Shown here: positions 1 through 64,000 of the stretch, piece after piece
How the letters are laid out: each line of letters starts with the position of its first letter
Numbering within the stretch: position 1 is the first letter of the stretch
Origin: Heteronotia binoei
Taxonomy: Eukaryota
Direction: 5' to 3'
NCBI RefSeq assembly: GCF_032191835.1
Contig: NC_083243.1
Span: 169,818,001 to 169,882,000 of the forward strand
DNA length: 64,000 nucleotides
Program-made: the position numbers and the translations under genes
The notes under the pieces: model-generated
Told to the model about the DNA's origin: nothing
Seen by the model: only the letters and a program-made list of their open reading frames with translations
The model's database searches: none

Positions 1-107
1 TAAATTGATGGAGAAGTCTAAAGATGACAAAATAGATTCCATAACTGATAATCTCATACCTATAATTTGAACAGGAAGGCCAACTTGAATAACATATCAA
101 AGATTAA

Positions 108-128
108 CTCATTGTTTCTTTTTAATAG
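108..128 (+). promoter_or_regulatory. Probable 3' splice acceptor upstream of the OR coding exon
   Basis: Pyrimidine tract ttgtttctttttaatAG ending 10 nt before the ATG; ORs typically have a 5' non-coding exon. Confidence 0.5.
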
Positions 129-138
129 TGGCAATGAG

Positions 139-1092
139 ATGCATCTGGCACACAGAAACCAGACCAACCAATCCGTTCCCTCTGAATTCATCTTCCAGGC
201 ATTCTCTACAGTTCCGGAGATACAATGTCTTCTATTCATATTCTTCCTTCTGCTCTATCTCACAATTATCTTTGGCAATGTATCCATCATCGGGGTAGCC
301 CTCACTGACCAATCCCTCCACACCCCCATGTATTTCTTCCTGGGTAACCTCTCTTTTCTAGAGATCTGTTACACCACTGTGGTGGTGCCTCAAATGCTGG
401 CCAGTATTTTAGATGTCCATAGACCAATCCCATTTGCAAACTGTGGTATCCAGATGTTCTTGTTTGTGGCACTAGGAAGTACTGACTGTTTCTTGTTGGC
501 TGTTATGGCATATGATCGTTATGTGGCTATCTGCTACCCACTCCGGTATACTTTGATCATGACCTGGAAGGTGTGCATATGGCTGGTTGTTGGCTCTGCA
601 GTGTTTGCCCTTGCATTGTCACTGGAACTGACTGTGCTGATCTTCACCTTGCCCTTTTGTGGTCACCAGCCTCAGATTAACCATTTCCTGTGTGACGTGC
701 CTCCTGTGCTGCGACTGGCATGTGCCGACACTCATATCCATCAGACGGTGTTATACAGTGTTGGTATCATGGTGTTAGCTGTCCCTTTCCTTCTGATAAG
801 CATTTCCTACATCTACATTGTGGCTGCCATTCTGCGGATCCGTTCTACATCTGGTCGGCATCAGGCCTTCTCCACCTGTTCCTCCCACTTGACGGTAGTG
901 ATCCTGCAGTATGGCTGCTGCAGTCTTGTTTACTTGCGTCCCAGGTCAACTTCTTCAGAGGATGAGGACCGGAAACTTGCTCTTATATATACATTTGTCA
1001 CTCCACTGTTAAATCCTCTCATCTACAGCCTGAGGAACAAGGATGTCAAGCAGGCCCTGAAGAAGGTTGTGAGGAAGACTGCTGAATCTTAG
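139..1092 (+). CDS. OR10Q1: Olfactory receptor, OR10Q1-like (copy A), 317 aa, intact
   Basis: OR motifs LHTPMYFFL, MAYDRYVAIC, HFLCDVPP, AFSTCSSH, PLLNPLIYSLRN; N-glycosylation sequons NQT/NQS. CGHQPQINHFLCDVPPVLRLACAD, LQYGCCSLVYLRPRS and SEDED match human OR10Q1 as I recall it. The ORF track starts at a TTG (67); the first in-frame ATG is 139. Confidence 0.93.
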   Translation: MHLAHRNQTNQSVPSEFIFQAFSTVPEIQCLLFIFFLLLYLTIIFGNVSIIGVALTDQSLHTPMYFFLGNLSFLEICYTTVVVPQMLASILDVHRPIPFANCGIQMFLFVALGSTDCFLLAVMAYDRYVAICYPLRYTLIMTWKVCIWLVVGSAVFALALSLELTVLIFTLPFCGHQPQINHFLCDVPPVLRLACADTHIHQTVLYSVGIMVLAVPFLLISISYIYIVAAILRIRSTSGRHQAFSTCSSHLTVVILQYGCCSLVYLRPRSTSSEDEDRKLALIYTFVTPLLNPLIYSLRNKDVKQALKKVVRKTAES

Positions 1093-2889
1093 GCATATTA
1101 ACATCTGATTGCCACAATCATCTGTGGTATGATAAAGTCCTCACAAGATGGCTCAGTTTCCTTATTTTTGCTTAGTGTATTTATACCTACCCACACACAG
1201 GTTAGTTCCCAGTGTTCTGTCACATCATGGAATTACATTGTTCATGCTTCAAAGTCAAGCTGGAGCTGATGCAGAAAACAATTGATTTGGACCTTTCACC
1301 TCTTGGGGGATAGGGCATTTAATCTTTTCCCACTGCAGATATTCCACATCTATCTCCCAAACTGCTATTAGCTGATGGCAAGGGGGAGACAGATACAGAT
1401 GTTAAAGCCCATATCTAGACCTTGGTGTAGCCTTACAATGGATTACTATTGCCTTAGAAATTGTATCCAGTGAATCCCTTCTGCTATATCTAATGAAGAA
1501 AATCTTGGAGCATTTCTCTGTCAAAGCAAGATTTAGCTGAATGGTGTTGTTGGATCCAATTTAGGGGAAGGGTATAACTGGATCTGATGCAATATAATTA
1601 CAAACTACACGATTAGTGTAGTTAGTTCCCTACCAACTGGGAAAGTTACTTTATAAATCTTAAATATGAATTAATATTATAGTTAATTTTAACTATCTAA
1701 TTTAAATATTGGATTAGGAAGCTTTTCATAGCTGCTTGGCTTACAAAGGTAATTGGACCAGATATTTTTATATGGCTTCCACTTGGCTAAGTGGTTAGAA
1801 GTTCTAGTCCAAGCATCACCACATCTTGTTTTCTAAGGATGCAAGAGTGCCAGAGACTTATATTTTTTTTTTTATTCACTGGAAATGTATGTAACTTTTC
1901 CAACATACCCTCAAAGTGGTTTCCAGATATACAGGTAATACCATAAACATTAAACCCAACAAAAATAGATTCAAACAATCAACATAACCACAGGGTAATT
2001 GACAAGGGCACTTTTAAATAATTTAACTTTAGATTTTCTCCTGAAGATTACCAGAAATGACAGTTCCCACCCACACTTTAGACAGTCCATTCTAAAATAG
2101 TGGTGCTGCAGCTGAAAAAGCCCAAGTTGCAATCTGCATATTGATGGCATTCCACAAATATATAAGCAGAATATATTTGGAGGCAAAGATGATCCCCTGC
2201 AAAGCAACAGATCGACTACCCCACATCAGATCCTGACATATCTTGCAGTAAATTGGGTGCATCTTGATGAAAGGGACAAGAAACCTACATGAGGGCAGTC
2301 TCTGGTTTTGCCTTGCCTAATTATCTCTTACTCATTCGGCTAAGTCTAGCCATACTGTTTTTACTTATTGTCAAATGTGCACTGTTTAAAACCCTGCTAT
2401 GCCTTTGCTTCATTTATGCAAGCTGATCGCTATGCAACTTTGCTTTTGTAGTGTCCTGTAAACCATGCCTGCAGTGATTTTTATGCAAATTTCTAATGAC
2501 TTCTGCACTGTTCTCTTTCTTGCAAATAACCAGAAGCTTCTGCATCTCTTGCTGCTGTGTTTGAAAGGGAATCTGTTCAATAAAGTTTTAAACTCTTCCT
2601 GGGGTGTTCACATCTCAAACTCAACTGGGATGTTCAAGCATTGACCAGGGGAACCAAGAAGGAAGGAAGTGTCCTCCATTCTCTTCCAGGTTGATAGTGC
2701 CTCTTACCAGAGTGGTAGCAGTGATTACCATATCCAATCCATCCTGGAATTACTCAGGATGGATTAAAGGGAATAGAATATGGGTGAGTGAGGGAGCACA
2801 GGTCCAACTGCCATCCCAGGATGGGATCTAGACTCCCCACCAGTTTTTGCTACAGGGAGAAGTTATTAATAGAAGGGGTGGCGGCTAGA

Positions 2890-3088
2890 CTGAGCTTTCC
2901 TGGATGAGGCAAATTATTTAGATCCCTTCCAATCTGAATTTAGGCTTGGTTATGGAACTGCAACAGTCTTGGCTGCTCTGGTGGATGACTAGAACCAGGA
3001 AATGGACAGAGGGAGAGCGAATCTGTTGATTCTCCTGGGCCTTTCAGCAACTTTCAATACCATAAATCATGGTATACTGCTGGTACAC
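2890..3088 (+). mobile_element. L2 LINE reverse-transcriptase fragment (part 1)
   Basis: Degenerate FLDEANYLDPFQS.FR.GYGT.T.L.ALVDD...LLILL.LSA.F.TI.HGILL. Confidence 0.8.
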
Positions 3089-3172
3089 CTACCCATGACA
3101 CAGCCTCTATTTTAAGGAAGGGAATCTGAAGAACTGAGCCAAACTGAGATGACCAGAGATAAAGTTCCAGAC

Positions 3173-3992
3173 TAGGGATGGGCAAGGAAAGCAAAAAGAA
3201 AGGTTCGTTTCATTTCATGGTTCTTTGGTTTGCCCGGACTGGTGGTTCAGTTTGTTTTGTGATTTTAAAATTTCTGAACAAATCGTAGTTTGTTTGGTTC
3301 AGGAGGGCTAGAAAGTGCTGGCACACTGTCAATGTGCCCTGCATGATTACATAATCCGTAAGTGCCACTATCACACCAGACATGTTGGACGGGGTGATGG
3401 GCCTGGTGCAATAGCTTTACTTACGAGTGACATCATTACGCCAGTCACATCACGGCACACAGGGAGGATCTCCCACCAATAATGACACCGAGGAGCCACC
3501 CAAAAAACAAGCCACTTCGTTCTGCGAGTCGTGCATATTGTGAATACCTGAACCAGTTCAGAATGAACCATGAATCAGCTATTTTAGGCACAAATTGCCG
3601 TTTTTACTTCAATTTGTGCTGTAAAGTACTGGGGTCGATGCAGTAAGAGACCAGAGTCAGAGAGTGATTTCAGCAAGCTTTACTTCAGGAACACAAACAC
3701 AGACTGAGCTCTATTCAAACCTCCCGCTCCTTTATACAATTCTTGCCCCCTTCTGATTGGTCCTTAACTATGTACATGGATTGGCTATTTACAGGGGCCT
3801 AAGGGCCTATCAGGGTACAGTATGAGCCTAGATGTTAATTGGCTACTTATGTTTCAATCCTTCCCCTGATTGGGCACACTTAGGCCTTCTCTGGAACCCT
3901 GGTGTGGAGTACAAGCTTTGGCTTGTTCAGCTTCCCTCCAAAAGTAACAGTTCTCCCATTTGAGCCTAGGACACAACATGTGCCCATCCCTA
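3173..3992. mobile_element. hAT-type MITE (TAGGGATGGGCA TIR)
   Basis: TIRs tagggatgggca / tgcccatcccta; 8-bp TSD ttccagac / ttctagac (7/8). Confidence 0.9.
3620..3978. mobile_element. Solo LTR inserted in the MITE
   Basis: TG...CA ends; perfect 5-bp TSD tgtgc at 3615-3619 and 3979-3983. Confidence 0.85.
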
Positions 3993-4577
3993 TTCTAGAC
4001 CTATTGGAGAAATTAAAAACTGATAAATCTCCAGGTCTTGGTGGTATACACCCAAGAGGGAGCTCAGATGTGAGATAGTTGATCTACTAACTCATATATG
4101 TAACCCATCACTAAATTCAGCTGCTATAACAGGAGAGTAGCAAATGTTACACCAGTTTTTAAAAAGAGATCCAGAGGGGAACTAGGAAACCACAAGCCAG
4201 TCAGCCAGTCAGCCTATTGTCTGTCTCATGCAAATTAGTAGAAACTGTAATCAAAGGCAGAATTGTTAGGCTCATAGAGGGACAAAGTCTTCTGAGGGGA
4301 AAACCAGCATGGCTTCTACAAAGGGAAGTTCTGCCTCACCAACCTTTTGGAGCTCTTTTGAAAAAGTGAACAAGCATGTAGATAATGGTTACCCAGTAGA
4401 CATTACATACATGGATTTTCAAAAACCTTTTGACAAGGTACCTTACCAAAGACTCCTGAGTAAACTTAGCAGTAATGGGATAAGAAAACAGGCTCTCTTA
4501 TGGATTAAAAATTGTTTAAATGACAGAAGGCAAAGAATAAGAATCAATGGACAGTTCTCACAATGGAAACCTGAACT

Positions 4578-4850
4578 GGTGCCTGGAGGCAGTTTGGGAT
4601 GCAGACTAATAACCTGAAGTGTAATAATGAGAAGATAGAAGCGCTAGTGGTGGGCAGAAGTCTGAGCAAGGATTTAAGGTGTCACACATTCTGGATCGGG
4701 TTACACTCCTCTAAAAGGAAGAGGACCATAGTCTGGGGATGCTCTTGGACCCAGGCGTGCTGCTGGATAAGCAGATGGCAGCTGTGGCCAGGAGTGCCTT
4801 TTACCAGCTTTGACTGGTTAGCCAGCTTTGGCTTTTCCTGGGCAGGAGGT
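4578..4850 (+). mobile_element. L2 LINE RT fragment (part 2)
   Basis: Degenerate CLEAV..WM..N.LK.N.EK.E.L, SLG.LLDP..LLDKQ.AAVARSAFYQL. Confidence 0.8.
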
Positions 4851-5619
4851 GCTCCTTGAATCTTTCCTCCCTGTCAAATAGAACCCCAGCAAAACAGAAT
4901 ATTCAAATGGGCTAGAAAATGAATAAAATATAGATACTGAAAATCTTGTGCCAAATCAGACAGAGCATGCCATAGGGAAAGCCACTGAGGCACACAGCCC
5001 AAAAATTGCTGCAAACAATTTCATTAGAAAATTATAGTAAACCAATTCACACATTTAATTCCACATGCTGACTCGTTCAAACAACAGAAGCAACCACTGG
5101 GCAATACATAAGGAGCACCAACTCCATTCTATGTTGCTTTCACAAATAAAGACCTGTATCAGTTCTAAGGGCTCAGTAGAGTTCCAAATGTTCAAAATAA
5201 GTCCAAAAGTCCCCATAGGATGTAACTGCACAACGGTACATTGGTAAATATCTGTAAAAATTTTTTAATGAGTTTAATTAATTTAAAAATGCTGAGGAAT
5301 TAAAAATCACACTAAAAGTGTAACAGCTCTAAAACTCCTTGCCAAATCCCACTGTATAACCGATAAAATTATCAGAAATGATTTTTATTCTATAAATTGA
5401 ATGAATTGTAATCCCCTACTACGTAATATAAAAAACGAATGTTATATTTAAATTTAAATTAATGACCAATAATAATTTAATTTTTTTATTTATTTTAATT
5501 TTTATCTCATGCACATAGACACTTTGGAATCTACAGCCTACAAAAACCAACTATATCTAAACTGGAATTGAGAGCCAGGGCTCCTAATCTGAATGTTCAA
5601 AATGATTCTTCTCTGAGTA

Positions 5620-6245
5620 GGACCTGCTTGGCAGTACACAGATACTTTCTTAAGGCCAAGGTTCAGCACATGAAATCTTACATTAGGGACACAGGAGATT
5701 TTATTCAGAAAATAGAATCTGCAGGATCAATTCTGCTCACCATGGGTGTTGCGGCACTTTATATGAGCATTCCTCTTGAGGAAGCTCGTAGCATTATTGA
5801 GAGAACATTGGAATTAAGAACCAGTAAAGAACCTCCCACTTTTGTACTCTTGGAATTTACTAACATAATTCTTGGGGGAGGGAGGAATTAAGTTTCAAGA
5901 TGTGTTTATGTCAGAGTTAGAAGAGCTTTCCATATATATAGCAACACCCAGAACCCTTTTTTTGAAGGGGTTTTTTTGTATTTTCGCTTTATTGATGACA
6001 TTTTTGCCATGCTTAAAGAATCATCTATGGTGGAGCCATTCTTGAAATGGGTTAATGGAATTAACTCGAGCATACGATACATAGCCACAGCCAATATGGA
6101 GGATGTGAATTTTTTGGATGTTACAGTATATATAGAGGACGTAGGCTGCTTGAAATCTTTTAGAAAGAGCACTGATGGGATTTCATATTTGAGTTAAATC
6201 ATTCCATCCACAACATCTTAGGAGAAATTTGCCCTGTGGGCAAAT
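5620..6245 (+). mobile_element. Penelope-like element RT fragment with internal deletion
   Basis: SYIRDTGDFIQKIE, LYMSIP, YFRFIDDIF, VNFLDVTV, FRKSTD..SYL; the expected G.PMG motif is missing. Confidence 0.85.
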
Positions 6246-6374
6246 AAAATGCAGTCCGCCCTATTCGCTGCTTGCCCAACCATCTCCTGTGGCTATCCTC
6301 TCTTCAAAAAATCATTTGTCATTCTCATCCGCTCTCTAATGTAATCAGCTTGCTTGGCTGCATTACGTTTTATT

Positions 6375-6680
6375 CTGAGACCATAAGAATGTAAGAACCT
6401 AAGAAAAGCCCTGGTAGATTGGACATAAGTTCATAAGAAAGGTATTTCAGTTCCTTAATCATCCTTGTTCCCCTCTTCTGCACTTTATCCAGCTCAGTAT
6501 TAGCGTTAAAGATATAGTGACCAGAATTGAACACACTATTCCAAATGAGGCTATGCCATACATACAGTATGTGTTTACAAGAGCATTACAGTTTTGGCCA
6601 TCTTATTTTCATTCCCTTTTTGTAATAACTACAGACATGGAGTTTGCCTTTTTCACTATTGAAATACTTTGAGTTGACAG
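6375..6680 (-). mobile_element. CR1 3' region remnant
   Basis: cataagaa-type terminal repeats and gtgaccagaattgaacacactattccaaatgagg (reverse complement of the CR1 ORF2 C-terminal region). Confidence 0.65.
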
Positions 6681-7083
6681 TTGCAGGTATTCTGTAATGG
6701 AAACCAGATTAATTGTGAGGTTAATATTCTTCAAATTTTAAAATGTAAACTACCATTTTACTAACATCCCCCTTTCCACAAATCAATAAAGACAGGTTAC
6801 TACAGAGTAAATGTATACAACACATAGCAAGAAGAAGAAAGCTTTCAGCCATGCTTAACATTATGTGTGTGTATTCAGGTAGGGATCCTTGTGTGAAAAC
6901 AGGGGTAATGGAAGTAGATAGCTATGTTGAAAGCAATGCTTAAACTCTATTATAAATCCAATACAACACAAATTACTAGGCCCCAACTGGGCTTCAGTTA
7001 GTAATCTGGTGACAGCAGAGAAGCACCCAGCCTCCAGCCAGCATTCCAGCTCTTCCCCATTGCTCCTTCTGCTGGAAGGGTTT

Positions 7084-7660
7084 GTAGCTCAGAGAATGTA
7101 CATTGCATGCTTGAGGTCCCAGGTTCAACTCTTGATGTTAGGGTTGCGAAGTCTCCTGCATTCTCTGGTGCGGGACTTTTGCTTGCACGCTTTGCGCACA
7201 CGCAACACAATGACATCACCTGGAAGTGACATCATCATGCCAGCGACGTCACATGTGGCTGCTCTAGCCGTTTCCAGGAAAACCTATTGTACCATAGTGT
7301 TTTCCTTCCCAAATTGCTAGAGCGTCTGAGGAAACCATAGAGTTTTCCTGGAAATGGCTAGAGCGGCCGCACGTGACATTGCCAGCACAATGACATCACC
7401 TGGAAGTGATATCATCGCACCAGCAATGTTGGGAGAGTTTCCCTCCACCGGCCCAATGTGGCGGGTTGGGAACCTCCAAGATGGGAGAATCCCCACCCGG
7501 CCTGGAGGCTTGGGAGCCCTACTTGATATCTCCAGTTAAGAATCAGGCAGTAGGTGATGGGAAAGACCTCTTCCTGAGACCCTGGAAAGCTGTTGCTAGT
7601 TAGAGTAGAAAATATTGACCTTGATAGACCAACAATCTGATTCAGTACAAGGCAGGTTCA
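7084..7660 (+). mobile_element. tRNA-derived SINE, interrupted by a MITE
   Basis: tagctcag A-box-like and ggtcccaggttcaa B-box-like motifs; body similar to the SINE at 31215-31390. Confidence 0.65.
7139..7521. mobile_element. hAT-type MITE (TAGGGTTGC TIR) with internal inverted and direct repeats
   Basis: TSD cttgatgt / cttgatat (7/8); internal IR gtcacatgtggctgctctagccgtttccaggaaaac vs gttttcctggaaatggctagagcggccgcacgtgac. Confidence 0.8.
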
Positions 7661-7969
7661 TGATTTATTTTGTTCTTGTGACTTGGTCACATTACTAACG
7701 AAAAAAATCTATTTTTTTTATGGAAGCTGGGAAAAAGTTTTGAAGAAACATTTTCAGTTTCAACAATTCTTTTTTAATAACTCCTTGTGAATATCTGAAG
7801 TGTGCAGGCACATGAAAGCTTACACAGAACAAAACTTAAAGATGCCACTAGACTCAAACTTTATTCCTCACGCTTCTGTTCTCTTTCCTGAGCCTTCTGT
7901 GTTAATCTTTCCTCAGATTCTTCTAACACTTTGGGAATAATTTTTTTCTCTTTATTACGAACAGATGAA

Positions 7970-8938
7970 ATGAACCTGACAGACCCAAATTACAGCAACC
8001 AATCAATTGCTACTGCGTTCATCTTCCAGGCATTCTCCACAATTCCTGTGCTACAGCATCTTCTCTTCACAATCTTCCTTTTGCTCTATTTCACAATTAT
8101 CCTTGGTAATGTGTCCATTATCTGGGTAGTCTGCACTGACCAGACCCTTCATACCCCCATGTATTTCTTCTTGGGCAACCTCTCTTTTCTAGAGATCTGT
8201 TACACCACTGTGGTAGTGCCTCAAATGCTGGCCAGTGTTTTAGATGTCCACAGAACAATCCCCATTATAAATTGTGCCCTCCAGATGTTCTTCTTTACAA
8301 CACTAGGTGGCACAGATTGCTTCATGTTGGCTGTTATGGCATATGACCGTTATGTGGCCATCTGTCACCCACTTCGCTACATCCTGATCATGACTTGGAA
8401 GATGTGTACAAGGTTGGTTGTTGGCTGTCTAGTGCTTTCCCTTATACTGTGTCTGGAACTTACACTTATGATTTTCACCTTGCCATTTTGTGGTCACCAG
8501 CCTCAGATTAACCATTTCCTGTGTGACGTGCCTCCTGTGCTGCGACTGGCATGTGCCGACACTCATATCCATCAGACTGTGTTATACAGTGTTGGTATCA
8601 TGGTGTTAGCTGTCCCTTTCCTTCTGATAAGCATTTCCTACATCTACATTGTGGCTGCCATTCTGCGGATCCGTTCTACATCTGGTCGGCATCAGGCCTT
8701 CTCCACCTGTTCCTCCCACTTGACGGTAGTGATCCTGCAGTACGGCTGTTGTAGTCTTGTTTACTTGCGTCCAAAGTCAAGCTCTTCAGATGAACAGGAC
8801 TGGCAACTTGCTCTTATATACACTTTCATTACTCCATTGCTGAACCCACTCATCTACAGCCTGAGGAACAAGGATGTCAAGCAGGCCCTGAAGAAGGTCA
8901 TGAGGAGGACTTCTGTATCCCAGCCCAATGAAGTCTGA
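7970..8938 (+). CDS. OR10Q1: Olfactory receptor, OR10Q1-like (copy B), 322 aa, intact
   Basis: Same OR motifs as copy A; paralog. First in-frame ATG is 7970 (the track starts at a TTG), preceded by a pyrimidine tract and acAG at 7963-7964. Confidence 0.93.
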   Translation: MNLTDPNYSNQSIATAFIFQAFSTIPVLQHLLFTIFLLLYFTIILGNVSIIWVVCTDQTLHTPMYFFLGNLSFLEICYTTVVVPQMLASVLDVHRTIPIINCALQMFFFTTLGGTDCFMLAVMAYDRYVAICHPLRYILIMTWKMCTRLVVGCLVLSLILCLELTLMIFTLPFCGHQPQINHFLCDVPPVLRLACADTHIHQTVLYSVGIMVLAVPFLLISISYIYIVAAILRIRSTSGRHQAFSTCSSHLTVVILQYGCCSLVYLRPKSSSSDEQDWQLALIYTFITPLLNPLIYSLRNKDVKQALKKVMRRTSVSQPNEV

Positions 8939-9689
8939 TTTCCATATGCTTTAAAACTCATTCTGCACTTAGCACTTGCCTCTCTTCTGTGCGAGGCTCC
9001 TCATGGTGGCTCTCCCCCCCCCCCCAGATCTTGCATTGGCTTCTCTGGAGCAGGGCTGCATGTTTCCTGCTTGCTCCCTGCCTCATGCAAACCTGAGCAC
9101 TGAGAATGAGACCAGGACAAAGGCTAATGCAGAATCAGTCTCAGGTTCCAAAGTGGTGGTGGATGTCAGATTAGTGCATGTAATTTATCTACTTCTCCAC
9201 TGACATACTCAGGGTGGCTTACAACAAAACAAAAAATACTCCATTAAGGGCATCAGTTTGCTGTATTTAAAGAAAAAACCTAAAGTGAGATAATACATCG
9301 AACTGGAAAATAGATTGTTTGCTTGGAAGTTACTAACTTAAAGGAAGTTAAGATTTAGCTCAGCGTGCAAAAAATATGGAATCTACATAGGAAATGCTAA
9401 AGGTCGAGCGGGTGTTATAAAACAAGTGCAAGAGGAAAATAAACAGAATTTTTAAAAACCACAGGAAGAGAACAAGGAACAGATTCAAAATTTAGAAGAG
9501 ATGGGGTAACTGTTATTGCTCTAGTGATAAATGGATTAAGGCTGGCCATTGAGAGGGTGACAAACAATACTGACTGCCTGTCAAGGTCTAGAGGCCATAG
9601 GAGGAAGTCTGAATGGATCCCACTAACAGTGCGATCATCAGAAGTGGTGCAACATTTTGATGCTAATAACGAGAGGGGTGCAAGCATGA

Positions 9690-10297
9690 GTCTGTCCAAA
9701 TCTCGAACGGGACCCTTGTGCCCTCCAGCCACGATCGCCAGGTTTTTAGGGCGAATGTGATTGCGTAGGCTTCTTTATCCCACACCGACCAATTTTGCTG
9801 TTCGTTTGAAAATTTGCGCGAGATGTAGGCACACGACCGTAGGTGACCCTCCCCATCCTTCTGCATCAATATTGCTCCTACAGCCGTGTCGGAGGCGTCG
9901 CATTGCACCATGAAGGGCTTAAGCTCATTCGGGTGCACCAGCAGCGGCTCGCTGGTAAATAGGTGCTTTAGGGTGTCAAACGCCTCTTGGCACTGTTTAG
10001 TCCATGCGAGCTTGGCCCCGGGTTTTTTCGCTTCGGGCCCCTTCCCCTTGGTCTGGAGCAGGTCTGTCAGTGGTAGGGCCACCTTGGTGAACCCCTGAAT
10101 GAACGACCTATAGAAATTTGCGAACCCGAGGAAAGATTGGAGCTGTCTACGTGTCCTCGGGGGTTCCCAGTCTAATACTGCCTGTATTTTGGCCGGGTCC
10201 ATGGCTAGCCCTTTGTCCGACACCCGGAATCCCAGATAATCCAATTCCTTTTGGTGAAACTCGCACTTGGAGAGTTTAGCATAGAGTTTGTTCTGAT
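9690..10297 (-). mobile_element. Gypsy/Ty3 pol fragment (RT C-terminus to RNase H), inverted
   Basis: KLSKCEF, DYLGFRVS, MDPAKIQAVLDW, FLGFANFYR.FI, CDASDTAVGAIL, AYISRKF, EIWTD. Confidence 0.92.
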
Positions 10298-10767
10298 ACA
10301 AAAAACATAGCCCGGGTTGGGACTTCCAGGTGGGGGAGACAGTCTTCCTTTCCACCAAGAATCTGCCCGTGCCTCAGACTTCACGGAAGCTAGCCTACCG
10401 GTTTTTGGGTCCATTCAAGATAAAGAGAGTGATTAACAAAGTGACTGTAGAACTGGACTTGCCCAAGCTATTCAGTAAAATACACCCTGTTTTCCATTGC
10501 AGTCTTATCTGTCGCGATCCGGGTGGGTCGAAGTGGCATCCTCGGAGCTCCGAGCCGGAACCTATTCTGGTGAGGGGCCAGAAACACCACGAAGTGAAGG
10601 AGATCCTGGACGCTAAGCTGCAACGGGGGGTTTTGCACTATTTAGTCCGCTGGCGCCACTTTCCGCCTAGCTGTGATGAATGGGTGAAACATTCTGACCT
10701 AAATGCTCCTTTCTTGCTGAAGCAATTTTACCTACTGCACCCAGACAAGCCCCGAGCAACAGCTTAG
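10298..10767 (+). mobile_element. Gypsy integrase C-terminus (GPY/F module) plus chromodomain
   Basis: FQVGETVFLSTKNL, KLAYRFLGPFKI, IHPVFHCSL, HEVKEILDAK..RG.LHYLVRW......DEW. Confidence 0.92.
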
Positions 10768-10778
10768 GGGGGGCAGTA

Positions 10779-11336
10779 TGTCAGCTTGTATACATTGAAG
10801 TTTACTTTATTACCTGCACTGTTTATTTACTGCTAACTTATGACTTTTTGCTGTACTAACCCCAGGGTTGTAGAGGAATGTGAAGGATGGCCGGGAGGGA
10901 GGAACCGAGGTGCCAAAGGCCTTTTGAAGTGCAAAACATCTAGCCGGTTCCCAGGTGCCTAGCAGAGATGAGCAAGGCCACAGCAGGGGAGGAGAGACAA
11001 TTTATGTAGGTGGGAGATAACAGATGGCGCCCTGGCTATCCTCAACAGAGGAGCCCCAGTTTTATCATGGGAAATGATTTAAAACCCCTATGCTTTGATG
11101 TGTATCCATATATGCTCATGCTTGCACCCCTCTCGTTATTAGTATCAACGAACTTGCATAGTGAAATGCATTGCTGTAATCAATAAAAGGAAACTTTGTT
11201 TTCAACAAAGCCAAGCCTGTTCCTTGTTGAAACTTCAATGCCCCTGCGATGACAGGGTTAGAGGAACCTTACTCTTTGTCAGCAGCACCCCATTTTAAAG
11301 GGACTGGCTCCCGTTAGAAGTACCAGGCATCTGACA
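10779..11336 (+). mobile_element. Gypsy 3' LTR
   Basis: Preceded by a G-run polypurine tract (agggggggcagta); TGTCAG...CTGACA termini; AATAAA near 11184. Confidence 0.85.
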
Positions 11337-11705
11337 GAGGGAAGGGATGTGTGATCTGTCTACCCAAAAGGCACCCCAAGCTATCTCACTGTACACACAG
11401 AGCAAAGGGTATCCAAGGACCAGACTGGAACGGGGTGGGGCCTGTCATCACAACACTGGATTTGTAGCTGCCCTCAGCTCGCCAGTGACTGTACCATCCA
11501 GCAAACTGCTGGTTCTGCCTAGGGCATCTCCACACCAACTTATGCCAACCGGCTGGAGAATGAGCAGGAGTGGGTACTGGCAAGGAAGGGTGGGTGGGTG
11601 AGTGCCATGAGGGCTCATATAAACTCTGAGAAATCTCCCAGCAGCCTTTCAAGGCACCTCTGTCCCTCATCCACTTCCCTCTCAATGGCAAGCAGTCCTT
11701 CCAGG

Positions 11706-11899
11706 CAAAGTTCCCTCTAAGATGCGGAGTTTTGTGAGCAAAAATTCTACTTTGTGAGCTACTGGCATGAAAGTTGTGAGCTACTGCATAAATTAGTTTG
11801 CTCTGGGGCCATTTTTCCTGAACTAAGAAAAAAATGTGTGAGCCAGAGGCTTAAAAATTGTGAGCTAGCTCACACTAACTCAACTTAGAGGGAACACTG
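11706..11899. mobile_element. hAT-type MITE (CAGTGTTCCCTCTAAG TIR)
   Basis: Right TIR cttagagggaacactg; perfect 8-bp TSD cttccagg. Partial copy near 32043-32110. Confidence 0.88.
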
Positions 11900-12880
11900 C
11901 TTCCAGGTGCCCAGTAGTCACCATGACAGCCACTGCCAGTCCCTCCATTAATTGCTGTCCCTTCCTACCACTCATGACAGCTCTCCAGCTGCTCCTACTT
12001 CATCACTGCCCATGTAGATGACAGAGTGTGTGGGATGGGCTGTGCCAGGCATGGCCCCCTTGCCCAGATTTCCAACCTTGTCTGGTCCACCTGCAGCCAT
12101 TGCATCTGCCTCAGGGACATGCCTCATCCTTGCCAACCCTAGCCTCCCCTGTGTCTGGGGAGCCTGGGGTGCTACCGTCCAAAGATGAGCCTGCCTGCTG
12201 TTGCCTCCCCCTCAGCTGCTGGACCCATGGTCTCTGTGATGCCCTGTGATCACAGGGCCACAGAGGCTACTGTTGCTGTTTGCCTCATTGTAGGGAGGAT
12301 GCAGAGGTGGTCCATGACATTAGCAGCATACCTCAGAGAATAGAGACTTAGGGATAGGAGGAGAAGAGGGTAGATAGTCAGCTGGTGCTCCCAGTTAGGT
12401 GCACACACTGTGGTGCCCTAAGAACCACCTTGCCTCTTCCAGCCTCCTTGGACCTTCTCTTCACCCAATTGCATCTCCTCCTGCCTGGACATGTGGACGT
12501 GGGGCCCATGATGTGAGGTCCCTGAGGTGTCAGAGAAGCAGCCTGACTATGGATATGAGAGCATGACAATGGCAGAGTCACCCTCTTCTGTGGGGGTAAG
12601 AGTGGGGCCCAGTTGCTCTGGCTGATACTTTATCCAGGGGCCCCCTCAGTGACCTACAAGGATGGTCCTGTGACAGCATCCCCACTCTGTGAGGTGTAGG
12701 GAACCACTCAGGGCACCCAGAGGCTGGGTGATGCACCATGGGAAGACACTGATCCTTTTTCTTGCCCTATCCCCATGTGGATATCACCCAGCAGGAGGGG
12801 GCTGTATGTGCAAAGGAATAATCTGCGGAGAGAACTGGTACGTAATTTAGGTCAGCTCACCCCGTTACAATACATGAACT

Positions 12881-13076
12881 CAGGGCTTTTTTCGTAGAAA
12901 AAGCCTAGCAGGAACTCATTTGCATATTAAGCCATGCCCACTGGTGTCACCATTGTTTCACACAGAGGGTTTTGTAGAATAAGCCCAGCAGGAACTAATT
13001 TGCATATTATGCCACACCCCATCACCAAGCCAGCCAGAACAGTGTTCCTGTGCGTTCCTGTTCAAAAAAAGCCCTG
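12881..13076 (+). mobile_element. hAT-type MITE (CAGGGCTTTTTT TIR)
   Basis: TIRs cagggctttttt / aaaaaaagccctg; perfect TSD catgaact. Partial copies near 29177-29335 and 46605-46711. Confidence 0.9.
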
Positions 13077-13316
13077 CATGAACTCCAAATTGCATTTGAA
13101 ATTGTATTTTTTGGACCAAAATAGGAAGGCATATTATTGCAATACAATTGGTATATGCACCTGATTAGGACACAGGGTGATATTATATGAGGCCTCTGTC
13201 ATATACCTTAGCCTTGAGCTATTGATAATTATTATATAATTTTCACGGCCCTATGCTGATTAATATTTTGTCTTACTATTGCAACGTTAAGTCGATGTGT
13301 ATTAATTACATTTGAC

Positions 13317-13326
13317 CAGGGCTTTT

Positions 13327-13367
<41 letters not shown>

Positions 13368-13548
13368 CAGGAACGCACAGGAACGCAGTTCTGGCTAGCT
13401 TGGTGTCAGGGGGTGTGGTCAAATAAGTAAATGAATTCCTGCTGGGCTTTGTCTATAAAAAGCCCTGTGTGAAACAATAGTGGTTTAAGGGTTATGGCCT
13501 GACATGCAAATGAGTTCCTGCTAGGCTATTTCTACCAAAAAAACCCTG
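13317..13548 (-). mobile_element. Same MITE family in opposite orientation, containing (TA)18
   Basis: Body is the reverse complement of the 12881-13076 family; TSD catttgac / tgtttgac; (TA)n at 13331-13366. Confidence 0.85.
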
Positions 13549-13729
13549 TGTTTGACCACTGAAGAAGGTCAGTTGGCCAAAATGCATCAGGTCACAAAAG
13601 GTCATGTTTGTGAATAATGTATGTTTTTCATTCTTATTGAGGCGACATTTGACCTATAACTGTTTTTAAATCATTTGTAATTAATACATATATTTTAATA
13701 ACCTGTATTATCTATATAATTATTATTAA

Positions 13730-13790
13730 CTAGGAATAAGGCCTGTTGTGGAGAAAAATATAATGAGCTTTAGAAAGAGGCTCTGGGTGA
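13730..13790 (-). mobile_element. Probable Helitron 3' terminus (copy 1)
   Basis: Minus strand ends in CTAG followed by T, with a degraded subterminal hairpin; similar to the terminus at 22139. Confidence 0.5.
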
Positions 13791-14879
13791 GTGCCCCCCA
13801 CCCTTGCTGTCTTCCCACCCACTTCACTCCCCACCCCCACACATATACCTCAAGGGGAGCTGATCTCTGCCATCTGGAGAGCAGTTGTAATTTTGAGTTA
13901 TCTCCGGCAACAGTGGTTCCCCAGGAGGAAATGGCATTGCACCTGTCTGAGGTCCCACCCCTTCTCAAACCCCACCCTCTCCAGGCTACACTCCTTAAAT
14001 CTTTAGGAATTTCATAACCTGGAGTTGGCAACCCTATTTCCTTCCCTTTATCTGCCCCTCTGGCTTCAGTTTTCCATCACCTCCCCCCTCCCTACAGCCT
14101 CTGCCTAGGGAAAGGACAATATGTGGAAGAGGACCAAAGCAGCTTACGTCATTCTCTCCCCCTTTTGATCTGAACAACAACCCTGTGAGGCAGGTTAGGC
14201 TGGAAGTCTATGACTGGTTTGAAATAACCCCGTCAGCTTCCACAGCAAGAACCTGTGTCTGGCAGATCCTGCGCTGAAACCCTAACTCCTATGCTTTCCT
14301 CAAACTCCACCACAGAATCTCCAGGAATTTCCCACCAATCTGGAACTAGCAGCTGTAATCAGGACTGGCACCAATGACTTCTCCCTCAGAGGTCTTCACT
14401 GATACCTTTCAGACCAACAGTCTGTCTCTGATAATGTTGTTGGTCTTAAGCACAGGACTTCACTCTCTCTCTCTGGTTTGTTGCCACAGGATGTCATTTT
14501 TCCTCTTTCCAAAGGATAGGGAGTAGTCCTTAGCCAATCAAGGGAAGTCTTTCTCTAGCTGTTTTCCTCCTCCTCCTTCCCTCAGCCAATCGAGGGAAGG
14601 GTTTCTTCCTCTCCTCTGTGAATCAGTGTGACAGGTGGCTCAGCCAACGGGAGAGTAGGGAGAGCCAGTAACTGCCAGAACTAATGTTGGTTGCTTTTTA
14701 CTGACAGAATCAGCTTTGCTGGCTAGCAATAGCCACTTGGGTGGGAGAGAGGAGCGGACTCAACCAATGGTACTCTTGAGTAATAGTTTGAAGAGCCAAA
14801 GGTTAGTGCATCACAGTCCCACCCAGTCAGGTTGCTTGGTTTTGTCAAGGCAAAAGGGCTTTTATCATATTATAGATTA

Positions 14880-15290
14880 TTTATTTATTTCATTTTATTT
14901 GCTTAAACGCCCCATCCCAGCCTAGGCCAGGTTCTGGGAGATGTACATTGGTAAAATACAAGTTAAAACACAAGAAATACACAGATAAACATAACAATAG
15001 GATGAAATTACAATAAAATGACCCTGATGATATCTTGCCAATTGAGTTCTTTTTCCAGGATATTGGAGCATACCGGTGGGAGGAGCCTTTGGGGGGAGGG
15101 ACAGAAAAGGAAAGGTGCCAACTGTCAATGTCCTCAGTCAAAAACCTGGCAGAACATCTCTGTTTTACAGGCCTTGCAGAAATGCCCAAGATCCTGCAGG
15201 GCTCAAGTGTCATCTGGCAGAGAGTTCCACTAGGTTGGGGCCAGGACGGAACACCCCTGGCTCTTGTTGAGGACAGCCAGGCAGGCATCT
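14880..15290 (-). mobile_element. L2 LINE 3' remnant
   Basis: ttatttatt tail and gagagttccactaggttggggccaggacgga...cctggctcttgttgagg, similar to 28030-28220. Confidence 0.55.
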
Positions 15291-16500
15291 TTCTATCATG
15301 TTCTATATCTACTCGTTTGAGGATTGGGCCCTCCTATTTGTATGTATTTAACTGTTTAGGTTTTTAATTAATATTTATTGGGTTAAGTTTTTTTGTCCCC
15401 CTTCCTTTTTTGTTCTTCACAATGGGAATGCCACTGATCCATTCTGCAAACAGCCCTCTATGATGCCCATTTCCTGTGGCTTTTCATCACTCAGAGCGCT
15501 CATTTGCATATCCAAATAGTCCCGAGGTAGATGGGATCCGGGTGTCCCTTCCAGGCCTCCATATGAAATTACCCCCTGAGATTGACCAGCTCTGCTTTCC
15601 TGCGCAAATTACAGCTGCCCAAGGCAAACATCAGGGCAAGCCCATGAAAAGCATCCTTCCCTTGTAGACCCGAGGCATGGCGGTCCTATGAGACCAAGGT
15701 AGCCCCCAGGGAATCCATGACACTCTTCAGAGCCCTTTCAGACGAGCACCTCCAGGTGACTGAGAAACCAAGTGTGGCTGTACACCTCCCTCTGGCCCCT
15801 TCCCCCAAATCCACCTTGTTCTCAAGGAGAGGTCAGCCCTCCCTCCCATCTCTGCGAGGCCAATGTATACTGTTGCCTGGGGGAAAGGGGGCATGCCATT
15901 GCCTGACCCAGTCCCCCATCTGCCCTCCTGTGGTTCTGGTCTTGTCAGAGTGAGGGCCATGTTGCTGTTATTTCTGCAAGGATCAGCTGTTTTGTTAACC
16001 AACCTCTGCACCCTCCCATAGTCCACAGCCCACCACAAACAGAGACAGCCTCATTTGTGCAAATAAACTGGACTTTACTAAAGGGCTGCAGAGACAACGA
16101 TGCAGTTCTGCAAATGTCCAACAGCCACAGAGGCATAGGCCTACAGTTCCTTTCCCTCTCAGGGTGGCTCCCAAATAGGGCATGCGTTCCAAACACCATG
16201 AGGATGGATGTCGGTGCACCCTACCTGTGGCAGGCTGCTGCTGCAGACTGGGCACGGAGAGTGGTCATTGCTCTCTGGCTGGGGTTACATCTTTCCCTGT
16301 TGGATCGGCACCTGTGGTAAGCAGAAATACATGGATTAGCACTGGCAAACAGGCTTCAGTGAAAGTGTTGCAGGGGCAGGGTGGTCCCTCAGGGCCTCCC
16401 TGCGGTGCACCTGTCAGACCCTGAGGCAAACAGATGCTGTGACCCTATCCCTGAGTAAGCTTGCACTGTCCTGTTTGGCACTGTCTCAACTGTTTCGCAC

Positions 16501-16921
16501 TAGGGATGGGCACGAGTCAACAGATTCATGTTTAAAATGTCCAATTTGTGGTTCATTATGAATTGGTTCCACAAATGGTGCTGTGCATGAAATAAAATTT
16601 TAGTTTTGGGGCAATTAATCTGTGTTGTTATCATTGTGTTGTTTCACTATAATAGAGTTTGTTCCCAAGCATCCCTTGACAACGTGCCCAGCACAATAAC
16701 ATCATTTCCAGGTGGCATCGTGCCAGGCACATCATAGTGTGCCAGTGCTTTCTAGTCCTCTATGGGGGCTGTTCCATGCCTTCCCAAACCAAACAAACCA
16801 ATGAACTATAATTTGTTCGGAAAATCAAAGAACACGAAATGAACCAAACCGCCGAACTGGGCAAACCAACAAACCATGAAACGAAATTAATCACCATTTT
16901 CGTGTCCCGTGCCCATACCTA
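16501..16921. mobile_element. hAT-type MITE, same family as 3173-3992 in reverse orientation
   Basis: TIRs tagggatgggcac / gtgcccataccta; TSD tttcgcac / tttggcaa (6/8); gaacc/ggttc-rich subterminal repeats. Confidence 0.82.
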
Positions 16922-17525
16922 TTTGGCAATCATATCCATGCCACCAGTGAATGGAGGGAGCATCTTGTCAGCTGCATCAGAATACTGCTCCTGCAAGCCA
17001 GCGGGTAGAGGCATTGTGTGGGATGGCTCTGCACTCAGGATGGGGCACATTCACACCCGCCTTGGCGTAGTGTGCAGGAGGAGCCCCACCTACTGGTGAG
17101 GCAAGCAGATCAGTGCACAGCTGACAGCTTCGGCCCCCACCCCTGGCAGTTGTCCTGGGCTGGTCCCCACGTCCCACACCCCTTTATGCATAGGGCAAAA
17201 GGGGGAGGGAGCTCTGTGGGGCCTACTTTCTGGGTTGACAGGGTGGCTCACTGCCAGTGCCATTGGACCAGGAGGGGAAGGGTGCCAGGGAAGAGTACCT
17301 TGCCTACCTGTTAGTGTGCGGCTGCCCTTTTGTTCCTGGCGGAGGAGATAGGGTACCTGTTGGAGGTGAAAGCTGGGAGAGGTCAGCCACAAAGTGTGGA
17401 CTTTGCTTTCCCTGTGGTATGCTCTTGCCAAGTGCTCACCCAGTGTTGTTAAGTGCCCTCTCTGTGCATCATTGATCACTCTAAGTCCACATGGCAGGGA
17501 GCTGTCTGTGAGAAAATGACCCCTC

Positions 17526-18778
17526 TGTCACAAACATGGTTGCCAGGGCGCCTGGAGAAGTAAGCTTGCATCCGCCTGGCCAGTGAATGCGAGTGACGCT
17601 ACCCAGGAACTACATAAGACTCCCGTGTACCTATTAACAAGTATATAAGCGCTTGAGTCAGGCACAGAGTGTCTGCAGCCGCGCTCTAATGTTTCCCCGC
17701 CATCGCGTGAAACCCGCCATGGTAAGGAGGAGGCTACGCCGCCACGGAGCTGTCCAGGCGAACGGTGTGAAGCGCTAAGCATGGAAACCACTGTGTTTTG
17801 CTAACACCACATGTAGCCATCTTCCTGCCTGGATGGGATTCATTCCTTCGATGTGGAAACCTCACGTACACACCTTGAGTCATTCCTAGCCCACAAGCAA
17901 CCCACCTAGTCTATGAATGGATTAATGGCTCCACTATTAATCCTGATTGCCCAGTGATTTCCTAAATAACTGTCTTCACCCCGGAGAGTTGAGAAAGAGG
18001 AAGGATCTCTCCTGATACCACCAAGCCCTTTTGTCTACACCGGAATACCTAGGTGCATATCTGATTCTCTATTGTCCCTTTCCCAGTTAATCCCATCTCC
18101 TCCCAATCACCCAGCCATTCCCACATTGATACCAACGGAGCCGCCCCAGGCCCTGTCGCAACCTGGAAGTTTCCAGGATGCCCAGGATGAAGGTGATGTT
18201 CATTGGTTGAAGCACACACCCAATCAGGTGTCGCCATTGACCCACCATTGGTCCAGCCGATGTCCAGCCTTCCTGGTCATCAGCAGAACCTCCCATTACC
18301 ACTCCCAGTCACCTCCCATCCCCTCAGGACTAAGGTGACTCTATATAACCTGTGGACTAGCTACCCACAGGTGTGCCTTCTACTCAGTAAACCCCCATTC
18401 CCGCTGGGTAGTAACACCCCCGATTCCTGATCAGTTTCGGGACCTTTCCCCCATTTCCTCATTCGTCGCCATCGGAGCCTTCCATTGGAGTCTGCGAGAG
18501 GTAGTATTGCCCTGTATGTCCATTCCTTTATGTTCCCCTATCGATCTCTCTATTTTTCCTAGAACTGTATGAATGTGTGATTGATTTTATACCTTGTGTG
18601 AACGAACTATTGTTTCAAATAAACCACAATTGATTTTATTAAATTAGAGTCCTTTATTGAGCATTGACTCTCTGATCGGTTGAGCCTGGTATACAATTGA
18701 TAACAAAGATTCCCTTTTAGGGCTAGCTGTCTCTCAGTCTAATTCCCCAACTTTATTTTGAGAGCAGTTTCCCTAACA
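17526..18778 (+). mobile_element. LTR-like region, possibly two nested solo LTRs
   Basis: Starts with TGTCAC; TATA-like gtatataagc (~17641) and ctatataacc (~18341); AATAAA near 18618; candidate CA ends at 18695 and 18778. No TSD found. Confidence 0.4.
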
Positions 18779-19277
18779 TGTCAGACAACATCCCATGCCA
18801 TGGGCTTTACCTCACGAGTTGTGTGGTGACTCGCTGGAAGCATTTGTAGGCCAGGAGGGGCTATGATTGGGTGCTGAATGGTAAGACTGGTGCCAGGGAG
18901 GTTAATGATTGGGTGTGCCATTACCGGTAGTTCATATCCTGAGCTGGAAGGGTTCCCAAGGGCCCCAAGCATTGTGTATGGGGAATTATTTTTTACATAA
19001 TATGGGTGCCTATGGACTACACTGGCATTTTTGCTCACATAACTTTGTACTTGTTTTTTGGGGGTTATTTCCGCACTGAAAGTGCTTAGGGAGCTGCCTA
19101 ACTGTGGCTACACACACATGGATATTGGCACATGGATATTGACACAGCAGCACAGTGGCATTAGTGCCCTGTGTTGGCATAAAAGTCCCTTTGCCAGTAT
19201 AACTCCAAGTTGTGCCAGTGTAAGGGTCAGTTGGCTCCCTGAGTTAATTCACTCCCATAGGATTGCTCTGCTATAGG

Positions 19278-21845
19278 TTTGTTGTTGTTCAGTCGCACAG
19301 TTGAGTCCAACTCTTTGTGACCCCATGGGGCCCTCCTGTCTTCCACCATCCTCCAAAGTCTGCTCAAATTCGTGTTTGTTACATCAGTAATGCTGTCTAG
19401 CCATCTCATCTTTTGCCAGCCCCTTCTTTTGCCTTCTGTCTTTCCCAGCATCAAGATCTTCTCCAGTGAGTGCTCCCTTCTCATTTGGTGGCCAAAGTAT
19501 TTGAGCTTCAGCTTTAGCATCTGACCTTCCAGGGAACAGTCTGGGTTGATTTCCCTTAGGACTAATTTGATCTTCTTGCAGTCCAAGGGACTCTCAAGAT
19601 TCTTCTCCAGCACCACAGCTCAAAAGCATCTATTCTTCTGCACTCGGCCTTCCTTATGGGCCAATTCTTGCAGCCATACATTCCTACTGGGAATATCATC
19701 GTTTTGACTATATGGACTTTTGTTGGCTGGGTGATGTTTCTACTTTTTATTACACTGCCCAGGTTCACCATAGCTGTCCTCCCAAGGAACAAACATCTTT
19801 TAATTTCATGGCTACAGTCACCATCTGCAGAGATCTTGGATCCCAGAAATTTGAAGTCTGTCACTACTTCCATGTCTTCCCCTTCTATTTGCCAAGATGT
19901 GATGGGGCTGGATGCCATGATCTTAGGTTTTTTTATGTTGAGTTTCAAGCCTACTTTTGTGCTCTCCTCTTTCACCCTCAACAAGAAGTTCTTTCACCCT
20001 TTCAAGAGGTTCTCACTTTCTGACATTAGAGTGGTGTCATCTGCATATCTGAGATTGTTGATATTTTCCCCGGCAATCTTAATTCTGGCTTCTGCTTCAT
20101 CCAGGCCAGCATTCCGCATGATGTACTCTGCATATAAATTAAATAAGCAGGGTGACAATATACATCCATGTAGAACTTATTTTCCTATTCTAAACCAATC
20201 AGTTGCTCCATATCCCGTTCTGACAGTTGCTTCTTGACCCCTATACAGGTTTCTCAGGAGACATGTGAGGTGGACTGGTATTCCCTTCTCTTTAAGGACT
20301 TGCCCCAGTTTGTTGTGATCCACACAATCAAAGGCTTTAGTGTAGTCAATGAAGCAGAAACAGATGTTTTCCTGGTACTCCCGTGCTTTCTTCTACCGTT
20401 TTTGTCTTTTATCATGGCCATCTTTGCACTAAATGTTCCCTTGATTTCTCCGATTTTCTTGAAGAGATCTCTTGTCCTTTCCATTCTATTATTTCTCTAT
20501 TGCTTTGCATTGTTCCTTCAGGAAGGCCTCCTTATCTCTCCTTGGTGTTCTCTGGAAATCTCCATTCAGTTGTGTGAATCTTTCCTTTTCACCTTTGCCT
20601 TTCACTTCCCTTCTTTCCTCAGCTATTTGTAAAGCCTCATCAGACAGCCACTTTGCTTTCTTGCATTTTTTTTTCCTTTGGGATGGTGCTGATTGCTGCC
20701 TTCTGTACAATGTCACGAACCTCCGTCCATAGTTCTTCAGGCACTCTGTCTATCAATTCTAGTTCCTTAAACCTATTCTTCACCTCTACTGTATATTCAT
20801 AAGGGATGTGATCAAGGTCAAACCTGAATGGCCTAATGGCTTCCCCAGTTTTCTTCAGTTTAAGCCTGAATTTTGCAATGAGTAGCTCATTATCTGAGCT
20901 GCAGTCAGCACCAGGTCTTGTTTTTGCTGACTGTAAGGAGCTTCTCTATCTTTATATACTCTATCTGTAGAGTATATAATCAATCTGATTTCTGTGTTGC
21001 CCATCAGGTGATGTCCATGTGTAGAGTCACCTTTTAGGTTGTTGGAAGGTGTTTGCTATGACCAGCTTGTTCTGTTGACAAAATTCTATTAGCCTTTGCC
21101 CGGCTTCATTTTGTTCTCCAAGGCCAAACTTGTCAGTTGTTCCGGTTACCTTTTGACTTCCTACTTTGGCATTCCAGTCCCCTATGATGATGAGGACATA
21201 TTTTTTTGATGTTAGTTCTAGAAGGTGTTGTAGTTCTTCATAGAACTGGTCCACTTCAGTCTCTTCTGTGTCAGTGGTTGGGGCATAGACTTGGATTACT
21301 GCGATATTGAATGGTTTGCCTTGGATATGGACTGAGATCATTCTGTCATTTTTTAGATTGTATCCCATTACTTCCTTCCTCATTCTCTTGTTAACTATAA
21401 AGGCCACACCATTTCTTCTATGGGACTCTTGCCCACAGTAAGAGATGTAGTGATCCTCTGAGTTAAATTCATCCATTTCTGTCCATTTTAGTTCAGTGAT
21501 CCCCAATATGTCGATGTTCAGTCTTGCCATCTCTTGTTTGACCACATTCAGCTTACCTTGATTCATAGATCTTACTTTCCATGTTCCAATGCAGTATTGT
21601 TCTTTGCCGCATTGGACTTTCCTTTCACCATCAGACACATCCACAGCTAAGCATCCTTTCGGCTTTGACCCAGCCACTTCACTCTTTCTGTGGTTAGTTG
21701 TACTTGCTCTCCACTCTTCCCCAGTAGCATAAAGGACATCTTTGGACTTGAGGGGTCATCTTCCAGTGCCATATCTTTTAGCCTTTTGTTACTGTCCATG
21801 GGGTTTTGTTGTTGTTGTTCAGTCACACAGCATGGGGTTTTAGCA
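19278..21845 (-). mobile_element. BovB/RTE LINE, long copy with stops, frameshifts and an internal deletion
   Basis: APE endonuclease (IGTW.VRSMNQGKL, IQVYAPTT, IGDWNAKVG); RT (FCFIDY.KAFDCVDH out of frame, F..LGSKI..DGDCS.EIKR, IDAFELWCWRR.LRVPWTARRSN); (CAA)n 3' tail. The deletion joins KDKNGR to the RT region near 20392. Confidence 0.95.
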
Positions 21846-21994
21846 TCACATTAATATGTATTTATGTTCCAAGTACAGAATCAAAGCAATTTTTCAAATA
21901 ACATTTTGATGAATGGCACAGGTACACTGTAGGTGAGATTATTCCTGCTGGCAATTTTAAATTCTTCGAATATTAAATTCTTTTATATTGCCAT

Positions 21995-22135
21995 GGTATT
22001 TTGCAATCCAACAAAAAGAGATTATACTTTCTTTTCAAGCATTCAAAATAGTTATTCTAGGATAGATCTTGTGTTGAAGACTCCCAGCTTCCTGTTCTTT
22101 GTGCAAGATGTGTGTGCTGGTTCTATGATATCTAA
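21995..22135 (+). mobile_element. L1/Tx1-like endonuclease fragment
   Basis: NPTKRDYTFFSSIQNSYSRIDL...ISNH (SRID and SDH motifs). Confidence 0.65.
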
Positions 22136-22138
22136 TCA

Positions 22139-22200
22139 CTAGGAATAAGGCCTGTTGTGAGGAAAACTACAATGGGCTCTAGAAAGAGGCTCTGGGCAAG
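22139..22200 (-). mobile_element. Probable Helitron 3' terminus (copy 2)
   Basis: Minus strand: gcccattgt...acaacaggc hairpin, then cttattcCTAG, then T. Confidence 0.55.
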
Positions 22201-24104
22201 CGTCTTCCCACCCACCCATCGAAATGAAGGCATTCACAGCCCCCACCATTGGTGTCTTCAAATCAACTGCTTTGTAAGGCAGATTCTGTGTCATTATACC
22301 TGCTGAGGTCCCTTCTCTCCTGCTTTGGTTCACACTGTGGAGAAAACTGTACTTTTCCTAAGCAGAGTCTGCAGGAGAGAAGGGGGAGATGGAAAGCTGA
22401 AGTCAGATCAATTTCCCTACAGAAAATGGCTACTTTGAGGAGCATACCTTGCCTCTCCAGGGTTGAACAACAGTTTGGATTACTCTTTTTTTCTGTGCTT
22501 TTCTCTTGTTTTTTGTAACTGATTAATATGTGGTTTTTGTTATAATTTGTTAAAAAGTGTTATGTGGAATTCTGGTTTGAAGCTTTAATAATGCATATTA
22601 TTGTTCCTAGTCAATTGGGTGTGTAATCATTTAAGCTCCAGGCACTGGTTGTTCATTGAGAGATTTTTGCTCCACTGGAAGAATATTGTGCTGGTTCATA
22701 CTGTTAAAACCTGCAAGTCGTTGAGTGTATCTATTATTATATCATAGTCATAATTTGTTTATTTTCATATATTGGTCCATTATTATTATATTATGAATAT
22801 AGGTTTAGAACATGAAAATTATGGACTGTCAACTACCCCTCCATGAGGAAGATGATTGAAACAAGCTGAACAGATAGCAAGCTACGTCGGAGGTGGGCAG
22901 TGATGTCCAGTTGTTACATTTTTGGCACTTTATGGACTTTGAAGGATTATAGAGACATTTTTGCACAAGCACTTTATTGGATTGCATTATTGTGAGCTCA
23001 CTGCCATTTGAAATCCATTGCATTGTTATAATGCTTGTTTGACTTATTAGAGACTTCTACATTGATTTAGTATATAATTATTATAAGTTGTAATAAAATT
23101 CAGTATTAGTTATTTTTCACAATATTTTCAGTTAATATTACAGCCACAACATGGCTGCCACAGGAAGTGGAACTAACAACAAAATGTCAGGGAGTGAGGT
23201 TATGCATAACTCTGATAGGTGGTCTTCATTTCAGGCAGCTCTGTTTAATGGGGTGCCTTTAAAAAAAAATTAAGATTCTGTTTATTAATTAAAATATTAT
23301 CTTGCGTAAACACAAAATAAATATACATCTTGAGCTAGCTAAGAAACCCTAATCTTCTTTTTGCAGACACCTCACACACGCAAAAGTAGAAGGAATACAT
23401 TCTTCTGATGCTGGCTGTCCTTTTATGTCAGCCCTTCTGTCTTGAGCCCAGCTGTTTTTAACTTGTAATGACAGTACTGAAGAGCTGGTGAGAACTCCTT
23501 GCACATATGTACAGTAAGAAAGAGACTCTGGTCAGATTTTGATAGGAACATAAATTATTTTTGAAAACTGAACAAAAATTTATGTAGTGATAATAATAAT
23601 AATATAATAATAATAAGTTTTTATTTATACCCCGCCCTCCCCGCCAAGGCAGGCTCAGGGTGATGTTATCATCAACCTTCATCTGAATGATAAAGGTACA
23701 TTCAAACGGGGAAGATTTCATGGCTTCAATAGAAATTCCAGTTAAATGTATTAAGCACTTTAGCCCGAAGCTCAGTTGTGTTTAGTCAGAATAAAGTCCT
23801 ACTGTTTTTAAGAATATAACTCCACTATTTGCATAGGTAAAATACTTTACATAAAGACAGAAGTTAGTATCAATTTATCTAATACTCAAAGCAGCCAAAC
23901 CTTTGAATACTTTAATCCAGAAACTGGAGCATAAACATGATACGAGACAGATTTTTCTACAAACCCAAAAAAGTCCCAGGTTTGCAGAAAAATATAAAGT
24001 ATTTGAAAATTATTTTTCAGATAGGTTTGTCAATACTGGGAAATACCTGAGGATGGTGGGGGGGGGGTTGGGGAGGGGCCTCAGCATGGTACTATGCCAT
24101 AGAA

Positions 24105-24221
24105 CAGGGGTGGCCAACAGTAGCTCTCCAGATGTTTTTTGCTTACAACTTGGCCAATGGCTGGGACTGATGGGAGTTGTAGGCAAAAAAATATCTGGAG
24201 AGCTACCATTGGCCACCCCTG
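24105..24221. mobile_element. Fully palindromic hAT-type MITE nested in another MITE
   Basis: caggggtggccaa...ttggccacccctg; perfect TSD ccatagaa. Related palindrome at 55385-55524. Confidence 0.88.
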
Positions 24222-26879
24222 CCATAGAATCCACCCTTTAAAGCAGCCATTTTCTCCAGGGGAACTGATCTTTGTAGCCTGGAGATCAATTGTAATATTT
24301 GGAGAAGTTGGCAACACTTCTTTCATGGAAGGGAAAGATGAACTAGTAGAAGTGGAGGAAATGTGATGCCCTTTATGGGTCCCCTACTTGTAGGGTTGCC
24401 AGCCCCAGCTGGGGACTGGATATCTCCCAGTTTTACAACTGATCTCCAGCTGGCAGAGATCCACTCCCCTGGAGAAAATGGCTGCTTTGAAGGGAGCCTG
24501 CACAAGATTACACAGTCTTCAGTTCTTGGTGGTTCTTCTGCTTCATATAGATTTTATTGGAAGCAGATTTTTCTCTTCCAAAAAGGCCAGTAGGCTTAAG
24601 AACTTACACATTTGTGTGCTATGAAGTTTGTCCCTTAAGCACTCTGACAAAGCACATCCCAGTCATGCTGTAAAGCTGCCTAGGACAGATATTGTATATG
24701 GATCATATTTTTGAGAGAATTAATCTTCTCGCTGCTTTTCACAACCAGTTGCCCTGAAGGGCTAACCAACAGAGCATAGAGGTCAAGATAACATCCAGAA
24801 AAGGCTTTGGCACCAATGCCGGGTTTGTTGGCTTTCTTGGCCAGGGCAACAGGTTAGCCACTGTGTGAAACTGGACTAGATGGACCATTGGTCTGATCCA
24901 GCAAAGCTTTTTTTATGTTGCCAAGTTAATTTATCAAGATATAAAACCTCTCAAGTTTGCAGTATTGCCTTTCTGCATCAATCCTCAAGTAAGTAATGTT
25001 TATGAAATTCCATAATATGTTTATATCTGTTTCACATTCAAATACTAGCCAGAGTATAAACAATTTTGTGGCAATTAAAGATTTAGAGCTGCCCCTGGGG
25101 CTGAGAACAGTCCTTGACTATACTGTGGAGATGTGGGCTCAGTCCCATGTGCCACAAGTCAAAGAAACCGAAGGATTCACTCTGGGAATTTTACAGATAA
25201 TATGACTTAGAAAGATAAGCTTGTTCATCCATAGATCCATAGCAGTTCACAGACAGCAGGACACAGTAGCCAAATATCCCTTTTGCCTGGATACTGTTTT
25301 ATTTCTATATATCTGTTTTCACAGGAAGAGTTCCACCAGCCTCCATTCTGATATAATCCACATGCACAAGCTTCTCAAGCAGTTCAGCAAAGGCTAGAAA
25401 CCTTTGCAACAACAGCAGAACCTCCAGCTTGTCATCTTGGGGTGAGTTGTGGATTTTGATATAATTTATTCTTATTGGAGCACCACAACTGATGCATAAG
25501 GGCTGAAGGAGAGATACAGAGGTGAGGAGACTAGCTTTTCCATAAGAGCTTCACAATGACTTCTAGGTATTTTCACATTCAGATTCAATGACACTGGTTC
25601 ATGTTAGTGATTTCTGTTTTAAATTCTATTTCTTTATCTCAAGCAGTGCGATGGATCACTGGATCAAATAATCATTGAGAGGCATTTAACATGAAAAAGC
25701 AAAAACATATTTATTTCTACAGGGAAAGGGTACTGGGAGGTGAAAATAACAAACACTAAAGAACTACATCCTCACACATTGAAAACTACATGCTTCATGG
25801 AGGCTACTTCCTCCTTCTTCTTGACCTCTCTGCCTCAACAAAGGAAGTCACCTGACTAACTGACCAAACAAACAAAAACAGGTTTTCCCGCTTCTAGACC
25901 TTGATTGACAGCAGTCAGTATCTTCTTCCTAGGTCATGCAGACAATAGAGAATCAGGAACAATGTTAACCCTATAATGACTGGAACTTTAGAACATTGCA
26001 AAGGACATACAAAACAGATACATATTTCCAACAGTTCCCTTTCCCTGAATTCAAAGCAAAAACTATTTGAGCTATCCTTTTTTTTTTTTTAAATGCCGAG
26101 GGACTTGTCTTCTAAAGAATAGCTCTTTTGTAGAATCTAATTGATGCTCAGAATGCCCTGAATGTCCCTTATTTCAGAACATCCAGACACTGAATACAGC
26201 ACTCACATATCGTGTGTGTGTTTGTGACAGTTTTCCAATATGACTAAGTATCTCCTTTATATTGTATTTGAAGCAATCCTACAAGGCTCATGAAACAGGC
26301 TTAGTTGTTAAACCCAGTCAGTAAGTTATGGCCTTAACTAGGAACCTCTTAAGCATCTCCCTTGTCCTCTTGATCTATGTATGCCTGTGTTTTTAGAAGT
26401 CCAACCATAACATTTTGCACTGTAAAACATTTGCACTAGTGCTGCTTAAAAATGTTTATAAATGTTACAATTTAAAGCGGAAGTCTTGTCCCTAGTGACG
26501 CTTGCATATTAAATAAAAATTTTAAAAGCAGTTTTTGAAAGGGAAAATGTAGAGTGGAGAAGCTGCAAGCAGGAGGGTACTTGACACTTCTCTTGCTTGT
26601 TCTTCCATTTTAAAAGGAGACAGTTTAAGCCACTTTTCTGGGATTCCCAAGCGAGTGTTTCCACCAATGTGCAAAGCAGGGGTAGAAGAAATCTGAAGGG
26701 ATCACCTTGAGCAGGAGGATGTACTTAATAATTATTCTGTCTGCTTCATTTCCTTTGAAACTTTTCACAAAACTGTTCTTCTCACAGCCAGAGACAAAGG
26801 GGAAGGGGCTGCAGAGAAAGAACTATGGGCAGCGGCAGGCTTGAGAACCTTTTTTTTATCTAGCACTTCTCCCCTACAA

Positions 26880-27175
26880 CCTGGCCTCCAGCGACCAGCG
26901 CCGGCCTCTCCGCCGCCTCCCCGGCCTCCACCGCCGCCGCTGGGCCTCGCGTGCGGGCGGGGAAGGCGGCAAGTGAGGGAGGGAGCGTCCCTGCGCGTGC
27001 GCAGGGATGCTCCCTCCCTCACTTGCCGCCTTCCCCGCCCGCGCGCGCGGCCCTCCGGCTCTCTGGCTGGCTAAACCGGGACCTCTAATGGTCCCGGTTT
27101 AGCCAGCCCGGGAGGCGGGAATTTGCCGCCGAAATCAGGACTGTCCCGGGCAACCGGGACGGTCTGGCCACCCTA
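26880..27175. mobile_element. CpG-rich hAT-MITE-like fragment with two palindromes
   Basis: Right end gtctggccacccta (reverse complement TAGGGTGGCCAGAC); palindromes at 26948-27047 and 27065-27108; left TIR not found. Confidence 0.6.
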
Positions 27176-27790
27176 GTGCAGGGTAACCAGGGCACAGAGG
27201 TGGGGAACCCTGCAAGGCAGAGTTGGAACCCGAAGGCATTCAGTTGCAACCAGTCTGGGGTAAACTGGAGGTTTCCCTGCCCTCTCTAGAGAGAGAGAGA
27301 AGTGAAGGGGAGCTGGAGGCCTGGTGGAGGCCTGGTGGAGAAGAGACCCTGCACTGCAACCTCCCAGGAAGAGAGGTAGTTAGGGAAGTGTGTAGGTAGA
27401 GAGGACTGTGTTTTTCTTCTGTTTCATTTGTACCCTGTTGGTCCCCAGTATAACCTTTCCCTTGTAGTGTGCCTGACCCAATCCATATATGTTTTCCCTG
27501 TTTATAATGTAAATACTTTGAATAAAGACATAGCTTCTTTTGGAGTTAACTAGTGGAGTCATGCTCTGACCACTTGGTCTGACCACTCTGCATGTTGCCC
27601 AGAAGAAAAAGGGTACCCTGAAAAGAGAAAGGAGAGGCCTGATTTTTGGGTTGCCAACTCTCCAGGGCCACCCCGAAGACTGGAGATTTCACCTCCAAAC
27701 AAGGAGATTCAGCCAGAGGTATCTCACTGTCCCTCTAAGACAGCAGTGACAAATTCAGTGAGTGGTGGCAGCAAACTAAGGAAACGTTAC
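27176..27790 (+). mobile_element. LTR-like remnant
   Basis: AATAAA near 27521; ends resembling ...ctgca (~27592) and ...cgttaca (~27790). No TSD identified. Confidence 0.35.
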
Positions 27791-28029
27791 ACCCACCAGG
27801 GGGTGGGGTAGGGTGGCAGCCTCAGACGGCTGAACAGTTGCAAGGACTGAGGGCAGGTGCCTGTTCCGCCCCAAATCACATATAGGCTGCTAGTATTCAG
27901 TATAACATAAGCACCAGATGGTAAGGTGCTAATACGATGCTGGGGGGAACGATGACTTAAGGGGACACCTGCTGGATCAATTAAAAGCCTGGCAAAAGAG
28001 CTCCATCTTACGGGCCCTGTGAAACTTAG

Positions 28030-28220
28030 ATAAGTCCTGCAGGGCCCAGATTTCCAGCAGGAGCTCATTCCACAGGTGGGGGCCCGGACCGAAAAGGCCC
28101 TGGCCCTTGTTGAAGCCAGTCAGGCGTCCTTAGGACCAGGGATCACAAGAAGATGTTGAGCAGCTGACCTCAGAGCCTGGTGGGGGGAGCTCATATGGGG
28201 AGAGGCAGTCCTGAAGATGG
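28030..28220 (-). mobile_element. L2 LINE remnant
   Basis: gctcattccacaggtgggggcccggaccgaaaaggccctggccct, typical of the squamate L2 ORF2 C-terminal region. Confidence 0.6.
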
Positions 28221-29434
28221 CATTTCGCACCAATGAAAACATCTTTGCAACATTGGAGATGCTATAACAATAATGGAACGTTTTTCTATATCTGGTGGAG
28301 CTGCAAAACAGATGAACAAAAACACACTTTGTAATTTTACATATAAGAAAATTTTGAAATTAAATTTAACACCCTGTCCAAAAGTGAGGTTGTTAAATTT
28401 ATTTACACAGCCAAATAAGAAATTGGTCCAAAAATCTCTAGGTTTTTTTCTTATTAGCAGTAAGATTTATCATATCTCAACTTTTGAACTACACAATAAG
28501 AATTACAATTGATATGTAATATGAGCATTTATGGAATAATGTTGGTTGACAAAAAAATAGCTAATCCAATTAGAACAGCAATTAGCATGTGAATGCTTTC
28601 CTAGTCAAAAACTATTTACCCTCCATTTACTACAAGAAACTAATGGAAAGATAGGATATAATAAGTAAAGCATATATAGCTGATAAAATAGCAAAAACAT
28701 CTTTGTAAAACTATAAAACAAATGATGGAATGTCTTTGTTTTAAATTTGATTTGTATTTGTCTTTTTGGGTTTTCTTTCTTATGTTTTGTTAATGTATAG
28801 TTATGTGTATTTGCTTTGTGGCAGAATAAAAATAAAAATTTAAAACTCAAAAGGAGCAGTAGCTTTATATCTGTAATAAGAAATGTGGATGTTTTGTTTC
28901 TGTAAAGTGGGGGATAATCACTGTTTAATTCACTACGTAATTTTCTTTCCTGGTCCTGTGACTGTAGATTCATACATAACTACGGTATTTCCCCAATACT
29001 GTATATTTCCCAGCTTTTTCTAGTGAAAAAGTCCCAAGTGTGCCCAAGTCTTGTGAATAGCTCAATACAGCATTTTCTGCTGAAATTGTGTATTACAATA
29101 ATTGCACCCATTCATAGGATAAAAGGAAAAGTCATCTATAGTTAATAAATCACTTTGGTAGTATTCATTTACAGACAGGGCTTTTTTTTTTTTTTAGAAA
29201 GAGCCCAGCAGGAACTCAGTTGCCTATTAGGCCACACCCACTGACATCGCCATTGTTTTACACAAAACCCCAGCAAGAACTCATTTGCATTTTAGGCCAC
29301 ACACCCAGCCAGAACAGTGTTCCTGTGTGTTCCTGCTGTAGGCCCCCCAGTTTATAATCAATAAATCATTTTGTTAGTTTTTCACTTAATCTTGAGGAAT
29401 GGATACCTGGGACTAGAATACCTGGATATTACAG

Positions 29435-29620
29435 TAAGAGTTGTTCAAACAGTGGAATCAGCTACCTAGGGAGGTGGTGAGCTCCCCCTCACTGGCAGTC
29501 TTTATGCAGTGGCTGGACAAAGACTTGTCAAGGTCAGGATGCTCTAGGCTGATCCTGCATGGAGCAGGGGGTTGGACTAGATGGCCTGTATGGCCCCTTC
29601 CAACTCTGTGATTCTATGAC
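29435..29620 (+). mobile_element. CR1 3' end
   Basis: cagtggaatcagctacctagggaggtggtg...ggttggactagatggcc...ccttccaactctgtgattctatga. Confidence 0.8.
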
Positions 29621-29899
29621 TCTTTTATTAAAGATGAATGAAAATGGCAGCTGTAATAAAGCCTCAAGGCATCAGGTCTCCAGAAGATGCTAAAACTGAA
29701 GGACTAATAAATTATAAAACCTGAGGTCTTGATTATGGATATCATTTTAGCCTAGCATGGACTTTTGAACCCCTGTATAGTCCTTCTCTGAATCACGCAG
29801 ACGTGTTGATAATATACCTACAGCGTGTCTCCACTCAAACTTGAGTCCCCTTTCAGTTTCAGAAAAAAATGAGAGACTGTCAGCCTCTATCTGTAATCA

Positions 29900-29927
29900 T
29901 CTTTTTCCCTCCCTCATTTCTCTGTAG
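29900..29927 (+). promoter_or_regulatory. Probable splice acceptor for the OR10W1-like coding exon
   Basis: ctttttccctccctcatttctctgtAG ending 20 nt before the ATG; a second AG lies directly before the ATG. Confidence 0.6.
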
Positions 29928-29947
29928 GGTGGAAGCTAGTCATTTAG

Positions 29948-30901
29948 ATGCATCCGGAGAACTGCACTGCAATGCTGGACTTCATCTTGTTGGCTTTTCC
30001 CATTCAGCTGGAGCTTGAGATCTTACTTTTCTTGGGCATCAGCCTAGTCTATGCAATCATAACAACAGGTAATGTGCTTATTATGTTAGCTATCTGGGGG
30101 GACCCTCACCTGCATACTCCCATGTACTTCTTCCTGGGAACTTTGTCTGTTGTTGAGCTCAGCTATACAGCAGTTGTAGTTCCACAGATGTTAGTCACTA
30201 GCTTGCAGGAGAGGAAGTTCATCACTTTTATGAGATGTAGCACTCAGATGTTCTTTTTTATTGGCTTCGGTAGTGCTGACTGCTTCTTGCTGGCCGTCAT
30301 GGCCTATGACCGTTACATAGCAATTTGCAAACCCTTGCGCTACACCCTCATCATGACACAACATATATGCACTCAGCTAGTGGCTGCCTCACTGCTGATT
30401 GGCTTCTTGATTTCATTAATGTTGGTGGGGCTGGTCTTCCACCTCCCCTTCTGTGGTGAACATGGAATCAAACACTTCTTCTGTGACGTGCCACCCATAT
30501 TGCAGCTCACCAGTAACAAGACCAAACTTGATGAGGTCGGGGTGTTCTTCAGTGGGATACTGGCCATTGCTGTGCCCTTCATATTGATCTGTACCTCTTA
30601 CCTCTTCATCGCTGTCACAGTGCTGCGGATCCATTCCACTGAAGCGCGTCGAAAGACCATCTCTACTTGCTCCTCACATTTAGCGGTGGTAGCTCTGCAG
30701 TATGGCTGCTGCAGCTTTATGTACTTGCGCCCAAGTTCCAGCTTTTCTCCAAAGCAAGACCAGATGCTGTCAATGGTGTACACTTTAGGCACACCACTAT
30801 TCAACCCCATCATCTATACCCTGAGAAACAGAGAGGTGAAAGCAGCCCTGAGGAAAGTAATCAGCAATCATATCTTCCAAAGGAAATCTGTATGCCATTG
30901 A
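29948..30901 (+). CDS. OR10W1: Olfactory receptor, OR10W1-like, 317 aa, open reading frame intact
   Basis: OR motifs present. YTAVVVP, GSADCFLL, ILAIAVPF, LQYGCC.FMYL.PSSS..PKQD and VYTLGTP match human OR10W1 as I recall it. Confidence 0.88.
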   Translation: MHPENCTAMLDFILLAFPIQLELEILLFLGISLVYAIITTGNVLIMLAIWGDPHLHTPMYFFLGTLSVVELSYTAVVVPQMLVTSLQERKFITFMRCSTQMFFFIGFGSADCFLLAVMAYDRYIAICKPLRYTLIMTQHICTQLVAASLLIGFLISLMLVGLVFHLPFCGEHGIKHFFCDVPPILQLTSNKTKLDEVGVFFSGILAIAVPFILICTSYLFIAVTVLRIHSTEARRKTISTCSSHLAVVALQYGCCSFMYLRPSSSFSPKQDQMLSMVYTLGTPLFNPIIYTLRNREVKAALRKVISNHIFQRKSVCH

Positions 30902-31214
30902 CATCCATGTCTTGTGTACTGGATGTCAGAGGTAGACCGCTGTCATGGAAAAAAATGCTTCTGGGCCCACAAAACAGGAACAAGATCTGCTGTTTCAACT
31001 GGCTTAAACAGTTTGTTTCTGGAAGTTAAGCTGGGTAATTGGGAGCGATATTTTAATGTCCAAAACAGGAGATCAATGAACACTCTCCAGCTATTCTTTA
31101 AACTTTACAATACATCCATGAAGACCAGTTTGGATCACAGCCAAGACTTTGGAGGAGGGGAATTTAATCCTTCCTCTGCATCATGTTTATAATTCATTTG
31201 CAGGAGGGCAGTAG

Positions 31215-31390
31215 AAATATTGGCTTTGCATGTAGAAAGTCCCAGGTTCCACCCCTGCATCTCCAGCTAAAAGGATCAGGTGATTAGGATCAGGTGATGT
31301 GGAAGACTTCTAGCTGCGTGAGCCTGGAGACCTGCTGCTAATCAGTGCGGACAATGACAGTCCAATGGTCTGAATGTGGTCTGATCTGAT
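31215..31390 (+). mobile_element. tRNA-derived SINE
   Basis: gctttgcatgtagaaagtcccaggttc B-box-like head; body similar to 7084-7660. Confidence 0.6.
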
Positions 31391-32858
31391 TGAGTATAAA
31401 GAAGTTCATGGGTTCATATATTTACTCTGAATTTCTTCCCTGGCTTCTACTTGGCATATCGGGAGAACAGATATTGGTGTCCAATATGGTATCCTGTTCC
31501 TTGCAGGGCAAGGAGCAGCGGGGGTGGGAGTGGTTCAGATACAAATTGTAAAAGAGGAAGGATTGAATGCCACTCCCTAATGCCATACACAGCTACAATT
31601 GGAAGTTTTAAAAAAACTGCAGTAGATATGTCTAGTGCTGTCTACCTTGTGACTAAGGCAGAACTATACACAGAACACAAAGATATTCCAGTCCAGTGGT
31701 TTCCATGTAAAGGCAGAATGAGGGAGTACTTGCAGGGGAAAATGGACAGGTAAGAGCGTGGTTAATTCCCCTGTGCTCTGAGCCTGTCCTTCAAATGCCC
31801 TTTGCCACATAGTTGTAAATACTTTCTTATTTGGGGTCCAAAGTCACAAATAATTATGGCTGAAAGAAAAAAAGTGTTATAATTCTTTTGGAGGGGAGGA
31901 AAATGGCCTGAGGGAACATTTGCAGGGGAAAAGCAGCAGCAGGCAAAGAAGGGAGTTAAGTACCCTTCCTTCCCACTCACTAGTCCCCCCCCCACCCCCA
32001 CAATGCTCACTCCCTTTACCTTGGCAAATGCAGGACTGGGGCCAGTGTTCCCTCTAAACTGGAGTTGTGAGCAAAAATTCTTTGTGAGTTACTAGCATTA
32101 AAGCTGTGAGCGGGCCTACATTTGACTACCATATAAGCCTAAGCCTACCTCACAAAGTTGTGAAGATAAGGCAGAGGATGAGAAAACAATGGGCAGCACT
32201 CTGCACAAATTGGGTGAATGGGCAGGATTAAAACGTACTAAATATCCAATTTTAAAATGTGGCTATCCAGTTCCAATCTGATTTATCAGGCATATGTGCA
32301 CAAGTATTTAGAAATGTATATACACATGTACGAACTATTTGTCCACTGCAGCAAACTCAGATATAACATTGGGCTAACAACTGTGATGTGTGGAGGTATC
32401 CTAACTGCAGACAGCCAATGGTTAGAGTGTCACACTAGGATCTGGGAGAGCCAGGTTCAAATCCGGACACTGTTCTGCCAGCTTGGTGGTGAGTCACTGG
32501 GTGACGTATACAATATGCCATTAAATGCCAACAGTGCCCTTAAGGTAGAGAAAGCAGGGTATTAAAACCAAATCATCTGCTTCTACTTAATGCTAGAAGT
32601 TTGGCTGCTTACAGAATAAAGCTTATTCTGTCCCCTCTAAACCTTTGATGACTACGGAAAAGATCCAAGCAGGATGGTGACCCAAGAGTTACTCCTTAAC
32701 TTCCTGGCAGTTGCGAGGCCTGGTGGTCCTAGGAAGGTCATTAAGTAATAGGAATAACACTATTTCTTCAGAATATATAGATAAAACATAAGTTGAGTCC
32801 TACTGTGCAGAAAGATTACACTGAATCTGAAAGTTTTTCACTCAGAGCATTATGGAAT

Positions 32859-35800
32859 TGAAGCAGAGAAATAACAAGGTCCGCACAGAGTTACTGATTT
32901 GAAGCTAAGTTTACTTTATGGTACCATAAGCAGAACCCAGTCAGGCATGAGTCCCCAAAATGACTGAGTTAAAATCATTCTACATACAGTTTTATTCACA
33001 CAGAAAACCAGCAGGCAGGCACACAGGCTTATCTGATTTCAAAGGGTCCTGCCCCCACTAAATTCCCCCTGGTAAAATTCCATGACTAAGTTTCCTTACT
33101 TATCTATATACAGCAAGTCACCTGTAGGAGGCTGTTGCCATTTAATCTTACAGCTGGAGCTCACACCCATTGGGTGGTAGAGTCAGTTTCTAACGGCAGT
33201 TTTACAACAGACCCCTTAGTTTGAAGACAAAGCATATTTTTACTCTAAGGCTGGGAGAGAGAAAATTGCTTTAACAAAAGATAGAAAGAGAAGATAATAA
33301 ACCTCGCTGGGCAGTTAATCCCAGTATTCTCTTATCTGATCTTGATAAATTTTCCAGGATACAGGGTTTTTTTCAGGTTAAGCAACTTTTAATCACAAGA
33401 TTGGGAAGGTGATGAGATATCTGCCTGGTGGGGGGCTCAGATTTTACACTTCTTATTTCTACAATTAGGACTAAATTTGACTAAGTGTCTTTTCTTTCCT
33501 AAAACAGCTAAAGAGGGTCTGCAAAAGTTTTCCTAGCCAAAATCCAGTGAAAGATGCTAGGACAAAAGTTCTTTGCAAAAGAGAAAACTTTGACTCTTTG
33601 CAAAGATGTTGGCAATTTACTTCTCTTAAGGAGACTGGATTAACTTTGTATCAGAGACAAGGTTTTCTTTCTGATTATGAGAGGAGAAAATTCAAGCTCT
33701 GGGTGTTTCCTTATTTGCATGTGAAAAAGGTGATACCTGGAGTTTTCCATCAACTTAGTCACATAGTTAAAATTTTCAAATGACCAAATTTCTTCTTGCC
33801 TGGCTAGTTATGGATCTGATTTATAAAAGAAGACGGGTCTCTTTCTCTAAAGACACCTGGTTGCTTGCTTTAAGAGGAGAGACTTGAGGTGAAAATTTTC
33901 TTTCCTTCTTAATGTCTCAGGGCACTGCATTCTCAAAAAAAAATTATATTCCTTTTGCCATTTCTGGTTCTGTTAAAGATTCCAGATTGAGTACGGAGGA
34001 GAGGATTAGCATTCCTTCCCTAATGGGGGAGGCAGGAGGACTGTACATTTGCAATCTAACTTCTCTAGACCAGACTCCAATTTGGGCTGATCTTAGGCAC
34101 TCTCTGTACATGCTCAGAGCCCTTTCCTTGAGCCTGAAATTTATAGAACTAAAGCAGTAAATATTTAACAAAACTAGTTTAATCTCTCTTTCTCAGAGGT
34201 ATTTGGTTCTGGCATTTTAAAAGTGAAAATAAAGGTACAGCTCTCTAAATCTCTCTCTCAATCATGGCAATAAAATGTATTTGTTTAATTTGCATCCTGG
34301 CTGTATTTTAAAAGGGCTGAACCTAAGTTCTTTTGGGCTAACAGAGATCTGATCTTTTGGGCAAGGCCACATTCTCTGCAGTTAGTTTTATTTCCTGAAT
34401 GGGGTTTCTATATCCAGGCAGGACAGATTGCTAGAGATCTAGAATGGAAGTCTAAAGAAAGATGAGATCCCAAGGAAACCAGGCTCTGAGCTCTCGCTCA
34501 AATCAAACTTCTATTACCCTGCAGAGAAAACTGAGTCTGCAGCTTGGAACTTTGTGCTGTGATTCCAGGAGATCTCCAGATCTCACTCTTGAGAACTGGC
34601 CTCTTCTATTTTTAGCCCAAATCATTGCTTTTCTGTTTCTTTATTTTGTTAAGGGGAGAGAGGTCTTTGTTACCTTACAAAGCCAGGTTTCTCTATTCTA
34701 AGAGACATTCAAATTTAAAAGTTAGATTTTTCTTGGGGGGGGGGAAGGTTTAGGGACAAAGGAGCCTTGCCTGCCCATGTGGAACTACCATTCTCTGACA
34801 TTTCCCAGAATTCTGGTTTTTAAGTTCCCCAAGTGGGATGAGTTAAGGGAAGGAAGCTCTTGCAAGAATGAGTGAGATTTGGTCATGTAGAAGTGCCTGG
34901 AGCAAGTTTTTGCTAAAAGGAATACCTTGTGGCATGAGTGTGGAACTCTGTGTAGGCTCAGAGACCACATTTCCTCCATGATTTTGAGATGAGAGAACTG
35001 AAACAGGGACTGTGTTCTCATTTTCATGAGGAGGAGAGGAAGGCTGAGGCTGAACTCCTACATTTGTTCTGTTATACCGTATTTCCTCTTACCCAGTACT
35101 TCTAGAATTTCTAGCCTCTTCTCTGTGGATTTGTAAGATTCTAGGACAGTTTGCAAAAGTTTGGCAGTTTCCTTTTCTTTAAAACTTGCTTCTAACTTTT
35201 GCTGGAGTTCCTGATTTTTCTTAGCAAGCTATTTGATTTCACAGAAATGTTCCTTGAAGTTTTTACACATGTACTCTAGCGGGGTTTTTGACTGATTTCC
35301 ACCCATGGCACATTTAGACAAGACACTTCTAGGGAAAACAAAACAGCAGCTGCCAGTAAGGGGTCTGGCAGCCAGGGAGCCCTGGGGGTTTTCACTTTCT
35401 CTCTCTCGTGACCCAGTGAGGTCACCCTACTGGGAACTGTGCAAGAGAAAGTCCCTCTTGCTTAGAGGCTTCATCTCCTCTCATTCACACATGGCACACA
35501 CAACCACAGAAATCCTCCCAGATCCTAGGTTCTGTGCTTCAGCTCCAAAGCAGAGCCTAATAGAGCTTAAGGGGTGATCAGGCCCTTCGTCTCTCCTAAG
35601 GAGAGGTAATCAGAATTCCCAGACAGTTCATACTCACAATCCTGAAGATCTTCCAATTCCCTAGACACATCAGTTCAACCAGGCGCGGGATCTTGGTTGG
35701 CGAACTGGACACCTTCCCCCACCGAGGAGGAGAGAGCTGGACTTGATCAAAAATGTGACCATGGCACCTAATCCAGTCTTTCCGCCATGAGGGTGGAAGG

Positions 35801-36261
35801 CAGACAGTTATGCAGAGACCCCAAGGGGAAGGAAATGTCCTACCCCGTTATTTTCCCAGCCAATCACACCAAAATGAAGCAGAGAAATAACAAGATCCGC
35901 ACAAACGTACTGGTTTGAAGCGAGGTTTACTTTATGGTATCATAAACAGAACCCAGGTGGGCATGGGCCCCCAAATGTCTGAGTTAAAATCATTCTACAT
36001 ACAGACAGTTTTATTCACACAGAAAACCAGCAGGCAGGCACACAAGCTTATCTGATTTCAAAGGGTCCTGCCTCCACGAAATTCCCCCTGGTAAAATTCC
36101 ATGACTAAGTTTCCTTACTTATCTATATACAGCAAGTCACCTGTAGGAGGCTGTTCCTTTATCTAATCTTACAGCTGGAGCTCACACTCGCTGGGCGGTA
36201 GAGTCTAACGGCAGTTTTACAACAGACCCCTTAGTTTGAAGACAAAGCATATTTTTACTCA
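32859..36261 (-). mobile_element. Non-coding ERV-like element with two ~387-bp LTRs (32859-33245 and 35875-36261)
   Basis: Direct repeats about 90% identical. On the minus strand: TG start, TATATAG, AATAAA, CA end, then TGGTGTGATTGGCTGGGAA resembling a tRNA-Gly primer-binding site (TGGTGCATTGGCCGGGAA). No long internal ORF. Confidence 0.85.
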
Positions 36262-36730
36262 ATATGACAAATATTATTATTTTGGGGGGTATTAATTAAT
36301 TATTCAGGGGCTCCTCTTCAGAATCCTGACCTGACCCTCAAAAAGAGAGGGAGGGAGGGTGAAAGAAAGAGGGAGTTAAACCCTGGTCCTACTCACTTGC
36401 AAACATATATAAACACATTCACTGCCCCCTATGTAAGAAAGAGAAGCACCATGGAAAATTGGCAGCAGGGTGGGGGGGAGAGGCTTGCGTGGCTCCAGTC
36501 ATCTCTGTAAAAATCCAAGCAAAGTGCAGGCCTCCTTGGGGCTGGAGGAGACAGCATCTCTGCCCTGTCCTCCCCTTTCCAGGCATCAGCTGCAGCAGCA
36601 GACACCCTCCTTCCTCCATCTCCATTTGTTAGGCCTTTGAGGGCTTGTGGGGGAGAGACTCACACACACCTGGCTGCACATCAAGAGCCACCGCTGTCCA
36701 GCTTGGCCTGGCCCCCACCTGGTCTAGAGC

Positions 36731-37368
36731 TCCATCTGACGTCCAAACTTGCTCACTTGCTCCCTCCAGCAAGCTGCCTTTGGCCTAGTCTTTACTGTCT
36801 GTATCTCAGCAGTTTTGGCCAAGACGGTGACTGTGATGATGGCATTCTGTGCTTCCCAGACTGGCAGCTTCCAGAAGTGGATAGATTACAAGCTCCCTGG
36901 AGCTATCACTCTTTGCTGCCCACTAGTCCAAGATGCTTTATGTGTCTTCTGGGTACTAAATGGCCTCCGTTCCCATCACAGAACCCACTGCAGGGAGGAG
37001 CACAAGTGACCTTAGGGTGTGACAAAGGCTTCATGAAGTTCTTCTATATCATGCTGGGCTACCTGGGCTTGCTGGCTACCATAAGCTTAGGAGTGGCTTT
37101 CCCATCTCTTCAGCTGCCAACAGCTTTTAATGAGGCCCAGCACATTGCCATCAGCATGCTAGTCTTCACTTTTGTTTGGGTCTCTTTTGTGGCATCATAT
37201 CTCAGCGCAATAGAGAAGTACATAGTGACTGTGGAGATTTTTGCTATCTTAGCCTCTGGGGCTGGATTGCTGGCATGCCTTTTCTTCCCTAAGTGCTATA
37301 TCATTTTGTTGAGGCCTGAGAAGAACAACAGAAACCACCTTCTGGGGCAAAACTTTACTCAGAAATAG
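36731..37368 (+). pseudogene. Vomeronasal type-2 receptor (class C GPCR) 7TM fragment, TM3 to C-tail
   Basis: RPNLLTCSLQQAAFG..F.VCIS.VLAKT, then after a -1 frameshift (~36955-36963) WPPFP, LGYLGLLA, LP.AFNEA, VEIFAILAS.AGLLAC.FFPKCYIILLRPEKN. The Gly of the I-G-R-P motif is TGA (36737). The terminal TAG belongs to a MITE TIR. Confidence 0.9.
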
Positions 37369-37566
37369 GGTTGCCAACTCTGGGTTGGGAAATTCCTAGA
37401 GATTTGGAGGTGGAGCTAGGGAGTGCAGGGTTTGGGGAGGAGTGGAGCCACAGTGGGATACAGTGCCATAGAGTTTGCCCTCCAGAGCAGCCATTTTTTC
37501 CCTAATCTCTGTTGTCTGGAGATCCATAGTAATTCTGGAAGCTCTTCAGGTCTCACCTGGAAGCTG
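37366..37566. mobile_element. TAGGGTTGCCA-family MITE, right end truncated
   Basis: Left TIR tagggttgccaac; family body also seen near 13900-14035, 24392-24490, 37823-38009, 46275-46493 and 46919-47165. Confidence 0.7.
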
Positions 37567-38569
37567 TGTAAATAAAAAAAAATGCAAAGTATTATAGCTT
37601 CAAGATTACTAAATACACAATAAAGAAATAATATCATCATTCATTTAAAGTATCAAAATTCATTCTAGAGGTAATGTTCAACAATAATAATCATGAAACA
37701 AAAGTTCACCAGTATATTTATACAAAAGTCCACAATGTCTTCAAAAAGTCCATTTAAATGTGCAGATACATTCTTAGAAACAGTTCCTAATGAAAGTGCT
37801 GAAAAGAACTAAACAGTCCTTTTAGGTTTGCCAGCCTCCAGGTGGGACCTGGAGATCTCCTGCTGGCAAAAATCAGCTCCCCTGGAGAAAATGGCTGTTT
37901 TGAAGGGCATGGTACCAAGGTGGGACCCCTCCCCTCCCCAAACCCCACCCTCTCCTGAATCCAATCCCAAAGTCTCCTGTTATTTTCCAACACAGACCTG
38001 GCAACCCTACCTTACTTGAGGTATCAAAATCTCTGCTCTAAGGGTTATTCTTTATACATTCCAAATCCTATCATCAATCTGCTCAGAAAACCTCCAGTCT
38101 TGAACAAGTGTTTGACTTGCTGCTTATTTTGGCAACCATTTATTCCACAGCAGGACCCTTATCCGTAGTATTAGCAATCAACAAGAAAAGAAGAAATTAA
38201 ACAGGAATTTTACCAGTTGGCATTCACTCATACATGAATGAGGAGATTATGGAATGCAGAATTTGTCAGGCTACAAATTATGTCAGTTATCTTTTATCAG
38301 CCTGTCTATTGACCTGCTATTAGAAAAATGGCCCATTACAGTGAATTAGTCTCCAAGATGGGAAAGCTTTTACTATACGTTGCAAGTAATGACCTGAAAT
38401 AATAAGATGCTGTCTAGGAAGCGTATGTTGTAGCACCAATTAAATAGTTAACATCAAAAACTAGTTCCAGAAATGTCTTATTTGCAAATGCACCCCCAAA
38501 AGATGTTGACTCATGTCTTGCAATGACAACCGGTTAAGTGTTGGGGCTGAATGATGTCAGTAGCCCAAG

Positions 38570-39097
38570 TAGGGTTGCCAAGTCCAATTTAAGAAATATC
38601 TGGGGACTTTGGGGGTGGAGCCAGGAGACTTTGGGGGTGGAGCCAGGAGACATTGGGGTGGAGCTAAGATCAAGGCTGTGACAAGCATAATTGAACTCCA
38701 AGGGAGTTCTGGCCATCACATTTAAAGGGACAGCACACCTTTTCAATGCCTTCCTTCCATAGGAAATAATGAAGGATAGGGACACCTTCTTTGGGGGCTC
38801 ATAGAATTGGACCCCCTGGTCCAATCGTTTTGAAACTTGGGGGATATTTTGGGGAGAGGCACAGATGCTGTACCAAACATTTGGTGCCTCTACCTCAAAA
38901 AACAGCCCCCCCGCAGAGCCCCCAATACCTGCGGATCATATCTCCATTATTTTCTATGGGAATAATTCTCCATAGGGAATAATAGAGTTCCCAGCAGACA
39001 TTTCCCCCCCTCCCCCCGCTTTCTGACGACCCTGAAGTGGGGGGAGGGCCTCCAAACCGGGGGATCCCCTGCCCCCACCTGGGGATTGGCAACCCTA
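38570..39097. mobile_element. hAT-type MITE (TAGGGTTGCCA TIR)
   Basis: TIRs tagggttgccaa / ttggcaacccta; perfect TSD agcccaag. Confidence 0.9.
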
Positions 39098-40280
39098 AGC
39101 CCAAGGAAGTGGAGGTCCTCTTCACCCAAGGTGATAAACTGAGGTGTATGCTAATGGAATGTGCCATTCTTGTCTGATGCCTTGAAGATGCCTGATTACA
39201 GCCAGAGTCTTCCCTTCTTTCAGGTAGCTGAGGAAGCTTCTTTCTTAACCTATTTTTTTTTATTTTGAGAGTCAGCGTAGTAGAGTAGTTAGAGGAGTCC
39301 CCAATATGGTGCTTACTGGCACCTTTTCTGATGCTTGCCAAGTATCTTTAGAAAGTGACCAGGGCCAGGTAGCCCAGTAGGGCTTCAGACTGGCTGGAAA
39401 AATTAAAACGTTTCAGCAGCGGCTACCATCAGAATGTTGGTTTTATTCCCTTTCGCAGAGCACTGGGGTTTGCCATGTGTATAATTCTGCCTCCTGTAGT
39501 GGCCACTTTGTGACTGGCTGCACCTCCTGCAGTGACTGTTTTGTGGTGGTGCTCACAAAGGAACTGATCTTGAACCAGTAATCCCAGGAGAATTTCAGGC
39601 CCTAATTGGAGTTTGGAATGGCAACTCAGGTGAGAAACACAGAAGGAAATGAGAGAATCAAGGCTAAGGCTCCATGTAAAGAAAAAAGAAGAAAAAAATT
39701 TCTATAATAAACTCATGTAAATTTATCTCATTCAAACTTCCATCACACTTAATAGCACACAAGTCAAACATTCAAATATACACGGAACGAAAATAGTAAG
39801 AGCAAGAACATCCCGAAGTATTCCACCAATACAGTTCATAAACTGCATTACAGTCACTGCAAAATTTCACCATTCCCAAAATTTCATATTAAGGGGGTAT
39901 TCTGTTCCAAGAAATACTGGAATCACACCATTCAATGCTTTAGTCCAAAAGAAGACTGGAACAACATCCGAAAGAGAAGGCAGCCACAGCTGGAAAAAGC
40001 AAATGAGTCTCTGACTACCAACAACCTCGTTTTCGCGGCGAGCTTCATCTAGGCTTCCAACAATTTTAATACACACTTCAAGGACCTGAATGATCCAATG
40101 CTTTCACTTTCTCGCTCTCCCGTAGGAGGTTGTTGGTATCTACATAAGGAAGAAGGTTGCTACAAGTGCTTCCAAGTTACATGGCAGTGCTTTCTGGAAA
40201 TAAAGGATTATTATGCAGGTTCCCAGAATAAAAATTTATTTGGATGTCTGAGATGTGATTATCTGAGCTGTGGTTATTTA

Positions 40281-41234
40281 TCACATTGCAAACTGCTTGG
40301 TCTTAGCAATAACCCTGTATAAGGCACCCTTCACTTCTGTGTTTCTCAGGCTATAGATTAAAGGGTTGAGCACAGGGGTGACTATTGCATAAAAGACAGA
40401 GACTACCTTGTTGAAGTTGATGACTGATGAGTCAACTTTAGTGCGGACATACATGAAGAAAAGTGTCCCATAGAAGACAGACACCACAGCGAGGTGGGCA
40501 GTACAAGTTGAAAAGGCACGGTGACGCCCTGCCAAAGAGTGAATCTTTAACACTGTAGAGATAATATAGACATATGACACTACTATGATAAAGGAGGAAA
40601 TCAGAAGCACAGCCAGGGAGACCAGGAAATCTATCATCTCTTTTAGGGAAATGTCAGTGCATGAGAGAACAAGGAGTGGGGAAGCATCACAGAAGAAGTG
40701 GTCTATCACATTAGGGCCGCAAAAAGTCAGCTGTGACATGTAGTAAATAGGCAGCACGGGGGTGAGGAGCCCTGCTAGCCATGATCCACCAGTCAGCAGC
40801 AGACAGGTGTCACGACCTACTATTGCTTGGTAACGCAGCGGCACACAGATAGCCACGTAGCGGTCATAGGCCATGGCAGCTAAAAGGAAGCACTCAGTGC
40901 TGCCCAAGAAGGTGAAGAGGTAGAGCTGGGTCAAACAGGCAGAGTAGGAAATTGTCCTACCACTTGAGGATCCAAAACCAGCCAGCATCTTTGGCACTGT
41001 GAGAGAGGTATAACAGATGTCCAAGCATGAAAGGTGAATGAGAAAAAAATACATAGGCGTGTGCAAGTGCTTTTCCATTGCCACAACTAGGATCAGGATA
41101 CCATTCTCCATCAGAGTCAGCAAATACATGACCAGGAAGAAGCAAAAAACAGGCAAATGTCCCTCTTGGATGCTTGTGAAACCCACCATGACAAATTCTG
41201 TTACCAGGGTCCAGTTGTCAGGAGGAGGCCACAT
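40281..41234 (-). CDS. OR6Q1: Olfactory receptor, OR6Q1-like, 317 aa, intact
   Basis: NWT.VTEFVM.GF, TVPKMLAGF, DASPLL.LSC.D, DFLVSLAVLL.SS and FYGTLFFMYV.TKV.SS.INFNKVVSVFY match human OR6Q1 as I recall it; ttgattctctAG acceptor directly abuts the ATG. Confidence 0.93.
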   Translation of the reverse strand: MWPPPDNWTLVTEFVMVGFTSIQEGHLPVFCFFLVMYLLTLMENGILILVVAMEKHLHTPMYFFLIHLSCLDICYTSLTVPKMLAGFGSSSGRTISYSACLTQLYLFTFLGSTECFLLAAMAYDRYVAICVPLRYQAIVGRDTCLLLTGGSWLAGLLTPVLPIYYMSQLTFCGPNVIDHFFCDASPLLVLSCTDISLKEMIDFLVSLAVLLISSFIIVVSYVYIISTVLKIHSLAGRHRAFSTCTAHLAVVSVFYGTLFFMYVRTKVDSSVINFNKVVSVFYAIVTPVLNPLIYSLRNTEVKGALYRVIAKTKQFAM

Positions 41235-42064
41235 CTAGAGAATCAACACAGAATTGTTAAAATATTTGCTCATGGCTAGAATGGAAGGGGGATTGCAAAC
41301 ACTTAAATGTTTGAAGTTTCATTTTTAAAAATAAAAATATGTAATTTTGAATGAACAACTTACTTATTTTCCCTAAACCCTTTCCCTGTGTTTCTGAACC
41401 CACTTCCCAGAAAAAAGTACCCAAGACAGCATACCAGAAGAGCCATTGTGGCATAGTAAGTGCTAGTCCAGGGAAACAGCTCACCTATGAAACTCAGAGA
41501 GTGACCTTGGAGCAGTTGCTCTCAATCCATCTAATTCACCTCAGAAGATCATTTCTGTCAGGATTAACTAGGTAATCACACATAAATTCTACTGCTTAAC
41601 CATGGTCCCCCCCCCCCAATAAACATGGTCTCGATTTCTCAGTTAGGTTAAATATTATTATAGCATTTCATCAATTCCTAACATTCGAAGTTTTGTTGTT
41701 AGCAGACAACACACAAGACTGTTCTGACCAGTCTGACCCAGACGTCTCTGAAGTTCCCTGACTAGCATATCTGAACAAAAAGTCAAGAGTGCCCAATCCA
41801 AACAGAGCCTTCATTCAGCGTAATTTTAGTGTGCTGCGGGGGGGGGGGGGGGGGGGTTGGATTGCCTGTTAATTTCCACAGTTATGATTAAGGTGTGCTG
41901 ATTTAGTCACAGAAGTCACATGACAATGGAAAAATACTTTATTTGATCTTCCATGACAGCAACATCCCACTTAAAGCCCTTAAATAAATCCTAAAAAGCT
42001 GTTAACAACATCTGCTTTTGAGGATTCTAGCTGAAAACGCTGCAGAATCCTTTGACCGTGGATG

Positions 42065-42262
42065 GTGTGTATGTAAAGTGCTGTCAAGTCTCAGCCAATT
42101 TATGGCAACCCCAGTGAGGTGCTTTCAAAGCAAGTGTAAAGCAGAGATGGTGCCATTGCCTTCCTCTGCAGAGCCTTCCTTAGTGGTCTGCCATCCAAGT
42201 ACTGTCCCTTGTTTAGCTTCTAAGATCTGATGAGACTGGGCTATAGCAGGCCACCTTCCCAC
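42065..42262 (-). mobile_element. 5S rRNA-derived SINE (SINE3) with RTE-like tail
   Basis: Minus strand agcccagtctcatcagatcttagaagctaaacaaggg-acagtacttggatggcagacc aligns to 5S rRNA (A and C boxes) with a ~11-nt deletion, followed by ggaaggcaatggca, as in RTE 3' ends. Confidence 0.7.
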
Positions 42263-42959
42263 CCCCTGACTACGAATTACTGTATGTGACATGGCTGAAC
42301 ATTTAACTGATTCATACAATGTTATATGGCAAATATTTGCCTATGAACATTACTGCAAACAATAGACTTACTGAATTTGTATTACTTTGCCCTATTGGGA
42401 AATACCAAACAAAAATTTCCCACACCTGGAGTGTTTTCTCGGTATGTGGGTTCCTCTTGAGATAGAAAGCTTTCCGCACCTGTGTGAAGATCTATTTTGT
42501 CTGCTTACAGACTGTTCAGAACATCTGCCATGCAGTGATCAAACAAAAAAGAGGCCTGTGTATTAATGATGCAGATGTGCGGCTTCACCATGGTGCACAG
42601 GCAGACCTCAACTCAACTGGTCTGTCTGTTGTTGCAGATGGAGGCCTCTAATCATGTACAACCCTCACAGTTCACACTGGCCATGGATGTCGCCTCAAGC
42701 CTGAGCTATAGGTTATTACAGTCAATACAGCCATTTATCCTCAGACCCTGAGTTTATCAACCCAGAAAGTGTAATTTTCTTCCCCTGTAGCTCAGTTTAT
42801 GCCAAAAATTTAATACTTTTTTGTTTTGGCAGCTTACGCATTTGCAGTAAAGTGAGTTGAGTTAGGACTCATTTATCCACTTTATTTTACACACACATGA
42901 ACAAATGACAGCTTATCACAAATTCATTAAACTTTATTCCAGACTAAATTTGTAATAGA

Positions 42960-44085
42960 ACAAAGTAGGAGTCCAGTATCACCTTTAAGTCCAACAAAGT
43001 TTTATTCAGACTGTAAGCTTTCGTATGCATGCATACTTCATCAGACAATAGAATGGGGTACAGTGAGCACAACAACATATAGCTGGTGGGCAGTGGTTAA
43101 GAATGCAAAGCGGTACAAAGTTAGAATCCAATGGCAAAACAGTGAAATTAACAAATTGAAAGAACATTTGGTCTGGATAGCATTTGCATGGGAAACCAAT
43201 AAAACAGTAACATGACAGAATGGGAGAATGATGGTGAGAGTGTCATAAGGCAATAATTGCAGCCTGTTAATTGCTTGCAAGTCTGTGTTAAACTGAGAAC
43301 ATCTCTATCCCAGAGGTATTTATGTCTACCTAATTTACTTTTTAACATGCAACATACATTATAAACATCATTCTAGTTTGCCATTAGAAAAAAAGAATAC
43401 ATTAAAATATAGTGGAAGATGGGTTTAGTATATGTAATGAGATAAACAGCCAATATCTCTTATTTGAGTATGTCAATACAAAAAACATTATTCTGATACA
43501 CTATTATAAAAGAGAAATACATTTTGAATACTGTGGATATATAGCTATACTTGGTGAGAATGGATTTGGCATATGTAATGAGATAAGAAACCAATATCCC
43601 TGTTCAGTCCTGGGGAGGTGTTTGTTCCAAGTTTCATAATAATTTGTAGTTCAGCAATTTCCCTTTCCATTCTGTTCTTAAAGTTCCTTTGCAGTAAAAC
43701 AGCTACTTTGGGGTCACCCATTGAATGTTCTGGAAGGTTAAAGTGTTCTATCGGTTTCTCAGTTTTGTAATTCCTGATGTCAGATTTGTGTCCATTTATC
43801 CTTTGGCGAAGGATTTGTTCTATTTGCCTATGTAAAGAACTGAAGGGCATTGTTGGCATTTAATGGCATATATAATGTTGGAAGATGAACAAGTGAATAA
43901 ACCTGAGATGGTGTAGTTAATGCTGTTAGGTCCAGTGATTGTGTTGCCTGGGTGTATGTGGCAACAAAGTTGGCAGTTGGGTTTATTGCAAGCTCTGGTA
44001 CTGGTGTCTATGCTCAAATGAGATGTTGTATTGTTGTGGGTGAGGAGTTGTTTGAGATTAGGGGGCTGTCTGTGTACAAGAAAAG
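42960..44085 (-). mobile_element. Penelope-like element 3' part with GIY-YIG endonuclease
   Basis: CNKPNCQLC, FTCSSSNIIYAIKCQQCPSVLYIG, LRQRINGHKSDIRN, HFNLPEHS, RE.AE..II.KL, GLNRD.GFLSHY. Confidence 0.9.
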
Positions 44086-47000
44086 GTTTACCCCCCAGTA
44101 CTTTTGAAAGAGAGCCGTCACTGTAAGTCTTTCTTGTTATAGCACATGACTTGTTGTCAGACTTTTTAACGCTCTAACAGAGCCTCTCACAATAAGTACA
44201 CAATGGCATTTTTTCCTGTGCCAAAGGTTGACCACAGAAATATCTGTGGGCTGATTCACATGTAAGTGAGCTTAAATGATAGGTATGATCCTCATTGCAT
44301 GGTCAAAACTGATCTACATGGAGTTTTAGCTACTTGACTGCCCCAGCCATTATGCCTTCTGAATTCACTATTCCTGCCCTCCTCAGAAGATATTTTTATT
44401 TATGTAAAACATCCTTTTTTTGCATAAATCACTCTAAATTAGGCTGGGTCAAATCATGGATTCATGCAGTCCAGTGTACTACTTCTGATGGCACTTTTGT
44501 TTTCAGCAAACTAGTCTGTCAGGCTGCAACTCAACAAAAGAACCATACTAGAGTTCTGCTTTTAAAAGCCCACAGGCGATCCTGGAATCATTCTAGGTAA
44601 ACCAAAAAGCCAACATATTCCAATCAGACCAATTTGACCCCAGCAGAGTGCTTGAGAATGGCTGCCCCCTAGTGCTTCAAAAGGAATTACAAGCATGGTG
44701 GATGCAAACCTCACAAGTTCTTCCTACCCAAAAATAATGTAGGAGAAAATGGCTACATATATGAAGCACACATTTTTACATCATACCTCCAACCTTGTTG
44801 CTTATTGTGCATTTTCTCTTCTACCCTCCTGAGTTTTTGCTTCTGTCCTTGCACAACCTTTGCAAGAGCCGCCTTTCTCTTCTGCTGCCAACTGAGCCTC
44901 ACACTTTTGTGGATTTGACAAAGTGGGCTATTAGTGGGTCACAAAATTTTATGTCACCAGAAATCAGTTGATCTTTGAGCTGCCTATTTTGCTCCAATAG
45001 ACTAAACATGGCTGCCTCCCTGGAATTTGTTCTTTGCTTATAACATATGAAGGTCTGAACTGTTATGATTAAAATGCATATGGGGTGATAAGTATCAGAA
45101 TGTCATAGCAAAACCCTTCCAGCTCTGGCATTACCTATTTTTCTGCTTTTAGCAGTTTCTGTCCCATAAAATCTAGGTGCATCCTCTGATTCATTACTAG
45201 ATGTTGCCCATTCTTAGGAATACCATCTACCTTAATCCCACCCCATGAAGGCTGCCTTATATGGTTTCATGTAGAAGCTATCAGTATCTGGTGAGCCACA
45301 TGAATGCAGTAGCTCATAGCCAGCCCCAGCAGCTCTTCCTCTGTAACCACAATATGCCAAGAGATCTGTGATAAGATGGAGAAAATGGTCCAGTCCACAT
45401 GGGGGCAGCTGCCAGCCGGAATGTTTTAATTTGACCTCCTCATAATAGACACAACACATGCGTGTGCCTTGAGAATAGAGACTAGGCCAAGATGGACCAT
45501 TGGCTTCATCCAACTGATAATTTCAGCATGTTTCTTAGAATCAATTATCCCTCTAAAGTTACATTACTCACCATCCAATACACACTTGACCAACTCTGCT
45601 TATCTTGCCATTCTCCTTATATAGTGAAGAAGGGTGTCTGGGATTGTCTCCTTGGATCACATCATTGCTTTTCAGTCAAGTGCCTGGATCAATGGTCAAG
45701 AACAAACAATATATGTGTCCTCTAAAATGGCTTAGGTTATTACATAAGCCTCCTCATTCCCCGCCAAAGACACCAGGGAATGCAGTCCCCAATAGAAAGC
45801 AAAAACAGGGTAATGAGTAGCTAGGGAACATCAAAACTCACAGGTTAGTTATAGAGATCTCTGTACATATATTGGGTTCTGATAATTGTTAAAATTCCAT
45901 TTCAGAGGGAATTCAAAATATATCACCTTAGTCTGGAAAGACTGCAGGGGGGGGATATCTGTTGGGTCAGTCACCAGCATCCTACTGTGGTAATGACATT
46001 GCTGTATTGAATGCTCAGGGCCTTTCAGCCAAAGGATTGGTTTGTACAGGCATGCACTGTTCACTGTACATCTGATGACCTTGCAAGTGAATGTGTGAAC
46101 TGACTCCTTTAAAAAGGATTAAACCCAAGGTGATATGACAGTTCTCTCTCAGACTTAGTGATTCATTCACACATGTAAATCACTACTTGAATCTACAACC
46201 AGGTGATGAGCATGTATGTATGAACCAGTTCTAAGTACATTCTTGACTGCATTTTAGCATTTGTCCTGCACTCTTAGGGTTGCCAACCTCCAGATGGCGT
46301 CTGGAGCTCTCCTGAGATTACAACTGAACTCCAGGTGGTAGGAATCAGCTCACCTGGAACAAATAGCCTCTTTGGAAGGTGGACTCTATGCTGTTATACC
46401 CAATTGAAGTCCTTCCCCTCCCCAGACCCTGCCGTCCTCAGGCTCAACTCCCCAAACCTCGAGGTATTTCCCAACCGGGAGCTGTCAACGCTAACTTTGT
46501 TCACTCTTTGACTCTGTAAATTCCTCACTGCCAGCATGCCTGCTGATAAAGAGCAGTGGCAACGGGGCATCCACATATCAGGTTTCCTGGCCCCTGGCCA
46601 CATAGCAGATTTATGTAGGAAAAGCCCAGCAGGAACTCATTTGCATATTAGGCCCCACCCCCTGATGCCAAGCCAGCCAGAACCGCGTTCCTGCTAAAAA
46701 AAAAAGCCCTGGCCACACCAATATGTGTGCCAGGTTCTCTGAATGCCCAGGTTCTCTTTCTTTTTACAAAGTAAGTCACTGGCCCAAGGAAGGCTTTTAA
46801 AAAAAAGAAAGCTGGATGTTCAGAGGGCCTGGTGCACGTATTGGTGTGATGTTATATCAGTATAACAATATTCTAGTGCTGATTTTTAAAAATGGCAATA
46901 GTCCTGGTGGCCCAGGGATAGGGTTGCCAGGTCTCCCTTGCCCAATAGCTGGGAATGGGGGGTAGGGGTTGCTAGATCTAGCTTGGGAAGCTCCTGGAGA

Positions 47001-48153
47001 TTTAGGGGTGGAGTCTGGGAAGGACTGAGGCACCACTGCGGTTCAGTGCCATACAGTCCATCCTCCAAAGCATCCATTCTCTCCAGGGGAACTGATCTGT
47101 TTAGTCTGGAGATGAACTGTAATTCCAGGTTATCCCCAAGTCCCACCTGAAGGCTGACATCCCTACCTTGGAAAGAGGTAGTAGCTGCTGTTGCTAGGGA
47201 ACAAGGGCAGGGAAACTTTATCAGCAGACGCACCAGCAGTGCAGAAACATGCAAACCTATCCCTGATTAGAAAGCACCAGGAATTAACCTCAGTATTTGG
47301 TGGTAATTCATAGAATGCAGGACTCTGTGGGCTAGAAGGGGATTTGGTCTTGAAATGCAGGAATGTAGTAGATAGTTGGAAGGACAGAAAGCTGGATGGA
47401 CTGAACCTTTTATTGTGTTTCAGTTACCTATTCCCAAGGAAGGCCTCATTCCTAGAAGTCATCAGCCTTGACTTGAGAGACAGAAGAGGCCATGGACACA
47501 AAACAATGAGTGGATATAGCTCTTTCAGAGCCAGACTTTGAAAAGTTTTCTGGCTTTTGTCTGTCCCAGTTAAAAATAGCATTTCACCCTTCAATAATCT
47601 CATAACCCTTTGGCAACCATTAATTTAGTCTTTCCAGTGAGTAAATAGCATGGAACAGTCACTTACGGTACATTATGTGAATTAACAGGGGGAAAGAATT
47701 CCAGTGATTTGTCCAGGACTGGGGCAGTAGCTGTGTCAGGCTTAACAAACATAATTCTCAGCTTCAGTGGTAGGAAATCAGTCTCTGTGAGGAGAATTTT
47801 AACTCACTTCTGCTTCCCTACATTTTTATTGGTATCAGGGTACCTGTCTAACATGTTCCTTACTACATGACCAGACTCCACAGTAACCAGATTCCTAGGA
47901 AGTTATATATTCATCCCCCCCAAAAAACCCCACATGTACTACTTTTTATTATGATCATCCAAATAACACAACGCAATTTGCAAGCTTTCATGTACAACAG
48001 AATTCTCCATCAGACTAGATCTTCAAAAGAAAAAAGGAGGAGGGGATCTGGCCACTAGGCTGTTTAAGATGTGTGTCGCAGCTGATTTCAGTGAACAAAA
48101 GGGTGTGGCTCATTTCATGCTGTAGTACAACTGGATGCAATATAATTGGAAAT

Positions 48154-48800
48154 ATTTGGAGTACTGTGTACAATTCTGGTACATTTGGAGTACTGTGTAC
48201 AATTCTGGTCACCGCACCTCAAAAAGGATATTATAGCATTGGAAAAACTGCAGAATAGGGCAACTAGAATGATTAAAGGTTTGGAACACTTTCCCTATGA
48301 AGAAAGGTTAAAACGCTTGGGGCTCTTTAGCTTGGAGAAACGTCGACTGCGGGGTGACATGATAGAGGTTTACAAGATTATGCATGGGATGGAGAAAGTA
48401 GAGTAAGAAGTACTTTTCTTCCTTTCTCACAATACAATAACTCGTGGGCATTCAATGAAATTGCTGAGCAGTAAGGTTAGAACGGATAAAAGGAAGTACT
48501 TCACCCAAAGGGTGATTAACATGTGGAATTCACTGCTACAGGAGGTGGCGGCGGCTACAAGCATAGCCAGCTTCAAGAGGGGTTTGGATAAAAATATGGA
48601 GCAGAGGTCCATCAGTGGCTATTAGCCACAGCATATTATTGGAACTGTCTGGGGCAGTGATGCTCTGTATTCTTGGTGCTTGTGGGGGGGGGCAAAGTGA
48701 AAAGGCTTCTAGCCCCACTTATGAACCTCCTTTCTTTTTTGGCCACTGTGTGACACAGTGTTGGACTGGATGGGCCATGGCTTCTCTTATGTTCTTATGA
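48154..48800 (+). mobile_element. CR1 LINE, 5'-truncated 3' portion
   Basis: [62 protein letters not shown]; cttatgttcttatg 3' repeats. Confidence 0.93.
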
Positions 48801-48984
48801 AATATTTAAAAACAACAACCAGAAGTTAGTTAAATGTTTTGCTGATGCCAAGTGGAACTCATAGGTCCCCTTTCAATAATGTCTGGTTTTTAGAGTTTCA
48901 GTTGGATGGCTTTTACGTTTTGTTCCTTCTTCCTAGAATGCAATGGGTTAAATGTGGGCTGTTCTGCTATTATATAAATATGAG

Positions 48985-49160
48985 AGCCAGTGTAGTCTGG
49001 TAGTTAGAGATTCAAGCTAGGGCCTGGAAGTCCCAGATTCAAATCCCCACTCTGCCATGGAAGTTTGCTGGGTGGCCTTGGGCCAATCACTCTCTCTCTG
49101 TCTTCTCAGGGCACTTTTGAGGATAAAATGGAGAAGAGTCTCCACTGGGGAGAAAAACAG
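48985..49160 (+). mobile_element. tRNA-derived SINE
   Basis: gtgtagtctggtagttagag A-box-like and cccagattcaaatccc B-box-like motifs; related remnants near 32410-32500 and 41435-41580. Confidence 0.6.
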
Positions 49161-49579
49161 ATTTCGCACTAGACTTTTAATCCTGGATTAGCCCTGTCCC
49201 CAAGATGACACTCTACACTAAAATCATAGAGCCATAGAGTTGGTTTCTCTGTTTCTCTGAGTCTAGTGTAGAATGTTAGTTTGGGGGCAGTGTTAAATCA
49301 GGATTAGAGGTCTAGTGCAAAATTGGCCAACGGAGTAAATAAACAAACAGTCATAAAATGCCAATTAGTGGGAAAGGACTATCCTGTCAGGAAATCCACA
49401 GTTCAAGTCATGTGTTGATATGTTCTTTAAATTATATTAGATCATATTTTACTAAAACTGTCTTTCTTTACATTTAAATTACAGTCCTGAGCCATTGCAA
49501 ACAAGAAGTACTTTTAAAAATACATAGACTTTGGGGGAAAAAATCTTCAGCACAAATGCACATACAGTTTCAGCAGCAA

Positions 49580-50584
49580 TTATGTATGTGTTGAGATCCC
49601 TGTCAATACAGTAACGAGGGTCTTTCCTCTGTGCTTCAGACATTTGTTCTTGACTCTCTTGCAGGCTTTCTCCAAGGCTTTTCTTACATCTTTGTTCCTT
49701 AAAGTATAGATGATAGGATTCAGCATTGGTGTGATGATAGCATAGAAAACAGATACTACTTTGTCCATACCAGAAGACTGGTCTGAGCGTGGGCAGATAT
49801 ACATGAAGATGACTGTGCCATAGAAGATGATGACTACCACCAAGTGGCTAGCACATGTAGAAAAGGTCTTGTATCTTCCAGAAGCAGATGGGATCCGGCA
49901 GATGGTAGAAACTATCAAGCCATAAGAGGCCACAGTCAGGAAGAGGGACACAAGTACAACCACTGCAGAGACAAGGAAGACCATCACTTCAGCAATGAAG
50001 GTGTTGCTGGTTGCCAGCTTAATTAGGGGGCCTGTGTCACAAAAGAAATGATTGATATGGTTGCTGCTGTTGAAGGACAGCTGGGAGATGAAGGCTGTGG
50101 GCAAGAAGGGTGTCAGAAAGCCACTCACCCAAGAACCCAAGGCTAAATAAGCACAGGAACAGCTATCCATGAGTACAGGGTACTGCAGTGGATGGCAGAT
50201 GGCTAGGTATCTGTCATAGGCCATTGTAGCCAGGAGAAAGAATTCTGTGGTTCCAAAGAAGAAGAAGAAATACATCTGGGTGATGCAAGTCCAGAAGGAG
50301 ATAGCATGAGAGCCAGTAACAAAACTCCCCAGTAACTGAGGCACCGTGACTGAGACATAGCACATCTCTAGTAAGGAGAAATTGCTCAGAAAGAAGTACA
50401 TGGGGGTGTGGAGACTCACATCCAGATTTGAGATTCCAATGATCAAGGCATTGCCAAAGAAGGTGAAGAGGTAGGCAGTCAAGAAAATTACAAATAAAAG
50501 GAACCGGAATTCCTGTAGTTCAGGGAAGCCCAACAGGATGAACTCGGGAACTGAGGTGTCATTCAGCATATTCTTGGCACTCAT
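49580..50584 (-). CDS. Olfactory receptor, family 6/11-like (resembles OR11L1), 334 aa or 329 aa from Met6
   Basis: LHTPMYFFL, MAYDRYLAIC, HFFCD, KTFSTCASH, PMLNPIIYTLRN; NDT sequon; start may be 50584 or 50569. Confidence 0.9.
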   Translation of the reverse strand: MSAKNMLNDTSVPEFILLGFPELQEFRFLLFVIFLTAYLFTFFGNALIIGISNLDVSLHTPMYFFLSNFSLLEMCYVSVTVPQLLGSFVTGSHAISFWTCITQMYFFFFFGTTEFFLLATMAYDRYLAICHPLQYPVLMDSCSCAYLALGSWVSGFLTPFLPTAFISQLSFNSSNHINHFFCDTGPLIKLATSNTFIAEVMVFLVSAVVVLVSLFLTVASYGLIVSTICRIPSASGRYKTFSTCASHLVVVIIFYGTVIFMYICPRSDQSSGMDKVVSVFYAIITPMLNPIIYTLRNKDVRKALEKACKRVKNKCLKHRGKTLVTVLTGISTHT

Positions 50585-50689
50585 GTTCAGTCAGCATCAG
50601 AGACAGAGGAGGAATCAGAAGAAAGAAAATGTAAGGAATATAGGACAGAAAGACACCAGAGAAGAGAATTCACAGTTCTAATAATCACA

Positions 50690-50875
50690 TCAAGGACATC
50701 CACATTCAGAGGCAGTAAACCTCTGAATACCAATACCAGGAGGCAACTCAGAAGAAGGCTTCAGCCTCTATGCCCTGTTGTTGGTCCTCTAGAGTAGCTG
50801 GTTGGCCATTGTGTGAGACAAGATGCTGTACCAGATGGATCACTGCTCTGATCCAGCAGGGCTGCTCTTATATTT
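50690..50875 (+). mobile_element. CR1 3' end remnant
   Basis: ggttggccattgtgtgagacaagatgctgtaccagatggatcactgctctgatccagcagggctgctctta. Confidence 0.65.
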
Positions 50876-53009
50876 TATTTTAATGCATTTTAAAAACAGA
50901 ACTATTATTAGTGTTTTAAAGTGGGTTTGCTGTAAGAATAAGCAATAAAGCTCCTTTTCACAGTCATTTGTACATAATGACATCAACAGAAGCTGACTTT
51001 TCAGTGATTTTAGAGCATTGGACTGGTCTTGTGAATACCATGTCTAAATACATTTCATCATATTCTGGGAGAATCTTCACAGCTGGATCATTCCTAATGA
51101 TTTCTAAAGTCACTAAGTAATGGTTATGCAAATTTGCTGCAAAATCGCAAGTCAATTCAACAGTTACAGCAAATATACTCCCATTTCTTATTGAGCGACT
51201 CAAATTATTCTTTCCATGATCCTGATACAGGATTTTAAGTCACTTGTTTCCACAGTTAAAAACATCCAGAGACTGAAGAAACAGAGTTATATGTGATGAA
51301 TCAACAGAATGACAGCCTGTAAGCCAAATCTGAACATCCACACATTTCTAAAATAATATTTATGAGTTAAAGATCTCTAGAAAGGACACCTCAGTAAACT
51401 CCAACTGCCATAAAATTGTTTCTTATTAAGCCCACTAAGAACTGTACATTAGATATGTTTAACTGGGCATTGTTAGATTGGAACGTTTGGCTTTCCAGCC
51501 ACAGAGTTACATGGGCAAGGGGGTAAAATTCATGATCACATTTTGTAATGATTACAAAGAAATGGAAAGGAGGTTGGAGAGTTAAAAATCCTAAGGATCC
51601 AATCTTATACGCAGTTATTTTGAATTAAATCTAGTGAATGAAGTGAGATTTACTTGTAAATTGGGCAGGATTAGGCTGAAAGAATACGGCACATTAAGAA
51701 AGTGATTTTACTCAGGAAAGTTGTGTAGGTAAGATATGAATTTTAACTGTAATTAGATTTGCAAATTATTTACCTTCCATGAAGTGCTGCCTTTTTCATG
51801 TCTGCTCTGCTGCAGTGAGGCAAGTTCTCCCCAAAAAGCATTACTCCTTTGATTTGGAAAGACACTACCATTCAGTCACAGCATCCCTGACAGCTCTTGG
51901 ACTCTAGGCTGCTCAAGGAGAGAGGGTGAGGTGGTTACCAAATAAGAACAGTTCTAATCTTTCATTAGAATTACCGCTGAACACACCATTAATGTCTTCT
52001 GAAAAGGCCTGTATGGGTAATCTACTGATAAAATAGTTCGAAGCCTTATTAGCCCTGGAATGCAGTTTTCCAATAATGGCATGACATGCAAGACCAGAGG
52101 AGTTTGTAATACTTGGTACTGAAGGCTCTTCCATTATCCAGTATCCGCACATCACCATAGCTGAGATCCTTTAACTAGACATGTTGAATATTGAACTCAA
52201 GCCTTTATGCATGCAAACTATGTGTTCCAGGGCCAGTTCCCAGTTTTGGGGGGCCTTGGGCAGAGAATGCTCAGTCCGCCCGCCCCCCCATTCCCGCTAC
52301 TTGTTCCCCATCTTTCCTACATACCTCCAAGCCTGCATGCTCTTTCCCCAGTGATGCTGAGTGGTGGTTGCAGCTGGAAGTTCCAATGCTATGGCCACCA
52401 GGAATGCTGCTGCTTTGTGCACCACTGGCATGCCCTTCCCCTGCAGCACTAGGCAACATATGTACCTAGAACCACATGCAGTAGAAGAGTGAGTGTGCAG
52501 ACATCAGAGATGTGCTAGCAGGGAGTCAGCAGCAATGAGCCCTGCCAGAAGCCATGAGCCCTGGCAGTTGCCACGCTTCAAGGTATGCCGACATTGCCAC
52601 TGACGTGCTTCATCACTGACCAGAATAGCAGCAACTACATTTCTTATGCCATGTACCCAACAGATTCTTGACAATTCTAGAAACAGGCTGATAACAATGC
52701 ACATTGCCACAGGGGCCGAGGTCAGACGCACATAAACTGACGAGATGGGCATGGATGAAAGCCAGATGCATGTCGGATTTTATGCGGTTGTCCAAACATC
52801 GGCATCTGACAATGGTCGTTGGCTCGTTCATGCCCCGAACTGCCACGACTGAGATGCAGACTTTTTTGATAGTACATTAAATCCGGAATAAGAATGCTTC
52901 TGATGACTCCCACGCATACTTTCTATGTTTGAATGCTCCATTGTAGCCGACTTGTCGCAAGCGCACATCCGCTTCCTTGCGAGAGCCCACTCCAAATGAT
53001 ATCATTGCG

Positions 53010-53203
53010 CCAGCAATTGTTGACTCAGCCTTCCAACCTTCCGAGGTCGGTAAAATATGTACCCAGCTTGCTGGGGGGGGAAGTGTAATGACCGGGGAAG
53101 GCAATGGCAAACCACCCCGTAAAAGGTCTGCCGTGAAAACTTTGTGAAAGCAGCGTCACCCCAGAGTCGAAAATGACTGGTGCTTGCACAGGGGACCTTT
53201 CCT
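53010..53203 (+). mobile_element. SINE or LINE 3' end with RTE-like tail
   Basis: gactcagccttccaaccttccgaggtcggtaaaat...ggggaaggcaatggcaaaccaccccg...ggggacctttcct. Confidence 0.65.
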
Positions 53204-53523
53204 AAATGGGGGGGGGGGGGAGGCAGATCGCCCACCTTTGCCATCTCCCTGCCAGGCGGAGAGACAGCAAAGAGAATTGCCGTGCTCCCCCGCCCATTTA
53301 AACACCATGGCGGGGTGTTTAAATGGGGGAGGGAGGAAGATAACCCACCTTTGCTGTCTCCCCGCCAGGCGGAGAGACAGCAAAGAGAACTCCTGGGCTC
53401 CCCCTTCCTTTCCGGGTGTTTAAATGGGGGGGGGGACAGATCGCCCACCTTTTCTGGCACCGTTAAAAAAAAAAAGCCAAGCACGATATCCCACGTACTG
53501 CGCTTGTGCGAGTGTGGAATGCC
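53203..53523. repeat. GC-rich ~120-bp tandem units built from palindromes (probable MITE interior)
   Basis: Two full units plus a partial; stems at 53293-53327 (14 bp perfect) and 53349-53385 (17/18 bp). Confidence 0.7.
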
Positions 53524-56500
53524 ATCTCAAAAAATGAGGTCCGGTTGAGACCTCTGATCAACCAACAACGGGACCAACGCTGCTTAGAACTGATGGATGG
53601 AGGGATGTCTGATCAGGAAATTCGTTGTAAAAAAGCTGCGGGGTATAATAGCTACAGGTTAGGGATGGATTTAATGGTGAGTGTGACCGTGGCCAGGGTT
53701 TGCTTCTTTTTAATGCAATGGATGCAGCTTACCTATTCTAAAAAGTAAACAAAGCTGTGATGGTTGCCTGTTTTTGCATCCTTTTCATGCCATTAAAATC
53801 TAGTTCTGTTATTCAAACTGTTGCCTATTCAAAATGTTCCCAAGTCAGTTTTTTTCATTTCGCTCATCAGACTTACTTCAAATGACTTATCCAGAACACA
53901 CACAGGAAACATGTTCCATATGCTCCATGCACAAGTGATCTCTGCCCCACCACATTTTGCTTTGTTTTCCGGGTCAAAGAAGAAATCTGAATAGAGTGTG
54001 TAGAATTCTACACTGAAGAAAATCCAAATTTTACCATAAAATACAAATATAATAGTCTGCTGTTGAAGTAAGTTATACACTTATGCAGCTCTCAAGCTAT
54101 TAAACTCTAAAGGAGGACCTCCATTCATTAAAAAACAGGACTGATACAGTATTTGATTAATACATTAAAATAATTTTGTTTGACTAAAATGGGATCCTTA
54201 GTTTTCACTATCTGTGAAGGTTGTTAAAATGATTTGTTATTTATATGGTAAGCACCTTCTTAGAAGATGTATTAATTCACTCCTGTGAAAGAAAGCATAA
54301 TGCCTCTAAGAAGATGCTACAGTTTGACCTTTTATCACTGTGACAAAAACAAAGATTCTACCATATCCCCTAGGAAAGGCTTTCTAAAGGCCACTCTTCC
54401 ACGGTACAAAACACAAAGATTATCTCCTCTTCCCCTTGCTGGTGTCTTCCCCCAAACCTGGATTCCTCCTGGAGTGTCACAGTTGCCCATATTTTGTGGT
54501 TCACCTATTGTAGGCAGGCTGACTGGATTTTTCCGATTTCCACATTTTAGCATTCTGACCTTTTATGCATCTGATGCTTCATCAGTCTCTCAACTCCAAA
54601 TTCATTTGGGAGCTTTGCTCTTGCTTTATACTTCAGTCATCCAGACTGCCAACCGCAGGACAGCATAAATTCTGTTTCCATCTTCTTTGTAATCTTCATT
54701 CTTTTAATCCTTTCCCATCACTCTAAAAATCTAAAACTGGAGGACAATATCAGAGTAACAATCCCTAACTGTTGGGAGACAGAAAAAATATCAAATATCT
54801 TCTGCAGGTTCTACAGGCTAGCATGTTATGTGCAATGTGCATTGTTATCAGCGTGTTTCTAGAATTGTCAGGAATCTGTCGGCTATACGGGTAATACGAT
54901 ATAGTGTTTAATATTCAAATCCCCGTTTAGCCACAATGATCTTGAATCAATCAACATCTCTCAGTCTAACTTACTACACGGAATTATTGTAAAGATGAAA
55001 GGAAATGTGGATAGCACAAGTCTGTACGCTGCTGTATGGGAAAGTGGGATAGGGATATGAAAGGTCTTTAGAAGACTGGTAGTAATTAGTAGAGGACCTT
55101 CTTCTGAGAAAGGTGAGGATACTGAGAAATTGCGCCGCACTCTTAACAGTCTAACATTTTTGCCTTGAAGGCATCTGAAGTATGGAGAGGAGGATGTTAA
55201 CTTGCTGGAGGTGTGAAATCTTGGCACTAAAGTTATCAGGTCAGGTACCTGCAGACAGGACTGTTGCTCTTTATGCCATTGTGTGGAAACCTGCCCACAC
55301 AATAATAATATATAACAATAAGATAAAAAGTTGGTGGATGGGAGCTGCACAGTTAACAAACTTTAGAATGGGAACTGCAACTGCCAGGGGTAGGGAACGT
55401 TGGCTCTCCAGATGGGTTTTTTGCCTACAACTCCCATCGGCCCCAGCCAGCATGGCCAATGGATGGGGCTGATGGGAGTTGTAGGCAAAAAAAACATCTG
55501 GAGAGCCAACGTTCCCTAACCCTGCTGGACCTTTATTTCATCATTATTACTGCATTTCCATTCATGAATGGTAAGCATCCTTAGATGGTATGTGGCATTT
55601 TTGTTGCTGTTCTTACCACATGGGCAAACAAGTGGAATGCAAGAAAATCATTATGTTTGTGTGGTGGAGATCACACAAAAAGATGGGATTAGCGATGGGA
55701 AGATACCTTAAGCACCCACTAGGGTGTTGTGAAGTTGCTACTGCAGAAATGAAGCACCGTTCCTTTCAATGTACCGCAGCTTGCTCCAGCTCACAGAGGG
55801 CAGAGTCATTCAAAAGCACTTGAAATGTCATATTATTCATCAGGAATTATTTGCAAGCAGGAAGGGATTCTGCTTACAGTTCGTCTCAGCCCTGGTTTTT
55901 CTAAGATCCGAATCTACGTTGCGTTGCCTGCTGATCCATTCAGGGTTCCAACTTGCCCAGGACTAGAAACAGCACCACATATTGCCACAAGTGAGACCGG
56001 AATGCAGAGTCGTATCTTTGGCTGTCTCAAGATGCAATTTGGAGAAAGTGGTTGGAGTGGCACTAAAGCCTCTGATGGAGGTGGTGTGAACCTATAATTG
56101 ATTAACTTCAGCTGGGGGCCTTTGAGATTTTTTGTTTGTTAGCAATAGACCCACATGCCAATTATCCCTTGATGAACGAAGTGGAATGCAAGCTGGATTC
56201 ACGTTGCATCAGATCACTACTTTGGAACTTTGTCTGAGGCAATCGGCATCCTTCCATTCTCAAAAGCACACTAGAGGCCTTTCAGCCTCTAAAGAGCACA
56301 CTAGAGCCTCTAAAAAGCACACTAGAGGCCTTTCAGCCCTCCACCTTATACTTACCAACACTGAACTTCATTTGCTGCACTGTTGCCCACTCAGCCAGGC
56401 CTTTCAGCCCTCTAAGGAGGAAGGCAGTTGGTGGGGAAAGAGCCAAATGAACAGCTGCAGCTACACAGTTCAGATATTGTGGCACCTTAAAGAGTAGCAG

Positions 56501-57249
56501 AATAATGGCACAAGATTTTGTGAATCAGAGCCCCCTTTGTCAGATGCATGTTCATCGGATTACCAACTTTTAAACTGATCTATCGAGCTGCCCTTTAATA
56601 TCAGTTTGATCAAGAAGCAATTATCGGATGATGTTATTTAGCTTCATACTATGAAAAGCTTCAAATTCAGTTTGCAGCAGGCAAAACAACTCTCTGTATT
56701 TTTTCTAACTCTTCAATATCATTTTTGAGATATGGTGATCAGAAATGTACACCATAGATCTATACAGGGGCATTTACAATATTGGTCATTTTAATCTCTT
56801 CCTAATAATCGCTAACATAAAGTGTGCCTTTTTCACTGCTGCAGCACACTGGGTTGACACTTTCATTATGACCCCAAGATCTTTTCCCCTCTCATTCTCA
56901 GCAAATTCAGAACTCATTAGCCTGACTTGAAGCCAGGATTCTTTGTCCCAGTGTGCACCACCTTATACTTACCAACACTGCACTTCATTTGCCACACTGT
57001 TGCCCACTCAGGCAGTTTGTGGAGGCCCTCTTGGAGCTTTTCACAGTCAGCCATGGTTTTCACCATCCTGAATAATTTTGTGACATCTACATAACTCACC
57101 CCTAGTTCCAGATAACTGATGAATAAATTAAGTAGTACCAATATCGATCCTTGTGGGACCCCACCACTTACTTCCCTCCATTGTGAGAACAGTCCATTGA
57201 TTCTGACTCTGCTTCATGTCATTTACCCAGAGAATCCATCCACTTATCC

Positions 57250-57805
57250 CAGGGGTGTCAAACATGTGGCCCAGGGCCCAATCAGACCCCTGGAAGGCTT
57301 CCTTCTGCATCACAGCTTGCTTTGTCAGGCTTGTTCAATCATACAGGAGCTACAGAGCAAAACCTCTATTTTCTCCACTGGCTGAGGTTCCTCCCTTTGG
57401 GAGGAAGCGGGGGGGGAATAGCTTGCTTTGCCAGGCTCTCTCAATCATGCAGCAGAGCTAGTGAGCCAAGCCTCTCTTCTATTGGCTGAGGCTCCTCCCC
57501 CTCCTGGTGCCATGGGGAAGGTAGGAAAGAGCCAGAGCTCCCTTTGCACAGTTCCCTGGAACCCATGGGAGAAATACAAAGCAAGCACCTTTAAGACCAA
57601 TGAGTGCTAATGTTTTAAGTATGTTTTATTTTTATTCTTTTAAAAAAATCTTTACTTGTGTTAGTTTGTGTCCTTTATAAAGTTTATATCTCTGCTACCT
57701 AATCTTAAATAGGTACGCGCATGGCCCTGTCAGACATGGCCCAGCCCGACAAGGTCTCATTTATGTCAGATCCGTTCCTCATAACAAATGAGTTTGACAC
57801 TCCTG
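57250..57805. mobile_element. hAT (Buster/Charlie-type) MITE, CAGGGGTGTCAAAC TIR
   Basis: TIRs caggggtgtcaaac / gtttgacactcctg; ttatcc repeated on both flanks. Confidence 0.85.
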
Positions 57806-57902
57806 ATTATCCCATGACTGCTGAGTTTACTCAGGAGTCTTTGGCGAGGTACCTCATCAAAAGCCTTTTGAAAGTCCAGGCACAGGTCACCACTGTCTAC
57901 AT

Positions 57903-58214
57903 CAGGGATGGCCAAACTGCAGCTCAGAAGGCACACGTGGCTCTTTCACACATATTGTATGGCACTCAAAGCCCCCACCGCCCCATCGGCCAGCTGGGAG
58001 AAGGCATATATCTCCTTAAATCACTTCTCCAAGCCAAGCCAGAAAGCAGCTAGGAGAATGCATTTAAAGTTAAAGTTGCTTTCTTTCCACCTCTCTCTTC
58101 CTCTCCCTCCCCATCTATTTGCCTTCCTTCTCTCAAGCATCTGACATTCATGTCTTGCGGCTCTCAGACATCTGACATTTATTTTATGTGGCTCTTAAGC
58201 AAGTTTGGCTACCA
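57903..58214. mobile_element. hAT MITE, CAGGGATGGCCAAACT TIR
   Basis: Perfect 8-bp TSD gtctacat; right TIR degraded. Confidence 0.85.
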
Positions 58215-59879
58215 GTCTACATACTTGTTCACTTTCTCAAAGAACTCCAAAAGGCTAGTGAGGCAGGACTTCCCTTTGCAAAAGTCATGCTGATTTTCCG
58301 TCATCAGGCTTTGTTCCTCTAATAATTCTATATTTGATTACATTTGCCTAGGAAAGATATTAAGCTAACTGGCCTATAATTTCCTACTTCCCCTCTGGAC
58401 CTCTTTTTAAACATTGTGATATTTACTGCTTTCCAGTCTTCTAGTACAGTAGCTGAATTTAGTGATGTTACGTATACAGGTTAGTAGATCAGCAATCTCA
58501 CATTTGTGTTACTTAAGAAGTCTTGGGTGTCTGCCATCAGGACCTGGAGACTTACTGGTTTTTATTTCCCAATAAGTCTAGAACTTAATTTCTTGTCACC
58601 TTTAAAATAGCGGCTGGAACATGGGTGCATGTTCACACTTTTCACAATGAACAGAGAAGCAAAGAATTAATCAAGCTTATCTGCCATTTTCCCTTCTTCC
58701 ATTCTCAGTCCCTTTATTCCTAGGTCATCCAAAAGCCTAACTGCTTCTCTGACTGCTTTCCTGCTCTGGGTATATTTAAAGAAATGTTTACTGTTTGTCT
58801 TGATGCTTTTAGCAATCTGCTTCTCAAATTCTCTTTTTACATCCCTAATTATTGACTTACATTTCTTTTGCCAGAACCTGTGGTTCCTTCTGTTTGATTC
58901 ACTGGGGCAGATTTTTCACTAAAGGAAGCCTCTCTTTACTTTTTATAGCTTCCTTGACTTGCATTGTTAGCCACACAGGCCTTCTTTTAGACTTGGCAGT
59001 ACATTTCCTTATCTGTGGAATGCATTCTATCTGGGCTTCAATTAGTGTGGTTTTAAATAGCTTCCAAGAATCCACTAGCCGTCATTTGTTATGAGGGCTG
59101 GATTTGATACAAATAGGACTTTATGGGGCCAAGCCATGCATGTCATAAAATATAATGCCAGGTAACGGAGCTATAAACTTTATAAAGGATACAGATAAAC
59201 ACAATTAAAGATATTTTTTTTTACTTAAAATACAAACATACTTAAAACTCATGATATTTTGTTTAAAACAGAAAGCTGAGGGAATAGTGGGATTTGGCAA
59301 TGCGATTTTAAAAATAAAACATCAAGAAAAGGCACAAGGATCACAGCAGATACTAAAAATATAAACTAGAAATATAAATGTTCTGAGCCTTGAAAAACAT
59401 GAAATGGCTGGGTATTGCAAGCTTCTCCCCCACCCCACCCCACCTACTCAGACTGGCAATGACTCTCCAGTATAATATCCCCCTTTGGCTGTGGGTTCCC
59501 AGATTAGAGTACTCACTTAGCATCAGTTCTCAGGTCCATTCAGCAGAGATAAGCTGGCTCAAAGCATCAACCCTTTATAGGCTTGTTAGTCCCCATGTCC
59601 GAGTGGATGATCCCCCAGTTTTGCAGGCTCCTCCCCACCACCTGTCAGCCAGCTGGTGGCGGGAAGCCCCATCCCAACAGCCACAATGTGCCTTTAGATT
59701 TTAGGCAGGTTCAGAAGCTTGCAGCTGCTTCTTTGGAAGGTGCATGTGTCCCTTTGAATCTCAGTGAAACTGAAGCTGTGGGAGTGGGGTGAGTGAAGAG
59801 CCACATGTGTGTGAAAGAGAGAGAGAGAAAGAAGAGGAAGAGAAGAGATTGGATTTATACTCCACACTTCACTACCTGT

Positions 59880-60900
59880 GAGAGTCTCAGAGCAGCTTGC
59901 AATCTCCTTTCCCTTCCCCTCCCCACAACAGACACCCTGTGACGGAACCGGCCCGATTCTGCCTTCAGACCCGGTCCCGTCTGCTCCCTATTGAGTCGCC
60001 AACTCCTGGAAGGAGCTATTTCTCCTCCTGCCCCTTGGGCTCGCTGCCACCACCTGCTCAGTCTAGGGGTTCAGATTGAGAGGAACAGGACTCCCAATCC
60101 CCCTCTCCAGCTATGAGGCTAGGCCTCAAGGTCCTCTGCCACCCCGTACTTGGGTTTCACAGAGACCTCAGCACTTCTTTGGGGCACCCCTGGAGGATTG
60201 GCACCTTATACAACTGCATGCCTTCCCCCTTCCCCGGGGCCCCCTTTATAAAGCAGCGTGGTCTGAGCGGTCGGGGATCTATGTGGTACAGAGATGGACT
60301 GCCAGCATTCAAAACAGAAAAAAAATGTTTATTTAAAAGAGAAAAAGAAAGGAAAAGAAAAACAAAACAAAAACAGTTGCATATAAAAAGTTAGCACAGC
60401 ACAGCACCCACACAGCAAACAGCATGACAAAGGAAAGGTTTCTACTGTCCCTGGTCTAAACTTGCCCTGTCTTGAGAATGACTTACTTGGTCTGACTGCC
60501 TGGGGCCTCACAGGCAGGAGCCTCCATGCTCACCACATGCTCGCTTGAGCGCTAGTTCCAAACTGCCTTCTCTTCCTGCCTAACTCACATGCAGAGAACA
60601 AAAGAACTTCCTGCCTCTCTAGGAGACTTTCCCCCTAGCGTTGTTGGTTTGGCTCTGGAAGGGAGGGGGGGGAGTGAGGGGAAGGCTAGGCCAAAGCCTG
60701 CTTAGGAGTTTCATGTCTTCCCTCCCAATGAAGCACCAACATTGACTAAAATGGCGTTTCTCCACACACCCTATGAGATAGGTGGAGCTGAGAGAGTTCT
60801 GACAGAAACTGCTCTTGAGAGGAACAGCTCCGCAAGAACTTGTGGATGACTCAAGGTCACATGAGCATGTAGAGTAAGCCCAAGGCTTAAATGAGCATTG
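59880..60900 (-). mobile_element. SINE split by a solo LTR
   Basis: cccttcccctccccacaacagacaccc | tatgagataggtggagctgagagag joins cleanly once the LTR is removed. Confidence 0.7.
59938..60766 (-). mobile_element. Solo LTR, 829 bp
   Basis: TG...CA ends; perfect 5-bp TSD caccc (59933-59937 and 60767-60771); AATAAA on the minus strand near 60328. Confidence 0.88.
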
Positions 60901-60989
60901 TTCCATAGATCTTTGGGGACATCTCCTGGACAGTGCTTTGGGCCTCCAGAACATGGTTGACAACACTATAAACAGTCTGTTTTTTGCTA

Positions 60990-61060
60990 GTTTTTAATTA
61001 GCTGTCCGCAAGGCCTACAATGGAATTCACTAATGAGGGAAGACTTTTTAATGAGGCATC
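60990..61060. promoter_or_regulatory. Homeodomain-site cluster, candidate OR enhancer core
   Basis: TTTTAATTAGC (60992), TAATGA (61031) and ACTTTTTAATGA (61043-61054) within 65 bp. Confidence 0.5.
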
Positions 61061-61234
61061 AAAATGGGAACTAACAGTAAATTTATGACTTTTAAGTCTG
61101 TGAAGAGAAAAACTAACTTGGCAAAATGCCCTTTTTTGTTTTGAGGTTAACCACAGTCTCAAGAGGTGAATCAAAGGCTACTAGCCCATATCGTTTTAAT
61201 ATTAGCTAAGAAATCTGTTGCTTAAAGTTTAGAT

Positions 61235-62074
61235 CAGGAGTGTCAAACACCCGACCCGCAGGCCGAATCCGGCCCACCAAAGGCTTTGATCAGGCCCGCA
61301 GGACTCTTTTCTCCCCCTCCTGTTCTTACCCTTTGAAGCTCCCAGGCTCTTTGAAACTTCCAGACTGAGACTCTTTCAGTTTCAGCCTGGGAGCTTCAAA
61401 GGCTCTTTGAAGCGCCTTTTGAAGCTTGCAGGCTAAGTCCCAGGTTCTTCCTGCCTTTCTTTGCTGGCTGCTGCAAGGAAAATGTGGGGTGGATTTTAAG
61501 ATCCATTCCACATTTTCCTTGCAGCTTTGTCTGTACTCTGCAATGGTTTCAAATGGAGTGGAGATGGTTACATTTTCAGCTTTCCTATAGCTAGTTGGAA
61601 CTCATGCTTCCTGGAGTTGTGTCCTTGCAAACAAGGGTTGATGCTTTCAACCAGCTTATCTCTCCTGAATGGACCTAACCTAGTGAGTCCTCTAATGTGG
61701 GAACTCACAGCCAAAGGGGGATATTATACTGGAAAGACTTTGCCAATCTGAGTAGACTTGTGGGGAGAAGTTTACAATGTCATTTGATTGCTTCCACAGA
61801 GTCAGAGCCTTGTGCTTTTTCTTGATGTTTTATTTTAAAAATTGCATTGCCAAATTCCACTAGTCACCCACCTTTCCAACTTAAACCATTGGAAGAGTTC
61901 TAAGCATGTTTGTATTTTAAGTTTTAAAAAATATCTTTAATTGGGTTTGTCTGTGTCCATTATAAAGTTTATATCTCCACTACTTGGCATATTTTATGAC
62001 ACTCATGGCCCGCCCCCACAAAGTCCCATTTGTGTCAGATCCGGCCCTCCTAAGAAATGAGTTTGACACCCCTG
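61235..62074. mobile_element. hAT (Buster/Charlie-type) MITE, 840 bp
   Basis: TIRs caggagtgtcaaac / gtttgacacccctg; perfect TSD gtttagat. Confidence 0.92.
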
Positions 62075-62988
62075 GTTTAGATTCTGAGAAGTTCATAAAA
62101 TAATAATTTTGAGCAGTATTTATTAAAATGAAGTTATAAAGGAATATTCTGTTAAAGAGTCTCTGAACAAGCAGATAACATCAAGAAAAATGCTTTCCTT
62201 GTTAACATGATTTGTTAGCACCCAAATGTAGAATAGTTCTCTGCTGTATGTTTATCACAAGGCTTTTAAATGCTTAATACTGTATTTAAAACAATTATAT
62301 ATATTGATTATATTCAGCTAAGGAAATGCATGAAGTTGGAAATGCATGAAGTTTAAGCAGTCTGATTATTAATCTACCAGAATGTGTAGTATAACGTTGC
62401 AGTCAGCATTATTTTAACAAAGGTAAACTTTGTTACTGGAAAATATTTCCAGCTAATTAAAACACAAGGTCAAAGAAGGCTGGGATAAGAGCCAAAAGAG
62501 ATAGCCAACTAAAATACTTCTAACACAACAGATATTTTGATATTAATGCCCTGTATAGAACCTTTGAACCAGGTGAAGTAAATCAAATTTTGAAGGCTAA
62601 TTAAAATAGTAATTAGAACATCAGAAATGATTTCTATACAAAGAGGGCCCTCAAATCGTTAAGAAGAAAAGTGTTTTATTTACAGTTTTTGCAGGAAATA
62701 AAAACTTAAATATCTTGAAAAATCAGATAAAAATTTCTGATTAGATAATGAACAAGAATATATAGTCAAGAAAGAAAAATGAGTTCTTTTAGCATATGCT
62801 ATTCTGAAGCTGAAAAATCCATATAAAAGTTCAGTTTTTCTAAGAAATGGCTGATGTGGTATTATTATCAATAATTGTTTTCATATATTTTGTAGAAATG
62901 CTTAATAAACAAATGTTTTTATATGTGTTATGCTTGCAAAAACAGTATTATACAATATAAAGTTTTGCTTGTAATATGAATTTAAGGT

Positions 62989-63395
62989 TGTAAATTCATG
63001 AGAGATGGAAAATCTAGGAAAGTAGCCAACTGAAGATAGTGAGAAAGTCATTGTCAGGAAGGATGTTACATTTCATTTTTAAAGAGGAAGTCTTGACAAG
63101 ACACCTGTGGATGAAAAGGACAGTAAAGTTGAAAATAAGCCAGGAACATCTTGTTTGTCAAATGTAAGATTAATTAATGTCAGAGACAATAAAAATGCAA
63201 GAGCGCATGCATGGTGATGTCAGATTAATGATATAATCGAGAGGAGAGACCACGAGTATAAAAGTTTGAACACAACTGGAACTCATTGAACAACTGTGGC
63301 TGTATATTGTTCCTTAATCAAATAAAACCTTTGTTACCTTTTTTTTGCTGTCCGGATTTTGCCTCACTGTGTGACTTTAATTGGCTAGTCACACA
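62989..63395 (+). mobile_element. Probable solo LTR
   Basis: TATAAAA near 63257, AATAAA near 63321, end ...gtcacaca; start and TSD not resolved. Confidence 0.45.
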
Positions 63396-64000
63396 AGCCA
63401 AAGAACCTTAGCTCCCTGAGGGCATTGCTTTCAAGCAGATGTATGTGGAGGAGTGGGAAATCAAACCTGATTCTCCCAGATAAGAGTTCACACACTACAC
63501 CACTACACCAAACTGTCTCTCACACCAAACTGAAAAGAAGGAAAAAAAGAAGCCAGAGAACCCAGTCCCTCTGTTTGTTTTGCATTAATTTCAAAAGCTA
63601 TTTTCATTAAAAATAGGTTTAGTAGAGTTAACTTGAACCTAAGTATGGGATAGAAAGAAACTCCACCCCCAGACCTTTCTCTCCATAAATTGATTGAAAT
63701 ACGGCAGCTTGTTACATTCAGCAATTCCAGTGATTAAAACTTAGCTATCTATACCATTGCCCCATGGAGATTTTTAAAAAGTGTGGGCATGCAAACTGTT
63801 TGGTTTGGCTGGTTTGTGAATGTGTGCATGAGAGAGTTCACTTTCATTTTAGTGGAAGTGCAGCTGCTATTGAACTATTTGAATGCAAAAAAAGAGGAGG
63901 AGGAAATGAAGACTGTATTCAGGGAAACTGCACTGCTGTATTTTTATTCCTTAATTTTTAGGGAATGAGAAAGTCTCCCGGCTCTATTCCCAAAGTCCCC

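What the first reader, a model, noticed from the sequence alone, without database searches (positions are those of the whole stretch)
60990..62615. Candidate reptile OR-cluster enhancer (H/P-element or Greek-island-like), split by a MITE
Seen: in non-repetitive DNA more than 10 kb from any OR ORF in the window, ACTTTTTAATGA (61043-61054) lies 12 bp after another TAATGA (61031). The 11-mer TTTTAATTAGC occurs three times (60992-61002 on +; 62452-62462 and 62596-62606 on -), with GTAATTAG at 62609 and an imperfect O/E-like TCTCAAGAGG at 61157. Established: the mouse H and P enhancers share the homeodomain 13-mer AACTTTTTAATGA, and OR enhancers are defined by clustered Lhx2 (TAATTA/TAATGA) and Ebf sites. 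Inference: this may be a squamate counterpart of the elements driving singular OR choice, which I do not know to be described in reptiles. Removing the 840-bp MITE (61235-62074) leaves an ~800-bp element. Caveats: AT-rich DNA yields such motifs by chance, and I see no perfect Ebf site.
Basis: partly seen in the sequence, partly recalled or inferred. Interest (0 to 1): 0.75.

Follow-up and report, generated by a model that had tools for sequence, protein, structure and literature searches.

The report
Cluster of Lhx2-type sites, gecko OR cluster
In a gecko smell-receptor gene cluster, about 800 bp of unique DNA split by a jumping-gene insertion carries an unusually dense set of near-identical binding sites of the kind mouse receptor-choice enhancers use; it is a statistically real but unproven enhancer candidate, with no partner Ebf sites and no conservation evidence.

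Summary
The 840-bp insert is a real hAT-type MITE with an 8-bp target duplication. The cluster exceeds chance only for the Lhx2-type extended site. TTTTAATKAG occurs 4 times in the 786-bp MITE-excised element, and TAATKAG 6 times. In 252 kb of real squamate OR-cluster DNA, no window of equal length holds more than 1 or 2. The generic homeodomain core TAATKR is not exceptional, and O/E (Ebf)-like sites are at background. No Ebf consensus with one mismatch or fewer lies in the element. One site matches 12 of 13 bases of the mouse H/P motif. Two sites fit the published permissive Lhx2-Ebf composite pattern, which is not significant given the homeodomain sites. The repeated sites have unrelated flanks, so they are neither duplications nor a common repeat. 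Conservation could not be tested. Synteny with two other geckos is colinear up to 56.5-56.7 kb and then lost, and the fetchable flank ends short of the element. Nine other species show nothing similar within 10 kb of the orthologous receptor. Verdict: plausible olfactory regulatory module (about 0.45), enhancer favoured over promoter, unproven.

The parts
60910..60918 (-). O/E-like site (YYYCARRRR) to the left of the homeodomain triplet
   Evidence: This pattern occurs at background density in the window (2.27 per kb).
60992..61002 (+). Extended Lhx2-type site 1, TTTTAATTAGC
61031..61037 (+). Homeodomain site TAATGAG
61043..61068 (+). ACTTTTTAATGAG: 12 of 13 bases of the mouse H/P extended homeodomain motif and 13 contiguous bases of the x21 21-mer. 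From 61049 it also fits the permissive composite Lhx2-Ebf pattern.
61157..61166 (+). O/E-like site TCTCAAGAG(G)
61227..61234 (.). Left copy of the 8-bp target-site duplication GTTTAGAT
61235..62074 (.). hAT-type MITE (840 bp) with 14-bp terminal inverted repeats. It hits none of the listed motifs.
62075..62082 (.). Right copy of the target-site duplication GTTTAGAT
62452..62462 (-). Extended Lhx2-type site 2, TTTTAATTAGC (shares the 13-mer TTTTAATTAGCTG with site 1)
62584..62606 (-). Extended Lhx2-type site 3, TTTTAATTAGC, followed by a pyrimidine-CA-purine stretch that fits the permissive composite pattern with the 1-bp spacing seen in mouse Sfaktiria
62609..62616 (+). GTAATTAG, a sixth TAATKAG site 12 bp from site 3
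60400..60880 (.). High-copy dispersed repeat that bounds the unique left arm. It is not part of the element.
   Evidence: depth of hundreds to thousands up to 60869, then about zero.

Best explanation
The two unique arms (about 60900-61170 and 62450-62620) form a homotypic cluster of high-affinity LIM-homeodomain (Lhx2-type) binding sites in the long gap upstream of an olfactory receptor gene.

The most likely function is an olfactory-neuron cis-regulatory module of the mouse H/P/Greek-Island kind. In that model Lhx2 occupies the four TTTTAATKAG sites and the two further TAATKAG sites. It recruits Ldb1, possibly with weak Ebf co-binding on the degenerate sites next to 61049 and 62598. This keeps a small island open inside OR heterochromatin and raises the chance that neighbouring ORs are chosen.

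Within this reading I favour a distal enhancer (about 0.28) over the promoter of the unseen right-hand neighbour (about 0.17).

Shown here: the sites, their excess over background, their identity of form with sites in functional mouse elements, the unique-DNA context, and the MITE inserting between the two sub-clusters without hitting a site.

Inferred: all protein binding, chromatin opening and any effect on OR choice.
For: Density. TAATKAG occurs 6 times and TTTTAATKAG 4 times in 786 bp. AT-matched real-sequence means are 0.35 and 0.05, with maxima of 2 and 1 in 2435 windows. The element ranks first in 211 kb.

Shared flanks. The homeodomain sites share more flank identity with each other than random homeodomain pairs do: 2 pairs at 13 of 22 or better among 46 pairs, against 0.1 expected. 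Beyond 13 nt the flanks are unrelated. That pattern is expected for selected binding sites and not for duplications.

Match to mouse elements. There are 13 contiguous bases of the mouse x21 gene-choice enhancer and 12 of 13 of the H/P motif. TTAATTAGC is present in the mouse enhancer-hub construct.

Composite pattern. Two sites fit the published composite pattern.

Architecture. The left arm holds the only triple-homeodomain cluster in the window, flanked by two O/E-like sites within 257 bp, an H/P-like layout.

Context. The site is intergenic, 10.4 kb from the nearest OR. A separate, gecko-conserved homeodomain block at about 52 kb is the better promoter candidate for that OR. Many mouse Greek Islands also lack a scored Ebf motif.
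Against: No Ebf site with one mismatch or fewer lies in or beside the arms. O/E-like sites are at background. The composite matches are not significant once the homeodomain sites are given: about 0.7 expected, 2 seen. Generic homeodomain density is ordinary.

No similarity and no comparable cluster was found within 10 kb of the orthologous OR in nine species, including two geckos whose neutral DNA aligns at 70-85% up to 56.5-56.7 kb.

There are no accessibility, binding or expression data.
Confidence: 0.45

Rival explanations
1. The cluster is non-functional. AT-rich OR-cluster DNA, non-independent local sequence evolution and selection among many scanned windows produced a run of similar TAAT-type words with no regulatory role.
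For: The element has 31% GC. Generic TAATKR and O/E-like densities are ordinary. No Ebf site is present. No conservation was detected. In real sequence, some 11-mer repeated three times or more within 1.7 kb occurs at about 7 loci per 64 kb. The motif definition was chosen post hoc.
Against: The other repeated-11-mer loci are mostly tightly spaced copies, whereas here the flanks are unrelated. No other 786-bp window in 252 kb exceeds 2 TAATKAG or 1 TTTTAATKAG, against 6 and 4 here. The repeated word is the Lhx2-type site seen in mouse enhancers rather than an arbitrary word.
Confidence: 0.33
2. It is a promoter and not a distal enhancer. The homeodomain cluster would sit just upstream of the non-coding first exon of the next OR to the right, beyond 64000, or of a far-upstream alternative first exon of the OR at 49580-50584 (-). 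This is a sub-case of the regulatory reading above, and its probability is included in that reading's 0.45.
For: OR promoters also carry homeodomain and O/E sites, and the extended motif occurs in the mouse P3 promoter. In Elgaria the orthologous OR has a head-to-head OR neighbour 10 kb upstream. A similar TTTTTAATGAGT lies 2.7 kb upstream of another OR in this window. Earlier notes on this genome report short upstream first exons in gecko ORs.
Against: Composite-type sites are reported as depleted from OR promoters. The OR at 49580-50584 has a nearer, gecko-conserved homeodomain block at 51955-52191. No exon or TSS evidence exists, and RNA contigs are absent from the left arm (those runs are metatranscriptomes of unstated tissue).
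Confidence: 0.17
3. It is a relic of a low-copy DNA transposon whose subterminal transposase-binding repeats survive. The layout is two copies on the + strand at the left and two on the - strand at the right.
For: The orientation is symmetric. The region is rich in hAT elements.
Against: No terminal inverted repeats or target duplication bracket the arms. Flank similarity is at the random level. Contig depth is zero in libraries where real repeats are covered hundreds to thousands of times. No copy was found in the window or in 189 kb of other squamate loci. Old decay would not leave three perfect 11-mers.
Confidence: 0.07
4. It is a homeodomain-site enhancer used outside the nose, for example by other LIM- or paired-class factors acting on a non-OR gene to the right of the window.
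For: TAATTAG is bound by many homeodomain proteins, and the right-hand neighbourhood is unknown.
Against: The site lies inside an OR/V2R cluster. The best match is to the olfactory gene-choice motif.
Confidence: 0.07

Closest known systems
Mouse H and P elements (class II OR enhancers) and the derived x21 'gene choice' 21-mer
   Same: The site at 61043-61055 matches 12 of 13 bases of the extended homeodomain motif and 13 contiguous bases of x21. Several homeodomain sites lie with O/E-like sites within about 260 bp. The location is intergenic in an OR cluster.
   Different: No sequence homology could be shown. The O/E-like sites are no denser than background. There is no functional test. The first base of the 13-mer differs (G in place of A).
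Mouse Greek Islands (e.g. Lipsi, Sfaktiria) with the Lhx2-Ebf composite motif
   Same: TTAATTAG(C/G)-type Lhx2 sites as in the published enhancer-hub construct. Two sites are followed, after 1 bp, by a pyrimidine-N-purine stretch that fits the published permissive pattern.
   Different: There is no recognisable Ebf half-site (no G-rich arm). The composite matches are not significant. The two sub-clusters were about 550 bp apart before the MITE, wider than the 360-570 bp Greek Island intervals listed. Binding, accessibility and hub contacts are unknown.
Mouse TAAR enhancer TE2
   Same: A tight homotypic group of TAATGA/TAATTA sites that occurs only once in the cluster.
   Different: It belongs to a different receptor family, and TE2 was defined by conservation, which is lacking here.
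OR promoters with homeodomain and O/E sites
   Same: The same factor logic. The extended motif also occurs in the P3 promoter.
   Different: No nearby TSS or exon is known, and composite-type sites are reported as depleted from promoters.

Membership tests
Greek Island / OR-cluster enhancer | Intergenic position inside an OR cluster | tested here: met
   Five intact ORs in the window. The nearest ends 10.4 kb away, with no OR fragments nearer.
Greek Island / OR-cluster enhancer | Lhx2 binding motifs | tested here: met
   Six TAATKAG in 786 bp against an AT-matched mean of 0.35. These are motifs only; binding was not tested.
Greek Island / OR-cluster enhancer | Ebf (O/E) motif close to the Lhx2 motif | tested here: not met
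   No TCCCNNGGGA with one mismatch or fewer in or beside the arms. No YCCCNNGGGR or YYCCNNGGRR. Only two YYYCARRRR sites, at background density.
Greek Island / OR-cluster enhancer | Composite Lhx2-Ebf motif with 1-bp spacing | tested here: inconclusive
   Sites at 61049 (+) and 62584-62603 (-) fit the published fuzznuc pattern. That pattern hits 159 times in the window (10 with a TAATKR core), and about 0.7 matches are expected given the homeodomain sites. The HOMER matrix and its score were not available.
Greek Island / OR-cluster enhancer | Lhx2/Ebf co-occupancy and open chromatin in mature olfactory neurons; interchromosomal hub contacts | not testable with these tools
   The only public runs found were three metatranscriptomes.
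Greek Island / OR-cluster enhancer | Sequence conservation in related species | tested here: inconclusive
   Colinear alignment with Eublepharis and Paroedura ends at 56.5-56.7 kb. In Eublepharis a LINE fills the rest of the flank; in Paroedura the remaining 4 kb is unrelated. No hit in nine species within 10 kb.
H/P-type element | Extended homeodomain motif AACTTTTTAATGA | tested here: met
   12 of 13 bases, with 13 contiguous bases of x21. One hit in the window against 0.02 expected.
H/P-type element | Enhancer activity in olfactory neurons (transgene or deletion) | not testable with these tools
   An experiment is needed.
OR promoter | Position within a few hundred bp upstream of an OR transcription start | not testable with these tools
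   No olfactory RNA data, and the right-hand neighbour lies outside the window.
hAT-superfamily MITE (the insert) | Terminal inverted repeats, 8-bp target duplication, no coding capacity, many copies | tested here: met
   14-bp terminal repeats with one mismatch and the duplication GTTTAGAT. Only short ORFs. Further copies in the window and over a thousand related contigs per run laid on the stretch, concentrated on the MITE and the 60400-60869 repeat.

The most novel reading that the evidence does not exclude
A gecko Greek-Island-type enhancer built from four near-identical extended Lhx2 sites, one of them the mouse H/P 'gene choice' motif. This would show that the extended homeodomain grammar of singular OR choice is shared between mammals and squamates, and it would give a first concrete sauropsid element. 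It would work without canonical Ebf sites, would tolerate a MITE insertion between its two halves, and would possibly be lineage-specific, since no counterpart was found in the 10 kb of flank that could be fetched upstream of the orthologous OR in two other geckos.
Probability: 0.22. Interest if true: 0.6.

Novelty: new member of a known kind. Interest (0 to 1): 0.38.

Why it matters
The papers read here place OR-choice enhancers in mammals, with reporter activity of some mouse elements in zebrafish. My one literature search for reptile OR enhancers found none. If this cluster is active, it is a short, well-defined test piece with four near-identical sites. It could be used to ask whether Lhx2-driven enhancer logic, with or without Ebf, operates in sauropsid OR choice, and how such elements arise and survive transposon insertion. 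As it stands it is a motif-based candidate. Olfactory ATAC-seq in any gecko would settle it and would find all such elements at once.

Tried and rejected
1. Local duplication of the three 11-mers. Flanks of plus or minus 60 nt align no better than shuffles.

2. A common transposon. Contig depth is zero on the arms, and no copies were found in the window or the loci.

3. Ebf sites. None were found at any reasonable stringency.

4. Reaching the ortholog of the element in Eublepharis (L001) and Paroedura (L007). Alignment is colinear to 56.5-56.7 kb and is then blocked by a LINE (an RT domain at L001:501-2042) or by unrelated DNA. The 10-kb flank limit stops there.

5. Walking to an upstream neighbour gene. 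No gene lies within 10 kb upstream in eight of the nine species; only Elgaria has one, with just 22 bp of it in the locus.

6. The 12-mer in Sceloporus at L003:16512. It lies downstream of the gene, beside a microsatellite and what looks to me like a SINE-type repeat, so I discounted it.

7. Public sequencing runs. Only three metatranscriptomes were found, and they cover the repeats and not the arms.

8. Earlier scan notes near this place or on Lhx2 or enhancers. There were none.

9. The HOMER composite matrix is not printed in the papers, so I used the published fuzznuc pattern instead.

Full report
**What is there.**

The window is an olfactory-receptor (OR) cluster of a gecko.
- It holds five intact ORs: 67-1092 (+), 7931-8938 (+), 29948-30901 (+), 40281-41234 (-) and 49580-50584 (-).
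- It also holds a V2R fragment and retroelement ORFs.
- The OR at 49580-50584 is 90% identical to a leopard-gecko protein and falls in the same 90% cluster as a Paroedura picta protein.
I confirmed only that it is a gecko.

**The observation.**

Every motif is at the stated coordinates.
- The insert at 61235-62074 is a hAT-type MITE. It has 14-bp terminal inverted repeats with one mismatch and an 8-bp target duplication GTTTAGAT.
- Two more fragments of the MITE family lie at 57612-57808 and 59082-59575.
- Over a thousand related contigs per run from three metatranscriptomes were laid on the stretch, concentrated on the MITE and on 60400-60869.
- The same contig layout shows that 60400-60869 is another high-copy repeat. 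The candidate's arms have zero depth at 60964-61151 and 62092-62467.
- So the unique left arm starts near 60880, and the 'non-repetitive' claim holds as far as these data go.

**Is it more than chance?**

- Against shuffles of the window, the 12-mer ACTTTTTAATGA is expected 0.02 times and the 11-mer TTTTAATTAGC 0.04 times against 3 seen.
- I then used real sequence as the null: the rest of the window plus 189 kb around the orthologous OR of nine other reptiles (eight squamates and a turtle), 252 kb in all.
- In windows of the element's length with GC of 0.36 or less, TAATKAG averages 0.35 (maximum 2) against 6 in the element. TAATKAG covers TAATTAG, which I recall as HOMER's Lhx2 consensus, and the TAATGAG of the mouse x21 motif.
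- TTTTAATKAG averages 0.05 (maximum 1) against 4 in the element.
- The generic core TAATKR is unremarkable at 7 against 2.9, with a maximum elsewhere of 8.
- The homeodomain sites of the element resemble each other in their immediate flanks more than random homeodomain pairs do. Beyond about 13 nt the flanks are unrelated.
- This argues against duplication and against an old repeat.
- Caveats: the pattern and boundaries were chosen after seeing the data. Real genomes do contain repeated-11-mer loci, about 7 per 64 kb, mostly as tightly spaced copies.

**Comparison with the mouse elements.**

- The papers confirm the extended homeodomain motif AACTTTTTAATGA in H, P and the P3 promoter, a near-copy in the J element, and the 21-mer x21 used as a gene-choice enhancer.
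- The site here has 12 of the 13 bases and 13 contiguous bases of x21.
- The published enhancer-hub construct, which starts with Lipsi, contains TTAATTAGC and TTTAATTAGG. That is the same form as the thrice-repeated site here.
- The Sfaktiria composite probe shows the Lhx2 hexamer, one base, then a degenerate Ebf site.
- A later paper gives a permissive search pattern for this composite. The sites at 61049 (+) and 62584-62603 (-) fit it.
- That pattern hits 159 times in the window. About 0.7 matches are expected from the homeodomain sites alone.
- There is no Ebf consensus with one mismatch or fewer in or next to the arms.
- The O/E-like definition YYYCARRRR is met at 60910 (-) and 61157 (+), which is only background density.
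- About a quarter of mouse Greek Islands also have no scored Ebf motif. This weakens the case for a Greek-Island-type element but does not by itself exclude one.

**Conservation.**

- With Eublepharis (L001) and Paroedura (L007) the intergenic DNA upstream of the OR aligns colinearly at 70-85% identity, from about 48.8 kb (Eublepharis) or 46 kb (Paroedura) to 56.5-56.7 kb.
- In Eublepharis the remaining 5.3 kb of the fetched flank is a LINE.
- In Paroedura the remaining 4 kb matches nothing in 56.7-64 kb and has no recognisable transposon protein.
- Window 56.7-60.9 kb is itself a patchwork of repeats.
- The ortholog of the element, if any, therefore lies beyond the 10-kb limit of the tool.
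- In Hemicordylus, Sceloporus, Varanus, Elgaria, Podarcis, Candoia and the turtle Emys, neither similarity to the arms nor any comparable site cluster occurs within 10 kb of the orthologous OR.
- Deep conservation of the kind seen for the mammalian J element is therefore not seen within 10 kb of the orthologous OR, the only range I could search. Gecko-level conservation remains untested.

**A useful comparator.**

- About 1.4-1.6 kb upstream of the OR at 49580-50584 (-), window 51955-52191 is conserved in all three geckos (86.5% with Paroedura over 52081-52184; alignment).
- The homeodomain sites in the 51955-51995 part of that block are largely invariant across the three geckos.
- This is the better promoter candidate for that OR. 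It shows what conservation of a functional homeodomain block looks like at this evolutionary distance.
- It makes it less likely that the 61-kb cluster is that gene's promoter. The cluster could still be the promoter of the unseen neighbour to the right; in Elgaria a head-to-head OR lies 10 kb upstream.

**Explanation and odds.**

- Regulatory module for olfactory neurons built on Lhx2-type sites: 0.45 (distal enhancer 0.28, promoter 0.17).
- Non-functional cluster: about 0.33.
- Relic of a low-copy transposon: 0.07.
- Non-olfactory homeodomain enhancer: 0.07.
- The two arms may be two modules and not one 800-bp element. The left core (60910-61166) has three homeodomain and two O/E-like sites in 257 bp. 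The right group (62452-62616) has three homeodomain sites in 165 bp. Before the MITE they were about 550 bp apart.
- The MITE inserted 68 bp to the right of the nearest listed site and disrupts none of them.

**Novelty and interest.**

- My one search of the paper library for reptile OR enhancers found none.
- If real, this is a new member of a known kind and not a new kind.
- The evidence is motif statistics only. The logic is expected to be conserved, since some mouse elements work in zebrafish.
- Interest is therefore moderate.

Noticed in passing
window 51955-52191 (- strand); L001:7340-7790; L007:7400-7760: A block conserved in three gecko genera 1.4-1.6 kb upstream of the OR at 49580-50584. 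Its homeodomain sites (TAATGG, TAATTC, TAATGA) are largely invariant. It is probably this OR's promoter or first-exon region. An Ebf-like TCCCCAGTGA lies at 52345.
   Followed up: partly
window 5261-5273: TTTTTTAATGAGT, which matches 12 bases of the mouse x21 motif, followed by TTTAATTAAT. It sits in a very AT-rich stretch 2.7 kb upstream of the OR at 7931-8938 (+) and may be a promoter-type site.
   Followed up: no
window 56528-56689; L001:1-5264; L007:1-3955: Colinearity with both other geckos ends here. Eublepharis has a LINE with an RT domain (L001:501-2042). Paroedura has 4 kb of unrelated DNA. In the window, 56.7-60.9 kb is a patchwork of repeats.
   Followed up: partly
window 57612-57808 and 59082-59575: Two further fragments of the same hAT MITE family, about 73% identical to the copy at 61235-62074.
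   Followed up: partly
window 36637-37368 (+); L008:19507-21149: A V2R-type (7tm_3) ORF fragment inside the OR cluster. Podarcis has a full V2R gene two genes downstream of the orthologous OR, so the OR-OR-V2R order may be old.
   Followed up: partly
L005:4318-4388 (Elgaria): Four homeodomain sites within 70 bp, with an O/E-like TCTCAAAGG about 150 bp away, in the middle of the 10-kb gap between two head-to-head ORs. This may be a functional analogue. It has no sequence similarity to the gecko element.
   Followed up: no
window 63446-63522 and 48980-49098: Both stretches match the same segment of Hemicordylus L002 (about 12633-12751). The first also matches Varanus and Paroedura loci at 70-78%. 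This looks like an old dispersed repeat.
   Followed up: no
window 62550-62706 and 62947-63189: Single low-depth RNA contigs, 86-90% identical, from the metatranscriptomes. I cannot tell whether they are orthologous transcripts of a related species or low-copy repeats. The first overlaps Lhx2-type site 3.
   Followed up: no
window 62322-62353: A perfect tandem duplication of the 16-mer GGAAATGCATGAAGTT.
   Followed up: no
window 9663-10358 (-) and 21027-21677 (-): Retroelement ORFs: RT-associated RNase H, and an endonuclease/exonuclease/phosphatase domain.
   Followed up: no
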